From: Microcystis aeruginosa NIES-2549
Lineage (GTDB): Bacteria > Cyanobacteriota > Cyanobacteriia > Cyanobacteriales > Microcystaceae
DNA length: 32,000 bases
Assembly (NCBI RefSeq): GCF_000981785.2
Contig: NZ_CP011304.1
Span: forward strand, 1,560,001 to 1,592,000
Direction of reading: 5' to 3'
In this document: in pieces, positions 1 through 32,000 of the stretch
How positions within the stretch are numbered: the first letter of the stretch is position 1
Layout of the letters: each line of letters begins with the position of its first letter
The notes under the pieces: generated by a model
Seen by the model: the letters and a program-made list of their open reading frames with translations, nothing else
What the model was told of the DNA's origin: nothing
Database searches by the model: none
Program-made: the position numbers and the translations under genes

Positions 1-696
1 CTAGCGATCAAGGGATTAGGACAATTTCAACGTTTTAAAGCCGCTACAGCCTTTCGTTCTCTGATTGAAAATTGGCACGTTTCTGACTTTCATATTAGCG
101 AAGCTAGAGGAAGTAAAGAAATATCTTACGCTGAACACTTATCCCCCACTGGCGACAATATAGCTACAGTTGCTCAATATATTTATCAACAATATCCCGA
201 AATTTTTCAGCAAATTCTCGAAAAAATGAAACAACGAGTTCCGGGTATTTCCTCTGTGGAAGCCAAAGAAACCGAAGACGGTCGCTTGATTTTACGTTTT
301 CAAGATCAGGCCTTTAAAGACCCTTTTATTGATCGCTATGTTTCTGACGGGACTATGAAAATGTTCGCCTATTTAATATTACTATTCGATCCCAATCCTC
401 ATCCCCTACTCTGTGTCGAAGAACCAGAAAACCAACTTTATCCTACTTTATTAAAAGAACTAGCCGAAGAATTCGCCCACTATAGCTATCGGGGGGGTCA
501 GGTATTTGTTTCTAGCCACTCCCCCGATTTTCTCAATGCGGTTCCACTAGCTAGTATTTTCTGGCTAATTAAATCCCAAGGTATCACCCAAATCCATAGG
601 GCTACCGATAGCGAAATCATCAAAAACTTAGTAGCGGAAGGCGATTTACCCGGCTATCTTTGGAATCAAGGCTGGTTTGAAGGAGTAGCACCATAA
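1..696 (+). CDS. AAA_21/ABC-type (OLD/PARIS-like) ATPase, C-terminal part; the 5' end lies outside the window
   Basis: Frame 1 is open from base 1. It shows an SDGTMKMF signature-like motif, a Walker-B-like LLCVEEPENQLYP and an H-loop-like SSHSPDFL. The stop TAA (694-696) overlaps the ATG of the next gene (TAATG). Confidence 0.7.
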   Translation, partial: LAIKGLGQFQRFKAATAFRSLIENWHVSDFHISEARGSKEISYAEHLSPTGDNIATVAQYIYQQYPEIFQQILEKMKQRVPGISSVEAKETEDGRLILRFQDQAFKDPFIDRYVSDGTMKMFAYLILLFDPNPHPLLCVEEPENQLYPTLLKELAEEFAHYSYRGGQVFVSSHSPDFLNAVPLASIFWLIKSQGITQIHRATDSEIIKNLVAEGDLPGYLWNQGWFEGVAP

Positions 697-1286
697 TGAA
701 CTATGATATCGTATTTTTGCTAGAAGAGTCATCTATAGAAAATGTGTTAAACGAACTTTTGCCTAAACTTATTCCCCCAGAAATAAGGTATAAATGTATT
801 AGTCATCAAGGCAAACAAGACCTAGCCAAATCTATTCCTATAAAACTCAAAGCTTTCAAGAAATCTAGTCCCAATACCAAATTTATTATTGTTCACGATC
901 AGGATTCCCACGACTGTCAAAAACTCAAAAAAGACCTAGGGCAAATTTGTCAAAATTCCAGTGATGCTCAAGTCTTAATTAGGATTATTTGCCATGAATT
1001 AGAATCTTGATTTCTGGGAGATTTAGCAGCGGTGGCCAAGGCCTATAATTTAAATAGTCTCGGTCAAAAACAAAATAAAAGTAAATACAGAGAACCAGAC
1101 CGGCTTAACTCGGCCAAACAAGAATTAAAAAAGCTAGTGAAAGAGTATTATGCAGGAACCCACTCTAAACAGATTGCCCCTCATCTTTCCCTAACTGAAA
1201 ATAAATCGCGTAGTTTTCAAACTTTCATCCAAGGTATCAAAAATGTTGTGGAAATGATACAACGGCCCAATCCGAACCCGAACTAA
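696..1286 (+). pseudogene. DUF4276-type Toprim-like protein, interrupted by a single in-frame TGA at 1008-1010
   Basis: ORFs 696-1010 and 1032-1286 are in the same frame. Read together they give about 196 codons with CHELES*FLGDLAAV, where my recollection of the family motif is hELEaWfLGD. An N-terminal Glu (LLEES) and a DxD (HDQDSHD) fit a Toprim fold. The gene is translationally coupled to the upstream ATPase. Confidence 0.6.
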
Positions 1287-1420
1287 AATAGACCTCGACC
1301 TAATATAATTAAAAGCCTATAAACTCCTAACCAGGGGGATAATTTCTCTGGGTGTCATTTTTAGTCCCAAAAATATTCCCCCCGGCAGAGGGGAGGGGAA
1401 AGTGGGGAAAAACCGCTAGA

Positions 1421-1813
1421 TTAGCAGTTTAAGGCTAAATCTTGAGATTCTTTTTTCAAGAGATTAACGAGGGTTTCATCACCATTGTCTTGAGCGATTT
1501 GTAAACGACGTTCCAGACGACGACGAATATTGTTCAGATGGATGCTAGAAAGGGTTTCCTCTTGGACGACAATAGGGGGTTTGACAACCGGCAACGGACA
1601 AGTGTTCGGGATGACTTGCCCGGCAAGATGAGGACGGGTGCTGTAGGCAACTCCACGATACTGACGATGCAGTTTCGATTCTAATTGAAGCATATGGCGA
1701 GGATAATGGTGATTCCAGTCTTGACCTCGGTATTTACCCCCGATATCTGCGGTCTTCATCTCCAAGGGGAGAGAATCCCTTTCGTACTTAACTCCTCGAT
1801 AGGCTAACATCAT
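1421..1813 (-). CDS. DUF4278 domain protein (cyanobacterial)
   Basis: The N-terminus MMLAYRGVKY and a second YRGVAY motif are typical of DUF4278. ATG ATG lies at 1813/1810, preceded by AGGGAG. The 1831 start in the ORF track is a TTG. Confidence 0.7.
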   Translation of the reverse strand: MMLAYRGVKYERDSLPLEMKTADIGGKYRGQDWNHHYPRHMLQLESKLHRQYRGVAYSTRPHLAGQVIPNTCPLPVVKPPIVVQEETLSSIHLNNIRRRLERRLQIAQDNGDETLVNLLKKESQDLALNC

Positions 1814-1967
1814 ATCACTGACTCCCTGCAATGCTTTAAAGTGACTTTAATCCCCCCTGTCGTCTCTATTTAGGGACAACAAGTGAAAAGATTTTATTTC
1901 TTATTCTGTATCTATTTTTACATTTTGCCCAGGAAATTGAAAAAACTTTATAAAAATTTAATATTTT

Positions 1968-2417
1968 CTAGCTGGCTATAGTATCCTTTTCCGGCTGGAT
2001 GCGGTCGTCCGCCAAAAGAGCCTCTAGGGGTTTGAGGATTAATTTTGGTTGCTCGTCCTCATCGATGAGACGAATTTGAATTTGCGGGCCAGAGGTGGCA
2101 AAACGAACCACCATCCCATCGACGACGGCAGTTTTCTCGATCGGTTTGCCATTGACAAACGTCCCATTTGTCCCTAAATTTTCCAATTCCCAATCACCCT
2201 GATCATTATGGCGGATTTCTATGTGCCGCCTCGAAACCACAGCACTATAGAGAACTACATGATTATCCAGCGCCCTGCCGACGAGAATGGTTGACTGATC
2301 ATTGTCAAATTGCCAATGTTGTAGGGGTGTGGCTTGACTGGGGTGTAAAAGAGTTAAGGTGATCACGGTGACTGTTGGCGGCAGGATAGCAGCGGTGGAC
2401 AGCGAGAATTTTATCAT
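1968..2417 (-). CDS. FHA domain-containing protein
   Basis: The FHA core is ILVGRALDNHVVLYSAVVSRRHIEI...NLGTNGTFVNGKPI. I place the start at the internal ATG (MIKFSL, 2417), because the longer N-terminal extension translates a GC-rich repeat element. Confidence 0.75.
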   Translation of the reverse strand: MIKFSLSTAAILPPTVTVITLTLLHPSQATPLQHWQFDNDQSTILVGRALDNHVVLYSAVVSRRHIEIRHNDQGDWELENLGTNGTFVNGKPIEKTAVVDGMVVRFATSGPQIQIRLIDEDEQPKLILKPLEALLADDRIQPEKDTIAS

Positions 2418-2477
2418 AAATGTCGGGTGAAGACCGTTCGGCTGAGCGTTCGTGTTAGTGAGCGGATCGAGTGAGCC

Positions 2478-2547
2478 TCGCCGAACGTCCGAAGTCTTCG
2501 CCGAACGTCCGAACGTCCTCCCCACGCCACTTTGCCCTTGCGTGGGG
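2478..2547. repeat. GC-rich structured element: direct repeat TCGCCGAACGTCCGAA x2 (20-nt period) plus an 8-bp hairpin CCCCACGC/GCGTGGGG
   Basis: The direct copies are at 2478-2493 and 2498-2513. The hairpin arms are at 2520-2527 and 2540-2547. GAAGACCGTTCGGC at about 2430 is partly complementary to the repeats. Confidence 0.8.
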
Positions 2548-2905
2548 ACTGACGCGTATTTGTTGATCCTCGACATTAAGTGTTTAATCCTAGCACTGAA
2601 TATCCCTAGTTACAGCAGTTATCTTAATAGTGAGATACAAAGTTTTCCTTTTCGGTAGCCACTCGTCAGGAGTCGGTCGTCAATACCAAATTAGGTTATA
2701 ATTTCTCTTGATGAGAAAGGCTGTAATTGACTAAGCCCCTTCTATTGTCCCATACTTTCCCTTCCCCTTAAACCGACCTCGCCCAGAAAATCTGGCCACT
2801 TCGCCCCAATATTAATAGAACTGATGGGGAATAATTTCCCGATTTTGACTAAATTTTAACCTCTTCAGGGATAAGATAGTGCTTGTTTCCCCTAACAATT
2901 CATCT

Positions 2906-3079
2906 ATGAGCGGCTTTATTATAAAAATAATCTTGATATCGGCTTTAATCTCCCTGGGAATTAAATATCTTGCCCCTTTATTATCGATCGCTCCCAGTCC
3001 TTTTAACACTTTAATTCTGGTTTTTACTCCTTTTCTGCTCACGGTTTTTGCCCTCTGGAGACGGACAATAACTGATTAG
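2906..3079 (+). CDS. hypothetical small hydrophobic membrane protein
   Basis: The 57-aa ORF has two predicted hydrophobic helices (IIKIILISALISLGI, LILVFTPFLLTVFALW) and sits directly upstream of the transporter gene. No family was recognised. Confidence 0.35.
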   Translation: MSGFIIKIILISALISLGIKYLAPLLSIAPSPFNTLILVFTPFLLTVFALWRRTITD

Positions 3080-3100
3080 GAATTTTTCTCCTTGCTCATC

Positions 3101-4150
3101 ATGACTTTTGGCAGTAGCTTCGGTTTAGTCCTGTTAGTCTTTTGTCTGTTGATTCTCTGGCAGATTCGACAGATTCTCTTATTATTATTGATGGCGATTC
3201 TTCTCGCCCAGATTTTAAATTTGGCTGTAACTTGGTGGCAGCGTCATCACCTCAAGCGTTCCCACGCCCTAATTATCACTCTTTTTAGCTTCTTTATTGG
3301 TATTATCGGTATTTTTGTGGGGATTATACCCGCTTTAGTTCAACAATTTCGCCAATTATTTAGTTTATTACCCCAAGCTATAGAAAGACTCTGGGGACAA
3401 GTCCATAGTCTTGAGGATTATCTCGATCCTAGTCTGGCCACTGTCTTCCCGGATTTTAAAACGCTGCTGGCTCAATTACAACCCCTGATTAACCAAATTG
3501 CCGGCCGGGGTTTAAGCATTTTTTACGGCACTTTCGGCATTATCCTCAGCTTACTGCTAATTGTTGCCCTGAGCTTGATGATTCTCGCCGATCCTGCCGT
3601 TTACCACCGTTGTTTTCTGCGTTTATTTCCCGCTTTCTACCGTCCTCGGGTACGATCGATCCTAGAAGATTGCGATCGAGATTTAAAAGCTTGGCTAAAA
3701 GGGATTTTCTGTCATATGTTGATTATGACCTTGGGCAGTTGCCTAGGTCTATCTCTGATCGGCATTCCCCTCGCTTTTTCCCAATCTATTCTGGCGGGAT
3801 TTCTCACCTTTATCCCCAACCTCGGCCCGGTTTTAAGCACGATTTTACCCTTTTCTATCGCCCTTCTGGAAGCTCCCTGGCAACCCTGGGCAGTTTTACT
3901 GCTCTACAGCAGTATTTATCTGTTAATTCAATATTTCGACCGTCATTCACCGCTGCCCATTTTAACAGTGCGGTCGCTCAAACTCTTACCCGCTTTTACC
4001 CTGTTGGCCCAGTTGTTTTTTGCCTCGATTTTTGGCTTTTTAGGGCTATTTCTGGCGGTTCCCCTGGCGCTTATCGGTCGTATTTGGCTAAAGGAAGCCT
4101 TGATCAACGATATTCTCAATCATTGGCGGATCGGGGATAAAAAATACTAA
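3101..4150 (+). CDS. AI-2E family transporter (PerM/UPF0118-type permease)
   Basis: This is a polytopic membrane protein of about 350 aa with the typical AI-2E layout. It has a central loop and a C-terminal LxGFLGLFLAVPL helix. The first ATG is at 3101; the track start at 3092 is a TTG. Confidence 0.85.
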   Translation: MTFGSSFGLVLLVFCLLILWQIRQILLLLLMAILLAQILNLAVTWWQRHHLKRSHALIITLFSFFIGIIGIFVGIIPALVQQFRQLFSLLPQAIERLWGQVHSLEDYLDPSLATVFPDFKTLLAQLQPLINQIAGRGLSIFYGTFGIILSLLLIVALSLMILADPAVYHRCFLRLFPAFYRPRVRSILEDCDRDLKAWLKGIFCHMLIMTLGSCLGLSLIGIPLAFSQSILAGFLTFIPNLGPVLSTILPFSIALLEAPWQPWAVLLLYSSIYLLIQYFDRHSPLPILTVRSLKLLPAFTLLAQLFFASIFGFLGLFLAVPLALIGRIWLKEALINDILNHWRIGDKKY

Positions 4151-4151
4151 A

Positions 4152-4224
4152 CTGGGGATCTAGGATTCGAACCTAGGAAATGGCGGGACCAAAACCCGCT
4201 GCCTTACCGCTTGGCTAATCCCCA
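4152..4224 (-). tRNA. tRNA-Gln (anticodon UUG)
   Basis: The reverse complement is UGGGGAUUAGCCAAGCGGUAAGGCAGCGGGUUUUGGUCCCGCCAUUUCCUAGGUUCGAAUCCUAGAUCCCCAG. It forms a cloverleaf with a 3-bp D stem, like E. coli tRNA-Gln, and the anticodon loop is UUUUGGU. No CCA is encoded. The variable region appears 1 nt longer than usual, so verify with tRNAscan-SE. Confidence 0.85.
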
Positions 4225-4321
4225 TTGCACAGACCTTTTTAATATTAGCATTTATCTCCCCGGTTTTGTCAAGAAGTTTATAAAAATTTTTTACTTAGAG
4301 TTTGCGGCAAAAAGTTTTTCG

Positions 4322-4447
4322 TGGGGTGTGGGGTTTGGGGTTTGGGGTTTGGGGTGTGGGGTGTGGGGTGTAGGGTGTGGGGTGTGGGCTTCGGCCGTGA
4401 GCTCAGCCGAACGGGTGTGGGGTGTGGGGTTTGGGGTTTGGGGTAGG
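4322..4447 (+). repeat. G-rich heptanucleotide tandem array (GGGGTGT / GGGGTTT units), split by a GC palindrome
   Basis: About 15 consecutive heptamers carry GGGG tracts. They are interrupted at about 4389-4405 by CTTCGGCCGTGAGCTCAGCCGAACG, whose arms TTCGGC/GCCGAA pair. Confidence 0.9.
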
Positions 4448-4470
4448 GTTGATTCATGAATCAACCCTAC
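4443..4470. repeat. Perfect 28-nt palindrome GTAGGGTTGATTCA|TGAATCAACCCTAC
   Basis: Positions 4443-4456 are the exact reverse complement of 4457-4470. A further ATCAACCCTAG half-site follows at about 4474-4486. Confidence 0.9.
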
Positions 4471-4512
4471 TATAAATCAACCCTAGGGTTTGGGGTATAA
4501 GGAGAAAAATCT

Positions 4513-4698
4513 ATGGATAATAGCGCACAAAACTGGTACATTGTCCGGGAAAATACCGGAATTTGTCAGATTATAGCCCTAGAAAACGGAAAAACCCCAG
4601 TCAATGGTCAATACTGGGGTCCTTTTGCCGAACGGGGAGAAGCGATCGCCCGTCGGGTGGGTTTAATTCGAGTGGGCAAATGTCAACCTATTGTTTAG
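4513..4698 (+). CDS. hypothetical small protein (61 aa)
   Basis: A strong RBS AAGGAGA lies 8 nt upstream of the ATG. The composition is non-repetitive. Its 3' end overlaps the convergent protease gene by 11 nt. Confidence 0.55.
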   Translation: MDNSAQNWYIVRENTGICQIIALENGKTPVNGQYWGPFAERGEAIARRVGLIRVGKCQPIV

Positions 4699-5980
4699 CG
4701 GTATTGGTGGGCGTTTTTTTGCCTTCAGTGATTTCTTTTTCTAGGATTTCAAAAGCCTTCTTGAATTGCGGATCTTGGAAGGTTCCTACCCGATCCCGTT
4801 CCTCTTGAAGATTTTTGCGTTCTTCCTCACTCAGTTCCGACTCCACATCGGGATGAATACCATCTTTATTGATGTCGCGTCCTTTGGGGGTAAGATACTT
4901 GGCAATTGTCACCGCTAATCCCGAACCGTCACTGAGATTGCGTACCGATTGCACTAATCCCTTACCAAAGGTTTTCGTACCGACAATAACCGCCCGATCA
5001 TGATCCTGTAAAGCTCCGGAGAGAATTTCACTAGCACTGGCGGAACCCCCATCGACGAGGACAACTAAAGGTTTATTAGTCAAAGCTTGATTGTTGGCCC
5101 GTTGACGTTCCGTCACCCCTTTGCGATCGACCGTAGAGACAATTAAACCATCGGGTATCCACATCCGAGCGATTTCGATGCTGGCGTAGAGTAAACCGCC
5201 GGGGTTAGAACGCAGATCGAGAATATAACCTTTCACCTCTTCGGTTTCCAATTCGCGAATCGCTTGACTCATATCGCCACTAGCTTGGGCGCTAAATTGA
5301 TTAAGACGGATATAACCGATTTTACCGATCGGGGTGTTTTCCGTGTGGGCCCGCACCGGGTGAATTTCAATTTTGGCCCGGGTAAGAGTCAATTCTTTCT
5401 TCTCCTCACCCCGTTGAATCGTGATCTTAACACTTGTCCCCACTTTGCCGCGGATCATGCTCACCGCTTGATCCAGTTCCATGCCTGCGGTAGATTTACC
5501 ATCGATAGAAATAATCACATCTTTGGGCAGCACACCGGCTTTAGAAGCGGGAGTATCTTCAATGGGTGAAACCACGACTAACTGCTTGGTTTTCTCATCT
5601 TTGGTCAGTTGAATCCCTACCCCGGTCAATTCTCCCGATGTATCGATCTTCATATTGTTAAACTCTTTGGGATCCATAAAACGGGTATAGGGATCATTGA
5701 GAGTTTTCAACATCTCACGGATAGCGGTGTATGCTTCCTCTTGATTTTTGTAGGAACGATTTAAATACTGATTGCGGATGGCGTTCCAGTCCGATTGATT
5801 AAAAGTGCCATCTAAATAAGTGCGGTTGATGATCTGCCAAACCTCATCAACGGTTTCCTTGGGACTTTCCTGAAAAAAAGCTTGACTTTGGGAGAGACGG
5901 AATCCCGCCCCCGTGACGGCGACGGTAGACAGGACCACTGCTGTAGCACCGAGAACAAGTCCGCGTTTGTTGATAACCAT
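4688..5980 (-). CDS. S41 family carboxyl-terminal processing protease (CtpA/B/C paralogue not resolved)
   Basis: There is an N-terminal membrane anchor or signal and a PDZ region. The catalytic Ser motif is VDGGSASASEI and the Lys motif is TFGKGLVQS. Confidence 0.9.
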   Translation of the reverse strand: MVINKRGLVLGATAVVLSTVAVTGAGFRLSQSQAFFQESPKETVDEVWQIINRTYLDGTFNQSDWNAIRNQYLNRSYKNQEEAYTAIREMLKTLNDPYTRFMDPKEFNNMKIDTSGELTGVGIQLTKDEKTKQLVVVSPIEDTPASKAGVLPKDVIISIDGKSTAGMELDQAVSMIRGKVGTSVKITIQRGEEKKELTLTRAKIEIHPVRAHTENTPIGKIGYIRLNQFSAQASGDMSQAIRELETEEVKGYILDLRSNPGGLLYASIEIARMWIPDGLIVSTVDRKGVTERQRANNQALTNKPLVVLVDGGSASASEILSGALQDHDRAVIVGTKTFGKGLVQSVRNLSDGSGLAVTIAKYLTPKGRDINKDGIHPDVESELSEEERKNLQEERDRVGTFQDPQFKKAFEILEKEITEGKKTPTNTAKQ

Positions 5981-6225
5981 AGGTAATTTTCGGATAAATT
6001 AGGCTGTTCTTGCCGGAACGCTCTTTCTGGCTGACCGTCGAAATATCTTGGCAAAAAGGAGCGTTTAGGTTTACTGGAGACAGACAAAAGAACGCCTGTA
6101 GACTACTACTGTTATAACATTGATTATCTCTTTCTTTGTCAAACTGGTTATTTGAGTGGCTATCAAGTTGCCAGCAGCCCACCTCGCGACCTAAGATAAC
6201 AGCAAAACTGCCCGAGATTTTCCCT

Positions 6226-7047
6226 ATGAGTGATCAAATCCTTTCTTCCCTCTCCCTGGAACAAAAACGACAAAACCTGCGCCACCAAAGACGATCAAAA
6301 GTGTGGCAAGCCCTAGGTCGCTTTCTGGTGGTTAGTGGTTTAGCGGCGGGATTAGCTTGGGGGATGACTTCGCCCTATTGGACAATTACCAAGGCTCGAC
6401 AGGTGGAAATCGAAGGCACGGAATTAATGTCGCCCGAGTCGATTCGTGCTTGGCTGAAATTAAGCTATCCTCTGTCTCTCTGGGAATTACCTACCCATCG
6501 ATTGCGAGAAAAATTAGCAGCTATTCCCGCCATTGCCGACGTTAAGATCGAGCGGCAATTATTACCCCCGAAAGTGATTGTTTCTATTCAAGAAAGAAAA
6601 CCTGTTGCCCGTTGGCGTTCTCATCAACAGCAAGGTTTTTTAGATGCCTCGGGAACGATAATTCCTCAAAACTATTATGGTCGAACTCTACCCAAAAGCC
6701 AATTACCTAGCCTAGAAGTGCTTGGTTACGACCGACAATATCAACAACAGTGGCAGAAAATTTATCCTTTAATTGACAACTTATCGATTAAAGTTACCGC
6801 CATCGATTGGCGCAATCCTAGTAATCTTGTACTAAAAACCGAACTGGGACAGGTCTATTTAGGTTTTTATAAGGATAGATTGCCCGAAAAATTAACCGCT
6901 CTCGTACAATCACGGCCATTGTCATCCAAGATACCCCTAGCGCGAATTCTCTACATTGACCTGAGCAATCCCGATGCTCCCACTGTACAATTAAAACCGC
7001 AGCCAGCCCCTATCGTGGCCAAAGTAACGGCAACTGCTAGGGATTAA
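6226..7047 (+). CDS. ftsQ: cell division protein FtsQ (POTRA domain)
   Basis: It has a basic N-terminus, one TM helix (FLVVSGLAAGLAWG) and a POTRA-like VEIEGTELMSPESIRAWL...VSIQERKPVA. It lies immediately upstream of ftsZ. I chose the ATG at 6226; the ORF is open from 6136. Confidence 0.8.
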   Translation: MSDQILSSLSLEQKRQNLRHQRRSKVWQALGRFLVVSGLAAGLAWGMTSPYWTITKARQVEIEGTELMSPESIRAWLKLSYPLSLWELPTHRLREKLAAIPAIADVKIERQLLPPKVIVSIQERKPVARWRSHQQQGFLDASGTIIPQNYYGRTLPKSQLPSLEVLGYDRQYQQQWQKIYPLIDNLSIKVTAIDWRNPSNLVLKTELGQVYLGFYKDRLPEKLTALVQSRPLSSKIPLARILYIDLSNPDAPTVQLKPQPAPIVAKVTATARD

Positions 7048-7239
7048 CTGCAATATATCAGCAAAAAACTGCAATTATTCCCTTTAGGTATTGCCAAAAA
7101 AACCAAATTATGATTTTCTGAACAAGAAACTGATAATGTAGATACTGGAACCGACATAATGTTAGTGATAGTGTTAACAGTGCATCTCTGATTTATCAAA
7201 CCAATAACAGAATCTTGTACTAAGAGTGTTCCAATTCCA

Positions 7240-8487
7240 ATGACATCGATTAATGAAATTGTTTCCATCTACCCAAATCTGAACAGTAACGATTATGCCA
7301 GTTCAGCTATGAGCGAAGATAATCATTCCTCTCGTAATAACACTGGTCTATCGTTTTCTCGCCCCCATGAATCACAGATGACACCCCGAGAAGAAAGTCG
7401 TAGTAATCGCATCGTGCCAAGCAATGTCGCCAAGATCAAGGTGATCGGGGTCGGCGGTGGGGGCTGTAACGCCGTTAACCGCATGATCGCCAGTGGCGTG
7501 ACTGGAATCGAATTTTGGGCAATTAACACCGACGCCCAGGCCCTGGCCCATTCCTCCGCCCCCCAAAGGTTACAAATCGGGACAAAATTAACCCGCGGTT
7601 TAGGGGCGGGCGGCAATCCAGCGATCGGACAGAAAGCGGCGGAAGAATCTCGGGATGAAATCGCCCAAGCATTAGAAGGAACCGATCTAGTCTTTATTAC
7701 CGCCGGCATGGGCGGCGGCACGGGAACGGGGGCTGCTCCAATTGTGGCCGAAATTGCCAAAGAAATCGGCTGTTTGACCGTGGGAGTTGTGACTCGTCCC
7801 TTTACCTTCGAGGGTCGTCGTCGCACTAATCAGGCCGATGAAGGGGTGGGCGGTTTACAAAGTCGGGTCGATACCCTGATTATTATCCCCAATAACCAGT
7901 TATTACAGGTAATACCCGCCGAAACTCCCCTACAGGAGGCTTTTCGCGTCGCTGATGATGTGCTGCGGCAAGGGGTGCAGGGGATTTCCGATATTATCAC
8001 GATCCCCGGTCTGGTGAATGTGGATTTCGCTGATGTGCGGGCAGTGATGGCCGATGCGGGTTCGGCCCTAATGGGCATCGGCATCGGTTCCGGAAAATCT
8101 CGGGCTAAGGAAGGAGCGATCGCTGCTATTTCCTCGCCGTTACTGGAATCCTCGATCGAAGGGGCGAAAGGTGTGGTCTTTAACATCACCGGTGGCCAAG
8201 ATCTAACCCTACACGAAGTCAATGCCGCTGCGGAAATTATCTATGAAGTGGTGGATCCCAATGCTAATATCATCTTTGGGGCGGTAATTGACGAGAAAAT
8301 GCAGGGAGAAGTCAGAATTACGGTCATTGCTACCGGTTTTTCTGGCGAATCCCCCTCTCGTCCCACCAGTAGCAAGGTGATGATCAATACCCCCGCACCC
8401 AGTCCTGTCCCGACTCCGGAACCACCAAAACCGGCGGGATTAGATATTCCCGAGTTCTTGCAACGTCGTCGTCCTTTTGATCGCTAA
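7240..8487 (+). CDS. ftsZ: cell division GTPase FtsZ
   Basis: It carries [15 protein letters not shown] and the tubulin signature [12 protein letters not shown]. The C-terminal conserved peptide is DIPEFLQRR. Confidence 0.95.
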
Positions 8488-8493
8488 CCTCCT

Positions 8494-9294
8494 ATGACTG
8501 CCATTGCCCTCACCATCGCCGGTTCCGATAGTGGCGGCGGCGCGGGAATTCAAGCTGATTTGAAAACCTTCGCCTTCCACCGAGTTCACGGCACCAGCGC
8601 CCTTACCTGCGTTACCGCCCAAAATACCCTGGGGGTCGATCGGGTCGAGTCCCTAAGTCCAGAAATGGTAACGGCCCAAATCGATGCGGTGGTCAGGGAT
8701 TTCGGTGTGTCAGCGGTCAAGACGGGAATGCTGTTTAGTAGCGAGATTATCGAAGCGGTGGCCGAGGCGATCGAGCGCTGGCGTTTAACCAGTTTAGTGG
8801 TGGATCCGGTTATGGTGTCGCGGGTAGGAGCCAAATTAATTGATGATCGGGCTGTAGATAGTCTTTTTGATAGTTTAATTCCCCTGGCTTCGATTATTAC
8901 CCCTAATCGTTACGAAGCGCAGCTTTTAAGTGGCATCGAGATCAATGATTTTGAGACGATGAAAGCGGCCGCCGAAATTATTTTCCAGAAGTCGGCCACA
9001 CCGGTATTAGTGAAAGGAGGAGGTATGAAAGGCCGGCTGCGTGGGGTTGATATCTGCTTTGATGGGGAGGAATGGGAAACTTTTCAGACCAGAAGCGTCG
9101 AAACCAATAACACTCACGGGACTGGTTGTACTCTATCGGCCGCGATCGCCGCTAACCTCGCTTTGGGTGATGACCTGAAAATAGCGGTGAGAAAAGCCAA
9201 GGATTACGTTACTAACGCCCTCGATCATTCCCTCGCTATCGGTTACGGAACAGGTCCAGTGGGTCATTTTTACGCATTAAAAGCCCTAAATTAG
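8494..9294 (+). CDS. thiD: bifunctional hydroxymethylpyrimidine kinase / phosphomethylpyrimidine kinase
   Basis: The N-terminal motif is IAGSDSGGGAGIQADLKT, and the anion-hole region is VKGGG...THGTGCTLSAAIAA. The gene starts 6 nt after the ftsZ stop. Confidence 0.9.
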   Translation: MTAIALTIAGSDSGGGAGIQADLKTFAFHRVHGTSALTCVTAQNTLGVDRVESLSPEMVTAQIDAVVRDFGVSAVKTGMLFSSEIIEAVAEAIERWRLTSLVVDPVMVSRVGAKLIDDRAVDSLFDSLIPLASIITPNRYEAQLLSGIEINDFETMKAAAEIIFQKSATPVLVKGGGMKGRLRGVDICFDGEEWETFQTRSVETNNTHGTGCTLSAAIAANLALGDDLKIAVRKAKDYVTNALDHSLAIGYGTGPVGHFYALKALN

Positions 9295-9303
9295 TCAAAA
9301 TTC

Positions 9304-9789
9304 ATGGCCAATACGCCCCGTATTTCCCCCCAAGTACCCCAGAGTTGCACCGGTCGCCCCTCGGTTCCCCTCTCGGTCTATCGAGAATTAGTCAAAGAAT
9401 TGCAGGCCACCCAGGCACGGGTGGAATTTCTAGAAGCACAAAACCAGCAACTTGTCAAGAGTAATCGGCAATTACGTCAGGAAATCGAGACAGTAGTTGC
9501 TCAGGGAAGACGATTAGAAAAAGTGGTAAAGAGTTTCGAGAGGAATCCCGTCGAGGAACCCTCCTTCGTCATCCCAGTTCCTCCCCGTCTGGTTACACCT
9601 CCCTCTCCTTCGCTGCGGGTTAAGGAAGAAATCCCGGTCACTCGTCCCATCACCGTTACTGCTTCAAAACAGCCATTTCCTAAAAATACTTGGTTATTGG
9701 TCGGGTTAATTATTGTCGTGGTTCTTACCTCCGGTTTCGGGGCTTTTTGGCTTATTTCTGCCTCTAGAAACGCGGGTTCGACCGACTGA
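9304..9789 (+). CDS. hypothetical coiled-coil protein with a C-terminal transmembrane anchor
   Basis: A heptad-like stretch (ELQATQARVEFLEAQNQQLVKSNRQLRQEIE) is followed by a Pro-rich linker and a C-terminal TM helix (WLLVGLIIVVVLTSGFGAFWLI). No family was recognised. Confidence 0.5.
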   Translation: MANTPRISPQVPQSCTGRPSVPLSVYRELVKELQATQARVEFLEAQNQQLVKSNRQLRQEIETVVAQGRRLEKVVKSFERNPVEEPSFVIPVPPRLVTPPSPSLRVKEEIPVTRPITVTASKQPFPKNTWLLVGLIIVVVLTSGFGAFWLISASRNAGSTD

Positions 9790-10115
9790 TTGACTACCAC
9801 CTCGGCATTTTAAGCTTAATTTCTTGCCCTTAGTCGGTTTGCCGCAGGGAAAAACCATTGACGCGGGGCTGTCTATACTCGCACAGTGCAAATCCCACCA
9901 GGTACTTTACCCGATTGAACTATTGAGACTTAGCCAAGAGAAATAGCTTGGCCTTTTTCTCCAGATGACCGACAAATTCGCCAATGTCTTACACTTCATC
10001 CGATCAAGTCTTTCCCATCGTCAGCGATAGACGGGGAGAATGCGATCGAGCCTCGCACTAAGACAAAAACCAATGAAGATAAAAAGCGTTAGAAAATTAG
10101 CTTACCCTGGAAAAA

Positions 10116-10562
10116 CTATCCCTTGTTCTTAATAATCATGACATCAATTATCTTGATCGCCGTCTGTTCGGGGATTTCTAAAATTTTGTAGAGTTTGTTG
10201 AGTAAATTTTCTTCCTCACTACTAACCTCCCCATCGGCCAGAATCAGATCCGCAGTTACGGCAAAAGCGGTTTCGTATAGATCGTGGGGAAGTGAGTCGA
10301 TTGCCATATTGAGCAGAACTTGAGCGCCCTGACGGCTTAAAATCGCGCACAGCCTATCAAATAACCGTCCGATTACCTCGCGGGGATAACTGCGATATAG
10401 GTGCATTCGGCTTAGGGTGGTAATTAAAGCTTGGGTTTCCTCTTCCGATAAATAACCATCGGCGGCAACTGCCACTAGAGTAATTGCCGCAAACGCTTCT
10501 GCGGGAGTTAGAGAAACGTTACTCTGCTGACGAACACGAGATAACCCACTAAATAAGCTCAT
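10116..10562 (-). CDS. TerB-like (tellurite-resistance TerB family) protein
   Basis: Two acidic helical repeats, AADGYLSEEETQAL and LADGEVSSEEENLL, are characteristic of TerB-type domains. Confidence 0.65.
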   Translation of the reverse strand: MSLFSGLSRVRQQSNVSLTPAEAFAAITLVAVAADGYLSEEETQALITTLSRMHLYRSYPREVIGRLFDRLCAILSRQGAQVLLNMAIDSLPHDLYETAFAVTADLILADGEVSSEEENLLNKLYKILEIPEQTAIKIIDVMIIKNKG

Positions 10563-10936
10563 ATAACTCCTACTAAAATTTAATTAGGTAAGCTCGAAAG
10601 ATTGATGGGCAAGACAAAAACATCATAAACTAGGAAAGTAGGGTGAAGCAAGCGAACAAATGAACCAAGTCAAATTCGTTTATCAGTTAAGCCTATAGAA
10701 AACCTTTTAGTCTTGAGATAATATTAGATAAAGGTCTGATAGTCTCCGAACCCAATCGGTACGTCGATCTGGTTGTCGGATCAGGCTTTGGGAACCGTGT
10801 CTTTGAGTCAGAGGATAGCGGAGAATGGCAGCGATAAAGGTGGGGGCTAGGGGTTAATGTTAAATTTTATTAAGACAATGAAAGAGTTATTGGTTATCAT
10901 CCTAAATCCGTTGAGTATAGGATACATATCAGGACA

Positions 10937-10971
10937 GGCAAAAGGCAAGAGGCAAAAGGTAAAAGGCAAAA
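10937..10971 (+). repeat. Heptanucleotide array GGCAAAA/GGCAAGA/GGTAAAA x5
   Basis: Five tandem 7-mers are read directly. A related GAGGCAAGAGGCAACAG stretch occurs at about 17881-17897. Confidence 0.85.
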
Positions 10972-11058
10972 GAGAAATAGATAATCAGTCTTTGATAACT
11001 GGATTAGTATAACTACCTCCTGCCCCCTGCCTCCGTTAACAGTTCCCATCTCTTGCCC

Positions 11059-12570
11059 CTAGGCTTTCTGTTCCTGTTTAGATTTATGTAGGGGATCCAT
11101 ATAAATCTCTAAGCGCTTAAATACCACGGAGGAAAGGGTAGTTAAAACCAAATAAACTAAAGCAACGGCAATATAAATCTCGAAAGCTTTATAGGTAGTG
11201 GCTACCATTAATTGACCTTGCCGGAATAATTCTTCAAAACCGATTACTGCCGCTAAACTGGTATCTTTAATTAGGGTGATAAATTCATTCCCCAACGGTG
11301 GCAACATCCGGCGAAAAGCTTGGGGAAAAATCACCTCGCGCATGGTTTGCACTGGGGACATTCCTAGACTAGAACAAGCTTCCCATTGACCATTATCGAT
11401 CGATTGAATACCGCCGCGCATAATTTCAGCTAAATAGGCCGCTACATTTAAACTGAGGGCAAATAAGGCCGCTGGTAAACGATCTAAGTCGATATTTAAG
11501 CCAATTTCTCGGAACAACCCGGGCAAACCAAAATAGATCAAGAATAATTGCACCAGCATCGGTGTTCCCCGAAAGAAATCCACATAGATGCGGCAAATTA
11601 TTTTTAACCATTTGTAGGGAGAAATCAGGGCAATAGCCACTAAAGTTCCGCCGATTAACCCGAACAGAAAAGACAGAACCGTTAACAGAATTGTCCAGGG
11701 AACCCCTTTAAAAATCAGGTTATAGAATAATTCTCCCCAGTTAAAACTCGATTCCTGTAAATTCTTTAAAGCTGGGGCAACTAAGGGTAATTCTGGCGGT
11801 TTTTCTCCAAACCATTGCCGAAAAATAGCATCGTACCGACCACTTTCTATGACTCGACCGAGAGCATCATTAATTAACTGGAGATAGGGGGAATTTTTGG
11901 GTAAAGCAATGCCGTAGAATTCTTCCGTTAATAATTCTCCGACTACTTTTACACCTCGTAAACCCGCTTCTTTAATTGCATACAAAGTCACGGGTTTATC
12001 GTTAACTACCGCATCAACTCGACCATTAATTAATTCCTGCAAAGCTAAAGCCGCCGAGTCAAATTGACTAACCACTGACCCGGGTATTTTTATCGCTTCT
12101 AAGGCTCCCGTCGTGCCAATTTGGACGGCAATTCTTTTGCCTTTTAAGTCTTCAAAATTTTTAATCGTTTTATTATCTTCCCGAACAGCGATCGCTAAAC
12201 CAGCCTTAAAATAAGGTCGAGAAAAAGAAATCGCCTGGGCCCGTTCGGCGGTGATAGTCATGCCACTAATAGCGGCTTCCACTGTTCTCGCTTGTAGAGC
12301 CGGAATAATGCCATCAAAGGGTAAATTTCTAAAGTCAATGTTGAGATCAGCTTCCTCTCCAATCGCTCGCATTAAATCGATATCAAACCCAGTTAATTGT
12401 CCCCCTTGTTGAAATTCAAAGGGCGGAAAAGTCGCTTCTGTGGCGACTCGAAAAGGATTAGGAGGAGTCTGGGAAAAAGCGGGAATAACACTTAATCCTA
12501 GCGCCAAGACTAATCCTAACAAGGCAAAGATAACTCTCTGTACCGCCCGCCCTCGCCAAAATTTAATCAT
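11059..12570 (-). CDS. amino-acid ABC transporter, fused periplasmic binding protein + permease (BgtB-like)
   Basis: A signal peptide and a family-3 solute-binding domain (ATEATFPPFEF, GFDIDLM) are fused to a His/Glu/Gln/Arg-type permease (EACSSLGMSPVQTMREVIFPQAFRRMLPPLGNEF). The same fusion is known for Synechocystis BgtB. Confidence 0.85.
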   Translation of the reverse strand: MIKFWRGRAVQRVIFALLGLVLALGLSVIPAFSQTPPNPFRVATEATFPPFEFQQGGQLTGFDIDLMRAIGEEADLNIDFRNLPFDGIIPALQARTVEAAISGMTITAERAQAISFSRPYFKAGLAIAVREDNKTIKNFEDLKGKRIAVQIGTTGALEAIKIPGSVVSQFDSAALALQELINGRVDAVVNDKPVTLYAIKEAGLRGVKVVGELLTEEFYGIALPKNSPYLQLINDALGRVIESGRYDAIFRQWFGEKPPELPLVAPALKNLQESSFNWGELFYNLIFKGVPWTILLTVLSFLFGLIGGTLVAIALISPYKWLKIICRIYVDFFRGTPMLVQLFLIYFGLPGLFREIGLNIDLDRLPAALFALSLNVAAYLAEIMRGGIQSIDNGQWEACSSLGMSPVQTMREVIFPQAFRRMLPPLGNEFITLIKDTSLAAVIGFEELFRQGQLMVATTYKAFEIYIAVALVYLVLTTLSSVVFKRLEIYMDPLHKSKQEQKA

Positions 12571-12768
12571 TTTTTAATTGTTTCTCCTTGATTTTTTTGC
12601 TCAATTAAGTTAAGGATTTCGTCCTACTTCCCACCCAAGACAGATGTAGAGAGACTATTTGAGTATTATGATTATTCCTCTTGATAAAATGTCGTCAAGG
12701 ATACAATCTAGCAGAAACTAATCTGGATACTTTTATACAGAATGTAAAATTTTTTACGAGAGGACATC

Positions 12769-13524
12769 ATGACCACTACCACCCCTGTGATTGTTAGTGA
12801 AGGTTTACGCAAAAGTTACGGCTCTTTAGAGGTACTCAAAGGAGTTACAGGCACTCTTTATCAAGGGGACGTGGTATCGGTAATCGGTCCCTCTGGCTGC
12901 GGCAAAAGTACCTTTTTACGCTGTCTCAATCGTTTGGAAACAATTAACGGCGGCCGCTTGGAGGTGATGGGAATTGACATCTCTTCCCCGAAGTTAAATC
13001 AATCGGTCCTCCGCAAGTTACGCAGCCGGGTAAGTATGGTGTTTCAACACTTTAATCTTTTTCCCCATCTCACCGTTTTACAAAACTTGATGTTGGCCCC
13101 CAAGCAAGTGTTACACCACCCGGAAAATGAGGCTAAAGATACGGCAATTCATTATCTGGAAAAGGTGGGTTTGGCCCCAAAAGCCGATGTTTATCCCGAC
13201 CAATTATCGGGAGGACAAAAACAACGGGTGGCGATCGCTCGCAGTCTCTGCATGAAACCAGAGGTGATTTTATTTGATGAACCCACTTCGGCCCTGGATC
13301 CGGAATTAGTCGGGGAAGTGTTAAACGTTATGCGTCAATTGGCCGATGAGGGGATGACTATGGTAGTCGTCACCCACGAAATGCAGTTCGCCAAGGAAGT
13401 CTCTAACAAGGTTTTGTTCTTTAATCAAGGTGTCATCGAAGAAGCAGGTGATCCCGACACTTTCTTTAATAATCCCCACAGCGAGCGCTTACAAGCCTTT
13501 TTAAGTCGCATCAATAGTAATTAG
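12769..13524 (+). CDS. amino-acid ABC transporter ATP-binding protein (GlnQ/BgtA-like)
   Basis: It has Walker [10 protein letters not shown], the signature [13 protein letters not shown], Walker [12 protein letters not shown] and an H-loop VVVTHEM. It is divergent from the permease gene. Confidence 0.9.
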
Positions 13525-13559
13525 GGTTGGCTGAAAAAGTTTGTCGGTGGGGTTATAGA

Positions 13560-14330
13560 ATAACCGATTACACCACTTTTTAGCGGAATCTCCTTGGTCA
13601 GCTGTGAACGTGATTGACATCCTCGCCGCCCTAAAAGTGCGGCGATTCCTAAACCTCACGATTTAAGTTTCTGCTTCCACCACCGTCGCATACCACAGTT
13701 AAAAAACCATGTACTGTCTTACACAGAGTCCACAGACTTTCGCCCCATTTCAGAAGCCCGATTCCGTGTGTCCCACGGTACGTTGACCGCCTATAGCTTC
13801 TTGTACTTGTTGCGCGCGACTTTTTACCCGGCCAAGCTTTTCTGGTCGGAACCCCCTAAGCCGAGTTTTCAAGGTGCTGCGCCGTCCACTTGGTTTTCGA
13901 GACTGGCCTTTTAATTCTAACGTAAAGCCAACCTAGAACGGCGGGGTTTCAGACCCAAAATTTCCGATGAACCAATGCCGCCAGACGGAAATACCCCGAG
14001 GATTTTCGCTGATTGTCGATGACCGAGGACATCGAAAAAGCCGCAATCTGAGCACTGGAGTTGGGAGGCAGTACTTGGGAGAAATTGGCAAAACAGACAG
14101 TAGAGTTGGCTGTATAGTGATCGCTAACCTGATGATCACCGATGGTGTCATTAGTCTCTATAGTCAGCGATTCCCTCTGTAGCGATGTTTTTGATGGTTT
14201 TCTGCTGCGAAACAAGCTATAATGGTCGAAAAGTCAAATTTGAAAAATTTTGCTTCCAACCCTATCGGCGTAAGGATTTCAGGAGTTGGCACCCAGTAGT
14301 ACATTAGCTTTGAATTGCTTTAACTGAGTC
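13560..14330 (-). mobile_element. Decayed IS200/IS605-family (IS1341-type) tnpB relic with an omega-RNA/right-end-like 3' region
   Basis: Minus-strand frames show broken TnpB-like pieces: AENHQ, VIIRLAITIQPT (resembling V.V.P.YTSQTC), RLFRCP....ENPRGISV (resembling R.F.C..CG..DRD.NAA.N) and TVGHTES. The 3' end has GGAATCGCCGCACTTTTAGGGCGGCGAGGATGTCAAT, a hairpin followed by GATGTCAA, as in many tnpB 3' ends. A long subterminal imperfect palindrome lies at 13536-13590. There are many stops and frameshifts. Boundaries are approximate. Confidence 0.45.
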
Positions 14331-14443
14331 TCTGTAAGACTTTCGGCTATAGCTAGTACATTCATAGGGGGAAAGTTTAGTTATGTTCTACTTGGAACAC
14401 AATCAAATTAAATCAACCCTTGCAATTTCATATTGAAGCGACA

Positions 14444-16168
14444 ATGAAAGCAATAACCTCAATTCTTGACACCAGAGCCGAGCAAACCCCCAATCAGTTA
14501 GCCTACATCTTTCTTAAGGATGGTCAAAATCAAGAATCATCCATTGACTACAAAACCTTACAGCAAGAATCAAAGGCGATCGCTGATAGCTTACTTTCTC
14601 TTTGCCGCCAAGGTGATCGCGCTTTATTACTTTATCCCCAAGGTTTAGAATTTATTACAGCTTTTTTGGGGTGTCTATATGCTGGGATTGTTGCGGTTCC
14701 CGCTTACCCACCAAAGCGTAATCAAAAAATGTCTCGATTACTAGCAATTATTGAAGATTCTCGCCCTCAAATTATTCTGACAACCAGTTCACTTGTAGAG
14801 AAAATTAAGTCAACACTTGAATCTTTTTTAGACTTATCAGTAACCAGACTTTTAGTCACAGACAATGTGAATAATAACCAAGACTTTAAATTGCATCTTC
14901 CCAGGATTAGCGGTGATACCCTAGCATTTCTTCAATACACATCAGGTTCAACTGGTGCGCCGAAAGGAGTCATGATTTCCCATGACAACGTTGCCCATAA
15001 TTCTGCTTATATTCAAAAAGCATTTCAACTGACAGGAAAAAGTGTTTCTATGACCTGGTTGCCCAGTTTCCATGACATGGGTTTAATTGATGGTATTATT
15101 CAACCGCTTTATACAGGTTTTTTAGGTGTTGTTATGTCGCCTGAATCTTTTTTAAAAAATCCAATGCTTTGGTTAGAAGCAATTACTAAATATCAAGCTA
15201 CTCATAGCGGCGGTCCAAATTTAGGCTATGAATTATGTGTGCAGAGAATTACGTCTGAACAGCAAGAAATGCTTGATCTCAGTAGTTGGATCACTGCCTA
15301 CAATGGAGCCGAGCCAATACGACGAAAAACGATGGAAAACTTTATTAACAAGTTTCAATCTTCTGGGTTTCAATCTCGATATTTTTATCCCTGTTACGGC
15401 ATGGCAGAAGCCACACTAATGATTTCTGGAGGTAATATCGAAGATGAGCCAGTTTACTTAAATGTTCAATCAGAATCCTTAGAGAATAATCAGGTAGTAG
15501 AAGCGGAGAAAGACAGTAAAAATTATCAGGAACTTGTCGGTTGCGGCCATGTCTGGGAAAATATGGCAGTAAAAATTGTCGATCCTGAAAGTTGTTTAGA
15601 ATGTGATGAAAATCAAGTGGGAGAAATTTGGGTTTCGGGTTCTAGTGTTGCCCAAGGATATTGGCAACAAGAAGAAAAAACGATCGCAACTTTTCAGGCT
15701 AAATTAGCTGATGGGGATCAAGGAAATTTTTTCCGAACAGGCGATTTAGGTTTTAGGCGAGAAGGAGAACTATTTATCACGGGAAGAATCAAAGATGTCA
15801 TCATTATTTGGGGACGAAATCATTACCCCCAAGACGTTGAATATTCTGTACAACAAAGTCATCAGGCTCTGCGTTTAGATTCTGGGGCAGCTTTTACAAT
15901 AGAAGTAGATAATCAAGACAAATTAGTGATTGTTCAGGAAGTAGAGCGTACCTATTTAAGCAAGTTAAATGTCAATGAAGTTTTCTCGGCTATTCGTGAA
16001 GCCGTTGCTCTCCATCATGCCTTACAGGTTTATGCGATCGCATTAATTAAACCCGCAAGTATTCTCAAAACCTCTAGCGGTAAAATTCAACGCCAGGCTT
16101 GTCGTCATGCTTTTCTCACAAACAGGCTGGCGATTGTTGCACAATGGCAACAAAATAAGTTATCATGA
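14444..16168 (+). CDS. fatty acyl-AMP ligase (FAAL)
   Basis: The adenylation core is YTSGSTGAPKGVMISH. The length and layout are FAAL-like (WLPSFHDMGL, GDLGF..GELFITGRIKD, SSGKIQRQACR). It is followed by a free ACP gene. The ATG is at 14444; the track start at 14420 is a TTG. Confidence 0.85.
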   Translation: MKAITSILDTRAEQTPNQLAYIFLKDGQNQESSIDYKTLQQESKAIADSLLSLCRQGDRALLLYPQGLEFITAFLGCLYAGIVAVPAYPPKRNQKMSRLLAIIEDSRPQIILTTSSLVEKIKSTLESFLDLSVTRLLVTDNVNNNQDFKLHLPRISGDTLAFLQYTSGSTGAPKGVMISHDNVAHNSAYIQKAFQLTGKSVSMTWLPSFHDMGLIDGIIQPLYTGFLGVVMSPESFLKNPMLWLEAITKYQATHSGGPNLGYELCVQRITSEQQEMLDLSSWITAYNGAEPIRRKTMENFINKFQSSGFQSRYFYPCYGMAEATLMISGGNIEDEPVYLNVQSESLENNQVVEAEKDSKNYQELVGCGHVWENMAVKIVDPESCLECDENQVGEIWVSGSSVAQGYWQQEEKTIATFQAKLADGDQGNFFRTGDLGFRREGELFITGRIKDVIIIWGRNHYPQDVEYSVQQSHQALRLDSGAAFTIEVDNQDKLVIVQEVERTYLSKLNVNEVFSAIREAVALHHALQVYAIALIKPASILKTSSGKIQRQACRHAFLTNRLAIVAQWQQNKLS

Positions 16169-16215
16169 CAGGTATTTGTTTTTCTTTGCAAATGTTTTGG
16201 TGGTAACTTGTTTTT

Positions 16216-16461
16216 ATGAGTCGAGAAAAAATTGAACAGTGGCTAACAGATAGGCTGACAAGTCTTCTAGGTGTAGATAGGGAAGACATTGATTTAGAAA
16301 AATCTATTTTCACCTATGGACTAGATTCTTCCGTTGCCTTGAGTCTTACTGGCGAGTTGGAAGTCATGCTTGGTTTAGAGCTAGACCCAATTTTATTTTG
16401 GGAATATCCCAAAATTAGTGAATTATCTGAATATTTAGTAGCTGAACTAGCTCAAAAATAG
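16216..16461 (+). CDS. acyl carrier protein (stand-alone)
   Basis: The protein is 81 aa and has the phosphopantetheine attachment motif YGLDSSVAL. Confidence 0.85.
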   Translation: MSREKIEQWLTDRLTSLLGVDREDIDLEKSIFTYGLDSSVALSLTGELEVMLGLELDPILFWEYPKISELSEYLVAELAQK

Positions 16462-16537
16462 GGGTGACTTTAATCATGAATGGGAACAAAGTTTTATTTA
16501 TCCTTTTGATGCAGAATTTCAGGCTAATCCCTATCCT

Positions 16538-17695
16538 GTGTTTGCGCAGCTTCGTCAAGAAGATCCTATCCACAAAAGTATTTTTGGAACATGGATTATT
16601 ACTCGTTATGCCGATGCCCTTACTATTTTAAATGATAAGCGATTCCAAGTAGATAATTTTCCTGAACGCCTTCAGCTAAAAAGTGCCTATCTCAAAGAAG
16701 ATAATCTAGACATTCTTGCACAAACTACTGATAAATGGTTGTTTTTTTTGGAACCACCCGATCATACTCGAATTAAAAATGCACTAATTCCATCCTTTTC
16801 TAGAGCCTCGCTCAATGCTATGCGTCCTAAAATTCAGGCAATTGTTGACGATTTACTGGATAGATTTGCCCCAAGGGGAGAGATGGAAATCATAGCAGAT
16901 TTTGCGACCCCTCTTCCTGCTTTTGCGATTACTAAAATATTAGGTTTACCGATTGAAGATTATCAACAATTAATGCGATGGTCTGCTAAGACCGTTTTCA
17001 TTTTTGATCAACCAGTATCTTTGGAAGAATATAAAGAGCAAAATCAAATTCTCATTGAACATAGAGCCTATTTTGCTCAAAAAGTAGCTGAATATAAAAG
17101 ACAACCAAACGACGGTTTGATCAGCCAGTTAGCTAATTATAAAGATAATATAAATGCCCTAACAGAAGATGAAATAATTAGCACTTCTATTCTGTTAATG
17201 GCGACATCCCAGGAATCAATGAAAGGACTACTGAGTAATGGTCTTTTAGCCCTTTTAAAACACCCACAAAGTTTAGAATATGTAAGACAAAATCCTGGTA
17301 ATATTGAAAATATTGTCGAAGAATTGCTACGTTATGATAGTCCTATTCAGTATGTCTCTCGTCGAGCAATAGAAGACGTTGAGGTTTCAGGAAAAATTAT
17401 TCATCGTGGGGAGTATGTCGTTATCTATCTCGGTGCAGTAAACCATGACCCTGAATACTTTTCTAATCCCCAACAACTGGATTTCAGTCGTCGCAAACCT
17501 AATTTGGGTTTTGGCGGTGGCCTTCACTATTGCATAGGAATGTTTTTAGCCAGGCTTCAAGTGCAAATCGCCCTAAATGCCATGGTGCAACGTTTGCCAG
17601 ATATTTGCCTCAATACAGATAAATTAGACTGGTGCGACAGCAAGATTTCAAGAAGATTAAAAACTCTTCCTGTCAAATTTACTCCTCTTGCTTAA
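16538..17695 (+). CDS. cytochrome P450; the true N-terminus is probably further upstream (see finding)
   Basis: The heme-thiolate loop is FGGGLHYCIGMFLA, with ExxR EELLRY and I-helix-like LLMATSQES. The same frame stays open back to 16451 and encodes YPFDAEFQANPYP, typical of P450 N-termini. It contains no ATG, GTG or TTG before the GTG at 16538. Confidence 0.85.
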   Translation: MFAQLRQEDPIHKSIFGTWIITRYADALTILNDKRFQVDNFPERLQLKSAYLKEDNLDILAQTTDKWLFFLEPPDHTRIKNALIPSFSRASLNAMRPKIQAIVDDLLDRFAPRGEMEIIADFATPLPAFAITKILGLPIEDYQQLMRWSAKTVFIFDQPVSLEEYKEQNQILIEHRAYFAQKVAEYKRQPNDGLISQLANYKDNINALTEDEIISTSILLMATSQESMKGLLSNGLLALLKHPQSLEYVRQNPGNIENIVEELLRYDSPIQYVSRRAIEDVEVSGKIIHRGEYVVIYLGAVNHDPEYFSNPQQLDFSRRKPNLGFGGGLHYCIGMFLARLQVQIALNAMVQRLPDICLNTDKLDWCDSKISRRLKTLPVKFTPLA

Positions 17696-17731
17696 TCTCA
17701 AGGTTAATTTTAAAAAAGCGATCGCTATTTT

Positions 17732-17853
17732 CAGTTAAATAACCTCAGTTCGGGTTAAGGCTATTTTCTTACTCATTCCACAAAAGAATAGGGTTTACAG
17801 CGAACGAGAAAATTAGGGTTTTAGCTTATCCCGAACTCAGGTTAAATAAGCTG
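17732..17853. repeat. MITE-like element: about 30-nt imperfect terminal inverted repeats around a roughly 62-nt core
   Basis: The left arm CAGTTAAATAACCTCAGTTCGGGTTAAGGC pairs with the reverse complement of the right arm, CAGCTTATTTAACCTGAGTTCGGGATAAGC. The core AACCT[C/G]AGTTCGGG[T/A]TAAG is conserved between arms. Confidence 0.5.
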
Positions 17854-17984
17854 TTCATAATTTAAATTGCTTGTTGAGACGAGGCAAGAGGCAACAGTAA
17901 AAGGATTGGAGGAGATTCGGCTGATCATTAAGAATAAGCGGTTTAAATACGTCTTAGCTTAACAGAATAGCGATCGCATTTTTG

Positions 17985-18024
17985 TCATAAATAAGAGCAT
18001 CACCTTTGATAATTAGTGATGCTC
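17985..18024 (-). terminator. Rho-independent terminator downstream of the lectin-like gene
   Basis: A perfect 9-bp stem GAGCATCAC (17995-18003) / GTGATGCTC (18016-18024) is followed on the minus strand by TTATTTAT. Confidence 0.55.
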
Positions 18025-18047
18025 ACTTTAAATGAATTAATTGTTTC

Positions 18048-19256
18048 TTAGGAAATTACTTCAACCGTCCACTCATTGCCAATACCTGTACTCCAAGTGG
18101 TAACACCTTGCTCAGAATCAGGACGATGTAAATAATCGCCTTTCCATGACTTCAATTTGATCTTGTCACCAGCGATCTTCTCCACCGTCCACTCATTGCC
18201 AATACCTGTACTCCAAGTGGTAACACCTTGCTCAGAATCAGGACGATGTAAATAATCTCCCTTCCAAGACTTGAGTTTCAATTTCTTTCCTGTGGATAGA
18301 ATATCCTGCTTGTAAGTTCCGCTAATACTATCAATTCGCAGACCAGTGGGCCCACCGATACTATGCAGTTTAAACTCCAGGGTGTTAGTTCCGACGACAA
18401 ATCCCGTCGAAATTGAAAAACGACTAATCTTTGTCCACCAAGAGCTTAAAGCAACAGGTTTACCCACCGATACCCCGTTAAGCACAATATCAGTAATGTT
18501 GTCATCCACGGAAAGTTCACCGACAATGGAAGCTTCAGAAAAATTGGGTAAAGTAAAGGTGGTTGTATAGCTATAGTTGCCAACCGGACCGTTAGCCGAA
18601 GGTTTTTTAGGGCCAATCCATCGGGCGGTATTGGTATTCGTAACCCAGTTAATTGGTGCTAAATCCTTGTTGGGAGTGGTAACACCTGGAGTTACTGTCC
18701 CCGCCGGATAGGTTGTTAACTTATAGTGGGGGTCGGGAATGCTATCCCCTAAAACCTGACGGGCATCGTCAACCCCCGTATTGTAGAGGTTAGCGATCAC
18801 TCCTGGCGCAGTGGGGACAATTTCCGTTGCTTTAGCAGTAGCAGAATAAGCAATCGTCAACTTGCCAGTGTTATCTGCGTACCATTTAGGATCATCGTTA
18901 TTGACGAAAGAAACTGTGTCTCCCGGTTGTAATTCAAAGCTTTGTTGTTTGCCGCTCACCGTAGATTTTGTGTTGCCCTTGGCATCTTTAATTTCGCCAA
19001 CTAAGGCCCCTGGATTCAAATTGGGATACTTAAGCCCAAATTTTTCATCGTTTTTGTCTCGGACATGACCATTGCCATCCACTGGGGTTTTGTATTTGGC
19101 TAGGCTAGGATCAGATGTTTCAAAGTTAATTAAAGTCCATTGACCTGTTGCCGTCAGGGAGATTGTCACCGTGCTACCGGAATTATTAGCCAGAGCTGGG
19201 GGATTATTAAGCTGGGTAGCCAGTTCTAATTGAGCCAGTCTGAGATGTTGAGACAA
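18048..19256 (-). CDS. multidomain lectin-like protein (PA-IL/LecA-like N-domain, carbohydrate-binding-like middle domain, two 40-aa Trp/Gly-rich C-terminal repeats)
   Basis: In the N-domain, GALVGEI...VSFVNNDDPKWYADNTGKLTI resembles the LecA pattern ...LIYNDVPGTYGNNSGSFSV. The middle region (NLYNTGVDD..DPHYKL...WIGP...GNYSYTTTFTLP...VDDNITDIVLNGV...GTNTLEFKLHS.GGPTGL) resembles domains seen in PEP-CTERM-type secreted proteins. The C-terminus carries KSWKGDYLHRPDSEQGVTTWSTGIGNEWTVE twice. The start is a TTG and no signal peptide is evident. Confidence 0.7.
   Translation of the reverse strand: MSQHLRLAQLELATQLNNPPALANNSGSTVTISLTATGQWTLINFETSDPSLAKYKTPVDGNGHVRDKNDEKFGLKYPNLNPGALVGEIKDAKGNTKSTVSGKQQSFELQPGDTVSFVNNDDPKWYADNTGKLTIAYSATAKATEIVPTAPGVIANLYNTGVDDARQVLGDSIPDPHYKLTTYPAGTVTPGVTTPNKDLAPINWVTNTNTARWIGPKKPSANGPVGNYSYTTTFTLPNFSEASIVGELSVDDNITDIVLNGVSVGKPVALSSWWTKISRFSISTGFVVGTNTLEFKLHSIGGPTGLRIDSISGTYKQDILSTGKKLKLKSWKGDYLHRPDSEQGVTTWSTGIGNEWTVEKIAGDKIKLKSWKGDYLHRPDSEQGVTTWSTGIGNEWTVEVIS
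18055..18294 (-). repeat. Tandem 120-nt duplication inside the lectin-like gene
   Basis: Positions 18064-18137 and 18184-18257 are identical over 74 nt. The flanks are similar but diverged. Confidence 0.9.
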
Positions 19257-19401
19257 GGGAAGCTAAAACCATAAAAACAGAGAACTCGTTTACATTTGAC
19301 GGATAAAGCCAAGGCAGTTATTCCACGCTTCAGCTTGACTGATCCTAAATTATATTGATATAGTAGTCAAGTGTACATGGCCACAGTATATACGAAACTT
19401 A

Positions 19402-22400
19402 ATGATTAAACAGCCCATAGCAATTGTTGGTATGGGATGTCGTTTTCCCGGAGCCAATAATCCTAGTGAATTTTGGGAGATACTCCAAAATGGCGTACAT
19501 ACGATAACTAAAGACCCTATAGATCGCCCTACGCAGATGACAGGTTGGGCGGGATTTCTCGAGGGCATAGATAAATTTGATGCGGCGTTTTTTGGCATTT
19601 CTTCGGAAGAAGCGATCAAGATGGATCCTCAACACAGACTTTTGTTAGAAACCTCTTGGGAAGCCTTAGAAGACGCTGGGCTAGTTCCCGCTAATTTAGC
19701 AGGGACCGATACTGGCGTTTTTATTGGGCTTTCTGGTAGTGAATATCTGAATTTATTAATTGAAGATTCAACCTTTAATACCGCCATTGGAACTCTCGAC
19801 TGTATGTTAGCCAATAGGATTTCTTCCTATTTTGATTTTCACGGTTTAAGTCTAACAATAAATACCGCTTGTTCTTCTGTATTAGTGGCAATAGATCGTG
19901 CCTGTCAAAGCTTATGGAATGAAGACATTTGTTTGGCTTTAGTAGGTGGTACACATCTAACTTTTTCTCCCGTGATTGCCTCTAGATATGTCAATGCGGG
20001 TTTGATTTCTGCCGATGGTTTGTGTAAAACTTTTGATGCTAAAGCGGATGGTTATGTTCGGGGCGAGTGCATCGGAGTCGTTGTCTTAAAACTTCTATCC
20101 CAAGCTCAAGCGGATGGCGATCGCATTTATGCTGTGATTCGGGGGAGTGGCGTTAATCACAATGGTAGTGGTAATGGCTTGACCGCACCCAATATGCAAG
20201 CCCAGATTGCTCTCTTGCAAAAAGTTTATCAACGGGCAGAAATTAATCCCAATTCCATTAATTATATTGAAGCTAACGGTACGGCAACGCCCATTGGAGA
20301 TGCCTTAGAAATGAAGGCATTAGGAACAGTAGTTGGCAAAGATCGAACTGCTGATAATCCCTGTCGGGTGGGCAGTGTAAAAACCAATATTGGTCATACA
20401 GAAGGTGCTTCTGGTATTGCGGGGTTGATTAAAGTTGCTCTTTCCCTCTATCACCGTCAAATACCCCCCACTTTACATTGTCAAGAGCCTAATCCTGCCA
20501 TTCCTTTTGCCAAACTAGGACTAAAAGTACAACAAACTTTGGAAACTTTACCCGAAGAAACAGGGCCAATTCGAGCAGGGGTTAGTTCTTTTAGTCTGGG
20601 GGGAACGAATGCTCATCTGATATTGGAATCAGTCCCGTCTCAAGCAAAAGCTGAACCTAATCTTTCTCCTTTACAAGTTTTTACTCTAACCGCCAAGACT
20701 TCTACTGCTTTACAAGCTTTGGTGCAACGTTATCAATCTTTCCTAGAAGATAACCCTGAAGTCGCTTTGTCCGATATTTGTTTTATGGCTAATACTAGGC
20801 GATCTCAATTCTCCCACCGTCTAGCTATGATCACTGAATCAAAAGAACAATTGCAAGAGCAACTAAATATGATTGTTCGCCAAGAAGCATTATCAAGTGT
20901 ATTCAGTGGACAAGTTATAAGGCAAAAATCCGCACCAATTTGTTTTATTTTTTCTGGAAAAAGCCAGAAACTTAAACTAATTATTAAATCCCTTGCTCAA
21001 AGTCATCCAGCCATCTATTCATTGCTAGAAGAATTGCAACCACTTATTTCTTCTTATTCGACAAGATCATTTTTTCAATTAATAGAAGAAGAAAATTTAG
21101 AAAACCCTTTTCTTAGCCAAGTAGTCAACTTTATCTGTGAATATGCGATGACTCAATTATGGCAATACTGGGGAATAAAACCAGCAATCTGTATAGGTTA
21201 TGGTCTGGGAAATTATGCTGCTTTAGTATTGGCGGGAATTTTAACTGTAGAAGAGGCAATTTCTTTAATCATAGAAGATAAAAACTCTGAATCACCTCCC
21301 AAGTTTCAAGCCGCAAAAATTCCCGTAATTTTACCGATCAGTGGTAAGACAATTAAAATTCATGAAACTATTGACTATAAGCAGTGGCAAAAAGAATTTA
21401 ATGTCAATAACATGAACGCAGAAAATTTACCTAGCCTATTATCAGACTCTAATGTAATTTTGCTAGATCTATGTTCTCTGGAGATCAAAAGTCATGATTA
21501 TCTCAAACAGCTTGATGATTATAACATAAAAAGTTCTGAACAAATAAAAAGTTTTGATTATTTATATTATTTATTTTCCACTTTAATCAAATTCTGGTTA
21601 ATGGGGGTGAAAATTGATTGGTCTAAAGTTTCAAACTATCAACAATGTTATCCTATTTCAGTCCCTACCTATCCCTTTGAGGGTCAATCATACTGGATTG
21701 ATGTATCACCTAAAATACCGAATCAACAAAGCATCCATAATCAAGAGAACTATTTGAAGGGACAACAAAGCAATAATCAAGAGAACTATTTGAATGTAGA
21801 ATTTATCGCTCCTCGTGATAATTTAGAAATGCAATTGACCGAGATTTGGCGAGAAGTTTTAGGAATCCAGACTATCGGAGTCAAAGACAATTTCTTCAAT
21901 TTAGGGGGACAATCTCTGGTGGCGGTCAAGCTATTTGCTCAAATCGAAAAAGTCTTCAAGGTCAATCTACCATTAGTCACCCTTTTCCAAGCTCCAACGG
22001 TTGAGCAAATAGCTAGGATTCTCCGGGAGAAAGCGGTTGAAACTGACCCCCAGACTCACAGCCTTAGACTTGAAAGCCAACTAAATCCTCAGTCTTCTCT
22101 AGTAGCTATGCAGTCGAGTGGCGCGAAAAGACCATTTTTTCTCGTCCCCGGTGGCGGCGGCGGCGAAAATGAATTAATCATCTATGCCAAATTAGTCTAT
22201 CTTTTTGGTCAAGAACGGCCTGTTTATGGATTCCAAGCAAGGGGTTGGGACGGAATCGAAAATCCTCACAATACTGTAGAGGCTATGGCAACCGACTACA
22301 TCAAAGAAATCCGTACCGTCCAACCCGAAGGACCTTATCTTCTCGGAGGTGAATGTATAGGCGGACTTGTCGCGTTGGAAATGGCACAACAGCTAGTCGC

Positions 22401-22875
22401 ACAAGGACAGAAAGTGGGATTATTAGTTTTTCTCGATACACCTGTTCTAACTCTGCCGAGAAAACTCCGCTATCAGGTGGAGAAATTTTTCCAAATTCCA
22501 AGAATTCGCTATCATCTCAGAGAACTCCAATTCTCAGCCAAAGGAGAGAGTCTCACCTATATTTTTAACCAAGCATCAAAGGTGAAGGAAAAGCTGGCAG
22601 AAGACAGCTTCAGTCGCCACCGAAAAAAAGTTGCCAAAAACTACATAAAAATGATTATGCACTACAGACCACAAACCTATTCTGGTGGAATTACCTGGTT
22701 AGTCACTGAAAGTTTTTATCCCAAGGCTCAAAATCAGGGGTGGAACCATCTAGCCAGAGGAGGACTAGAAATTCACCGGATTCCAGGAACTCACGACTCT
22801 TATCTCGGTGACAATGTCGAGACTACGGCTGAAAGGCTTAAAGCTTGCCTTGACGAAGCGCAGGCAGATGATTGA
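19402..22875 (+). CDS. type I PKS-like synthase: KS (Cys-Asn-His) - degenerate AT-sized region - PCP-type carrier - thioesterase (Cys nucleophile)
   Basis: KS motifs are GMGCRFPGA, TACSS (Cys codon 19870-19872), EANGTAT (Asn 20275-20277 where His is expected) and NIGHTEGASG. The AT-like region has FIFSGKSQK and GYGLGNYAA in place of GQGSQ and GHSxGE. A post-AT linker VPTYPFEGQSYWI is present. The carrier motif is FFNLGGQSL (Ser 21913-21915). The TE has FFLVPGGGGG, YGFQARG, LGGECIGG (Cys 22354-22356) and GTHDSY. Confidence 0.9.
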   Translation: MIKQPIAIVGMGCRFPGANNPSEFWEILQNGVHTITKDPIDRPTQMTGWAGFLEGIDKFDAAFFGISSEEAIKMDPQHRLLLETSWEALEDAGLVPANLAGTDTGVFIGLSGSEYLNLLIEDSTFNTAIGTLDCMLANRISSYFDFHGLSLTINTACSSVLVAIDRACQSLWNEDICLALVGGTHLTFSPVIASRYVNAGLISADGLCKTFDAKADGYVRGECIGVVVLKLLSQAQADGDRIYAVIRGSGVNHNGSGNGLTAPNMQAQIALLQKVYQRAEINPNSINYIEANGTATPIGDALEMKALGTVVGKDRTADNPCRVGSVKTNIGHTEGASGIAGLIKVALSLYHRQIPPTLHCQEPNPAIPFAKLGLKVQQTLETLPEETGPIRAGVSSFSLGGTNAHLILESVPSQAKAEPNLSPLQVFTLTAKTSTALQALVQRYQSFLEDNPEVALSDICFMANTRRSQFSHRLAMITESKEQLQEQLNMIVRQEALSSVFSGQVIRQKSAPICFIFSGKSQKLKLIIKSLAQSHPAIYSLLEELQPLISSYSTRSFFQLIEEENLENPFLSQVVNFICEYAMTQLWQYWGIKPAICIGYGLGNYAALVLAGILTVEEAISLIIEDKNSESPPKFQAAKIPVILPISGKTIKIHETIDYKQWQKEFNVNNMNAENLPSLLSDSNVILLDLCSLEIKSHDYLKQLDDYNIKSSEQIKSFDYLYYLFSTLIKFWLMGVKIDWSKVSNYQQCYPISVPTYPFEGQSYWIDVSPKIPNQQSIHNQENYLKGQQSNNQENYLNVEFIAPRDNLEMQLTEIWREVLGIQTIGVKDNFFNLGGQSLVAVKLFAQIEKVFKVNLPLVTLFQAPTVEQIARILREKAVETDPQTHSLRLESQLNPQSSLVAMQSSGAKRPFFLVPGGGGGENELIIYAKLVYLFGQERPVYGFQARGWDGIENPHNTVEAMATDYIKEIRTVQPEGPYLLGGECIGGLVALEMAQQLVAQGQKVGLLVFLDTPVLTLPRKLRYQVEKFFQIPRIRYHLRELQFSAKGESLTYIFNQASKVKEKLAEDSFSRHRKKVAKNYIKMIMHYRPQTYSGGITWLVTESFYPKAQNQGWNHLARGGLEIHRIPGTHDSYLGDNVETTAERLKACLDEAQADD

Positions 22876-22951
22876 AACCCGAATCAAGATATACTCTACC
22901 ACGGCTGGCTTGTCTGAATTCGCCGCCAATATTTTTAATTTTGAATGACTT

Positions 22952-23860
22952 ATGAAGGCTCCAGTGGCTTTTTTTATCTTTAACCGACCTCAACTGACAG
23001 CAAAGGTATTTGAAGGGATTCGTCAGGCCAAACCCAACAAACTGTTTATCATTGCCGACGGTCCGCGCTCCGCTCGACCAGACGACCGCGACAAGTGCGC
23101 TGCCACCCGTGCCGTTGTCAAACAAATCGATTGGGACTGTGAAGTATTCAGGAACTATTCAGAGGTTAATCTAGGCTGCGGACGCAGGGTATCTACAGGT
23201 ATTAGCTGGGTTTTTGAGCAAGTCGAGGAAGCCATCATCCTAGAGGACGACTGCCTCCCCCACCCAACTTTTTTTCCATTTTGCGAACAACTATTGGAGA
23301 AATATAGAAATGAGCCAAAAATAATGAGTATCAGCGGAACTAACTGGTTAGGACAATGGAAATCAGAGCAGCAGAGTTATCATTTTAACTTTTGTGGGGG
23401 CATTTGGGGATGGGCCACTTGGAAAAGAGCTTGGCAAGGCTATGACTATGAGATTAAATTATGGTCAAACCGAAAAATCAGGCAAGAAATTAAAGATTTT
23501 ATCGAGGATGAACAAATATTTAAATGGTACGACCAAGTTTTCTCCCAAGCCTATAGAGGAGAAATTAATACTTGGGACTATCAGTGGATGTTTCAATGCC
23601 TTTTCCACTCAGGATTAGAAGTGGTTCCCTCAGTCAACTTAATTTCTAATATTGGCTTCGGGGAAGAAGCATCCCATACTAAAAACCCCTATGATTTCAG
23701 AAGCAATCTTCCCCAGCACTCTATGTTATTTCCGCTGAAGGAAGCCAAGGAATTAGTAATAGACAGAGAATATGGCAAACAAGTAGTAAAAAAACTTTCT
23801 ATCAATAGCCATCTCCTTGTCAGATTGAAAAATAAAATCAAGAGGTGGTGGGCTGGGTAA
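22952..23860 (+). CDS. GT-A fold glycosyltransferase (GNT-I / HlpA-like family)
   Basis: It has an N-terminal Rossmann-like start (VAFFIFNRPQL), a DxD-type motif ILEDDCLPHPTFF and a length of about 300 aa. It lies 76 nt downstream of the synthase, on the same strand. Confidence 0.65.
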   Translation: MKAPVAFFIFNRPQLTAKVFEGIRQAKPNKLFIIADGPRSARPDDRDKCAATRAVVKQIDWDCEVFRNYSEVNLGCGRRVSTGISWVFEQVEEAIILEDDCLPHPTFFPFCEQLLEKYRNEPKIMSISGTNWLGQWKSEQQSYHFNFCGGIWGWATWKRAWQGYDYEIKLWSNRKIRQEIKDFIEDEQIFKWYDQVFSQAYRGEINTWDYQWMFQCLFHSGLEVVPSVNLISNIGFGEEASHTKNPYDFRSNLPQHSMLFPLKEAKELVIDREYGKQVVKKLSINSHLLVRLKNKIKRWWAG

Positions 23861-24100
23861 GCGCATCTTAACAATCCTTGACAAAATTAACTTTATGTGA
23901 GTTGCTCACCCAGAGTGCGATTCAGGAATATTTGAGTGGAATTTGCCATCTCAATTGTTAAGCAAGAATCGACCAACTGTTAAGATTTCGTAACTATTCT
24001 GATTGACTGGTATCACCTGAAATGCCCACGCGGATCACAAAATTGGCCAATTGTCAATCAGGAGGCTCCGAGGCAGGAGAGGAGACTATTTTTATTTATT

Positions 24101-24143
24101 CTCCCATCTCCCCACTTCCCTACACCCCACACCCCACTTCTCC
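24101..24143. repeat. C-rich heptamer-like tract (complement of the GGGGTGT family)
   Basis: CTCCCATCTCCCCACTTCCCTACACCCCACACCCCACTTCTCC was read directly. It is the opposite-strand version of the 4322-4447 repeat type. Confidence 0.75.
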
Positions 24144-24193
24144 AACAATTGTAAAGAAATGTTACAATTATGCTGTCATAACAGCTTACCATC

Positions 24194-24223
24194 TTGACAG
24201 GAGGGAAAGACAGTGGTTATAGT
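24194..24223 (+). promoter_or_regulatory. Candidate sigma70-type promoter of the RHH/Ycf46/DUF1257 operon
   Basis: TTGACA (24194-24199), an 18-nt spacer and TATAGT (24218-24223) lie about 35 nt upstream of the ATG at 24258. Confidence 0.45.
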
Positions 24224-24257
24224 AAGGACACATACCCGGGTAAACCAATTTAGTGAT

Positions 24258-24608
24258 ATGCAAGACAAGCAAAAAGTCACACTGTACCTTCCCCCTGGAG
24301 TCCATCGTCAACTAAAAATAAGGGCTGCGATCGATGAAGAATCGATGTCAGGGCTGGTGGAGAAAGCGATCGCTTTCTACCTAAAATACCCCGAAAAGGT
24401 AGAAGAAATCGAAGCCGCCGCCTATGGCAAAACCTATCAGGTTCATGTCTGTCCCGAGTGTGATGCCGCGTTAGTAATGAAAGAAGATCGGCTAAGGTCG
24501 ATCAAACGCCAGCCCGGAATAGTCGGCGACGAGTTCCCGCTCGAAGTTCCCGAACCCGTCGGCGCCCAAGCAACCGCAGAGGGAGAAGCAGCCTTAGTTC
24601 CCTGCTAA
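24258..24608 (+). CDS. conserved cyanobacterial protein with an RHH-like N-terminus and a CxxC element (Synechocystis slr0373-like position)
   Basis: KVTLYLPPGVHRQLKIRAAIDEESMSGLVEKAIAFYL resembles a ribbon-helix-helix fold, and a single CPEC motif follows. It lies directly upstream of the ycf46-like gene. The ATG is at 24258. Confidence 0.65.
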   Translation: MQDKQKVTLYLPPGVHRQLKIRAAIDEESMSGLVEKAIAFYLKYPEKVEEIEAAAYGKTYQVHVCPECDAALVMKEDRLRSIKRQPGIVGDEFPLEVPEPVGAQATAEGEAALVPC

Positions 24609-24687
24609 ACTCTCAGTAGTCGAACAAGGCATCTACAGCCATCAGCCGCCCAAGGTCAAAACCGTTACCACAAATAGGGTCGATGTT

Positions 24688-26199
24688 ATGAAAGAAGAGC
24701 TAGAAATTCTCGTCAAGGCTCAGTATCCCCTGATTTACCTCGTCACCTCCGAGGAGGAAAGGGCGGAAGAAGCCATCAGCAAAATAGCCCAACTAAATAC
24801 ACAACATCGACGGGTGTTTGTCTGGACTGTCACCCACGGCATGATCGAACAGGGTCAACCGCGCCAAACCAGTCAACATAATACCGTGTCTCCAGAAGCG
24901 GCGATCGAATGGGTAGTGCGTCAACGGGAAGCGGGCATCTACATCTTCAAAGACCTGCATCCGTTCATCACTTCCGCTCCGGTCACTCGCTGGCTAAGAG
25001 ATGCGATCGCCAGCTTTAAAGGAACCGAAAAAATCATTATTTTAATGTCTCCCCTGCAAGAAGTCCCCATAGAACTAGAGAAAGACGTAGTAGTTCTAGA
25101 TTTTCCCCTGCCGGACATGGGAGAGTTAGATACGGTTCTCTCGCAACACCTAACCAGAAATCAAAATCGTCGTACCACCACAGAGGTCCGGGAAAAACTC
25201 CTGAAAGCGGCCTTGGGTTTAACCAAAGATGAAGCCGAAAAAGTTTACCGGAAAGCCTATGTAAAAGCGAGCAAATTGACGGAAGACGAGGTAGAAATCG
25301 TCCTTTCCGAGAAAAAACAACTGATTCGCCGCAACGGAATTTTAGAATACATTGAAGAGGACGAGACCATCAATGCCGTCGGCGGTCTGGAAGAATTAAA
25401 AAAATGGTTAAAACAGCGCTCAAACGCCTTTACAGAAAGAGCCAGAGGTTACGGACTCCCCCAACCGAAAGGGATGCTAATTTTAGGAGTACCCGGCTGT
25501 GGTAAGTCCTTAATCGCTAAAACCACCTCGCGTCTCTGGAGTTTACCGCTCCTGCGCTTAGATATGGGACGGGTTTACGATGGTTCCATGGTGGGACGGT
25601 CCGAGGCTAACCTGCGTAATGCCTTAAAAACTGCCGAATCCATCTCTCCGGCCATTCTTTTCATCGATGAATTAGATAAAGCTTTTGCCGGTGGCACGGG
25701 ATCCGCCGATTCCGATGGGGGAACCTCTAGCCGCATCTTCGGCTCCTTCCTGACTTGGATGCAGGAAAAAACCTCGCCCGTCTTCGTCATGGCCACAGCT
25801 AACCGGATTGAACGGCTACCCGGGGAATTTCTCCGTAAGGGGCGCTTCGATGAAATCTTCTTTGTCGATTTGCCCAATTCCGAAGAAAGACAAGATATCT
25901 TTAATATTCACCTGACTAAACGACGCTCCGACATTTCTCGCTTCGATTTGGAGCAGTTAGCCAAGGTATCCGATGGGTTTTCCGGTGCGGAAATAGAACA
26001 GGCGCTGATTGCCGCCATGTATGAGGCCTTCGCCCAGGATCGCGAATTCACGCAATTAGACATTATTGCGGCGATTAAGGCGACTCTGCCCCTATCTCGC
26101 ACCATGACCGAACAGGTAACGGCCCTGCGTGATTGGGCCAGACAACGCGCCCGACCTGCTTCGGCCTCCGTCGCTGAGTACCAGCGATTGGAGTTCTAA
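24688..26199 (+). CDS. ycf46: AAA+ ATPase Ycf46 family
   Basis: The protein is 503 aa, with the N-terminal domain YPLIYLVTSEEERAE, Walker A GVPGCGKSL, Walker B ILFIDELDK and a second region of homology ATANR...RKGRFDEIFFVDLP. This architecture is typical of cyanobacterial and plastid Ycf46. Confidence 0.85.
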   Translation: MKEELEILVKAQYPLIYLVTSEEERAEEAISKIAQLNTQHRRVFVWTVTHGMIEQGQPRQTSQHNTVSPEAAIEWVVRQREAGIYIFKDLHPFITSAPVTRWLRDAIASFKGTEKIIILMSPLQEVPIELEKDVVVLDFPLPDMGELDTVLSQHLTRNQNRRTTTEVREKLLKAALGLTKDEAEKVYRKAYVKASKLTEDEVEIVLSEKKQLIRRNGILEYIEEDETINAVGGLEELKKWLKQRSNAFTERARGYGLPQPKGMLILGVPGCGKSLIAKTTSRLWSLPLLRLDMGRVYDGSMVGRSEANLRNALKTAESISPAILFIDELDKAFAGGTGSADSDGGTSSRIFGSFLTWMQEKTSPVFVMATANRIERLPGEFLRKGRFDEIFFVDLPNSEERQDIFNIHLTKRRSDISRFDLEQLAKVSDGFSGAEIEQALIAAMYEAFAQDREFTQLDIIAAIKATLPLSRTMTEQVTALRDWARQRARPASASVAEYQRLEF

Positions 26200-26333
26200 C
26201 AGACTTTCGCCCGCTCCCAACGGGATGAAAGGCTAGTTCTCAGGGACTAGCAATGCCTCGCAAAGCCGCTTGGCGGCACTCTTTAACTCTCAATCTGTTG
26301 TTGTTGATTCTTATCTACAAAGAGGAAATTCCA

Positions 26334-26687
26334 ATGTCTCATTTTAGCACTCTCCGGACCAAAATCACCGATGCCGAAATCCTCAAAGCTTCTCTCCGCG
26401 ACCTCGGTATTAGCGTAAAAACCGAAGCTGATGTTCGTGGTTACAACGGTCAACGGGTTCGCTCCGACATCGTTGCTGTTCTCGATGGCGAATATGATCT
26501 CGGTTGGTCTCGCAATACCGACGGCAGTTTCGATTTAATCGCCGACCTCTGGGGTGTAGCCAAAAAACACAATCAAACCGAATTGATCAACTCGATTAAC
26601 CAAAAATACGCTGTGAACAAAACCCTATCCGAAGTGAAACAGCGCGGTCTGCAAAACGCTAACGTTAAGCTAGTCGTTCAAAGCTAA
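26334..26687 (+). CDS. DUF1257 (Ycf35-like) protein
   Basis: MSHFSTLRTKITDAEILKASLRDLG...DLGWSRNTDGSFDLIADLWGV matches my memory of the Ycf35/DUF1257 family. An RBS AGAGGAAA lies upstream of the ATG at 26334. Confidence 0.8.
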   Translation: MSHFSTLRTKITDAEILKASLRDLGISVKTEADVRGYNGQRVRSDIVAVLDGEYDLGWSRNTDGSFDLIADLWGVAKKHNQTELINSINQKYAVNKTLSEVKQRGLQNANVKLVVQS

Positions 26688-26713
26688 GATTTACAGCGCG
26701 TTCCCAAGCCTAG

Positions 26714-26742
26714 GGGTTGACCAGTTCGGTTAACCCTTTTTT
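26714..26742 (+). terminator. Rho-independent terminator after the DUF1257 gene
   Basis: The stem GGGTTGACC / GGTTAACCC (9 bp, one G.U) has a loop AGTTC and is followed by TTTTTT. Confidence 0.6.
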
Positions 26743-26787
26743 CTGTCTGTAGGGTATGTTAAGAATAGTAAAATTCACTTGACAAAA

Positions 26788-27435
26788 ATGCTCCGACCCG
26801 AAGAAAGAACTAAACTCGATCCGACCAAAGACAGCGATTTTTATGCTTTTCCCCGCTTCGTCACCCACGTGGATGAGGGTTTTATCGATCAATTAACCGC
26901 TCTCTACCGAGAGATATTATCGCCGAATACACGCATTTTAGACCTGATGAGCAGCTGGGTGTCCCATTTACCGGAGGAGATGGAATTTGAGCATATCGAA
27001 GGTCACGGGATGAATGGGGAGGAGTTAGCCAAAAATCCCCGCTTGCATAGTTATTTTGTCCAGGACCTGAATGCACAGCCAAAATTGCCCCTAGAGGATA
27101 GTTCTTTTGATGCGGTGTTAATCACGGTGTCGGTGCAGTATTTGCAGTATCCAGAGGCGATTTTTGCGGAACTGTATCGCATTTTAAAGCCTAATGGTCT
27201 GGTGGTGGTCAGTTTTTCCAATCGGATGTTTTACCAAAAAGCGATCGCTGCTTGGCGCGATAATAGCGATTTAGGCCGGGTGGCCCTAGTGAAATCCTAT
27301 TTTAAATCGGTGGCGGGATTTAGGGAAGTACAGGCGATCGTTCGTGCTGCTACTACCCCCAGTTTCCTACAAATGTTAGGAATTATGGTCGCCGATCCCT
27401 TCTATGCAGTGATAGGGAAAAAGAATCCTCTCTAG
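26788..27435 (+). CDS. class I SAM-dependent methyltransferase (Methyltransf_11-like)
   Basis: It carries the motif I-like ILDLMSSWVSHL, then DAVLITVSVQYL and LKPNGLVVVSFSN. The ATG is at 26788; the track start is a TTG. Confidence 0.8.
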   Translation: MLRPEERTKLDPTKDSDFYAFPRFVTHVDEGFIDQLTALYREILSPNTRILDLMSSWVSHLPEEMEFEHIEGHGMNGEELAKNPRLHSYFVQDLNAQPKLPLEDSSFDAVLITVSVQYLQYPEAIFAELYRILKPNGLVVVSFSNRMFYQKAIAAWRDNSDLGRVALVKSYFKSVAGFREVQAIVRAATTPSFLQMLGIMVADPFYAVIGKKNPL

Positions 27436-27449
27436 GATTATAGTCATCG

Positions 27450-27656
27450 TTAACACTCAGAGGGCCATTCCGATAATACCTGTAATTCGTTGGAATAGCC
27501 TATTTGATCTCTCCTTGTTTGTTGTTCACTTGAGTTGTCAAGTAATAAATCACGATGGCGACTTGGTGAAATAGCAATAATTAAAGCTGGACGCAGTTTT
27601 CCTGATTTCAAGTCTGCTTGAGGAAAACGAATTAGAACAATATCACCTGGTTTCAT
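27450..27656 (-). pseudogene. truncated PemK/MazF-family toxin remnant
   Basis: The N-terminal 40 aa, MKPGDIVLIRFPQADLKSGKLRPALIIAISPSRHRDLLL, are typical of MazF/PemK. The sequence then loses similarity and stops at 68 aa, whereas full-length toxins are about 110 aa or more. Only 14 nt separate it from the neighbouring gene. Confidence 0.6.
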
Positions 27657-27886
27657 GGTTGATAAATTTCTTGAGCATCTGCTAGGGAATATTCAATTTC
27701 ATATCCTTCTTTGAAAAATTGCTCTAATGAAAATTTTTGCCAGTTTTCATCTTGCCAATTAGTATATTCTGAAATGTTGTTTGGCTTAGGGGAAATTAAT
27801 CGGGTAAAGTTGGCAATTTTTTCAACAATGTCATCAGGTAATCGGTCAATCTGTTGGTGAAGTTCTTCACGAATTGTAGCAGACAT
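27653..27886 (-). CDS. putative antitoxin (small acidic protein, coupled to the mazF remnant)
   Basis: The 77-aa ORF's stop overlaps the toxin start (ATGA at 27653-27656). This is typical type II TA organisation. The family itself was not recognised. Confidence 0.55.
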   Translation of the reverse strand: MSATIREELHQQIDRLPDDIVEKIANFTRLISPKPNNISEYTNWQDENWQKFSLEQFFKEGYEIEYSLADAQEIYQP

Positions 27887-28025
27887 AAGTTAAATTATTT
27901 GATTAAGGTGTAGAATGGATAGTATTGATTATAACTCAGATATTGGGGGGTAATTTGGGAAAAAGTAATGTTGGGTTTCTACAATATCAGCGATCGCACT
28001 ACGTTCTTCGGCATCGCACTGACAG

Positions 28026-28343
28026 CTGCCATCAATGGGCATGGTGCGTTCCCCAAAATCGATCGCTTTGTAGCAGGACTTGCATTAGGGAACGCACCCT
28101 ACGACTGCCATCAATGGGCATGGTGCGTTCCCCAAAATCGATCGCTTTGTAGCAGGACTTGCATTAGGGAACGCACCCTACGACTGCCATCAATGGGCAT
28201 GGTGCGTTCCCCAAAATCGATCGCTTTGTAGCAGGACTTGCATTAGGGAACGCACCCTACGACTGCCATCAATGGGCATGGTGCGTTCCCAAAAATCGAT
28301 CACTGGAGTAATAGGACTTGCATTAGGGAACGCACCCTACGGC
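28026..28343 (+). repeat. Tandem array of four 79-nt units, each with an 11-bp inverted repeat GGTGCGTTCCC / GGGAACGCACC
   Basis: Units start at 28026, 28105, 28184 and 28263. The first three are identical. The last has a diverged loop and is followed by a T8 run (28346-28353). Confidence 0.9.
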
Positions 28344-28400
28344 TGTTTTTTTTCTGACTTCAGCAGACTAACGGCTAAACTCACCTGCGTGCGGAGCGCA

Positions 28401-28988
28401 TCAGGTGTAGCGACTTTTTAGCCTTGATTTATATTCTACTGTTTTATATTTTAAATCTTCAAGAAATTCAAAATAAATATTTTTCTGATCAATTTTATGG
28501 ATATTATCAATAGTTGAAAGTATATCATCACATTCTTGTGCATTTGCTCCATTCATTCCATATAGAATTCCCGCAGGGTATTCATGACCACAGAACTGAA
28601 GCCAATCTATAAACTTACAAATATATGTCGTCTTTACCCACTCATCATCTGGAAAACTATTTAACAACTCTATTAATAATTGCCGTTCACTTTTATATTC
28701 AAATTTTTCCCACAACTCTTGATCAGAATAAAAATGTTGAATATGTTTTATTAATAATTTTGTTTCCTGAAGTTTACCTTCATGGTATCCACTAAGCAGG
28801 TGAGGAAATACTATTCCTTTAAAAATTATATGATTTATATTGTTACTTTCACCATCATTTAAAATTTCATTTAATAAATTATTATCATTCGTTTCTTTCC
28901 AATATAAAACCAATTCGTTGGCGATGATGTTTGCCTTTTTTCGCAAACCATCACTCAGTAGTTTCTTGTATAAAAGATATTTTTCCAT
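28401..28988 (-). CDS. hypothetical protein, AT-rich orphan gene
   Basis: This is a clean 195-aa ORF rich in Asn, Lys, Ile and Tyr. It is visibly more AT-rich than its neighbours. No motif was recognised. Confidence 0.6.
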   Translation of the reverse strand: MEKYLLYKKLLSDGLRKKANIIANELVLYWKETNDNNLLNEILNDGESNNINHIIFKGIVFPHLLSGYHEGKLQETKLLIKHIQHFYSDQELWEKFEYKSERQLLIELLNSFPDDEWVKTTYICKFIDWLQFCGHEYPAGILYGMNGANAQECDDILSTIDNIHKIDQKNIYFEFLEDLKYKTVEYKSRLKSRYT

Positions 28989-29250
28989 GACTTTATAGGC
29001 TAACTATTGATTATACAGAAACTTTCTGTCTAACACTCTCCAGAGTAACGATAGGTGGAAACTTGCGGCATACTGCTCCATTTTAGCGCAATCGCCCGAA
29101 CTTTTCCCCATATCATACCCAAGAGCTTATTAGCCAGATTAAACAACCTCTTTTAAGTGGATTCCTAACAACAAGCTCAAATAAAATAGACTTTTCGGGA
29201 AGTGTAGCACTAAGTCTTCAATCCACCCGACAATTACCTAATTTTCGGGG

Positions 29251-29288
29251 AAAAAGTGCCTAAATTTTGCCACCGGCTGGCACTTTTT
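29251..29288 (-). terminator. Hairpin terminator (potentially bidirectional) downstream of the 29352-29825 gene
   Basis: AAAAAGTGCC (29251-29260) pairs with GGCACTTTTT (29279-29288). T-runs follow the stem on both strands. Confidence 0.4.
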
Positions 29289-29351
29289 GAGGACAAAAAA
29301 GCCTAAAAGTCTTATCCCACAAGGTTTTTAGCTCTATTCAGCCGACCCTAT

Positions 29352-29825
29352 TTATTGGTGTACCTGCAAATGAAGGACATAATGACCTAAAATCAGGTTA
29401 TCTGACCATAATTCGTACTCTAGACGCAAATATTCGGGGAAATTATCCCCCTCTAATTTGAGACTACGGGTATAGTTGCGGACGCGAAAAGCGTAACCCG
29501 GTTGAGAACTTTCGGCATTTAACCAGTAGCGACTGACACCAAAAACCCCTTGCTCCCAAAAATGACGATAGGCGAATTTTCCCTGGCCCTGCATGGTCAT
29601 AATTACCCGATTAGCCGAAATTTCTAGCCAAATTAATTTATTTTGATTATTTTTGGGTTTAAGTGTCTCTATTTCGGCGAGAGCCACCGGGGGTTGATTG
29701 AGGAGAAGATGAAACCGGTGGCGATCCTTTTGGTAGAGGGTAGCGGCAGTGTCTAAAGAGGAGAGGATGGGTAGATCTGTCGAGAGCAGACAGAAGGAAA
29801 CGGGACGGCGGTGATGAGCAAGCAT
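29352..29825 (-). CDS. hypothetical protein (157 aa)
   Basis: The ORF has ordinary composition and no overlapping competitor of similar quality. No family was recognised. Confidence 0.55.
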   Translation of the reverse strand: MLAHHRRPVSFCLLSTDLPILSSLDTAATLYQKDRHRFHLLLNQPPVALAEIETLKPKNNQNKLIWLEISANRVIMTMQGQGKFAYRHFWEQGVFGVSRYWLNAESSQPGYAFRVRNYTRSLKLEGDNFPEYLRLEYELWSDNLILGHYVLHLQVHQ

Positions 29826-29923
29826 AGACTAGACTTAATGGTGTCCTTATCTCCACAATAGTGGATTCTCTGCCCACCGCTACCGGCACCGGAAATTTTT
29901 TTGAGAAAAAATCCAGAAAACAC

Positions 29924-29953
29924 TTGCATTATTGAGGGACTTATGATTATAAT
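29924..29953 (+). promoter_or_regulatory. Candidate promoter of tRNA-Asn
   Basis: TTGCAT (29924-29929), an 18-nt spacer and TATAAT (29948-29953) end 19 nt upstream of the mature tRNA 5' end. Confidence 0.45.
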
Positions 29954-29972
29954 TATTAATTGTGAGTAGCCT

Positions 29973-30044
29973 TCCTCGGTAGCTCAGTGGTAGAGCGGTC
30001 GGCTGTTAACCGATTGGTCGTAGGTTCGAATCCCACCCGGGGAG
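29973..30044 (+). tRNA. tRNA-Asn (anticodon GUU)
   Basis: The sequence is UCCUCGG UA GCUC AGUGGUA GAGC G GUCGG CUGUUAA CCGAU UGGUC GUAGG UUCGAAU CCCAC CCGGGGA G. It forms a full cloverleaf with one A.C mismatch in the T stem. No CCA is encoded. Confidence 0.9.
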
Positions 30045-30059
30045 TTAATCAAAAATAGA

Positions 30060-30089
30060 AGCGGCAATAAGAAAGTATTGCCGCTTTTT
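30060..30089 (+). terminator. Bidirectional rho-independent terminator between tRNA-Asn and the convergent M16 peptidase gene
   Basis: The stem GCGGCAATA (30061-30069) / TATTGCCGC (30076-30084) has a loop AGAAAG. TTTTT follows on the plus strand and a T-rich run follows on the minus strand. Confidence 0.6.
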
Positions 30090-30096
30090 GCTCTGA

Positions 30097-31356
30097 CTAG
30101 AGAATTTCAGCGATCGCATTTTCTGGACCGACTAAAGAAATGTAAGGATTTTGAAAATATTTACTGGCTACCGATCGCGCTTGTTCGGGAGTAATCTGAT
30201 TAATAGAATCCAGGAAAGTGCGATCAAATTCAATCCCCAAACCTAAGCTTTCGTACCAACCGTATAATTGAGCGATTTCGGCGTTAGTTTGTTTACCGAG
30301 AGCATATTGACCCAATAACTTATTTTTAGCTGACTGTAACTCCTCCTCGCTCAAAGTTACTTTATATAACCTTTCTGCTTCCTGACGCAATCCCGACAGG
30401 GCCATGGCTGTGTTTTGGGGTGCAGTTCCCATATAAATGACAAATTGGGAAGAATCGAGACGGGTGGGATAAAAAGCGGAAACATCGTAGGCTAATCCCC
30501 GTTTTTCTCGCAATTCCACGAATAAACGACTAGATAAACCATTCCCCAGATAGGTACTCAATAATTTTAAAACGGCATAATCATCCTCTTGCACAGAAGA
30601 GCCGGGGTATCCTAACATAACGATCGCCTGTTGACTAGCTTGGACGGTAGTTAAACAGGTGGGCTGAAAATCAAAAGCAGCTGGGGGTAAACTAGATAAA
30701 GGAAGATCGGGAATTGACCAACTGCCAAAAATTTCCGTCACTGCTTTTACTGCTTGCTCTAGGGTAATACGGCCAGAAAGACTAATTACCAAGTTATCGG
30801 GACGGAAAAAGCGACTATGATAGGCCAGCAGGTCATCCCGTTGCAATTGCGAAACCGTTGCCTCCGTACCCAATAAAGACATACCATAGGGGTGATTGGG
30901 GTACATAGCGGCGCGTAATTGATTAAAAGCCACATTAAAAGGCTGTTCCAATTGAGAGCGAATGCTTTGACGGGTGAGATTTTTCTCTAATTCGATTTCT
31001 GGGGGTGGAAAACTGGGAAAACGAATAATTTCCGCCGCTAGACGCAATATATCTAAAAAATCCTTGGTAACAGTCTTTAAACTAACCACAAAATAATCGG
31101 TCCCCGTGTCCGCACTTAAACCGGCCCCCGTGGACTCAATGCGATCAGCAATTTCTAGGGAAGATAACTTTTCTGTACCTTTGGTGAGCAGCACGGCTAA
31201 AAGACGAAATAAACCCGCTTTTTCGGCTTTTTCCCACCGAGTACCCGCATTTTTGAGAAAAATCCTCCCTGCAACTAACTCCACGGCCGTATTTTCCACC
31301 ACTAAAAGGGTGATGCCATTTTCTAAGGTTAAGCGGTGAATGGGGGAAGCGGACAT
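30097..31356 (-). CDS. M16 (pitrilysin) family peptidase-like protein lacking the HxxEH zinc motif
   Basis: It has the M16 fold signature and typical length (419 aa). The position of GxAHFLEHxxFKGT reads AGLFRLLAVLLTKGT, so both His and the Glu are absent. Confidence 0.85.
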   Translation of the reverse strand: MSASPIHRLTLENGITLLVVENTAVELVAGRIFLKNAGTRWEKAEKAGLFRLLAVLLTKGTEKLSSLEIADRIESTGAGLSADTGTDYFVVSLKTVTKDFLDILRLAAEIIRFPSFPPPEIELEKNLTRQSIRSQLEQPFNVAFNQLRAAMYPNHPYGMSLLGTEATVSQLQRDDLLAYHSRFFRPDNLVISLSGRITLEQAVKAVTEIFGSWSIPDLPLSSLPPAAFDFQPTCLTTVQASQQAIVMLGYPGSSVQEDDYAVLKLLSTYLGNGLSSRLFVELREKRGLAYDVSAFYPTRLDSSQFVIYMGTAPQNTAMALSGLRQEAERLYKVTLSEEELQSAKNKLLGQYALGKQTNAEIAQLYGWYESLGLGIEFDRTFLDSINQITPEQARSVASKYFQNPYISLVGPENAIAEIL

Positions 31357-31359
31357 CTT

Positions 31360-32000
31360 TTATTCACAGGGTTGCATTATTGTAATAGCATATCGCTCCG
31401 GGGAGAGATACTGACGAGCCAGACGCTGGAGATCTGACGGTTGCAAACTTTGGATAACTTGGGGATAGATCGTGGCTAGGTCGGCAGCTCTCAGGGTTTG
31501 ATAATATCCATAGAGTCCCGCTAATTGGCCCGGGGTTTCTGTGGAGAAAATATAATCGTTAGCTAATAACTGTTGAGTGCGGTGTAATTCTGGGGGGGTG
31601 ACGGGATGATCGTGCAGATGTTGGAGATGTTCACAGATAATAGCTTCGATTGTCTCAGTTTGTGGGCTAGATAGCCAAGCGCCGATGGTAAAGAGACTGG
31701 AATCTCGTTGCAGGGAAAAATTACTGTTAATATCGAGGACGATTTGCGCTTCTTCTCGCAGCTGTCGCACTAACCGCGAACAGCGTCCCCCGGCAAGAAT
31801 TACCGAAAGCAAGTCTAATCCAAAGGCATCTTCTAGGCGATCGCATCCTGGTCCAGTCCATCCCATCAAGAGACGAGAATGTTCTAGGTGGGGTAAATAT
31901 ACTTGGGAACGACGAATTTCGATCAGGGGGGGTTCGGCAACCACTAAATGGGGAGGGGATTCCGAGGGGACGGGAAATTCCCGAAAAGATTGCCGGATAA
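31360..32000 (-). CDS. M16 family peptidase, C-terminal part (5' end outside the window)
   Basis: The minus-strand frame stays open to base 32000 (…FREFPVPSESPPHLVVAEPP…). The M16 C-terminal domain pattern is present. The stop lies 3 nt before the start of the downstream M16 gene. Confidence 0.8.
   Translation of the reverse strand, partial: IRQSFREFPVPSESPPHLVVAEPPLIEIRRSQVYLPHLEHSRLLMGWTGPGCDRLEDAFGLDLLSVILAGGRCSRLVRQLREEAQIVLDINSNFSLQRDSSLFTIGAWLSSPQTETIEAIICEHLQHLHDHPVTPPELHRTQQLLANDYIFSTETPGQLAGLYGYYQTLRAADLATIYPQVIQSLQPSDLQRLARQYLSPERYAITIMQPCE

Follow-up and report, generated by a model that had tools for sequence, protein, structure and literature searches.

A FAAL-ACP-P450-synthase island in Microcystis aeruginosa as a candidate pathway for a fatty-acid-derived lipid

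Positions 14444-23860 of the window (the whole 32,000-nucleotide stretch of Microcystis aeruginosa NIES-2549 DNA that was analyzed) form an island of six genes. Five lie on the plus strand and encode, in order, a FAAL, a free-standing ACP, a cytochrome P450 akin to BioI, a synthase, and a GT-A glycosyltransferase; the sixth, between the P450 and synthase genes on the minus strand, encodes a lectin-like protein. We read the island, with roughly even confidence, as an accessory thiotemplate cassette that makes a lipid derived from a fatty acid and in which the synthase would act as a non-elongating adaptor. An earlier reading of the same DNA, made from the letters only (the sequence-only reading, below), had claimed these six genes; each was found where it had been placed, and the domain calls agree with our Pfam, NCBIfam, and PDB searches and, for the GT-A protein, with an AF2 model. 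KR, DH, ER, A, C, and PPTase domains were detected in no window ORF of at least 90 amino acids, which upholds the claim that the window lacks both reducing domains and the A and C domains of NRPSs. The island is also an orphan, as proposed, as far as literature and database searching reached: our literature search found no paper describing a FAAL-ACP-P450-synthase cassette or a product for it.

The island is accessory and mobile. In a blastn comparison with a second Microcystis genome (L001), homology begins at 14443 and stops at 23849, limits that coincide with those drawn from the sequence; the L001 island has identical boundaries and lies at a different genomic location among neighboring genes that are not those of the window, indicating that the accessory origin suggested earlier is correct. 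Its GC content is 0.402 against 0.453 and 0.448 in the flanks, so that it is indeed more AT-rich, as had been judged by eye. The check proposed at that time, presence or absence in relatives, shows the core FAAL-ACP-P450-synthase set to be co-conserved in at least six cyanobacterial genera (Microcystis, Cylindrospermopsis, Dolichospermum, Pseudanabaena, Aphanothece, and one further cyanobacterium); in Umezakia the contig end falls immediately upstream of where synthase and lectin-like neighbors lie, and FAAL-ACP-P450 is therefore not seen there. Ka/Ks values between the window and L001 are 0.17-0.37, indicating purifying selection (the value of 0.53 for the AT-like domain of the synthase rests on a small Ks). 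The 0.9-kb spacer to the left of the island holds a candidate transposase remnant (13967-14182, plus strand), a flank feature outside the pathway; the transposon relic claimed here thus corresponds to an existing Pfam DDE_5 match, but to a weak one (E 0.004, 17 bits, under the cut-off of 27).

The FAAL (14444-16168, plus strand; 574 amino acids from ATG 14444, in an ORF open from TTG 14420) has a Pfam AMP-binding domain (E 3e-66) and a DIP2-like C-domain, matches NCBIfam FAAL families with E values of 1e-137 to 1e-116, and retrieves only FAALs as its top 15 matches in the PDB. The free-standing ACP (16216-16461, plus strand; 81 amino acids; PP-binding, E 6e-15) adjoins the FAAL in every related locus (the two are fused in L005-L007) and would be the acceptor of the FAAL's acyl group. 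The cytochrome P450 (16476-17695, plus strand; Pfam p450; CYP107-like or BioI-like) retains the heme motif FGGGLHYCIG, with its Cys at 17531, and over its full length best matches the BioI-ACP complex 3EJB in the PDB (E 2.5e-70), with PksS and CalO2 as the next matches. BioI (CYP107H1; PDB 3EJB/3EJD/3EJE), which oxidizes a fatty acyl chain held on ACP, is its closest solved relative, with approximately 35-40% of aligned positions identical (a by-eye estimate from the alignment), although the window P450 stands outside any biotin-gene context. The sequence-only reading called this gene correctly but overlooked a 1-nt frameshift: the true start is ATG 16476, the longest ORF runs from GTG 16538 to 17695 (385 amino acids), and a 1-nt deletion at about 16500 shifts the frame relative to homologues and to L091 (TTTATCC in the window, TTTAATCC in L091). 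L091, a 99% identical metagenome contig, carries an intact P450; because only one base of a short A run is affected and so similar a contig lacks the change, the shift is possibly either an error or of very recent origin.

The synthase (19402-22875, plus strand; 1157 amino acids; Pfam KS, partial AT, PP-binding, and Thioesterase) is atypical, as noted previously: its AT is without the serine. Its KS, moreover, has Asn in place of a histidine. In the KS domain (19402-20661, plus strand; Pfam ketoacyl-synt N and C), Cys157 lies at 19870 and His332 at 20395, and the HGTGT histidine is replaced by Asn292 (20275). The Cys, the Lys, and the second His are invariant in the family; the first His, that of decarboxylation, is H in 44 clusters, Q in seven, and N in five (56 clusters, the window being an N case), and HGTGT is retained in related elongating modules with intact ATs. 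The degenerate AT-like domain AT0 (20944-21606, plus strand; about 221 amino acids, GC 0.31) gives a partial Acyl_transf_1 match spanning positions 2-114 of 319, at 28.5 bits against a cut-off of 32.7, reads GYGLG instead of GHSxG with Gly601 (21202) in the serine position, and has neither the Arg segment nor the (Y/H)A(S/F)H segment. The serine is missing in all 56 clusters, and the domain is conserved across genera at a steady length of about 210-225 amino acids and 44-52% identity.

The carrier that follows is an NRPS-type, PCP-like thiolation (T) domain (21802-22041, plus strand; PP-binding, Ser838 at 21913) with a DNFFxLGGxS motif and NRPS PCPs as its best PDB matches. The thioesterase (TE; 22114-22872, plus strand; Pfam Thioesterase plus motifs) has the triad Cys985 (22354), Asp1012 (22435), and His1131 (22792), with cysteine as the nucleophile. 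Its identity is 84% with the TE of a C-A-NMT-T-TE NRPS but only 37% with that of a synthase otherwise 94-100% identical; this cysteine-type TE has been swapped in from an NRPS termination module, in keeping with its nearest relatives, which are the TEs of such modules. The T-TE region best matches AB3403 in the PDB (4ZXH), which has GWCFG where the two share the motif GxCxG, and ObiF is another cysteine-nucleophile NRPS thioesterase; unlike these enzymes, the island TE stands downstream of a PKS chassis (KS-AT0), and its predicted cargo is a fatty acyl chain rather than a peptide.

The closest characterized analogue appears to be ClyE/NocP, a non-elongating KS0-AT0 protein of the chlorosphaerolactylate pathway, likened here by description; the sequence-only reading left it out of its comparisons although it is a characterized cyanobacterial case (PMC7923214). 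There, ClyA (FAAL), ClyB (ACP), and tailoring enzymes working on acyl-ACP precede ClyE, which is composed of a KS0 (without the His), an AT0 (227 amino acids, without the Ser), and a T domain, and labeled fatty acids are incorporated whole (PMC7923214). The cly system (clyA-F = nocL-Q; PMC7923214, PMC5333925) and the island share a cyanobacterial host, a FAAL with a free ACP, tailoring of an ACP-bound acyl chain, a KS without its active-site histidine, an AT0 of about 225 amino acids without serine, a T domain, and an NRPS-type TE for release; the annotation of the cly/nocuolin region also places a lectin-like gene, NocS, close by, and it too is likened to the island by description. The island differs in tailoring by a P450 rather than by dimetal halogenases, in having no DH and no depsipeptide C-A-KR module, and in the fusion of T-TE straight onto KS-AT0. 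For the adaptor reading we count the 12 of 56 family clusters in which the first KS His is Q or N and the AT serine present in none; against it, the 44 that retain the histidine indicate that the family may still condense, and a KS0 relay to the TE seems redundant.

A condensing KS would receive its extender from a trans AT (for example, the malonyl-CoA:ACP transacylase of fatty-acid synthesis) that loads the T domain, and would add one C2 unit; the beta-keto acid then freed by the TE could cyclize or lose its carboxyl group to give a methyl ketone. The invariant Cys, Lys, and second His agree with such chemistry, as does the first His where it is retained; an Asn or Gln in its place keeps the ability to form a hydrogen bond, as the Asn in the Cys-His-Asn triad of KAS III does. 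We nevertheless consider condensation unlikely: no AT is encoded at any of the loci, the carrier is PCP-like rather than ACP-like (the NRPS type of both T and TE speaks against malonyl loading by a fatty-acid AT), the first His has been lost in several independent lineages, the window's included, while the remaining protein is under purifying selection, and ClyE, the characterized precedent, does not elongate its chain (PMC7923214).

Between the P450 and the synthase lies a variable segment (17744-19348; blastn against L001, L088, and L091) that is missing in L001 and has grown to three minus-strand genes in L091 and L088; HIP1-type palindromes occur at 17712-17729 and 17966-17983. The segment contains the gene for the lectin-like protein (18048-19256, minus strand; 402 amino acids; weak DUF569 beta-trefoil match), which has a conserved N domain (about residues 17-145), a conserved middle beta-sandwich domain (about 150-318), and two 40-amino-acid DUF569/beta-trefoil-like repeats, and in which a 98-nt direct repeat occupies 18061-18158 and 18181-18278. 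Its AF2 model (pLDDT 69) shows two beta-sandwich domains resembling CBM35/CBM6-type modules and Vip3/Cry toxin domains. The intergenic region separating it from the divergent synthase gene (19257-19401) has promoter-like sites on both strands, at 19335-19364 (plus) and 19377-19349 (minus), which are consensus matches alone. The sequence-only reading treated the lectin-like gene as a separator of two blocks. It proves instead to be co-conserved, with relatives flanking the synthase in nine of 12 contexts, in varying position and orientation (they are missing from L001, L006, and L007), and this pattern suggests a functional partner of the cassette.

The last gene encodes a 302-amino-acid protein (22952-23860, plus strand) that has no Pfam, NCBIfam, or PDB sequence match and that NCBI annotates as GT2 or GT-A. 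Its AF2 model (pLDDT 91) matches GnT-I (1FOA), POMGnT1, GnT-II, and SpsA in Foldseek (E 1e-11), and E98, D99, and D100 of its EDD motif (at 23243) are invariant; from these structural matches and the invariant motif we assign it as a GT-A glycosyltransferase, GnT-I-like and 'HlpA-like'. The fold had been named correctly, but as an island gene GT-A is restricted to the Microcystis versions of the cassette and belongs to a very large, widespread family (at least 8000 proteins).

Several of these features would also suit a decaying, non-functional remnant in which the lectin-like gene and the GT-A are mere neighbors at a hot spot of recombination. They are the frameshift in the P450, the Asn in place of the KS His, the dead AT, the swapped-in TE, the lectin segment as an indel with a copy number of 0 to 2 among Microcystis relatives, the ubiquity of the GT-A family, and the location of another member of the lectin-like family away from the cassette (L093). 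Such decay is, in our view, quite improbable, in that every other ORF is intact, the Ka/Ks values given above are low, AT0 keeps a constant length across genera, the frameshift is one base that the 99% identical contig does not have, and a lectin-like gene stands beside the synthase in five genera in rearranged order.

The parallel with FadD32/Pks13 drawn by the sequence-only reading, in which a FAAL feeds an ACP followed by KS-AT-carrier-TE, holds for the architecture but not beyond it: the island ACP is free-standing, the first KS His is Asn, carrier and TE are NRPS-type, the AT without its serine is dead, and the similarity of the KS is generic, since it scores 375-378 bits against Pks13 and about 400 bits against DEBS. 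The Pks13 TE moves its product onto a sugar. A Pks13/NocG-like route is very improbable. In it the FAAL would load both the free ACP and T, the KS would join the two acyl chains in a head-to-head Claisen reaction without decarboxylation, and a branched beta-keto lipid would be released or passed on by the TE; the shared architecture, the free ACP's best NCBIfam match (the Pks13 N-terminal ACP), the tolerance of H, N, or Q at the first His, and the report that the cyanobacterial KS NocG joins two FAAL-loaded acyl chains (PMC10088813) fit it, whereas Pks13 requires an active AT, the KS scores lower against Pks13 than against DEBS or CurL (511 bits), and FAAL loading of a PCP-type T domain is unsupported. 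Ols (FAAL-ACP-KS-AT-KR-ACP-ST-TE) is likewise a cyanobacterial, FAAL-primed, single-module type I PKS with a terminal TE; the island differs in its separate genes, dead AT, and NRPS-type TE, and has neither KR nor sulfotransferase.

With the synthase as a non-elongating adaptor, a free fatty acid would be adenylated by the FAAL and loaded on the 81-amino-acid ACP, as homology and the invariable FAAL-ACP pairing suggest, and the BioI-like P450 would oxidize the tethered chain, most likely by hydroxylation and possibly by BioI-type C-C cleavage. Cys157 of the KS would then accept the acyl chain and hand it to the NRPS-type T domain with no chain extension, the AT-like domain being presumably a structural remnant without its active-site serine, and the TE (Cys985/Asp1012/His1131) would free the chain by hydrolysis, by lactonization, or by handing it to an acceptor. 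The GT-A of the Microcystis versions probably attaches a sugar to the oxidized lipid or its acceptor, and the lectin-like protein, encoded divergently from the synthase, may serve to bind the lipid or glycolipid, to deliver it, or to direct it to a glycan; such proteins are fast-changing beside the cassette in several bloom-forming genera. Given the frameshifted P450, the window copy may yield no product or one that is not oxidized, provided that the shift does not stem from a sequencing error. For the cassette, it is reasonable to infer a hydroxy-fatty-acyl product that may be glycosylated, because the best solved relative of the P450 is BioI with acyl-ACP and because three unrelated glycosyltransferase types occur in homologous clusters (GT-A in the window, GT1/UDPGT in L007, and GT2 in L092).

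The homology shared with a second Microcystis genome (L001) falls into two segments of the window, 14443-17743 and 19349-23849, and the flanking genes are wholly different in the two genomes; in the window, ftsQ, ftsZ, thiD and an amino-acid ABC transporter lie to the left of the island and genes for RHH, AAA ATPase and DUF1257 proteins to its right. The outer edges of this homology coincide with the limits 14444-23860 that the sequence-only reading had drawn around the island, and together with the differing flanks they bear out its suggestion of an accessory origin. The impression that the island is richer in AT than its surroundings was also correct (GC 0.402, versus 0.453 and 0.448 in the flanks), as was the statement that the window encodes no KR, DH, ER, A, C or PPTase domain (none in any window open reading frame of at least 90 aa). 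The transposon relic said to abut the island is reduced to a sub-threshold DDE_5 match at 13967-14182. The right flank (24213-26687) encodes a 131-aa RHH antitoxin-like protein, a 503-aa AAA ATPase and the DUF1257 protein, all in one direction, and the 131-aa gene is also found after the glycosyltransferase gene in L088, a metagenome contig of Microcystis type. At 28022-28340 a unit of about 78 nt is repeated in tandem approximately four times; its copies are 89-92% identical to a short element in L001 (1681-1762) and are probably a dispersed Microcystis repeat. The window is chromosomal, and the nearest matches to its proteins bear the name Microcystis aeruginosa.

The first gene of the island (14444-16168) encodes a protein that matches the Pfam AMP-binding family (E 3e-66) and scores better against the fatty acyl-AMP ligase (FAAL) models of NCBIfam (E 1e-137 to 1e-116) than against the best CoA-ligase model (E 1e-90), with all of these scores under the equivalog cut-offs; its top 15 PDB matches are all FAALs. 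By homology, then, this is an adenylating enzyme of the ANL superfamily fold whose nearest relatives are FAALs rather than acyl-CoA synthetases, and its full-length alignment to FAAL structures suggests that it would carry the FAAL-specific insertion that blocks CoA ligation. An ACP of 81 aa (16216-16461) starts 48 nt 3' of the FAAL gene, and an ACP adjoins or is fused to the FAAL in every related FAAL-bearing locus. The fused form, a single open reading frame of 669-676 aa, occurs in three more distant clusters, from Pseudanabaena (L005, 2497-4506), Aphanothece (L006, 6189-8219) and a further cyanobacterium (L007, 4113-6143). The third protein (open reading frame 16538-17695) belongs to the Pfam p450 family and has both the heme-thiolate motif (FGGGLHYCIG, for FxxGxHxCxG) and the ExxR motif (EELLRY). 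Its closest relative of solved structure is BioI, crystallized together with acyl-ACP (3EJB; the window open reading frame matches it at E 2.5e-70), followed by PksS and CalO2. This relation to the BioI-ACP complex fits the earlier proposal that the P450 oxidizes a carrier-bound chain; the enzyme may act on the ACP-tethered chain, or might cleave a C-C bond to give pimeloyl-ACP. L005 and L007 each have two full P450 paralogues.

The 1157-aa synthase (19402-22875) belongs to a family of 56-57 protein clusters (43-98% identity), all of them cyanobacterial and 1100-1190 aa long; exact-sequence look-ups with the window synthase and P450 gave no match, and a profile search of genome contigs with the synthase alignment was dominated by generic KS patterns and recovered just three true family loci. 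In this census and in an alignment of 24 members, the KS cysteine, lysine and second histidine are conserved across the family. The first histidine of the HGTGT motif varies (H in 44 clusters, Q in seven and N in five), and the window KS, which keeps Cys157 and has Asn292 at this position, therefore has the two features of a KS0 (cysteine kept, HGTGT histidine absent), which the family as a whole has in part. The AT domain is degenerate throughout. In the window its motif reads GYGLG, with Gly601 at the position of the serine, and the Arg and HAFH segments are absent; across the family the active-site motif is never His-Ser and is mostly GYGxG, and the domain is uniformly about 210-225 aa, versus about 300 aa for a normal AT, and has neither the Arg nor the (Y/H)A(S/F)H segment. 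This AT0 is as conserved as the thioesterase (TE; mean identity 44-52% versus 40%) and is a maintained structural domain rather than debris. The AT0 segment (20944-21606) has a GC content of 0.31 (0.312), versus 0.43-0.45 in the rest of the gene and a window mean of 0.436. The linker that precedes the carrier (T) domain contains a tandem duplication of 36 nt (21726-21797; 81% identity; peptide repeat ...NQENYL...).

The carrier domain bears the NRPS motif DNFFxLGGxS, and the best solved relatives of the T-TE region are NRPS PCP-TE didomains. The window TE (22114-22872) has the motif GECIGG with Cys985 as nucleophile, falls in a Cys-TE clade found on NRPS termination modules, and shares 84% identity with the TE of a C-A-NMT-T-TE NRPS. 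The synthase of another protein cluster, P0003, is 94-100% identical to that of the window across the KS, AT0 and post-AT linker, 83% in the T domain and 37% in the TE, where its nucleophile is a serine. From these identities, the release domain has been swapped on a near-identical synthase chassis. The swap was noted for the window TE with P0003 and P0361.

The most likely course of the pathway, as drawn from domain content and analogy, is that the FAAL would load a fatty acid onto the ACP, the P450 would oxidize the tethered chain, the KS would take the chain onto Cys157 and pass it to the PCP-type T domain with no extension, and the TE would release it. Four considerations lead us to the reading with no extension: every member of the family has a dead AT; several lineages, that of the window included, do without the decarboxylation histidine; a carrier of PCP type, as here, is not likely to receive malonyl from a fatty-acid AT; and there is a published cyanobacterial precedent in ClyA-ClyB-halogenases-ClyE (PMC7923214). 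In that system, ClyE is a KS0-AT0-T protein whose KS is without the histidine and whose 227-aa AT0 is without the serine, and the pathway incorporates perdeuterated fatty acids whole (PMC7923214; summarized in PMC10088813). The window resembles ClyE/NocP, with ClyE taken from its published description, in the KS0, in the AT0 and in gene order. The FAAL, ACP and predicted chain-tailoring P450 precede the KS-AT0 of the synthase and the carrier domain follows, an arrangement common to the window and those related contexts that show the FAAL-ACP-P450 block.

The main rival to transfer with no extension is a single elongation with an extender loaded in trans, for which it counts that 44 of the 56 family clusters keep the KS histidine; set against it are the same dead AT, PCP-type carrier and Asn292 that favor our reading. 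It is also possible that the window copy is decaying, because its P450 frame is not intact: a 1-nt deletion follows codon 8 (region 16476-16540; ATG AAT GGG AAC AAA GTT TTA TTT A-T CCT), so that TTTATCC in the window corresponds to TTTAATCC in the metagenome contig L091, and the annotated open reading frame, from GTG at 16538, is without approximately 21 N-terminal residues. The P450 of L091 is intact, and this contig is 99.1% identical to the window over 12153-17743 with the ABC flank in common; the frameshift either arose very recently or reflects an error. Less probable, though conceivable, is a head-to-head condensation like that of Pks13 or NocG. Assignment to the Pks13-type condensases we reject, because Pks13 has an active AT that loads a carboxyacyl extender and the window AT has no serine, and because the KS shows no specific relation to Pks13 (375-378 bits against Pks13 structures, approximately 400 against DEBS and 511 against CurL), with Asn292 breaking the Cys-His-His triad. 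Membership of the olefin synthases (Ols) is dismissed, there being no match to a KR or sulfotransferase in the synthase or any other part of the window.

Two distant relatives, loci L008 and L034, have elongating modules 3' of their ACP-P450 genes. The L008 module and the second L034 module retain HGTGT and GHSxG, and the first L034 module retains HGTGT, its AT motif being unmatched by the search pattern. These normal modules behind ACP-P450 genes hint that a deletion joining a PKS module to a C-T-TE protein may have given rise to the KS-AT0-T-TE synthase. The L008 locus (1-11700) runs from ACP-P450(-P450) through KS-AT-KR-ACP to a C-T-TE protein without an A domain, the T-TE of which is 38% identical to that of the window, and in L034 (5400-20300) ACP-P450(-P450) lies upstream of two PKS modules.

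Between the P450 and the synthase, on the minus strand, lies the gene for a 402-aa lectin-like protein (18048-19256). The sequence-only reading had taken it for a separator of two gene blocks, a view that does not hold, because the gene is co-conserved with the cassette and its relatives adjoin the synthase in nine of 12 contexts (the window, Cylindrospermopsis, three Dolichospermum, Pseudanabaena, Umezakia, the Microcystis-type contigs L088/L091 and the distant locus L092). A 681-aa Dolichospermum protein, in the same place and on the same strand, shares 68% identity with the N-terminal domain and 80% with the middle domain; the Cylindrospermopsis relative sits downstream of the synthase, and this 300-aa gene, considered as a homologue of the glycosyltransferase, was rejected as such. 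Members of the family combine a conserved two-domain core with interchangeable C-terminal modules (DUF569 trefoil, LamG, ricin, beta/gamma-crystallin, lamin-tail, jacalin and PA-IIL among homologues). In an AF2 model (pLDDT 69) the window protein has two beta-sandwiches resembling CBM35/CBM6 and Vip3/Cry toxin domains, with low Foldseek TM scores. When profiles of the N-terminal and middle domains were searched against the sequences of the whole PDB, nothing matched, and a supposed likeness of the N-terminal domain to PA-IL (LecA) was dropped on this ground. The C-terminal repeats match DUF569 weakly (E 0.0014). Two 98-nt direct repeats 120 nt apart (18061-18278; 94% identity) encode KLKSWKGDYLHRPDSEQGVTTWSTGIGNEWTVE twice, versus the three copies needed for a beta-trefoil; homologues have more, and AF2 confidence is below 50 there. 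Tandem Repeats Finder reported no repeats in the island, this pair coming from a separate repeat search. Among close Microcystis relatives the segment 17744-19348 varies in its number of lectin-like genes (none in L001, one in the window and two in L088/L091), and L088 and L091 also have a beta-propeller-like repeat protein of 278+ aa with these genes. The family also occurs off the cassette: of three look-ups begun from a lectin-like homologue, one led elsewhere. The left edge of the lectin indel bears an inverted repeat of the HIP1-type GCGATCGC palindrome (17712-17729 and 17966-17983), and similar palindromes occur at 20103-20131 and 24358-24376.

The last protein of the island (302 aa; 22952-23860) has no Pfam, NCBIfam or PDB sequence match. 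Its AF2 model (pLDDT 91) matches GnT-I (Foldseek E 1e-11) and also POMGnT1, GnT-II and SpsA, and an EDD motif (E98, D99 and D100; a DxD-type metal/nucleotide-sugar motif) is invariant in 34 homologues, so that the earlier call of a GT-A glycosyltransferase proves right. The protein family is very large and cyanobacterial, and NCBI names it GT2 or 'HlpA-like'; among versions of the cassette, those of Microcystis are the only ones that include it. A GT1/UDPGT lies between the P450s and the synthase in L007 (8657-9943), and L092 has, a few kb away from its synthase, a GT2 (1358-2098) beside an LPG_synthase_TM protein. The recurrence of non-homologous glycosyltransferases in homologous clusters modestly supports the idea that some lineages make a glycosylated product.

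The cassette of FAAL, ACP, P450 (one or two copies) and synthase is present in Microcystis (L001, L091), Cylindrospermopsis (L002, L003), Dolichospermum (L004, L086, L087), Pseudanabaena (L005), Aphanothece (L006) and the cyanobacterium of L007. The Umezakia contig (L085) has the synthase with lectin-like neighbors and ends just upstream, no FAAL, ACP or P450 gene being visible on it; L088 has lectin-like genes, synthase, glycosyltransferase and right flank as in the window and ends before any P450. Ka/Ks relative to L001 is 0.17 for the FAAL, 0.27 for the P450, 0.26 for the synthase and 0.37 for the glycosyltransferase, and 0.53 for the AT0, the last based on a small Ks. Directly 3' of all three Dolichospermum synthases is a gene for a conserved 135-137 aa protein without a Pfam match (L004, 13414-13827; L086, 13468-13875; L087, 5783-6190), followed in conserved order by bestrophin, alpha/beta-hydrolase and epimerase genes.

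Many orphan polyketide-type clusters are present in Microcystis and other bloom formers, and to our knowledge their lipid products are almost unexplored. A 2026 review describes Microcystis PKS products as largely uncharacterized (PMC12838216). Full-text searching for the cassette, for Microcystis orphan PKSs and for sacrolide, mueggelone and gloeolactone gene clusters turned up no paper that names or describes this locus. What is new is a FAAL-primed KS0-AT0 thiotemplate line cut to a minimal release module and accompanied by a P450 and lectin-like proteins; as to its product, an oxylipin macrolactone of the sacrolide or mueggelone type is a guess. On a long-shot reading, the cassette and the lectin-like proteins would be the two halves of one system common to bloom-forming cyanobacteria, in which the thiotemplate line would make an oxidized, sometimes glycosylated lipid, the TE would hand it to the conserved N-terminal and middle lectin-like domains (or these would carry it), a swappable C-terminal sugar-binding module would direct it to a particular glycan surface (own sheath, neighbor, grazer or parasite), and swaps of TE and lectin module would retune release and targeting.

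With four core genes, the cassette is small, is common to at least six bloom-associated genera and lies at varied genomic sites, so that it lends itself to study as a possible trait exchanged by horizontal transfer. With it, the use of a KS0-AT0 protein as an adaptor, known from ClyE, would extend to a minimal FAAL-ACP-P450-KS0-AT0-T-TE line, and its family provides natural Ser versus Cys TE swaps on near-identical chassis. It also ties a lipid pathway to rapidly diversifying lectin-like proteins, and may in this way bear on colony formation, cell-cell recognition or defence.

Follow-up and report, generated by a model that had tools for sequence, protein, structure and literature searches.

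The window analysed here is a 32,000-nucleotide stretch of Microcystis aeruginosa NIES-2549 DNA (contig NZ_CP011304.1, positions 1,560,001 to 1,592,000) and contains a gene for a single-module synthase of 1157 amino acids, preceded by genes for a putative fatty-acid--AMP ligase (FAAL), a stand-alone ACP and a cytochrome P450 (Table 1). A gene for a lectin-like protein lies on the opposite strand between the P450 and synthase genes, and a 302-aa ORF follows directly. The Pfam matches in the synthase were ketoacyl-synt, Ketoacyl-synt_C, KAsynt_C_assoc, CurL-like_PKS_C, Acyl_transf_1, PP-binding, and Thioesterase, giving the order ketosynthase (KS), degenerate acyltransferase (AT), PCP and thioesterase (TE).

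Table 1. Positions of the genes, domains and active-site residues of the synthase locus, numbered within the window.
Feature	Position	Strand	Basis
FAAL, 582 aa	14420..16168	+	Pfam AMP-binding 3.3e-66 and AMP-dom_DIP2-like
Stand-alone ACP, 81 aa, GLDSS motif	16216..16461	+	Pfam PP-binding 5.6e-15
Cytochrome P450 gene, 5' end frameshifted	16476..17695	+	Pfam p450 1.9e-26
Lectin-like protein, 402 aa, C-terminal tandem repeat	18048..19256	-	Recurrent neighbour of the PKS gene
Single-module synthase KS - dead AT - PCP - TE, 1157 aa	19402..22875	+	Pfam; WP_052734168.1
KS domain, residues 4-415	19411..20646	+	Pfam
Cys157 codon TGT in NTACSS, predicted acyl-accepting nucleophile	19870..19872	+	Invariant in 22/22 aligned family members
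Asn292 codon AAC, HGTGT histidine position	20275..20277	+	Translation and phmmer alignment
KTNIGH motif with Lys327 and second catalytic His332 (CAT 20395-20397)	20380..20397	+	Translation
KS-AT linker and truncated inactive AT remnant, about residues 425-760	20674..21681	+	Alignment with intact ATs
GYGLG, residues 599-603, for AT GHSxG (His to Tyr600, Ser to Gly601)	21196..21210	+	Motif reading and alignment
NRPS-type PCP, about residues 805-878; Ser838 codon 21913-21915 in FFNLGGQS	21814..22035	+	Pfam PP-binding 6.7e-15
TE, about residues 911-1148; Cys985 nucleophile (GECIGG, codon 22354-22356), Asp1012, His1131	22132..22845	+	Pfam Thioesterase 1.3e-19
302-aa protein	22952..23860	+	ORF directly after the PKS gene

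The FAAL-ACP-P450-PKS cassette and its neighbours

The strongest single-enzyme NCBIfam matches of the FAAL were PRK05850 fatty-acid--AMP ligase (2.9e-137) and FadD32 (4.3e-130), both under the curated cut-offs, and six of the eight related loci looked up (L001-L003, L005-L007) likewise carry it upstream of their PKS gene. An 81-aa PP-binding gene occupies the equivalent place in L001, L002, L003 and L005, and L006 and L007 have a FAAL-ACP fusion. In L005 the FAAL is broken into two ORFs, and in L001 a transposase separates FAAL from ACP. The intact P450 ORF of the window, starting from GTG at 16538, encodes 385 aa against 406-412 aa in relatives. In tblastn with the L005 P450, residues 1-9 and 10-405 fell in different frames of the window, the 5' end reading TTTATTTATCC in the window and TTTATTTAATCC in L005; with this frameshift the pathway may be impaired in NIES-2549. 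The FAAL-ACP-P450-PKS cassette is conserved among bloom-forming cyanobacteria.

The 402-aa protein gave no Pfam match above cut-off and no PDB sequence match, and matched DUF569, a beta-trefoil family, weakly (E 0.0014). Foldseek matched its AF2 model (pLDDT 68.6), with low TM-scores throughout, to folds that include CBM35, CBM51 and beta-sandwiches of the LecA type. Homologues detected by tblastn adjoin the PKS gene in L001, L002, L003, L008 and L009, and two to three minus-strand genes lie upstream of the PKS gene in L089-L093. Searches of Pfam, NCBIfam and PDB sequences returned no match for the 302-aa protein, which from a stretch reading ILEDDCLP may resemble GT-A glycosyltransferases; by tblastn, copies of 94% identity follow the PKS gene only in L004 and L005, both Microcystis loci, and its membership of the cluster is uncertain. 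Neither the window nor seven related loci contained acyltransferase, adenylation or condensation genes.

Asparagine at the HGTGT histidine position

The KS matched ketoacyl-synt (1.5e-74) and Ketoacyl-synt_C (1.9e-41) as expected of the type I PKS KS family, and its closest PDB sequences were type I PKS KS domains, namely 7zma, CurL (4mz0) and PikAI; all its significant matches in Pfam, NCBIfam and PDB were KAS I/II-like or type I PKS models. In the translation of the ORF at 19402-22875 (+), which reads SINYIEANGTATPIGD around the site, residue 290 begins at 20269, positions 20269-20283 encode E-A-N-G-T, and AAC at 20275-20277 encodes Asn292 in the context IEANGTAT. When the KS was aligned with PDB sequences by phmmer, ‘yieaNgtatpigd’ paired with ‘yieaHgtgtslgd’ of CurL and aligned likewise with both 7zma KS domains, and hence Asn292 occupies the HGTGT histidine position. 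A sequence-only reading of this DNA had pointed to this substitution, with the Cys of TACSS and the second His of NIGH present; the translation and the alignment agree with it, and the Asn-for-His change is real. The KS triad is therefore Cys-Asn-His and not the canonical Cys-His-His of elongating type I PKS and KAS I/II enzymes. Lys327, Asn329, His332, Thr294 and Thr296 are invariant in the 22 aligned family members.

Such a substitution was rare in the background sample. Among the tblastn matches listed, Cys-His-His was present in 142 of 162 KS matches over 88 loci and, one partial match aside, a residue other than His was seen only in the Asn292 family and in a single further KS(Gln)-AT0 module, likewise cyanobacterial. 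The representative-genome scan with generic KS motif patterns contained at least two true family members (L009 and L010), and its remaining loci constitute the KS-triad background.

There is practically no probability that sequencing or assembly turned a true CAC or CAT into AAC, which would have undone the earlier reading. The identical protein is WP_052734168.1, encoded on a 4.29 Mb M. aeruginosa chromosome, and AAC was likewise found in L001 (Cylindrospermopsis), L002 and L005. All five independent metagenome contigs read GCT AAC GGT, although their gene differs from that of the window at 43 other nucleotides, and of the three Microcystis clusters at 90% identity, two were read, with IEANGTAT in all the full-length members examined. 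Since AAC recurs across all independent Microcystis and Cylindrospermopsis assemblies examined, an error at 20275-20277 was dismissed; Asn292 is fixed in Microcystis as far as these assemblies go.

The site varies in the wider family. In the 59 relatives where it could be read, the residue was His in 45, Gln in 8 and Asn in 6, and the AT serine was absent from all 59. The orthologue codons were AAC for Asn, CAC or CAT for His and CAG or CAA for Gln, with CAA in the basal Gln lineages. The Asn (AAC) and Gln (CAG) alleles share one clade (bootstrap 99%), and each codon is one step from CAC with identical flanking bases, which indicates at least two separate losses of His. A separate origin of Asn in P0004 and P0005, hinted at by the KS-only tree, was rejected because these alleles are mosaics. 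In a sliding window they resemble a His-type allele over residues 1-200 and are near-identical to the query allele over residues 200-800, so that their Asn has the same origin as that of the query. His is kept in most orthologues and only Asn and Gln replace it, which shows that the site is still constrained. Because His persists in most orthologues with a dead AT, Asn is likelier the consequence of an already non-elongating module than its cause; the module probably stopped elongating before His was lost, and the His-type enzymes could retain decarboxylative activity.

The KS is under purifying selection (dN/dS about 0.2), with values of 0.20-0.27 for the query against N-, Q- and H-type orthologues alike, and it is the most conserved domain of the synthase (79-88% identity). 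Equal constraint against all three types together with the highest conservation suggested that the KS keeps a function without the need for His. The full-length AlphaFold model from a 22-sequence alignment (mean pLDDT 55, KS mostly below 50) was too poor for use. The selection results bear on the possibility that the KS is catalytically silent, either as a scaffold or as part of a decaying cluster, with Asn292 as a neutral lesion. The P450 frameshift, the FAAL and transposase disruptions in L005 and L001 and the already degenerate AT would fit such decay, and a structural role has sometimes been ascribed to KS0 domains (PMC7327777). We consider it quite unlikely, as the 1157-aa ORF is intact in more than 100 assemblies, the KS is the best conserved domain at a dN/dS of about 0.2, the substitutes are confined to Asn and Gln, and Cys157, Lys327, His332, Ser838 and the Asp and His of the TE are all invariant, with a TE nucleophile that is always Ser or Cys.

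Extender supply, release domains and the role of the KS

The Acyl_transf_1 match reached 28.5 bits against a cut-off of 32.7 and is confined to positions 2-114 of the 319-position profile. Alignment with intact ATs showed that the remnant is short by about 90 residues, including the small subdomain and the HAFH histidine, reads GKS instead of GQG, and lacks the Arg after the GHSxG helix that normally binds the substrate carboxylate. The GHSxG Ser, the catalytic His and the carboxylate-binding Arg of a functional AT are thus all missing, together with the small subdomain, both here and in all family members examined. At dN/dS 0.35-0.41 the segment made up of the KS-AT linker and the AT remnant is moderately constrained, and it also matches the RhiE-like KS-MAT linker family. 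Over the PCP stretch the NCBIfam matches were exclusively NRPS models, and the top PDB matches were the NRPS PCPs of AB3403, LgrA, PvdL and TycC3; judged from these matches, the downstream carrier and TE are NRPS-type. Ser838 of the PCP is invariant in the family, as are Asp1012 and His1131 of the TE in the 22 aligned members, and position 985 is Ser in most orthologues.

A type I PKS KS with a retained Cys and no HGTG(T) histidine has the makings of a non-elongating ketosynthase (KS0), and we think it probable that the KS is a KS0 in a one-module chain-release synthase. The missing HGTG His typifies KS0 domains, and the DEBS KS1 H346A variant gives only about 1% product (PMC7327777), in agreement with the earlier use of this loss as the KS0 hallmark. 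The suggestion that the KS would act as a transacylase and not perform standard decarboxylative extension also gains from the dead AT, the NRPS-type PCP and TE, and the lack of AT, adenylation and condensation genes nearby.

From the domains, residues, neighbourhood, conservation and selection described above, we infer the catalytic steps, the direction of transfer and the product as follows. The FAAL would adenylate a fatty acid and then load the free ACP, and the P450 would probably oxidise the ACP-tethered chain, which would pass via Cys157 toward the PCP. Without an extender unit, the acyl group would move from the KS to the Ser838-bound phosphopantetheine thiol of the NRPS-type PCP in the same protein, and the TE (Cys985/Asp1012/His1131) would free the product, whether by hydrolysis or as a lactone or ester. 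The role of Asn292, as of the Gln or His found in orthologues, would be just that of a polar hydrogen-bonding active-site residue outside any decarboxylation machinery. KS0 domains are reported (PMC7923214) to move chains from ACP to ACP or from ACP to PCP, and the NRPS-type PCP and TE fit the latter transfer. The KS most likely only passes a fatty acyl chain to the carrier and release domain.

Besides the persisting constraint at the site and the P450 frameshift, three points weigh against the KS0 reading. Malonyl might in principle reach the carrier through a housekeeping malonyl-CoA:ACP transacylase from a distant locus; Lys327 and His332, which are tied to decarboxylation in the KSs studied, are invariant; and a KS0-PCP-TE relay serving only for the release of an acyl chain seems superfluous and may hide another role. 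The first two would suit a KS that still elongates, with malonyl loaded in trans (by FabD, for example) and with Asn292 and His332 stabilising the enolate like the His/Asn pair of FabH and chalcone synthase, so that the TE would free a C2-extended beta-keto acyl chain. In trans-AT systems a free AT docks at the KS-AT linker region, and here the linker and AT remnant are kept under constraint and match a KS-MAT linker family. The invariance of Asn329, Thr294 and Thr296, the presence of His in 45 of the 59 orthologues and its replacement only by the amides Asn and Gln point the same way. Elongation is nevertheless unlikely in our judgement. The cis AT is dead, no locus examined has an acyltransferase gene, and the carrier is of the NRPS and not the ACP type. 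The H298Q variant of E. coli FabB is reportedly decarboxylation-dead, DEBS KS1 H346A is nearly inactive, and at least two losses of His have left the constraint on the KS unchanged.

The Cys-Asn-His site might instead make another bond, by a non-decarboxylative Claisen reaction between two FAAL-loaded chains in the manner of thiolases or NocG, or by forming a C-O bond in an ester or lactone. Thiolases presumably carry Cys, Asn and His at equivalent positions, with their Asn matching Asn292. A single FAAL would serve two carriers here, the ACP and the PCP, and there is a cyanobacterial precedent in which one FAAL loads two acyl-ACPs that are condensed by the KS NocG (PMC10088813). We regard such chemistry as very unlikely, as the KS is by sequence a typical type I PKS KS, and residues 380-415 (GVSSFSLGGTNAH), which include the C-terminal active-site loop, contain no second catalytic Cys or other obvious base. 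The free swapping of His, Asn and Gln in orthologues is at odds with a newly specialised catalytic residue, and this route depends on putative loading of a PCP-type carrier by the FAAL. It is also rather improbable that the variation is a natural functional switch, in which His types (Dolichospermum, Snowella, Umezakia and others) would extend with malonyl supplied in trans and Asn or Gln types (Microcystis, Cylindrospermopsis, Aphanothece) would not. If a switch were true, one cassette would yield products differing by C2 across bloom-formers. An acquired non-Claisen activity of the Cys-Asn-His site, for instance the making of an ester or lactone from a chain hydroxylated by the P450, is an alternative of similarly low probability.

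With the KS0 reading preferred, the labels ‘type I polyketide synthase’ and ‘malonyl CoA-ACP transacylase’ given to the protein in Microcystis genomes are probably both misleading, since chain extension and malonyl transfer are most likely absent from its activities. No member has a working AT, yet three quarters of them retain His, and so calling KS0 domains by the missing His alone would miss non-elongating modules. The current understanding of ketosynthases is left standing, the KS0 being a known kind of domain that here would sit in a small, previously uncharacterised gene cluster. Our literature searches returned no description of a FAAL-ACP-P450-KS0-PCP-TE cassette, and this compact orphan cassette, often beside lectin-like genes, is common to major bloom-forming cyanobacteria. 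Any small derivative of an oxidised fatty acid that these organisms make would be ecologically interesting.

Comparison with known ketosynthase systems

FabH and chalcone synthase (Cys-His-Asn) and the thiolases (Cys-Asn-His-Cys) share with the Microcystis KS the thiolase-fold superfamily and a Cys, one His and one Asn near the thioester-binding site, a likeness that appears to be positional only. FabH and chalcone synthase are KAS III-type with His before Asn, whereas the Microcystis KS is a KAS I/II-like type I PKS domain with Asn before His. The earlier reading of the site as an inverse FabH triad is descriptive only, and no sign of special chemistry was found. The second Cys of thiolases has no counterpart in residues 380-415 as read from the sequence (GVSSFSLGGTNAHLILES).

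The mycolic acid condensase Pks13 with FadD32 likewise combines a FAAL with a KS-AT-carrier-TE protein; Pks13 was the second-best NCBIfam match of the synthase (E 9.8e-168), and its structures were among the PDB matches. It differs in that its KS has the Cys-His-His triad and its AT is functional, loading a carboxyacyl extender. Assignment of the Microcystis protein as a Pks13-type condensase was rejected, with 560 bits for NF040607 against a cut-off of 2100, a dead AT and Asn in place of the first His.

The KS0 domains of trans-AT PKSs retain the Cys, lack the HGTG His and pass the chain on unextended (PMC7327777). They lie within long assembly lines with free ATs, whereas the Microcystis KS0 would belong to a lone module of cis-AT origin that keeps a remnant of its AT and ends in NRPS-type release domains. 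Nearer in proposed function is the KS0 of the terminal enacyloxin module Bamb_5919 which, in later accounts of the work of Masschelein et al. 2019 (PMC7923214, PMC13324335), begins release by moving the finished chain from ACP to the free PCP Bamb_5917. That KS0 is part of a large multimodular Burkholderia PKS, and release is by the condensation domain Bamb_5915 onto cyclohexane carboxylic acid, with no fused TE.

A cyanobacterial KS0-AT0 after a FAAL and ACP has already been described in ClyE (homologue NocP), a KS0-AT0-(DH)-T module of the chlorosphaerolactylate cluster of Sphaerospermopsis and Anabaena, and the following comparison is with its published description (PMC7923214). ClyE delivers its chain to ClyF, a separate NRPS in which the C domain forms the ester and the TE releases it, whereas in the Microcystis synthase the PCP and TE are fused to KS0-AT0 and the window has no C or A domain. 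The downstream NRPS condensation domain of the ClyE type is therefore missing here, and the tailoring enzyme is a P450 in place of the halogenases that accompany ClyE. Both modules are cyanobacterial and follow a FAAL and a free ACP, both are accompanied by tailoring enzymes that would act on the tethered chain, and both have a KS without the active-site His and an AT without its Ser. The ClyE authors put forward a shuttling of acyl groups, and they set up feeding with labelled fatty acids as a test for extension. The role so proposed, in which the chain moves without extension from an ACP to the carrier within the module, is the one that the Microcystis KS would also perform.

The KS active site and the AAC codon

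The sequence-only reading had flagged Asn in place of the first catalytic His of the KS, and translation of the PKS ORF bore out the positions of the active-site Cys, the AAC codon and the second His alike. Nucleotide 20269 is the first base of residue 290, and 20269-20283 translate as E-A-N-G-T. In phmmer comparison with PDB sequences, ordinary type I PKS ketosynthases were the best structural relatives of this KS, and Asn292 was aligned to the histidine that CurL (4mz0) and the two KS domains of 7zma carry in 'yieaHgtgt', confirming that it occupies the HGTGT histidine position. The likening of the active site to an inverted FabH triad was accurate as a description, but nothing was found pointing to a functional meaning, and it seems quite improbable that the KS performs some other bond-forming chemistry.

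The exact protein is deposited as WP_052734168.1, from Microcystis aeruginosa with a 4.29 Mb chromosome. Of the three Microcystis 90%-identity clusters, two showed IEANGTAT in all full-length members that were read, and the third was a mix of Asn and Gln alleles. Within this third cluster, alleles of >90% mutual identity carry Gln (P0006, P0149, P0153) or Asn (P0150), and therefore the polymorphism at the site segregates within Microcystis. Furthermore, GCT AAC GGT was present in 5/5 metagenome contigs carrying a copy of the gene with 43 nucleotide differences from that of the window, in a Cylindrospermopsis locus (L001) and in a second Microcystis locus (L005). The recurrence of AAC in independent Microcystis and Cylindrospermopsis sequences ruled out a sequencing error, to which we assign a negligible probability.

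Features of the PKS gene and its neighbourhood in the window
Feature	Position	Strand	Remarks
Fatty acyl-AMP ligase (FAAL)	14420-16168		upstream of PKS gene
Free ACP	16216-16461		81 aa, GLDSS; upstream of PKS gene
P450	ends 17695		upstream of PKS gene
402-aa protein	18048-19256	-	no family assignment; between P450 and PKS gene
PKS gene ORF	19402-22875	+	1157 residues
Cys157 codon TGT	19870-19872	+	motif NTACSS; from translation
Asn292 codon AAC	20275-20277	+	from translation
His332 codon CAT	20395-20397	+	motif KTNIGH; from translation
TE nucleophile Cys985	22354-22356	+	motif GECIGG; Ser in most orthologues (GxSFGG)
302-aa protein	22952-23860		downstream of PKS gene

Variation and history of the histidine position

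Database search returned ~60 proteins of the same KS-AT0-PCP-TE architecture (43-98% identity), whose named sources include Microcystis, Cylindrospermopsis, Dolichospermum, Snowella, Umezakia, Aphanothece and Pseudanabaena. The family shows no variation at Cys157, Lys327, Asn329, His332, PCP Ser838 or the TE Asp and His, and the AT serine is absent from every member. The histidine position, where readable, holds His in 45 of 59 members, Gln in 8 and Asn in 6. Because the AT is dead in all orthologues while most retain the His, elongation by the module probably ceased first and the His was lost later, and Asn292 would then be a consequence and not the cause. That only Asn and Gln replace the His suggests a continuing need for a polar side chain capable of hydrogen bonding at this position. 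FabB H298Q is reportedly decarboxylation-dead.

The scan of representative genomes was dominated by generic KS matches. Among 162 KS matches sampled from 88 fetched loci, 142 were Cys-His-His and, one partial match aside, a non-His residue was confined to this family plus a single further cyanobacterial module combining Gln with a serine-less AT (GQGVG). This second module type (VEVQGTGT) was seen in two Nostocaceae loci, L014 (11559-14450) and L015 (5247-8405), each time directly downstream of a normal elongating module; its AT is serine-less in L015 (GQGVGEYVA), and no AT motif was detected in L014. Just outside the family, a Nostoc sp. protein (P0108, 1294 aa) carries Asn in place of both catalytic His residues (IEANGTGT, KTNIGNL), along with an intact AT motif (GHSVGEY) and a Cys-type TE.

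The history of the site was traced on a bootstrapped neighbour-joining tree of the KS only, computed from recombining alleles with the focal column left out. The query grouped with P0001, P0003 and the Cylindrospermopsis P0007, all Asn (bootstrap 96); together with the Gln alleles P0002 and P0006 they formed a clade (bootstrap 99) nested among His-type sequences, and Gln also occurred in several basal lineages. Three DNA states share the same flanks (GCT AAC GGT, GCT CAG GGT and GCT CAC GGT), and the older Gln lineages use CAA. A single step separates CAC from either the Asn or the Gln codon, but two steps lie between these, so that the history is most simply read as two separate His losses in sister lineages, in addition to the older CAA lineages. 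A third Asn origin in P0004/P0005 was rejected as a recombination artefact, these being mosaics that are His-type-like over residues 1-200 and near-identical to the query allele over 200-800. The KS is the most conserved domain (79-88% identity), and its dN/dS against the query was 0.27 for an Asn mosaic, 0.22 for a Gln orthologue, 0.21 for an Asn orthologue and 0.20 for a His orthologue, with the AT remnant under looser constraint (0.35-0.41). These low values against all three types argue that the KS is kept for a function indifferent to His, Asn or Gln. A silent scaffold or a decaying gene appears rather improbable.

Downstream domains and gene neighbourhood

Pfam recognised in the query a KS with its C-terminal extension and KS-AT linker, an AT matched only weakly and in part, a carrier and a thioesterase. 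The AT match scored 28.5 bits against a cut-off of 32.7 and was confined to positions 2-114 of the 319-position profile. Aligned with intact ATs, the query reads GYGLG for GHSxG (Tyr600 for His, Gly601 for Ser) and GKS for the oxyanion motif GQG; the arginine after the nucleophile helix is lost, and a deletion of ~90 residues has removed the small subdomain together with the catalytic histidine of HAFH. The carrier bears the NRPS signature FFNLGGQS and matched NRPS carriers and termination modules in NCBIfam and PDB (AB3403, LgrA, PvdL, TycC3, SrfA-C, EntF). In the TE, Asp1012 and His1131 are the family-invariant residues. For this TE (22132-22845), identity is 96% with the TE of the Microcystis allele P0002 and only 33% with that of P0004, whereas the AT remnant next to it shares 98% identity with P0004, indicating domain-level recombination between alleles. 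The full-length AlphaFold model of the query was of too low quality for use.

A cassette of FAAL(-ACP), one or two P450 copies and KS-AT0-PCP-TE recurred in the fetched loci. In the His-type locus L007 (4113-9943), the KS-AT0-PCP-TE gene is preceded by a FAAL-ACP fusion, two genes for P450s and, in this locus only, a UDP-glycosyltransferase, a gene set faintly suggestive of a glycosylated hydroxy fatty acid product in that lineage. The window P450 has one base fewer than L005 at 16476-16540 (TTTATTTATCC vs TTTATTTAATCC), so that the reading frame is lost after roughly codon 9; it opens again at GTG 16538, leaving 385 aa where relatives have 406-412 aa. This could be a real lesion, an alternative start in use or a homopolymer error. 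The cassette is damaged in some other strains: the FAAL of L005 is broken into two ORFs of 271 and 299 aa (6726-8450), and a DDE transposase separates FAAL from ACP in the Cylindrospermopsis locus L001 (7329-8228). Between FAAL and the ABC transporter gene, the window has some 350 bp (13614-13965) that are absent from L005, a locus otherwise 96-97% identical.

The 402-aa protein ends in a tandem repeat (KLKSWKGDYLHRPDSEQGVTTWSTGIGNEWTVE, two copies), and its homologues adjoin the PKS gene in distant genera (L001, L002, L003, L008, L009). Among relatives, the C-terminal domain is exchanged for DUF569, LamG, ricin, crystallin or LTD. Some Microcystis contigs (L089-L093) have two to three minus-strand genes in its position. 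Its AF2 model (pLDDT 68.6) gave low-TM Foldseek matches including CBM35, CBM51 and LecA-type beta-sandwiches, by which it looks lectin-like. The 302-aa protein had no sequence match in Pfam, NCBIfam or PDB; by eye, it may resemble a GT-A glycosyltransferase (ILEDDCLP). Copies 94% identical follow the PKS gene in the Microcystis loci L004 and L005 and are absent there in other genera. The remaining window genes are housekeeping (FtsQ, FtsZ, ThiD, an amino acid ABC transporter and an AAA ATPase), and the window contains no acyltransferase, adenylation or condensation gene.

Proposed role of the KS and known systems

An AT unable to load an extender, a carrier of NRPS kind and no loading enzyme encoded nearby point to a non-elongating KS0, and we consider it probable that the KS acts as a relay between free ACP and PCP. 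In this scheme, the free ACP would carry a FAAL-loaded, probably P450-oxidised acyl chain, which the KS would take onto Cys157 and pass to the PCP, from which the TE would release it. Elongation with malonyl loaded in trans is judged unlikely.

A review describes the KS0 domains of trans-AT PKSs as typically lacking the HGTG histidine, and DEBS KS1 H346A as giving ~1% of the wild-type product (PMC7327777). A close precedent is ClyE, a cyanobacterial KS0-AT0 module that follows FAAL and ACP in chlorosphaerolactylate biosynthesis; its authors describe both the KS histidine and the AT serine as missing, propose acyl shuttling with labelled fatty acid feeding designed as its test, and cite studies that showed KS0 chain transfer from ACP to ACP, or from ACP to PCP as in enacyloxin (PMC7923214). 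Our literature search found no paper on the FAAL-ACP-P450-KS-AT0-PCP-TE cassette. Unlike ClyE, the query has PCP and TE fused directly to its KS0-AT0, and it has no NRPS partner.

Follow-up and report, generated by a model that had tools for sequence, protein, structure and literature searches.

Inactive acyltransferase (AT) domains and nonelongating ketosynthase (KS) domains are each already known among polyketide synthases (PKSs). In trans-AT PKSs, no more than a linker subdomain of roughly 100 residues is known to remain, with a discrete AT supplied by another gene of the cluster, and it is established in KS enzymology that the histidine of the HGTGT motif is required for decarboxylation. 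Nonelongating KS0 domains are defined by the loss of this histidine (PMC4661987); the AT of ZmaA is described as retaining its serine, its small subdomain, and activity on hydroxymalonyl-acyl carrier protein (ACP) (PMC4207774); and in NocH/NocG, one cyanobacterial fatty acyl-AMP ligase (FAAL) loads two substrates for a nondecarboxylative KS (PMC9486936). Here we describe a PKS encoded in a 32,000-nucleotide stretch of the Microcystis aeruginosa NIES-2549 genome (hereafter the window) in which a very probably dead AT and the loss of the KS histidine occur together in a minimal, free-standing, conserved module.

The PKS gene (19402 to 22875, + strand) encodes a 1,157-amino-acid protein that comprises a KS, a KS-AT linker domain (LD), a vestigial AT (AT0), a carrier domain of the nonribosomal peptide synthetase (NRPS) type, or PCP, and a thioesterase (TE); Pfam returned ketoacyl-synt N and C, KAsynt_C_assoc, the CurL-like linker, a partial Acyl_transf_1, PP-binding, and Thioesterase. 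The KS (19411 to 20631; this and all further features of the gene lie on the + strand) contains Cys157 (19870 to 19872), Asn292 (20275 to 20277), Lys327, and His332 (20395 to 20397). It is followed by the LD (20674 to 20883; Pfam CurL-like_PKS_C, 4.6e-24; RhiE-like linker), which has high confidence in the AlphaFold model and matches the LD of solved KS-AT structures. AT0 (20884 to 21657; residues 495 to 752), which consists of the large (alpha/beta-hydrolase-like) subdomain only, leads into the post-AT linker (21658 to 21711), with VPTYPFEGQSYWI at residue 754; P755, Y757, F759, Y764, and W765 of this linker do not vary among the aligned family members. The carrier domain (21832 to 22020; Pfam PP-binding) bears the motif FFNLGGQSL with Ser838 at 21913 to 21915, and its best solved relatives are the NRPS PCPs of AB3403, PvdL, LgrA, and TycC. 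The TE (22132 to 22845; Pfam Thioesterase, 1.3e-19) has a cysteine nucleophile, Cys985 (22354 to 22356), within GGECIGG, which aligns with GGWCFGG of AB3403 (4zxh), and a histidine, His1131, at 22792 to 22794. About 57 full-length orthologues of the PKS were found, and an exact-sequence look-up with the window protein returned no match; family counts are from 49 aligned cyanobacterial orthologues. In all 49, the KS Cys, the KS Lys, the second KS His, the carrier Ser, and the TE His are invariant, and the TE nucleophile is Ser in 45 and Cys in 4.

Both AT motifs are destroyed in AT0, as a preliminary description of this locus had claimed. The string FIFSGKSQKLK runs from residue 515 (nucleotide 20944), its first part, FIFSGKSQ (20944 to 20967), being the relic of the GQGSQ oxyanion motif, in which the first Gln has been replaced by Lys520. 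The second string, CIGYGLGNYAA, runs from residue 597 (nucleotide 21190) and includes CIGYGLG (21190 to 21210), the relic of the GHSxG nucleophile elbow; here the Ser has become Gly601 (GGT at 21202 to 21204), and the preceding His has become Tyr600 (21199 to 21201). In a phmmer search against the PDB, the two strings matched FTGQGSQ and GHSVGEY of CurL column for column (domain E value, 5.8e-31), and ZmaA and ClbI aligned likewise; MAFFT gave the same register, with both strings in line with GQGSQ and GHSxG of the CurL, ZmaA, and DEBS ATs. This agreement with canonical ATs is far beyond chance. Because the AT ZmaA carries GYSFG, with Tyr at the His position of GHSxG, the Tyr in AT0 is not disabling alone, and the disabling change at this motif is that of Ser to Gly.

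The region had also been credited with a normal KS-AT-linker plus AT length, which it does not have: it measures 241 residues between the Phe of the GQGSQ strand and the Pro of PTYPF, compared with 332 to 340 in the same columns of three canonical ATs. The shortfall of ~90 residues relative to a real AT is a single 89-column gap after Pro633 (deletion junction Pro633/Lys634, 21298 to 21303; 88 to 89 residues missing), which is filled in canonical ATs by GGAM...SHAFHS... and removes the small ferredoxin-like subdomain together with the catalytic histidine of the HAFH/YASH motif. The carboxylate-binding Arg, which lies about 25 residues after the Ser, is replaced in the alignment by Asp626 (21277 to 21279), at a site that we take, from its spacing from the Ser, to be equivalent to FabD Arg117. 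With the GQGSQ Gln, the Ser, the Arg, and the small subdomain with its His lost, all four catalytic elements are gone, so AT0 is predicted to form no acyl-enzyme and to load neither malonyl nor methylmalonyl, which bears out the proposal that the module cannot load its own extender unit. The Pfam Acyl_transf_1 match covers only profile positions 2 to 114 of 319 and scores 28.5 bits, below the gathering cutoff of 32.7, and AT0 thus fails every test of a competent AT (whole-domain score, Ser, oxyanion Gln, Arg, and His-bearing small subdomain). A search of the alignments for an alternative Ser-His dyad in register, which the preliminary description had named as evidence that would speak against a relic, found none. 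The distal half had been called rich in Asn, Lys, and Ile and unlike AT small-subdomain sequence. The enrichment is real (N+K+I+S of 0.37 and GC of 0.31, with a quoted range of 0.31 to 0.33, versus 0.23 and 0.43 in the KS). Part of this half can nevertheless be recognized as AT large-subdomain sequence, AKIPVILPISGKT falling in line with P-x-IP-x-VSNVTG, and family-specific sequence is limited to about residues 640 to 725.

The AlphaFold model (pLDDT, 78; pTM, 0.81) retains the strand-turn-helix of the nucleophile elbow (strand 596 to 599, helix 603 to 610; pLDDT about 93), and Foldseek matched it to the linker domain and AT large subdomain of solved KS-ATs (E value, 4e-16; TM(query), 0.70). 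Each of the best 25 matches was a KS-AT or AT structure (TM(query), 0.61 to 0.70), and the TM score was about 0.7 to CurL, ZmaA, Sal AT9, DEBS, and the Pks13 AT. The profile and structure checks that had been suggested for the region therefore yielded a partial, sub-cutoff AT profile match and an AT large-subdomain fold, and homology to ATs by descent and fold is given by the CurL sequence match, the Foldseek match, and the elbow. Across the family, the nucleophile position is occupied by Gly (46), Ala (1), Glu (1), or Asp (1) and never by Ser (0/49); the GQGSQ Gln position holds Lys in 25, Glu in 8, Gln in 7, Asn in 5, Thr in 2, and Ser in 2 of the 49; and the carboxylate-binding Arg is present in 3/49 family members versus 15/16 nonfamily rows of the same alignment (A2). 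The AT0 defect is thus a property of the whole cyanobacterial family and not a lesion of the window gene. End-to-end matches to AT0 came from only 4 representative clusters among 1.84 billion proteins, and dN/dS was 0.26 to 0.79 for AT0 versus 0.14 to 0.21 for the KS; AT0 is under purifying but relaxed selection. Given its homology to ATs in sequence and fold, the loss of its catalytic elements, and this purifying selection, we are highly confident that the region is a dead structural relic of a cis-AT PKS acyltransferase, in agreement with its earlier designation as AT0. Several bloom-forming cyanobacteria share the relic within the same, probably fatty-acid-modifying cassette, which points to a retained scaffold and not to an isolated mutation. 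The kept fold and the elbow geometry of the model could also serve cryptic catalysis through other residues, for example, by a hydrolase or a nonmalonyl transferase. This is extremely improbable, as there is no conserved Ser or Cys at or beside the elbow, the His-bearing subdomain is absent, and ~55 further residues have been deleted from the relic in three orthologues; the positions that are conserved (F515, G519, F577, Y581, A582, L586, Y605, E617, and I623, mostly hydrophobic, Gly, Tyr, or Glu) are those of the structural core common to normal ATs.

The cassette around the PKS begins with a FAAL gene (14420 to 16168, + strand; Pfam AMP-binding and DIP2-like AMP domains), whose product matches the NCBIfam fatty-acid--AMP ligase and FadD32 models with E values of 1e-130 to 1e-137, both below the curated cutoffs, and which is conserved upstream of the PKS in loci L001, L002, L003, L007, L009, and L084. 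Beside it, a stand-alone acyl carrier protein, ACP1 (16216 to 16461, + strand; GLDSS motif; Pfam PP-binding, 5.6e-15), is conserved as well and is fused to the FAAL in L003 and L007. Next is a BioI-like cytochrome P450 (16476 to 17695, + strand; Pfam p450), which among solved structures comes closest to the BioI-acyl-ACP complex (3ejb; E value, 2.5e-70), followed by PksS and CalO2. On the opposite strand, orf402 (18048 to 19256, - strand) encodes a nonenzymatic-looking protein with two 40-residue beta-trefoil-like repeats and a weak DUF569 beta-trefoil match; a 98-nt direct repeat with 120-nt spacing in this gene was missed by TRF, and searches of the PDB, NCBIfam, and PHROGs with orf402 gave no match. 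Homologues of orf402 adjoin the PKS in L001, L002, L005, and L007 and are absent from L084 and L003; it is a frequent, nonobligatory cassette member. We also considered orf302 (22952 to 23860), which has no family match, as a core partner and rejected it, as it is unlike the same-sized PKS neighbors in Cylindrospermopsis and Aphanothece and occurs in Microcystis loci only.

FAAL-ACP-P450-PKS synteny was found in Microcystis, Cylindrospermopsis, Dolichospermum, Aphanothece, Pseudanabaena, and one unclassified cyanobacterial MAG, and a short Merismopediaceae contig carries the P450-orf402-PKS part only. The patterns used in the genome-contig scan are not family specific: of its loci, only L004 to L009 are true family members, L010 to L016 form a different short-AT group, and the others are ordinary PKSs. 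The distribution is patchy and mosaic, with mobile elements nearby, and the module is both conserved in and horizontally exchanged between genomes of Microcystis, Cylindrospermopsis, Dolichospermum, Snowella-type, Pseudanabaena, and Aphanothece cyanobacteria. Our literature searches, which covered the KS-AT-ACP-TE architecture, FAAL and P450 together in Microcystis, inactive ATs, and cyanobacterial BioI, returned no account of this cassette; a preprint on Lake Erie Microcystis biosynthetic gene clusters discusses other type I PKS clusters.

In the window, the P450 gene has an apparent 1-bp deletion in codon 9 (about 16498 to 16500), seen against L001, and its main frame is open only from a GTG at 16538, whereas the P450 alleles of L001 and L084 are intact; the cassette may therefore not be fully functional in this strain. 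Decay of the gene or of the whole cassette, with the dead AT, the KS His-to-Asn change, and the P450 frameshift as successive steps of pseudogenization, would draw further on the GC of 0.31 to 0.33 and the Asn/Lys/Ile enrichment of AT0 and on the patchy, mosaic distribution close to mobile elements. We nevertheless consider decay very improbable: the 1,157-codon open reading frame is intact, at least six genera share this AT0 state, with dN/dS below 1, the carrier Ser, TE His, and KS Cys never vary, and the AT lesion goes back to the ancestor of the family and is not recent.

The window KS keeps Cys157, and its HGTGT motif reads EANGTAT, with Asn292 in place of the histidine. This first His is kept in 36 orthologues and replaced by Gln in 7 and by Asn in 6, so the KS0 pattern (Cys kept, HGTGT His replaced) is found in the window protein and in 12 others of the 49, and the family as a whole is not uniformly KS0. 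The polymorphism fits what may be a relaxed need for decarboxylation, and the PCP-like carrier, which differs from the ACP type usually served by malonyl transferases, would likewise count for a nonelongating module. The preliminary description had gone as far as to call the module nonextending; the Asn of the window KS is compatible with this, but the 36 orthologues with His and the Cys, Lys, and second His present in all are not what it would lead one to expect, and the claim is not established. Whether the module elongates appears to us evenly balanced. The invariant KS Cys, Lys, and second His, PCP Ser, and TE His suggest that the rest of the module is functional.

If one elongation is kept, the PCP would be malonylated in trans by the housekeeping FabD, which all cyanobacteria are expected to have, or by a discrete AT from another part of the genome. 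Decarboxylative Claisen condensation by the KS would follow, Asn or Gln taking over the role of the His where that residue is replaced, and the TE would release a beta-keto acid, a methyl ketone, or a lactone. Such trans-loading would account for the retention of the KS and of a second carrier, and it agrees with the conservation of the KS catalytic residues described above. The strong constraint on the KS (dN/dS, 0.14 to 0.21) would also fit a real condensing enzyme, and the replacements of the His are only Asn or Gln, both polar hydrogen bond donors that could still give the hydrogen bond. However, the window holds no AT homologue besides AT0, as had been noted before, and none was found in the sequence available around the PKS in the ten loci (the window and nine related loci); the carrier is NRPS-PCP-like; and orthologous cassettes tolerate loss of a His that is regarded as necessary for decarboxylation (PMC4661987). 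On balance, we regard trans-loading as plausible but unlikely.

The module most likely transfers and releases a P450-oxidized fatty acyl chain, a reading toward which we lean with slightly more than even confidence. The FAAL would adenylate a fatty acid and load it onto the stand-alone ACP, where the BioI-like P450 would oxidize the bound chain by in-chain hydroxylation or cleavage. The oxidized acyl group would then be taken onto KS Cys157 and, without an extender unit, be handed to the PCP in the manner of a KS0-type gatekeeper, and the TE would free it by hydrolysis or lactonization; AT0 would be kept as a scaffold that holds the KS-linker-carrier geometry of the parent module. Against transfer and release, the KS and second carrier look redundant, as FAAL, ACP, P450, and TE would be enough. 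It is a more doubtful suggestion that the cassette makes a new oxidized lipid in bloom-forming cyanobacteria through a Cys-(His/Asn/Gln)-His type I KS that is left with no extender-loading domain and catalyzes a reaction different from decarboxylative extension, with AT0 purely a brace; candidate reactions are gate-kept transthioesterification of the P450-cleaved or -hydroxylated chain, nondecarboxylative C-C coupling, and C-O coupling.

Head-to-head coupling of the Pks13 or NocG kind, in which the FAAL would load both ACP1 and the PCP and the KS would join the two chains without a malonyl-derived extender or an AT, is suggested by the layout of FAAL, carrier, and KS-AT-carrier-TE, which mirrors FadD32/Pks13 (NCBIfam Pks13 model E value of 1e-167, far below the cutoff), and by the precedent of NocH/NocG for a FAAL with two substrates (PMC9486936). 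Pks13, however, depends on an AT that is active and on a carboxylated extender; ACP1 and the PCP, both of which the FAAL would have to recognize, are 23% identical; and NocG, OleA, and PpyS belong to the thiolase/KSIII type and use a Glu base, whereas the window KS is of the type I Cys-His-His class. We know of no precedent for nondecarboxylative Claisen chemistry by a KS of that class and consider such coupling improbable. NocG/NocH was accordingly set aside as a model, NocG being of the KSIII/thiolase type with a fold and catalytic residues that are not comparable.

AT0 shows, in a natural case, that an AT can lose its small subdomain and every catalytic residue with the remainder still under selection, and it bears on the scaffold role of ATs in PKS engineering. 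The family likewise offers orthologous proteins that differ naturally (H/N/Q) at the decarboxylation histidine of a type I KS. The cassette is also a small orphan pathway of harmful-bloom cyanobacteria that includes a BioI-like P450 and should lend itself readily to reconstitution. The labels given by current pipelines, "acyl transferase domain-containing" and "type I polyketide synthase," would mislead product prediction.

Among known systems, BioI (CYP107H1), which acts on acyl-ACP, is the closest solved relative of the cassette P450, which itself adjoins a FAAL and ACP pair; the similarity is at the family level only (240 bits), with PksS and CalO2 nearly equal. In mycobacterial Pks13/FadD32, as here, a FAAL and a carrier feed a KS-AT-carrier-TE protein, and AT0 matches the AT fragment of Pks13 in structure; in contrast, Pks13 has an active AT that loads a carboxyacyl extender, and its KS is Cys-His-His. 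The window PKS scores 560 bits against a Pks13 cutoff of 2,100, over the KS half only and with a dead AT; the neighboring FAAL that a Pks13-type condensase should have as partner is present (14420 to 16168), with a FadD32 model match below the cutoff. The KS0 modules of trans-AT and algal PKSs resemble the window KS in having a replaced His next to a retained Cys and in being followed directly by a carrier and a release domain. Unlike them, the KS here is of cis-AT (CurL-like) descent, with an AT relic kept and the His present in most orthologues, and the PKS is free-standing and FAAL/ACP primed and not within an assembly line. The AT remnants of trans-AT ("AT-less") PKSs have also lost the ancestral AT function and retained the flanking linker, but here the whole large subdomain is kept and not the linker alone, and the discrete AT that goes with a trans-AT module was found neither in the window nor in the sequence available around the PKS in the nine related loci. 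The AT of ZmaA (4qbu), the second-best match by both sequence and structure, shares with AT0 the Tyr of its GYSFG, whereas AT0 is without the Ser and the small subdomain. The best match in sequence and structure alike is CurL (4mz0), which together with DEBS module 5 (2hg4) represents the cis-AT KS-AT didomains and has in common with our PKS the KS, the LD, the AT large-subdomain fold, and the PTYPF linker. In comparison with these two, the window PKS is without the small subdomain, Gln, Ser, Arg, and His and continues into an NRPS-type PCP-TE instead of an ACP; lacking these elements, it should be unable to load an extender unit.

The AT-like region lies in a PKS open reading frame of 1,157 codons on the plus strand (19402-22875), in which Pfam assigns a ketosynthase (KS, residues 4-410), a CurL-like KS-AT linker (residues 425-493), a partial acyltransferase match (residues 515-624), a carrier domain (residues 811-873), and a thioesterase (TE, residues 911-1148). 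The acyltransferase match covers only positions 2-114 of the 319 in the profile and scores 28.5 bits, below the gathering score of 32.7 bits. Both motifs that the preliminary description had called destroyed were located: FIFSGKSQ, from residue 515 (nt 20944), is the relic of GQGSQ, and CIGYGLG, from residue 597 (nt 21190), is the relic of GHSxG, with Tyr600 (21199-21201) at the His position and Gly601 (21202-21204) at that of the nucleophilic Ser. In a phmmer search of all PDB sequences, residues 423-624 aligned with the linker and the N-terminal half of the AT in CurL (domain E value, 5.8e-31), ZmaA, and ClbI, placing FSGKSQKLK under FTGQGSQYV and IGYGLGNY under MGHSVGEY; the post-AT linker, VPTYPFEGQSYWI (from residue 754), was aligned by a separate second match. 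MAFFT alignment of 22 orthologues together with three canonical ATs and P0108, a relative from Nostoc, gave the same columns. The substitutions are therefore real and in register. The phmmer alignment also shows GYSFG in ZmaA, a characterised AT (PMC4207774). An AT thus tolerates Tyr at the His position, and the disabling change at this motif is that of Ser to Gly.

The same description gave the region normal linker-plus-AT length, which does not hold: from the Phe of the GQGSQ strand to the Pro of PTYPF there are 241 residues, compared with 332-340 in canonical ATs. A single 89-column gap follows Pro633 in this protein and all orthologues (alignment A3, of the family with non-family ATs), and in canonical ATs these columns hold GGAM, some 60 further residues, and SHAFHS, which make up the small ferredoxin-like subdomain and carry the catalytic His. 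Asp626 occupies the site of the Arg that binds the extender carboxylate, an Arg found in 15 of 16 non-family rows of alignment A2 but in no more than three of the 49 family members. With GQGSQ, Ser, Arg, and the small-subdomain His all altered or missing, all four AT catalytic elements are absent, and the region cannot form an acyl-enzyme. An Asn/Lys/Ile-rich distal half unlike AT sequence was borne out only for approximately residues 640-725, the family-specific part of the relic (GC, 0.31, versus 0.43 in the KS); the sequence directly after the gap, AKIPVILPISGKT...QWQKEF, can still be identified as C-terminal large-subdomain sequence.

An AlphaFold2 model of residues 411-775, built from an input alignment of 27 rows, had a mean pLDDT of 78 and a pTM of 0.81, with the strand-turn-helix elbow around Gly601 at a pLDDT of about 93. 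Low confidence inside the relic was restricted to a variable insert at approximately residues 705-715, and outside it to the first eight residues at the N-terminus and the tail of the post-AT linker. All 50 matches listed by Foldseek against the PDB were KS-AT didomains or AT fragments, including CurL (4mz0), ZmaA (4qbu), salinomycin AT9, Lsd14, DEBS, and the Pks13 AT; query-normalised TM-scores were 0.61-0.70 among the first 25, and the alignments spanned about 450 columns, the query length plus the missing subdomain. The region is a true AT descendant that has kept its linker domain and large subdomain.

A protein search recovered about 57 full-length orthologues (43-98% identity) from Microcystis, Cylindrospermopsis raciborskii, Dolichospermum, Snowella, Umezakia, and Aphanothece, and a genome scan added one MAG each from Merismopediaceae, Pseudanabaena, and an unclassified cyanobacterium. 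Among 49 aligned family members, none has Ser at position 601 (Gly 46, Ala 1, Glu 1, Asp 1), whereas KS Cys157, Lys327, and His332 (the second His), carrier Ser838, and TE His1131 are invariant. Three members have lost a further ~55 relic residues. Pairwise dN/dS against four orthologues ranged over 0.26-0.79 for the relic and 0.14-0.21 for the KS, which amounts to purifying but relaxed selection on the relic. The AT defect is a trait of the whole family, kept under selection, rather than a lesion private to this gene, and the proposal that the region is a structural relic (AT0, residues 495-752) is well supported and can be extended by the loss of the small subdomain, Arg, and His. In cis-AT PKSs, the KS, linker, AT, and post-AT linker form one structural body (didomain structures 2hg4 and 4mz0), which would account for retention of the relic; the linker domain may depend on the large subdomain for support, and the carrier for its positioning.

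When 1.84 billion representative proteins were scanned in full with HMMER, only four 50%-identity clusters spanned residues 495-752 end to end, and ordinary PKS ATs covered only query positions of about 2-131. Relics lacking both Ser and the small subdomain also occur in unrelated large PKS or NRPS-PKS proteins (P0149, GDGIG; P0213, GLTQDE, inside an NRPS hybrid; P0257, GRGPG), one of them in a KS-AT0-PCP-C arrangement. The phenomenon thus recurs, yet the present family is a distinct lineage; large-subdomain-only AT relics may be a recurrent, under-annotated feature. A Nostoc sister group (P0108; loci L010-L014, match at ~9001-9927) has the layout KS-AT-ACP-TE and likewise lacks the AT small subdomain; its AT retains GHSVG, GLGSQ, and the Arg, and its KS has neither His (EANGTGT, NIGNLE). 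This group may be an intermediate in the decay of the module or a parallel case of it.

A conserved cassette ends with the PKS, which comes after a fatty acyl-AMP ligase (FAAL, 14420-16168), a stand-alone ACP (ACP1, 16216-16461), and a cytochrome P450 (about 16476-17695). The same order is found in Cylindrospermopsis (L001), Dolichospermum (L002), Aphanothece (L003/L008), Pseudanabaena (L007, with two P450s in tandem), an unclassified cyanobacterial MAG (L009), and another Microcystis (L084); on a short Merismopediaceae contig (L005), only the P450, orf402, and the beginning of the PKS are present. Among solved structures, the P450 most resembles BioI (CYP107H1) complexed with acyl-ACP (E value, 2.5e-70), followed by PksS and CalO2. 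Such a relationship fits oxidation of an ACP-tethered fatty acyl chain by the P450 (16538-17695; in L001, 8613-9851), possibly as hydroxylation or cleavage. Compared with its Cylindrospermopsis orthologue, the start of the P450 gene (16476-16540) lacks one base in codon 9 (AAT to AT, ~16498-16500); the ATG frame runs for just 52 codons before a stop, and GTG 16538 is where the main frame first opens. The deletion reflects either a sequencing error, a pseudogene or impaired pathway in this strain, or an N-terminally shortened enzyme. The divergently transcribed orf402 (18048-19256, minus strand) encodes two near-identical beta-trefoil-like repeats of 40 residues each (KLKSWKGDYLHRPDSEQGVTTWSTGIGNEWTVE; 98 nt, 94% identity, 120-nt spacing). 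Its match to the DUF569 beta-trefoil family is weak, and longer homologues carry an extra beta/gamma-crystallin-like part. The gene adjoins the cassette in five lineages, including Cylindrospermopsis, Dolichospermum, Merismopediaceae, and Pseudanabaena, and is absent from it in Microcystis L084 and Aphanothece. Directly downstream of the PKS, orf302 (22952-23860, plus strand) matches no Pfam, NCBIfam, or PHROGs family, and its conservation (95-98%) is confined to two Microcystis loci, L004 and L084. Beyond it, an slr0373-family blue-light stress response gene (24213-24608; NCBIfam, 154.8 bits, above its cut-off) and an AAA+ ATPase gene (24688-26199) appear unrelated to the cassette.

Identity to the window differs between cassette parts: 81% to Cylindrospermopsis L001 and 95% to Microcystis L084 for the FAAL, 89% and 57% for the P450, 88% (dS about 0.29) and 84% for the KS, 57% and 88% for AT0, and about 36% and 96% for the PCP-TE. 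By these values the cassette (14420-23860) is a mosaic, with P450 and KS closest to a Nostocales genome and FAAL and PCP-TE closest to another Microcystis. In Cylindrospermopsis, a transposase lies within the cassette and a group II intron reverse transcriptase adjoins it; taken with the mosaic pattern, these genes are signs of horizontal transfer and of recombination at the level of domains. The contrast between ~36% PCP-TE and 88% KS identity to the Cylindrospermopsis orthologue indicates a C-terminal swap.

The carrier-TE half is of the NRPS type (FFNLGGQSL, with EFIAPRDNLE...IWREVLG upstream), and it is matched best by the termination module of AB3403, where the TE likewise uses Cys. The TE nucleophile here is Cys (GGECIGG, 22354-22356; compare GGWCFGG of AB3403), and position 985 is Ser in 45 and Cys in 4 of the aligned members. 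With a dead AT0 beside a strictly conserved KS Cys, carrier Ser, and TE triad His, the protein is a working carrier-and-release device that has lost extender loading. In the pathway favoured here, the FAAL would load ACP1, the P450 would oxidise the tethered chain, the KS would take it on Cys157 and hand it to the PCP in the manner of a KS0 (non-elongating ketosynthase), and the TE would release it. As the preliminary description had found, no trans-AT gene is visible: within the 32-kb window, tblastn with four canonical linker-plus-AT queries detected no further AT homologue, and one of these queries (P0060) detected none elsewhere around the PKS in nine related loci (up to 9-10 kb where the contig allows). 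The first KS His (HGTGT, 20275-20277), treated in the KS0 literature as required for decarboxylative condensation (PMC4661987), is Asn in this protein. Among orthologous cassettes this His is dispensable: position 292 is His in 36, Gln in 7, and Asn in 6 of the 49 members and nothing else, and all three occur within the Microcystis-like clade of closest relatives (P0002-P0006, 72-89% identical). The Asn and Gln codons are each one nucleotide step from His. Because AT function is universally lost, no trans-AT lies nearby, the carrier is PCP-like, and the decarboxylation His is dispensable, we favour a non-elongating module as the most likely reading, with doubt and confidence about evenly balanced. 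Against it, the first His is kept in most members, its replacements are carboxamide residues only, the KS is strongly constrained, and a KS that did no more than relay the chain would seem superfluous. A single round of extension with malonyl supplied by FabD or a distant AT is the main rival and seems to us less probable; Pks13/NocG-style joining of two FAAL-loaded chains is possible but has no precedent for this KS class. Inactive ATs and KS0-like terminal modules are already known, and the non-elongating module favoured here would be a variant of them in an orphan cyanobacterial lipid-tailoring cassette.

Follow-up and report, generated by a model that had tools for sequence, protein, structure and literature searches.

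The window analyzed here, a stretch of 32,000 nucleotides from Microcystis aeruginosa NIES-2549, encodes a putative off-loading synthase whose terminal thioesterase (TE) presents a cysteine as its predicted nucleophile. The locus raises the question of whether this cysteine is genuine and, if so, whether it reflects a peculiar release chemistry or the history of the domain that carries it. The features considered are listed in Table 1.

Table 1. Predicted features of the synthase locus (positions within the window).
Feature	Position	Strand	Basis
Fatty acyl-AMP ligase (FAAL), 582 aa, priming enzyme	14420..16168	+	Pfam AMP-binding E 3.3e-66, DIP2-like C-terminal domain
Stand-alone acyl carrier protein (ACP), 81 aa, ACP-style YGLDSS motif	16216..16461	+	ORF
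Cytochrome P450, BioI-like	16476..17695	+	Pfam p450
Lectin-like protein, 402 aa, DUF569/beta-trefoil repeats	18048..19256	-	Weak DUF569 match
Type I PKS-like off-loading synthase, KS - degenerate AT - PCP - TE	19402..22875	+	1157 aa, single ORF; orthologue family P0001-P0057
Ketosynthase (KS) domain, Cys157 - Asn292 - His332	19411..20481	+	Pfam ketoacyl-synt N and C
Acyltransferase remnant (AT0)	20944..21273	+	Pfam Acyl_transf_1 28.5 bits, below 32.7 cut-off, 114/319 profile positions
NRPS-type peptidyl carrier domain (PCP), FFNLGGQSL	21832..22020	+	Pfam PP-binding, residues 811-873, E 6.7e-15
Recombination junction, C-terminal end of PCP	22008..22032		blastn
Type I TE domain, Cys-nucleophile clade	22132..22845	+	Pfam PF00975, AB3403 alignment, AF2 model, PDB fold search, clade survey
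TE lid segment with relic homologue in sister alleles L002-L004	22576..22655	+	DNA alignment
Predicted GT-A glycosyltransferase, 302 aa, GnT-I-like, invariant E98-D99-D100	22952..23860	+	AF2 fold

Identity and relatives of the thioesterase domain

Pfam places a Thioesterase domain (PF00975) at residues 911-1148, with a score of 71.8 bits against a cut-off of 26.4. In the translated ORF, the candidate nucleophile Cys985 (TGT, 22354-22356) lies within LLGGECIGG and His1131 (CAC, 22792-22794) within GTHDSY, the catalytic His context that a first-pass annotation of this DNA had described as retained. The third triad residue, which that annotation did not name, is Asp1012 (GAT, 22435-22437), located at Cys+27. 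A phmmer alignment pairs GGECIGG and LDT with the GGWCFGG and IDT segments of AB3403 (PDB 4ZXH), the nucleophile of which is a cysteine (PMC11298585). In the AlphaFold2 (AF2) model of the PCP-TE region (pLDDT 90.7, pTM 0.87), Cys985 (model residue 191) sits between the strand formed by residues 185-190 and the helix formed by residues 193-206, the geometry of a nucleophile elbow, with Asp1012 immediately past the next strand, His1131 past the last strand and a long, four-helix lid spanning model residues 224-293. The alignment and the elbow geometry agree with each other, and with the first-pass annotation, in placing a cysteine at the elbow.

The possibility that the true codon encodes serine (TCT or AGT) and was misread through a sequencing or assembly error has a probability close to nil, and is refuted by independent assemblies. 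The allele belongs to a 90%-identity cluster of 108 sequences, including M. aeruginosa NIES-2549 AKE63899.1, and the 14 sampled members with elbow coverage, drawn from NCBI, JGI, ENA and Logan assemblies, all read GECIGG, as do L001 and L016 (Microcystis sp. LSC13-02, 98%); the cysteine likewise recurs across the clade. Judged from sequence and predicted structure, residues from about 879 to 1157 are a genuine, functional type I TE of an NRPS-derived clade with a predicted cysteine nucleophile.

An exhaustive phmmer search with the TE retrieved 1037 cluster representatives at E <= 1e-30, and in the 141 representatives analyzed out of 150 listed, 139 of the 171 TE copies carry Cys at the elbow and 23 carry Ser. 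Cys is nearly universal in the clade, the signature of which combines G-[E/D]-C-x-G-G with G-x-H-x-[S/T]-Y, and the acidic residue at -1, the Cys and the Tyr at His+3 occur jointly in 52 of 111 copies with a complete triad. A motif scan of the closest relatives, in which two others within the same range went undetected, returned 23 TEs, all with Cys (G-E/D/G-C-x-G-G); the nearest relatives are housed in C-A-PCP-TE NRPS contexts. The view that Cys-TEs are rare does not hold for the lineage of this TE, which, on these counts, belongs to a large Cys clade as a typical member and is no Ser-to-Cys oddity. A literature search found no characterized member of the G-E-C-x-G-G subclade.

The best sequence match to the PCP-TE region (E 1.3e-28) and the best fold match (4ZXH, E 1.4e-21) is the AB3403 (ABBFA_003403) termination module of Acinetobacter baumannii (PDB 4ZXH/4ZXI), which likewise joins an NRPS-type PCP to a Cys type I TE with the triad Asp in the conventional position past the next strand, and whose product is likewise unknown (PMC10510592). 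AB3403 differs in being a C-A-PCP-TE NRPS, and its G-W-C-F-G-G elbow represents another Cys subgroup, with an aromatic residue at -1, as opposed to the G-E-C-I-G-G and H-D-S-Y of the Microcystis TE; the similarity of the TEs alone is modest (E 2e-12).

Recombination of the thioesterase onto the synthase

Comparison with alleles at the same Microcystis locus points to the origin of the domain. Relative to the sister allele L002, which encodes a Ser-TE, the flanks are 96-97% identical and the KS-AT0-PCP portion 90%, and blastn homology is lost only across 22008-22951, apart from a segment (17697-19416) that is absent there. Homology to the Ser-TE allele stops at 22007 and homology to an NRPS locus (L015) starts at 22033, from where the TE and the following glycosyltransferase (GT)-like gene are collinear and 89-90% identical with the 3' end of the NRPS cluster up to position 23849. 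The same discontinuity is apparent in the orthologue P0003, which shares 98% identity in the KS, 96% in the AT0 and 82% in the PCP and only 32% in the TE. Furthermore, the same type of TE (67% amino acid identity) is found on another family member with a KS of only 49% identity. As read from these alignments, the TE is a cassette recombined onto a cyanobacterial KS-AT0-PCP synthase and not a point mutant of a Ser-TE, and the cysteine release domain represents a case of domain swapping rather than new chemistry.

Sister alleles L002-L004 preserve a non-coding relic of the TE lid, roughly 60-80 nt long, just 3' of their Ser-TE gene. In L002 (13410-13489) it is 88.75% identical over 80 nt, and 94.8% over a 58-nt core, to a lid segment that the alignment identifies as native to the Cys-TE clade. 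Because other strains encode a Ser-TE at this same Microcystis locus, as do most orthologues, the identity of the nucleophile is not obviously tied to the chemistry of the pathway.

The GT-like gene is 89.8% identical in DNA to the gene located 3' of the NRPS TE in L015, and the collinear match to the NRPS 3' end implies that it arrived, or stayed, with the TE; by this sequence evidence, the downstream GT-A gene came along with the cassette, or was retained in it, from an NRPS locus. For the TE, comparison with another PKS allele gives a dN/dS ratio of 0.23, with the NRPS copy 0.38 and with L014 0.22, and the ratio lies at 0.2-0.4 in all four domains save the short PCP (0.61, with very few changes), indicating purifying selection on the TE.

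Synthase domains and gene cluster

The carrier is of the NRPS type, as previously annotated. Its FFNLGGQSL motif begins at residue 831 (nt 21892) and is preceded by an NRPS-style lead-in (FIAPRDxLE...IW..VLG), the solved structures that match it best are NRPS PCPs (TycC3 PCP, E 4e-17; PvdL; LgrA), and the attachment serine, Ser838 (codon 21913-21915), lies at the start of helix 2 in the AF2 model. In the AT0, the GHSxGEYAA motif has become GYGLGNYAA, with loss of the conserved Arg. Gly stands at the Ser position in nearly the whole family, and Ser and Arg are absent family-wide, so that the dead AT is, from these sequences, a conserved family trait and not a recent lesion.

The KS, about 80% identical across orders, has lost the first catalytic His of its HGTGT motif (EANGTAT in the window). 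Among family and comparison sequences, about 48 have His at position 292, 8 have Gln and 7 have Asn. Both the Cys and the second His stay conserved, and the Cys-His-His triad is complete in most orthologues. Asn292 could be a recent defect, and extension with trans-loaded malonyl is possible for the family. Loss of the HGTGT His defines the non-elongating KS0, and a part in release or transfer has been suggested for KS0 domains at the terminus (PMC4661987). The present allele, lacking the decarboxylation His beside an AT without Ser and Arg, resembles the KS0 modules of trans-AT and algal PKSs in having lost this His, kept the Cys and lying terminally beside a release domain (PMC4661987). In contrast to KS0, only about one in five members of this synthase family have lost the His, and a nearly full-length degenerate AT, instead of a short docking remnant, comes after the KS.

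Upstream of the synthase, the FAAL (NCBIfam fatty-acid--AMP ligase matches, 390-458 bits) keeps its position in clusters L002, L005, L006, L010, L012, L013 and L014, and 81-aa PP-binding genes occupy the ACP position in L002-L006 and L010. The best solved match of the P450 is BioI (3EJB, E 2.5e-70), an enzyme that acts on acyl-ACP. DNA alignment to L002 reveals that a 1-nt deletion near 16499-16500 puts the 5' end of the P450 gene out of frame, with an intact ORF resuming at a GTG at 16538. The lectin-like gene is carried on the 1.7-kb segment missing in L002, as bounded by blastn, and has homologues with about 80% amino acid identity in the same cluster of L005, L010 and L011. The order FAAL-ACP-P450-PKS is conserved in five genera. 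The literature search returned neither a published paper on this cluster nor a known product, and it is an orphan cyanobacterial cluster.

JamABC is a FAAL/ACP/on-carrier tailoring cassette, and the L014 variant, in which two desaturases between FAAL and ACP replace the P450, resembles known cassettes of this kind. The flow from FAAL to a dedicated ACP, tailoring of the tethered chain and onward passage to a KS or TE is shared with JamABC-type alkyne and bacterial polyyne cassettes and with the cyanobacterial olefin synthase (PMC11837247, PMC9828172). These systems deliver the chain to a fully active elongating PKS or a stand-alone hydrolase, whereas the Microcystis chain would reach a KS-AT0-PCP-TE without a working AT.

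Proposed off-loading by the grafted thioesterase and competing readings

Together with the grafted Cys-TE, the reading that we consider most likely, with moderate confidence, is that a tailored fatty acyl chain is off-loaded through S-acyl-Cys985. The FAAL would adenylate a fatty acid and load it onto the stand-alone ACP, the BioI-like P450 would oxidize the ACP-bound chain, and the KS would accept it on Cys157 and pass it unextended to the PCP or, alternatively, extend it at most once, should a housekeeping malonyl transferase load the PCP. With activation by His1131 and Asp1012, Cys985 would take the chain from the PCP by transthioesterification, and water or an oxygen nucleophile would resolve the S-acyl enzyme into a free oxidized fatty acid, a simple ester or a lactone. 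The domain identities, the triad, the clade membership, the graft and the purifying selection are shown by the analysis, whereas we infer the sequence of steps, that the KS does not elongate and what kind of product is released. Since thioester acyl-enzymes exceed oxoesters in reactivity (PMC6668435), release by hydrolysis and capture of the chain by a weak nucleophile would be equally compatible with such an intermediate.

A dedicated lactone- or ester-forming role, in which a hydroxyl installed by the P450 or belonging to another molecule attacks the thioester to yield a macrolactone or estolide-type ester in place of a free acid, is possible but rather unlikely. The P450 lies consistently beside the ACP, except in L014 with its desaturases, the predicted lid is long, and the best TE-only sequence matches include the cyclizing TEs 7CRN/7DXO (E 4e-20). 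The sequence, however, holds no feature separating cyclization from hydrolysis, the Ser-TE alleles indicate that the pathway needs no Cys, and BioI, the nearest solved relative of the P450, cleaves C-C bonds, beyond simple hydroxylation. On the side of cyclization, both ObiF and an engineered Pik TE show that a Cys nucleophile favors hydroxyl attack over water (PMC6668435). The strained-ring formation proposed by the first-pass annotation, which would entail an ObiF/SulM-like TE producing a beta-lactone or beta-lactam, is highly improbable and did not withstand comparison with those enzymes. The ObiF1 and SulM TEs (PDB 6N8E, 8W2D) share with the Microcystis TE the GxCxG elbow, a thioester acyl-enzyme and an upstream NRPS PCP, and, like all NRPS TEs, they appear among the fold matches (ranks 8 and 10). 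In both, however, the triad Asp is shifted onto a later strand, and in ObiF1 Gly fills the Cys+27 position (PMC6668435, PMC11298585), whereas Asp1012 keeps the EntF/AB3403 position; the Microcystis motif is E-C-I and not the Q-C-N of SulM, and a TE-only search detected neither ObiF nor SulM even at E <= 1. Their substrates are beta-functionalized aminoacyl peptides, as opposed to a fatty-acid-derived chain, and the locus has no A domain to supply a beta-hydroxy or beta-amino amino acid. The interchangeability with Ser-TEs at the locus also argues against this chemistry.

The neighboring gene had suggested a Pks13-like transfer, in which the TE moves the chain onto a sugar or polyol made or modified by the GT-A enzyme to form a glycolipid. 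The glycosyltransferase itself was borne out as a confidently predicted GT-A fold (pLDDT 92.2; best match GnT-I 1FOA, with further matches to POMGnT1 and SpsA) with an invariant EDD motif, in a protein with no sequence match in Pfam, NCBIfam or PDB; the argument drawn from its adjacency is weak. The gene is linked to the same TE type in two different synthetase contexts, which co-transfer with the TE would explain; none of the orthologous clusters examined from Cylindrospermopsis, Dolichospermum and Aphanothece contains it (the Umezakia contig, which stops inside the cluster, is less telling), and its family counts >8000 cyanobacterial homologues. A more distant Nostoc cluster (L013) does combine FAAL-ACP, a P450, a KS-AT-ACP-TE (Cys, GHCFGG), a GT1 and a DevBC-like exporter. 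As in FadD32-Pks13, a FAAL primes a type I PKS ending in carrier-TE, and the KS gives a strong partial match to the NCBIfam Pks13 model, although its 560 bits compare with a cut-off of 2100. Pks13, however, carries its ACP fused at the N-terminus, loads a carboxyacyl unit through an active AT, keeps a Cys-His-His KS and transfers to trehalose with a Ser-TE, whereas the Microcystis locus has a separate ACP, a dead AT without Ser and Arg where the second substrate would be loaded, a Cys-Asn-His KS and a PCP-type carrier. The Pks13 TE ranks mid-list by fold and is not preferred by fold or sequence, so that the transfer finds no specific support and we regard it as improbable. Slightly less probable still is a decay of the cluster in Microcystis, which would leave the chimeric enzyme as a remnant without current function and make the Cys-TE irrelevant to any chemistry. 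The substituted KS His and dead AT of this allele, the P450 deletion, a FAAL nonsense codon in the Ser-TE alleles L002-L004, abundant insertions and deletions at the locus and an IS element in the Cylindrospermopsis cluster would fit such decay. Against it, the window encodes the 1157-aa ORF without interruption, several of the members sampled from the 108-sequence cluster have it at full length, and the low dN/dS, the KS conservation across orders and the family-wide loss of AT residues all speak for a maintained enzyme. Given these signs in individual strains, some genomes may carry an inactive cluster.

Domain organization of the synthase

Pfam profiles resolve the synthase into a ketosynthase (KS), a fragmentary acyltransferase (AT0), a peptidyl carrier (PCP) and a thioesterase (TE), as listed in the following table together with neighboring features of the locus.

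Coordinates of the synthase, its domains and neighboring features in the window
Feature	Window position	Strand	Residues	Remarks
FAAL	14420-16168	+
Stand-alone carrier	16216-16461			81 aa
P450	16538-17695
Insertion	17697-19416			1.7 kb, missing from sister allele L002
Lectin-like protein	18048-19256	-		402 aa; two near-identical beta-trefoil (DUF569) repeats
Synthase	19402-22875	+		one uninterrupted ORF on translation, 1157 aa
KS, N- and C-terminal halves			4-360	Pfam; followed by KS-AT linker
Acyltransferase fragment			515-624	Pfam, 28.5 bits against a cut-off of 32.7 (sub-threshold)
PP-binding			811-873	Pfam
Thioesterase (PF00975)			911-1148	Pfam, 71.8 bits against a cut-off of 26.4
Linker duplication	~21739-21810			between AT0 and PCP
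Nucleophile codon (TGT)	22354-22356		985	Cys
GT-like gene	22952-23860	+		302 aa, directly downstream of the synthase
Tandem array	28026-28345			four 79-bp units, 96% identity

A full-length search places the synthase in a cyanobacterial family of ~57 proteins with KS-AT0-PCP-TE architecture throughout, hosted by Microcystis, Cylindrospermopsis, Dolichospermum, Snowella, Umezakia and Aphanothece. In no member does the acyltransferase have the nucleophilic Ser (the motif reads GYGxGNYAA) or the conserved Arg. Of the KS catalytic residues, the Cys and the second His are invariant, whereas the first His, retained in most members, has given way to Gln in several and to Asn in the window's group and Cylindrospermopsis. 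Loss of the HGTGT histidine defines non-elongating KS0 domains (PMC4661987). With Cys157 kept and Asn at position 292 (EANGTAT), the window KS conforms to this residue definition, which does not extend to the whole family, and it is predicted to be non-elongating.

The first-pass annotation had described an NRPS-type carrier followed by a thioesterase with a Cys nucleophile, and both assignments hold. The motifs FFNLGGQSL (with Ser838), LLGGECIGG (with Cys985) and GTHDSY (with His1131) are present in the translated protein at the positions given by that annotation. The carrier motif matches the FFxxGGxS core, its best solved matches are the PCPs of TycC3, PvdL, LgrA and SrfA-C rather than PKS ACPs, and it is preceded by an NRPS-style FIAPRD..E..L..IW..VLG segment. 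The stand-alone carrier of the cluster, unlike the synthase PCP, bears an ACP-style GLDSS motif. The linker upstream of the PCP contains a 12-residue duplication (NQENYL...NQENYL) of which the Microcystis homolog P0003 lacks one copy, so that linker length is polymorphic.

To the Cys and His of the thioesterase we can add a third triad residue, Asp1012 (FLDTP), at Cys+27. A phmmer alignment with AB3403, an A. baumannii NRPS of solved structure (PDB ID: 4ZXH), superposes GGECIGG on GGWCFGG and LDT on IDT. An AlphaFold2 model of the PCP-TE region (pLDDT 90.7, pTM 0.87) positions Cys985 between a strand (185-190, model numbering) and a helix (193-206), Asp1012 directly after the strand following this nucleophile helix, His1131 after the last strand, and a helical lid at model residues 224-293. 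Fold searches with this model return 4ZXH as the best match, followed by EntF, Sky TE, ObiF1, SulM, SrfA-C and NocB, all of them NRPS type I thioesterases. Alignment, modeled elbow and fold neighbors thus provide three independent lines of evidence that Cys985 occupies the nucleophile position. The profile match, the G-x-Nu-x-G elbow, the Asp and His, the lid and the location immediately downstream of the Pfam-defined PCP together identify a type I thioesterase with a predicted triad layout.

A clade of cysteine-nucleophile thioesterases

The 90% identity cluster of the window allele comprises 108 sequences from NCBI, JGI, ENA and Logan, among them that of the completely sequenced M. aeruginosa NIES-2549 (AKE63899.1). 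GECIGG is read in each of the 14 sampled members that span the elbow, which excludes a sequence error at the Cys codon. A simple Ser-to-Cys point change is also excluded, because proteins that are otherwise 96-98% identical have a Ser-TE sharing no more than 32% identity with the window TE. In a word-indexed search for the closest TE relatives, Cys was present in 23 of 23 elbows detected by motif scan (two further sequences within range went undetected), mostly as GECxGG accompanied by GxHxSY.

An exhaustive HMMER search of 1.84 billion representatives yielded 34,343 matches at E <= 0.001, of which 1037 reached E <= 1e-30. The view that Cys thioesterases are rare does not apply to this lineage, in which 139 of 171 TE copies carry Cys (141 representatives analyzed, of 150 listed). 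These relatives are mostly NRPS termination modules of the C-A-PCP-TE type and are spread over many phyla. An acidic residue at Cys-1 and a Tyr at His+3 occur together in 52 of the 111 copies with a complete triad, and never with Ser. Both marks are present in the window synthase (Glu984 and Tyr1134), and on these residues its TE is assigned to the G-[E/D]-C-x-G-G / G-x-H-x-[S/T]-Y subgroup of the Cys-nucleophile clade. AB3403, for which a nucleophilic cysteine and an Asp in the usual position have been described (PMC11298585), represents a second Cys group, in which the residue preceding Cys is aromatic rather than acidic. We found no solved or characterized member of the G-E-C-x-G-G group. 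The window TE is a regular member, with a conventional triad layout, of a large and unstudied Cys-thioesterase clade of more than 1000 cluster representatives, to which this locus now draws attention.

Within the synthase family itself, the TE of P0043, a member 49% identical overall, is of the Ser subgroup (AGYSFGSL) and reads GGFCFGSL, suggesting a separate Ser-to-Cys point mutation.

Natural exchange of the thioesterase

The most interesting result of the analysis is a natural thioesterase swap for which both alleles and a relic are preserved. Read from an alignment of their TE regions, the members of the synthase family have 54 Ser and 6 Cys elbows, with the Asp and His kept in almost all sequences (57 of 61 aligned TEs). 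Comparison of the window protein with P0003 reveals identities of 98% for the KS, 96% for AT0 and 82% for the PCP, against only 32% for the TE. At the DNA level, L002, a Ser-TE sister allele of the same Microcystis locus, has the same flanking genes and aligns with window positions 11036-17696 at 96-97% identity, with the KS-AT0-PCP region (19417-22007) at 90%, and with 22952-27537, from the start of the downstream gene, at 97%; there is no homology across 22008-22951. Conversely, window 22033-22983 has an 88.9% match on a metagenomic contig (L015), at the 3' terminus of an NRPS gene with C-A-MT-PCP-TE organization, and 22979-23849 matches the gene downstream of it at 89.8%. The stop of homology with L002 and its start with L015 locate the junction at the PCP C-terminal end in both partners. 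The TE is thus a graft, carried by an orphan KS0-like synthase that is primed by a FAAL. The locus offers a clean natural case of what engineers attempt by hand, the exchange of a release domain between NRPS and PKS at the carrier end, with donor-like and alternative alleles both at hand for comparison.

The Ser-TE alleles at this locus (L002-L004) retain, in non-coding DNA just past their stop codon, a relic of Cys-TE lid-coding sequence that is 88.75% identical to the window over 80 nt and 94.8% over a 58-nt core. The matching stretch is native to the Cys clade, and the relic therefore indicates that these Ser alleles derive from a Cys-TE ancestor at the locus. The incoming Ser-TE is typical of the family, being ~70% identical to Dolichospermum-type TEs. 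An exact 11-residue match between the Cys- and Ser-TEs (EMAQQLVAQGQ) had raised the possibility of a mosaic patch or gene conversion, which is excluded because the motif reproduces a consensus shared by TEs of the wider family.

P0362, a distant family member from a variant cluster (L014, 5815-14752) with two fatty-acid desaturases where the P450 would be, has a KS only 49% identical to that of the window, yet shares its TE type at 67%. This implies either repeated joining of the cassette to synthases of the family or its transfer from one member to another. Purifying selection acts on the TE in this new setting, with dN/dS values of 0.23 relative to another PKS allele, 0.38 relative to the NRPS copy and 0.22 relative to L014. 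A scan of species-representative genomes located the window allele also in Microcystis sp. LSC13-02, and returned no L015-type NRPS donor.

Synonymous divergence between Microcystis alleles is strongly domain-dependent (0.39 for the KS and 0.05 for the PCP), and the synthase gene is therefore a recombination mosaic. The NRPS clusters bearing the closest Cys-TEs (L015 1492-14216, and L007) contain further genes for radical SAM/SPASM enzymes, a stand-alone A domain and a carrier, and constitute an uncharacterized NRPS cluster type; the last gene of L015 is the GnT-I-like gene that the window also carries.

The orphan cluster and its release chemistry

The conserved gene order is FAAL, ACP, P450 and synthase. 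The FAAL is the only adenylating enzyme in the cluster, and the synthase has neither a C nor an A domain. The best solved relative of the P450 is BioI (PDB ID: 3EJB, E 2.5e-70), with PksS behind. BioI binds and oxidizes fatty acyl-ACP and cleaves a C-C bond. By analogy, these data suggest on-carrier oxidation by the cluster P450, possibly with chain cleavage. The cluster is read most simply as a pathway that tailors a carrier-tethered chain, and for it we infer the individual steps: the FAAL would load the stand-alone ACP, the P450 would oxidize the tethered chain, and the KS would move it to the PCP without extension, or with a single one should a housekeeping malonyl transferase load the PCP. 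The TE would then release the chain via an S-acyl-Cys985 intermediate.

The Cys nucleophile had been taken as a possible pointer to strained-ring release, as in beta-lactone formation by the obafluorin TE (ObiF), or to a Pks13-like transfer of the chain to an acceptor such as a sugar. In ObiF1 and in the beta-lactam-forming SulM, the triad Asp that accompanies the Cys is relocated to a later strand, and ObiF1 has Gly at Cys+27 (PMC6668435, PMC11298585), whereas the window TE has its Asp at Cys+27 and reads E-C-I rather than the Q-C-N of SulM. A search of all PDB chains with the TE sequence alone matched neither ObiF nor SulM at E <= 1, detecting no sequence kinship, and the cluster, in contrast to both systems, contains no A domain supplying a beta-hydroxy or beta-amino alpha-amino acid. 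Its substrate would not be a beta-functionalized amino acid. Strained-ring release, and the exotic chemistry inferred from the Cys, are accordingly not supported; Cys thioesterases are already known, and the window TE brings no demonstrated new chemistry.

The case for a sugar acceptor drew on the adjacent glycosyltransferase-like gene. Its product has no sequence match in Pfam, NCBIfam or the PDB, and its predicted structure (pLDDT 92.2) adopts a GT-A fold whose nearest matches are GnT-I and POMGnT1; an EDD motif is invariant. Relatives are annotated at NCBI as glycosyltransferase family 2 or HlpA-like, and a literature search for "hemolytic protein HlpA" returned nothing. The gene goes with the TE cassette rather than with the PKS, is absent from the orthologous clusters examined in other genera and has thousands of paralogue-like relatives, all of which speaks against a functional link. 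The NCBIfam equivalog for Pks13-type condensases (NF040607) scores 560 bits against a cut-off of 2100, over the KS region only. Compared with the ACP-KS-AT-ACP-TE architecture of Pks13, the window synthase lacks the N-terminal ACP, and its AT has Gly in place of Ser and has lost the Arg; by profile and architecture it would not be a Pks13-type condensase. Fold searches do not favor the Pks13 TE over other TEs. A distantly related Nostoc locus (L013, 679-12154) encodes a FAAL-ACP fusion, a P450 and a KS(Cys-Asn-Asn)-active AT-ACP-TE protein with a Cys elbow (GHCFGG), together with a GT1 glycosyltransferase and a DevBC-like exporter, and is plausibly a glycolipid pathway. On the strength of this analogy, we retain a glycolipid product for the window cluster at low probability.

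The Cys-TE and Ser-TE versions of the Microcystis locus might constitute a natural chemotype switch, in which G-E-C-x-G-G / H-x-S-Y TEs form a release module that is mobile, has a chemistry of its own and moves between NRPS and PKS with the GnT-I-like glycosyltransferase. We consider this unlikely. Were it true, a swap of nothing but the ~0.95-kb release cassette, with its breakpoints at the end of the PCP, would alter the exit of the same tailored fatty acyl chain, which might leave one version as a free acid and the other as an ester, lactone or glycosyl-linked lipid.

Homologs of the lectin-like protein, at ~80% amino acid identity, lie inside the cluster in Cylindrospermopsis (L005), Dolichospermum (L010, two copies) and Umezakia (L011), and the protein therefore looks like a true cluster component; sequence searches identified no solved relative. 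Window 14443-21909 aligns with a Cylindrospermopsis raciborskii genome (L005) across FAAL, ACP, P450, lectin-like gene and KS-AT0 at 81-88% DNA identity, far above the expectation between orders, which points to horizontal transfer of the cluster between Microcystis and Cylindrospermopsis. Searches of the Microcystis literature and of FAAL reviews found no description of the cluster. The locus defines an orphan cluster of bloom-forming cyanobacteria, composed of FAAL, ACP, BioI-like P450, KS-deadAT-PCP-TE and lectin-like protein, which Microcystis and Cylindrospermopsis have in common at 82-88% DNA identity.

Lesions or candidate lesions are present in both versions of the locus. In the Ser-TE alleles L002 (~7540), L003 and L004, from three separate metagenomes, an in-frame TAA at the site of window GAA 15257-15259 (Glu280) splits the FAAL gene into two parts of 271 and 299 aa, which probably makes the cluster inactive in this lineage. 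When compared with L002 (97% identity), the start of the window P450 gene (16476-16540) carries a 1-nt deletion in a T/A run (~16499-16500) that shifts the frame after ~8 codons (near codon 9), the long ORF restarting at GTG 16538; the deletion may be a genuine lesion or a sequencing error in a homopolymer. Further downstream, each unit of the tandem array contains an inverted repeat (GGTGCGTTCCC...GGGAACGCACC), and single copies of the unit are present in locus L001.
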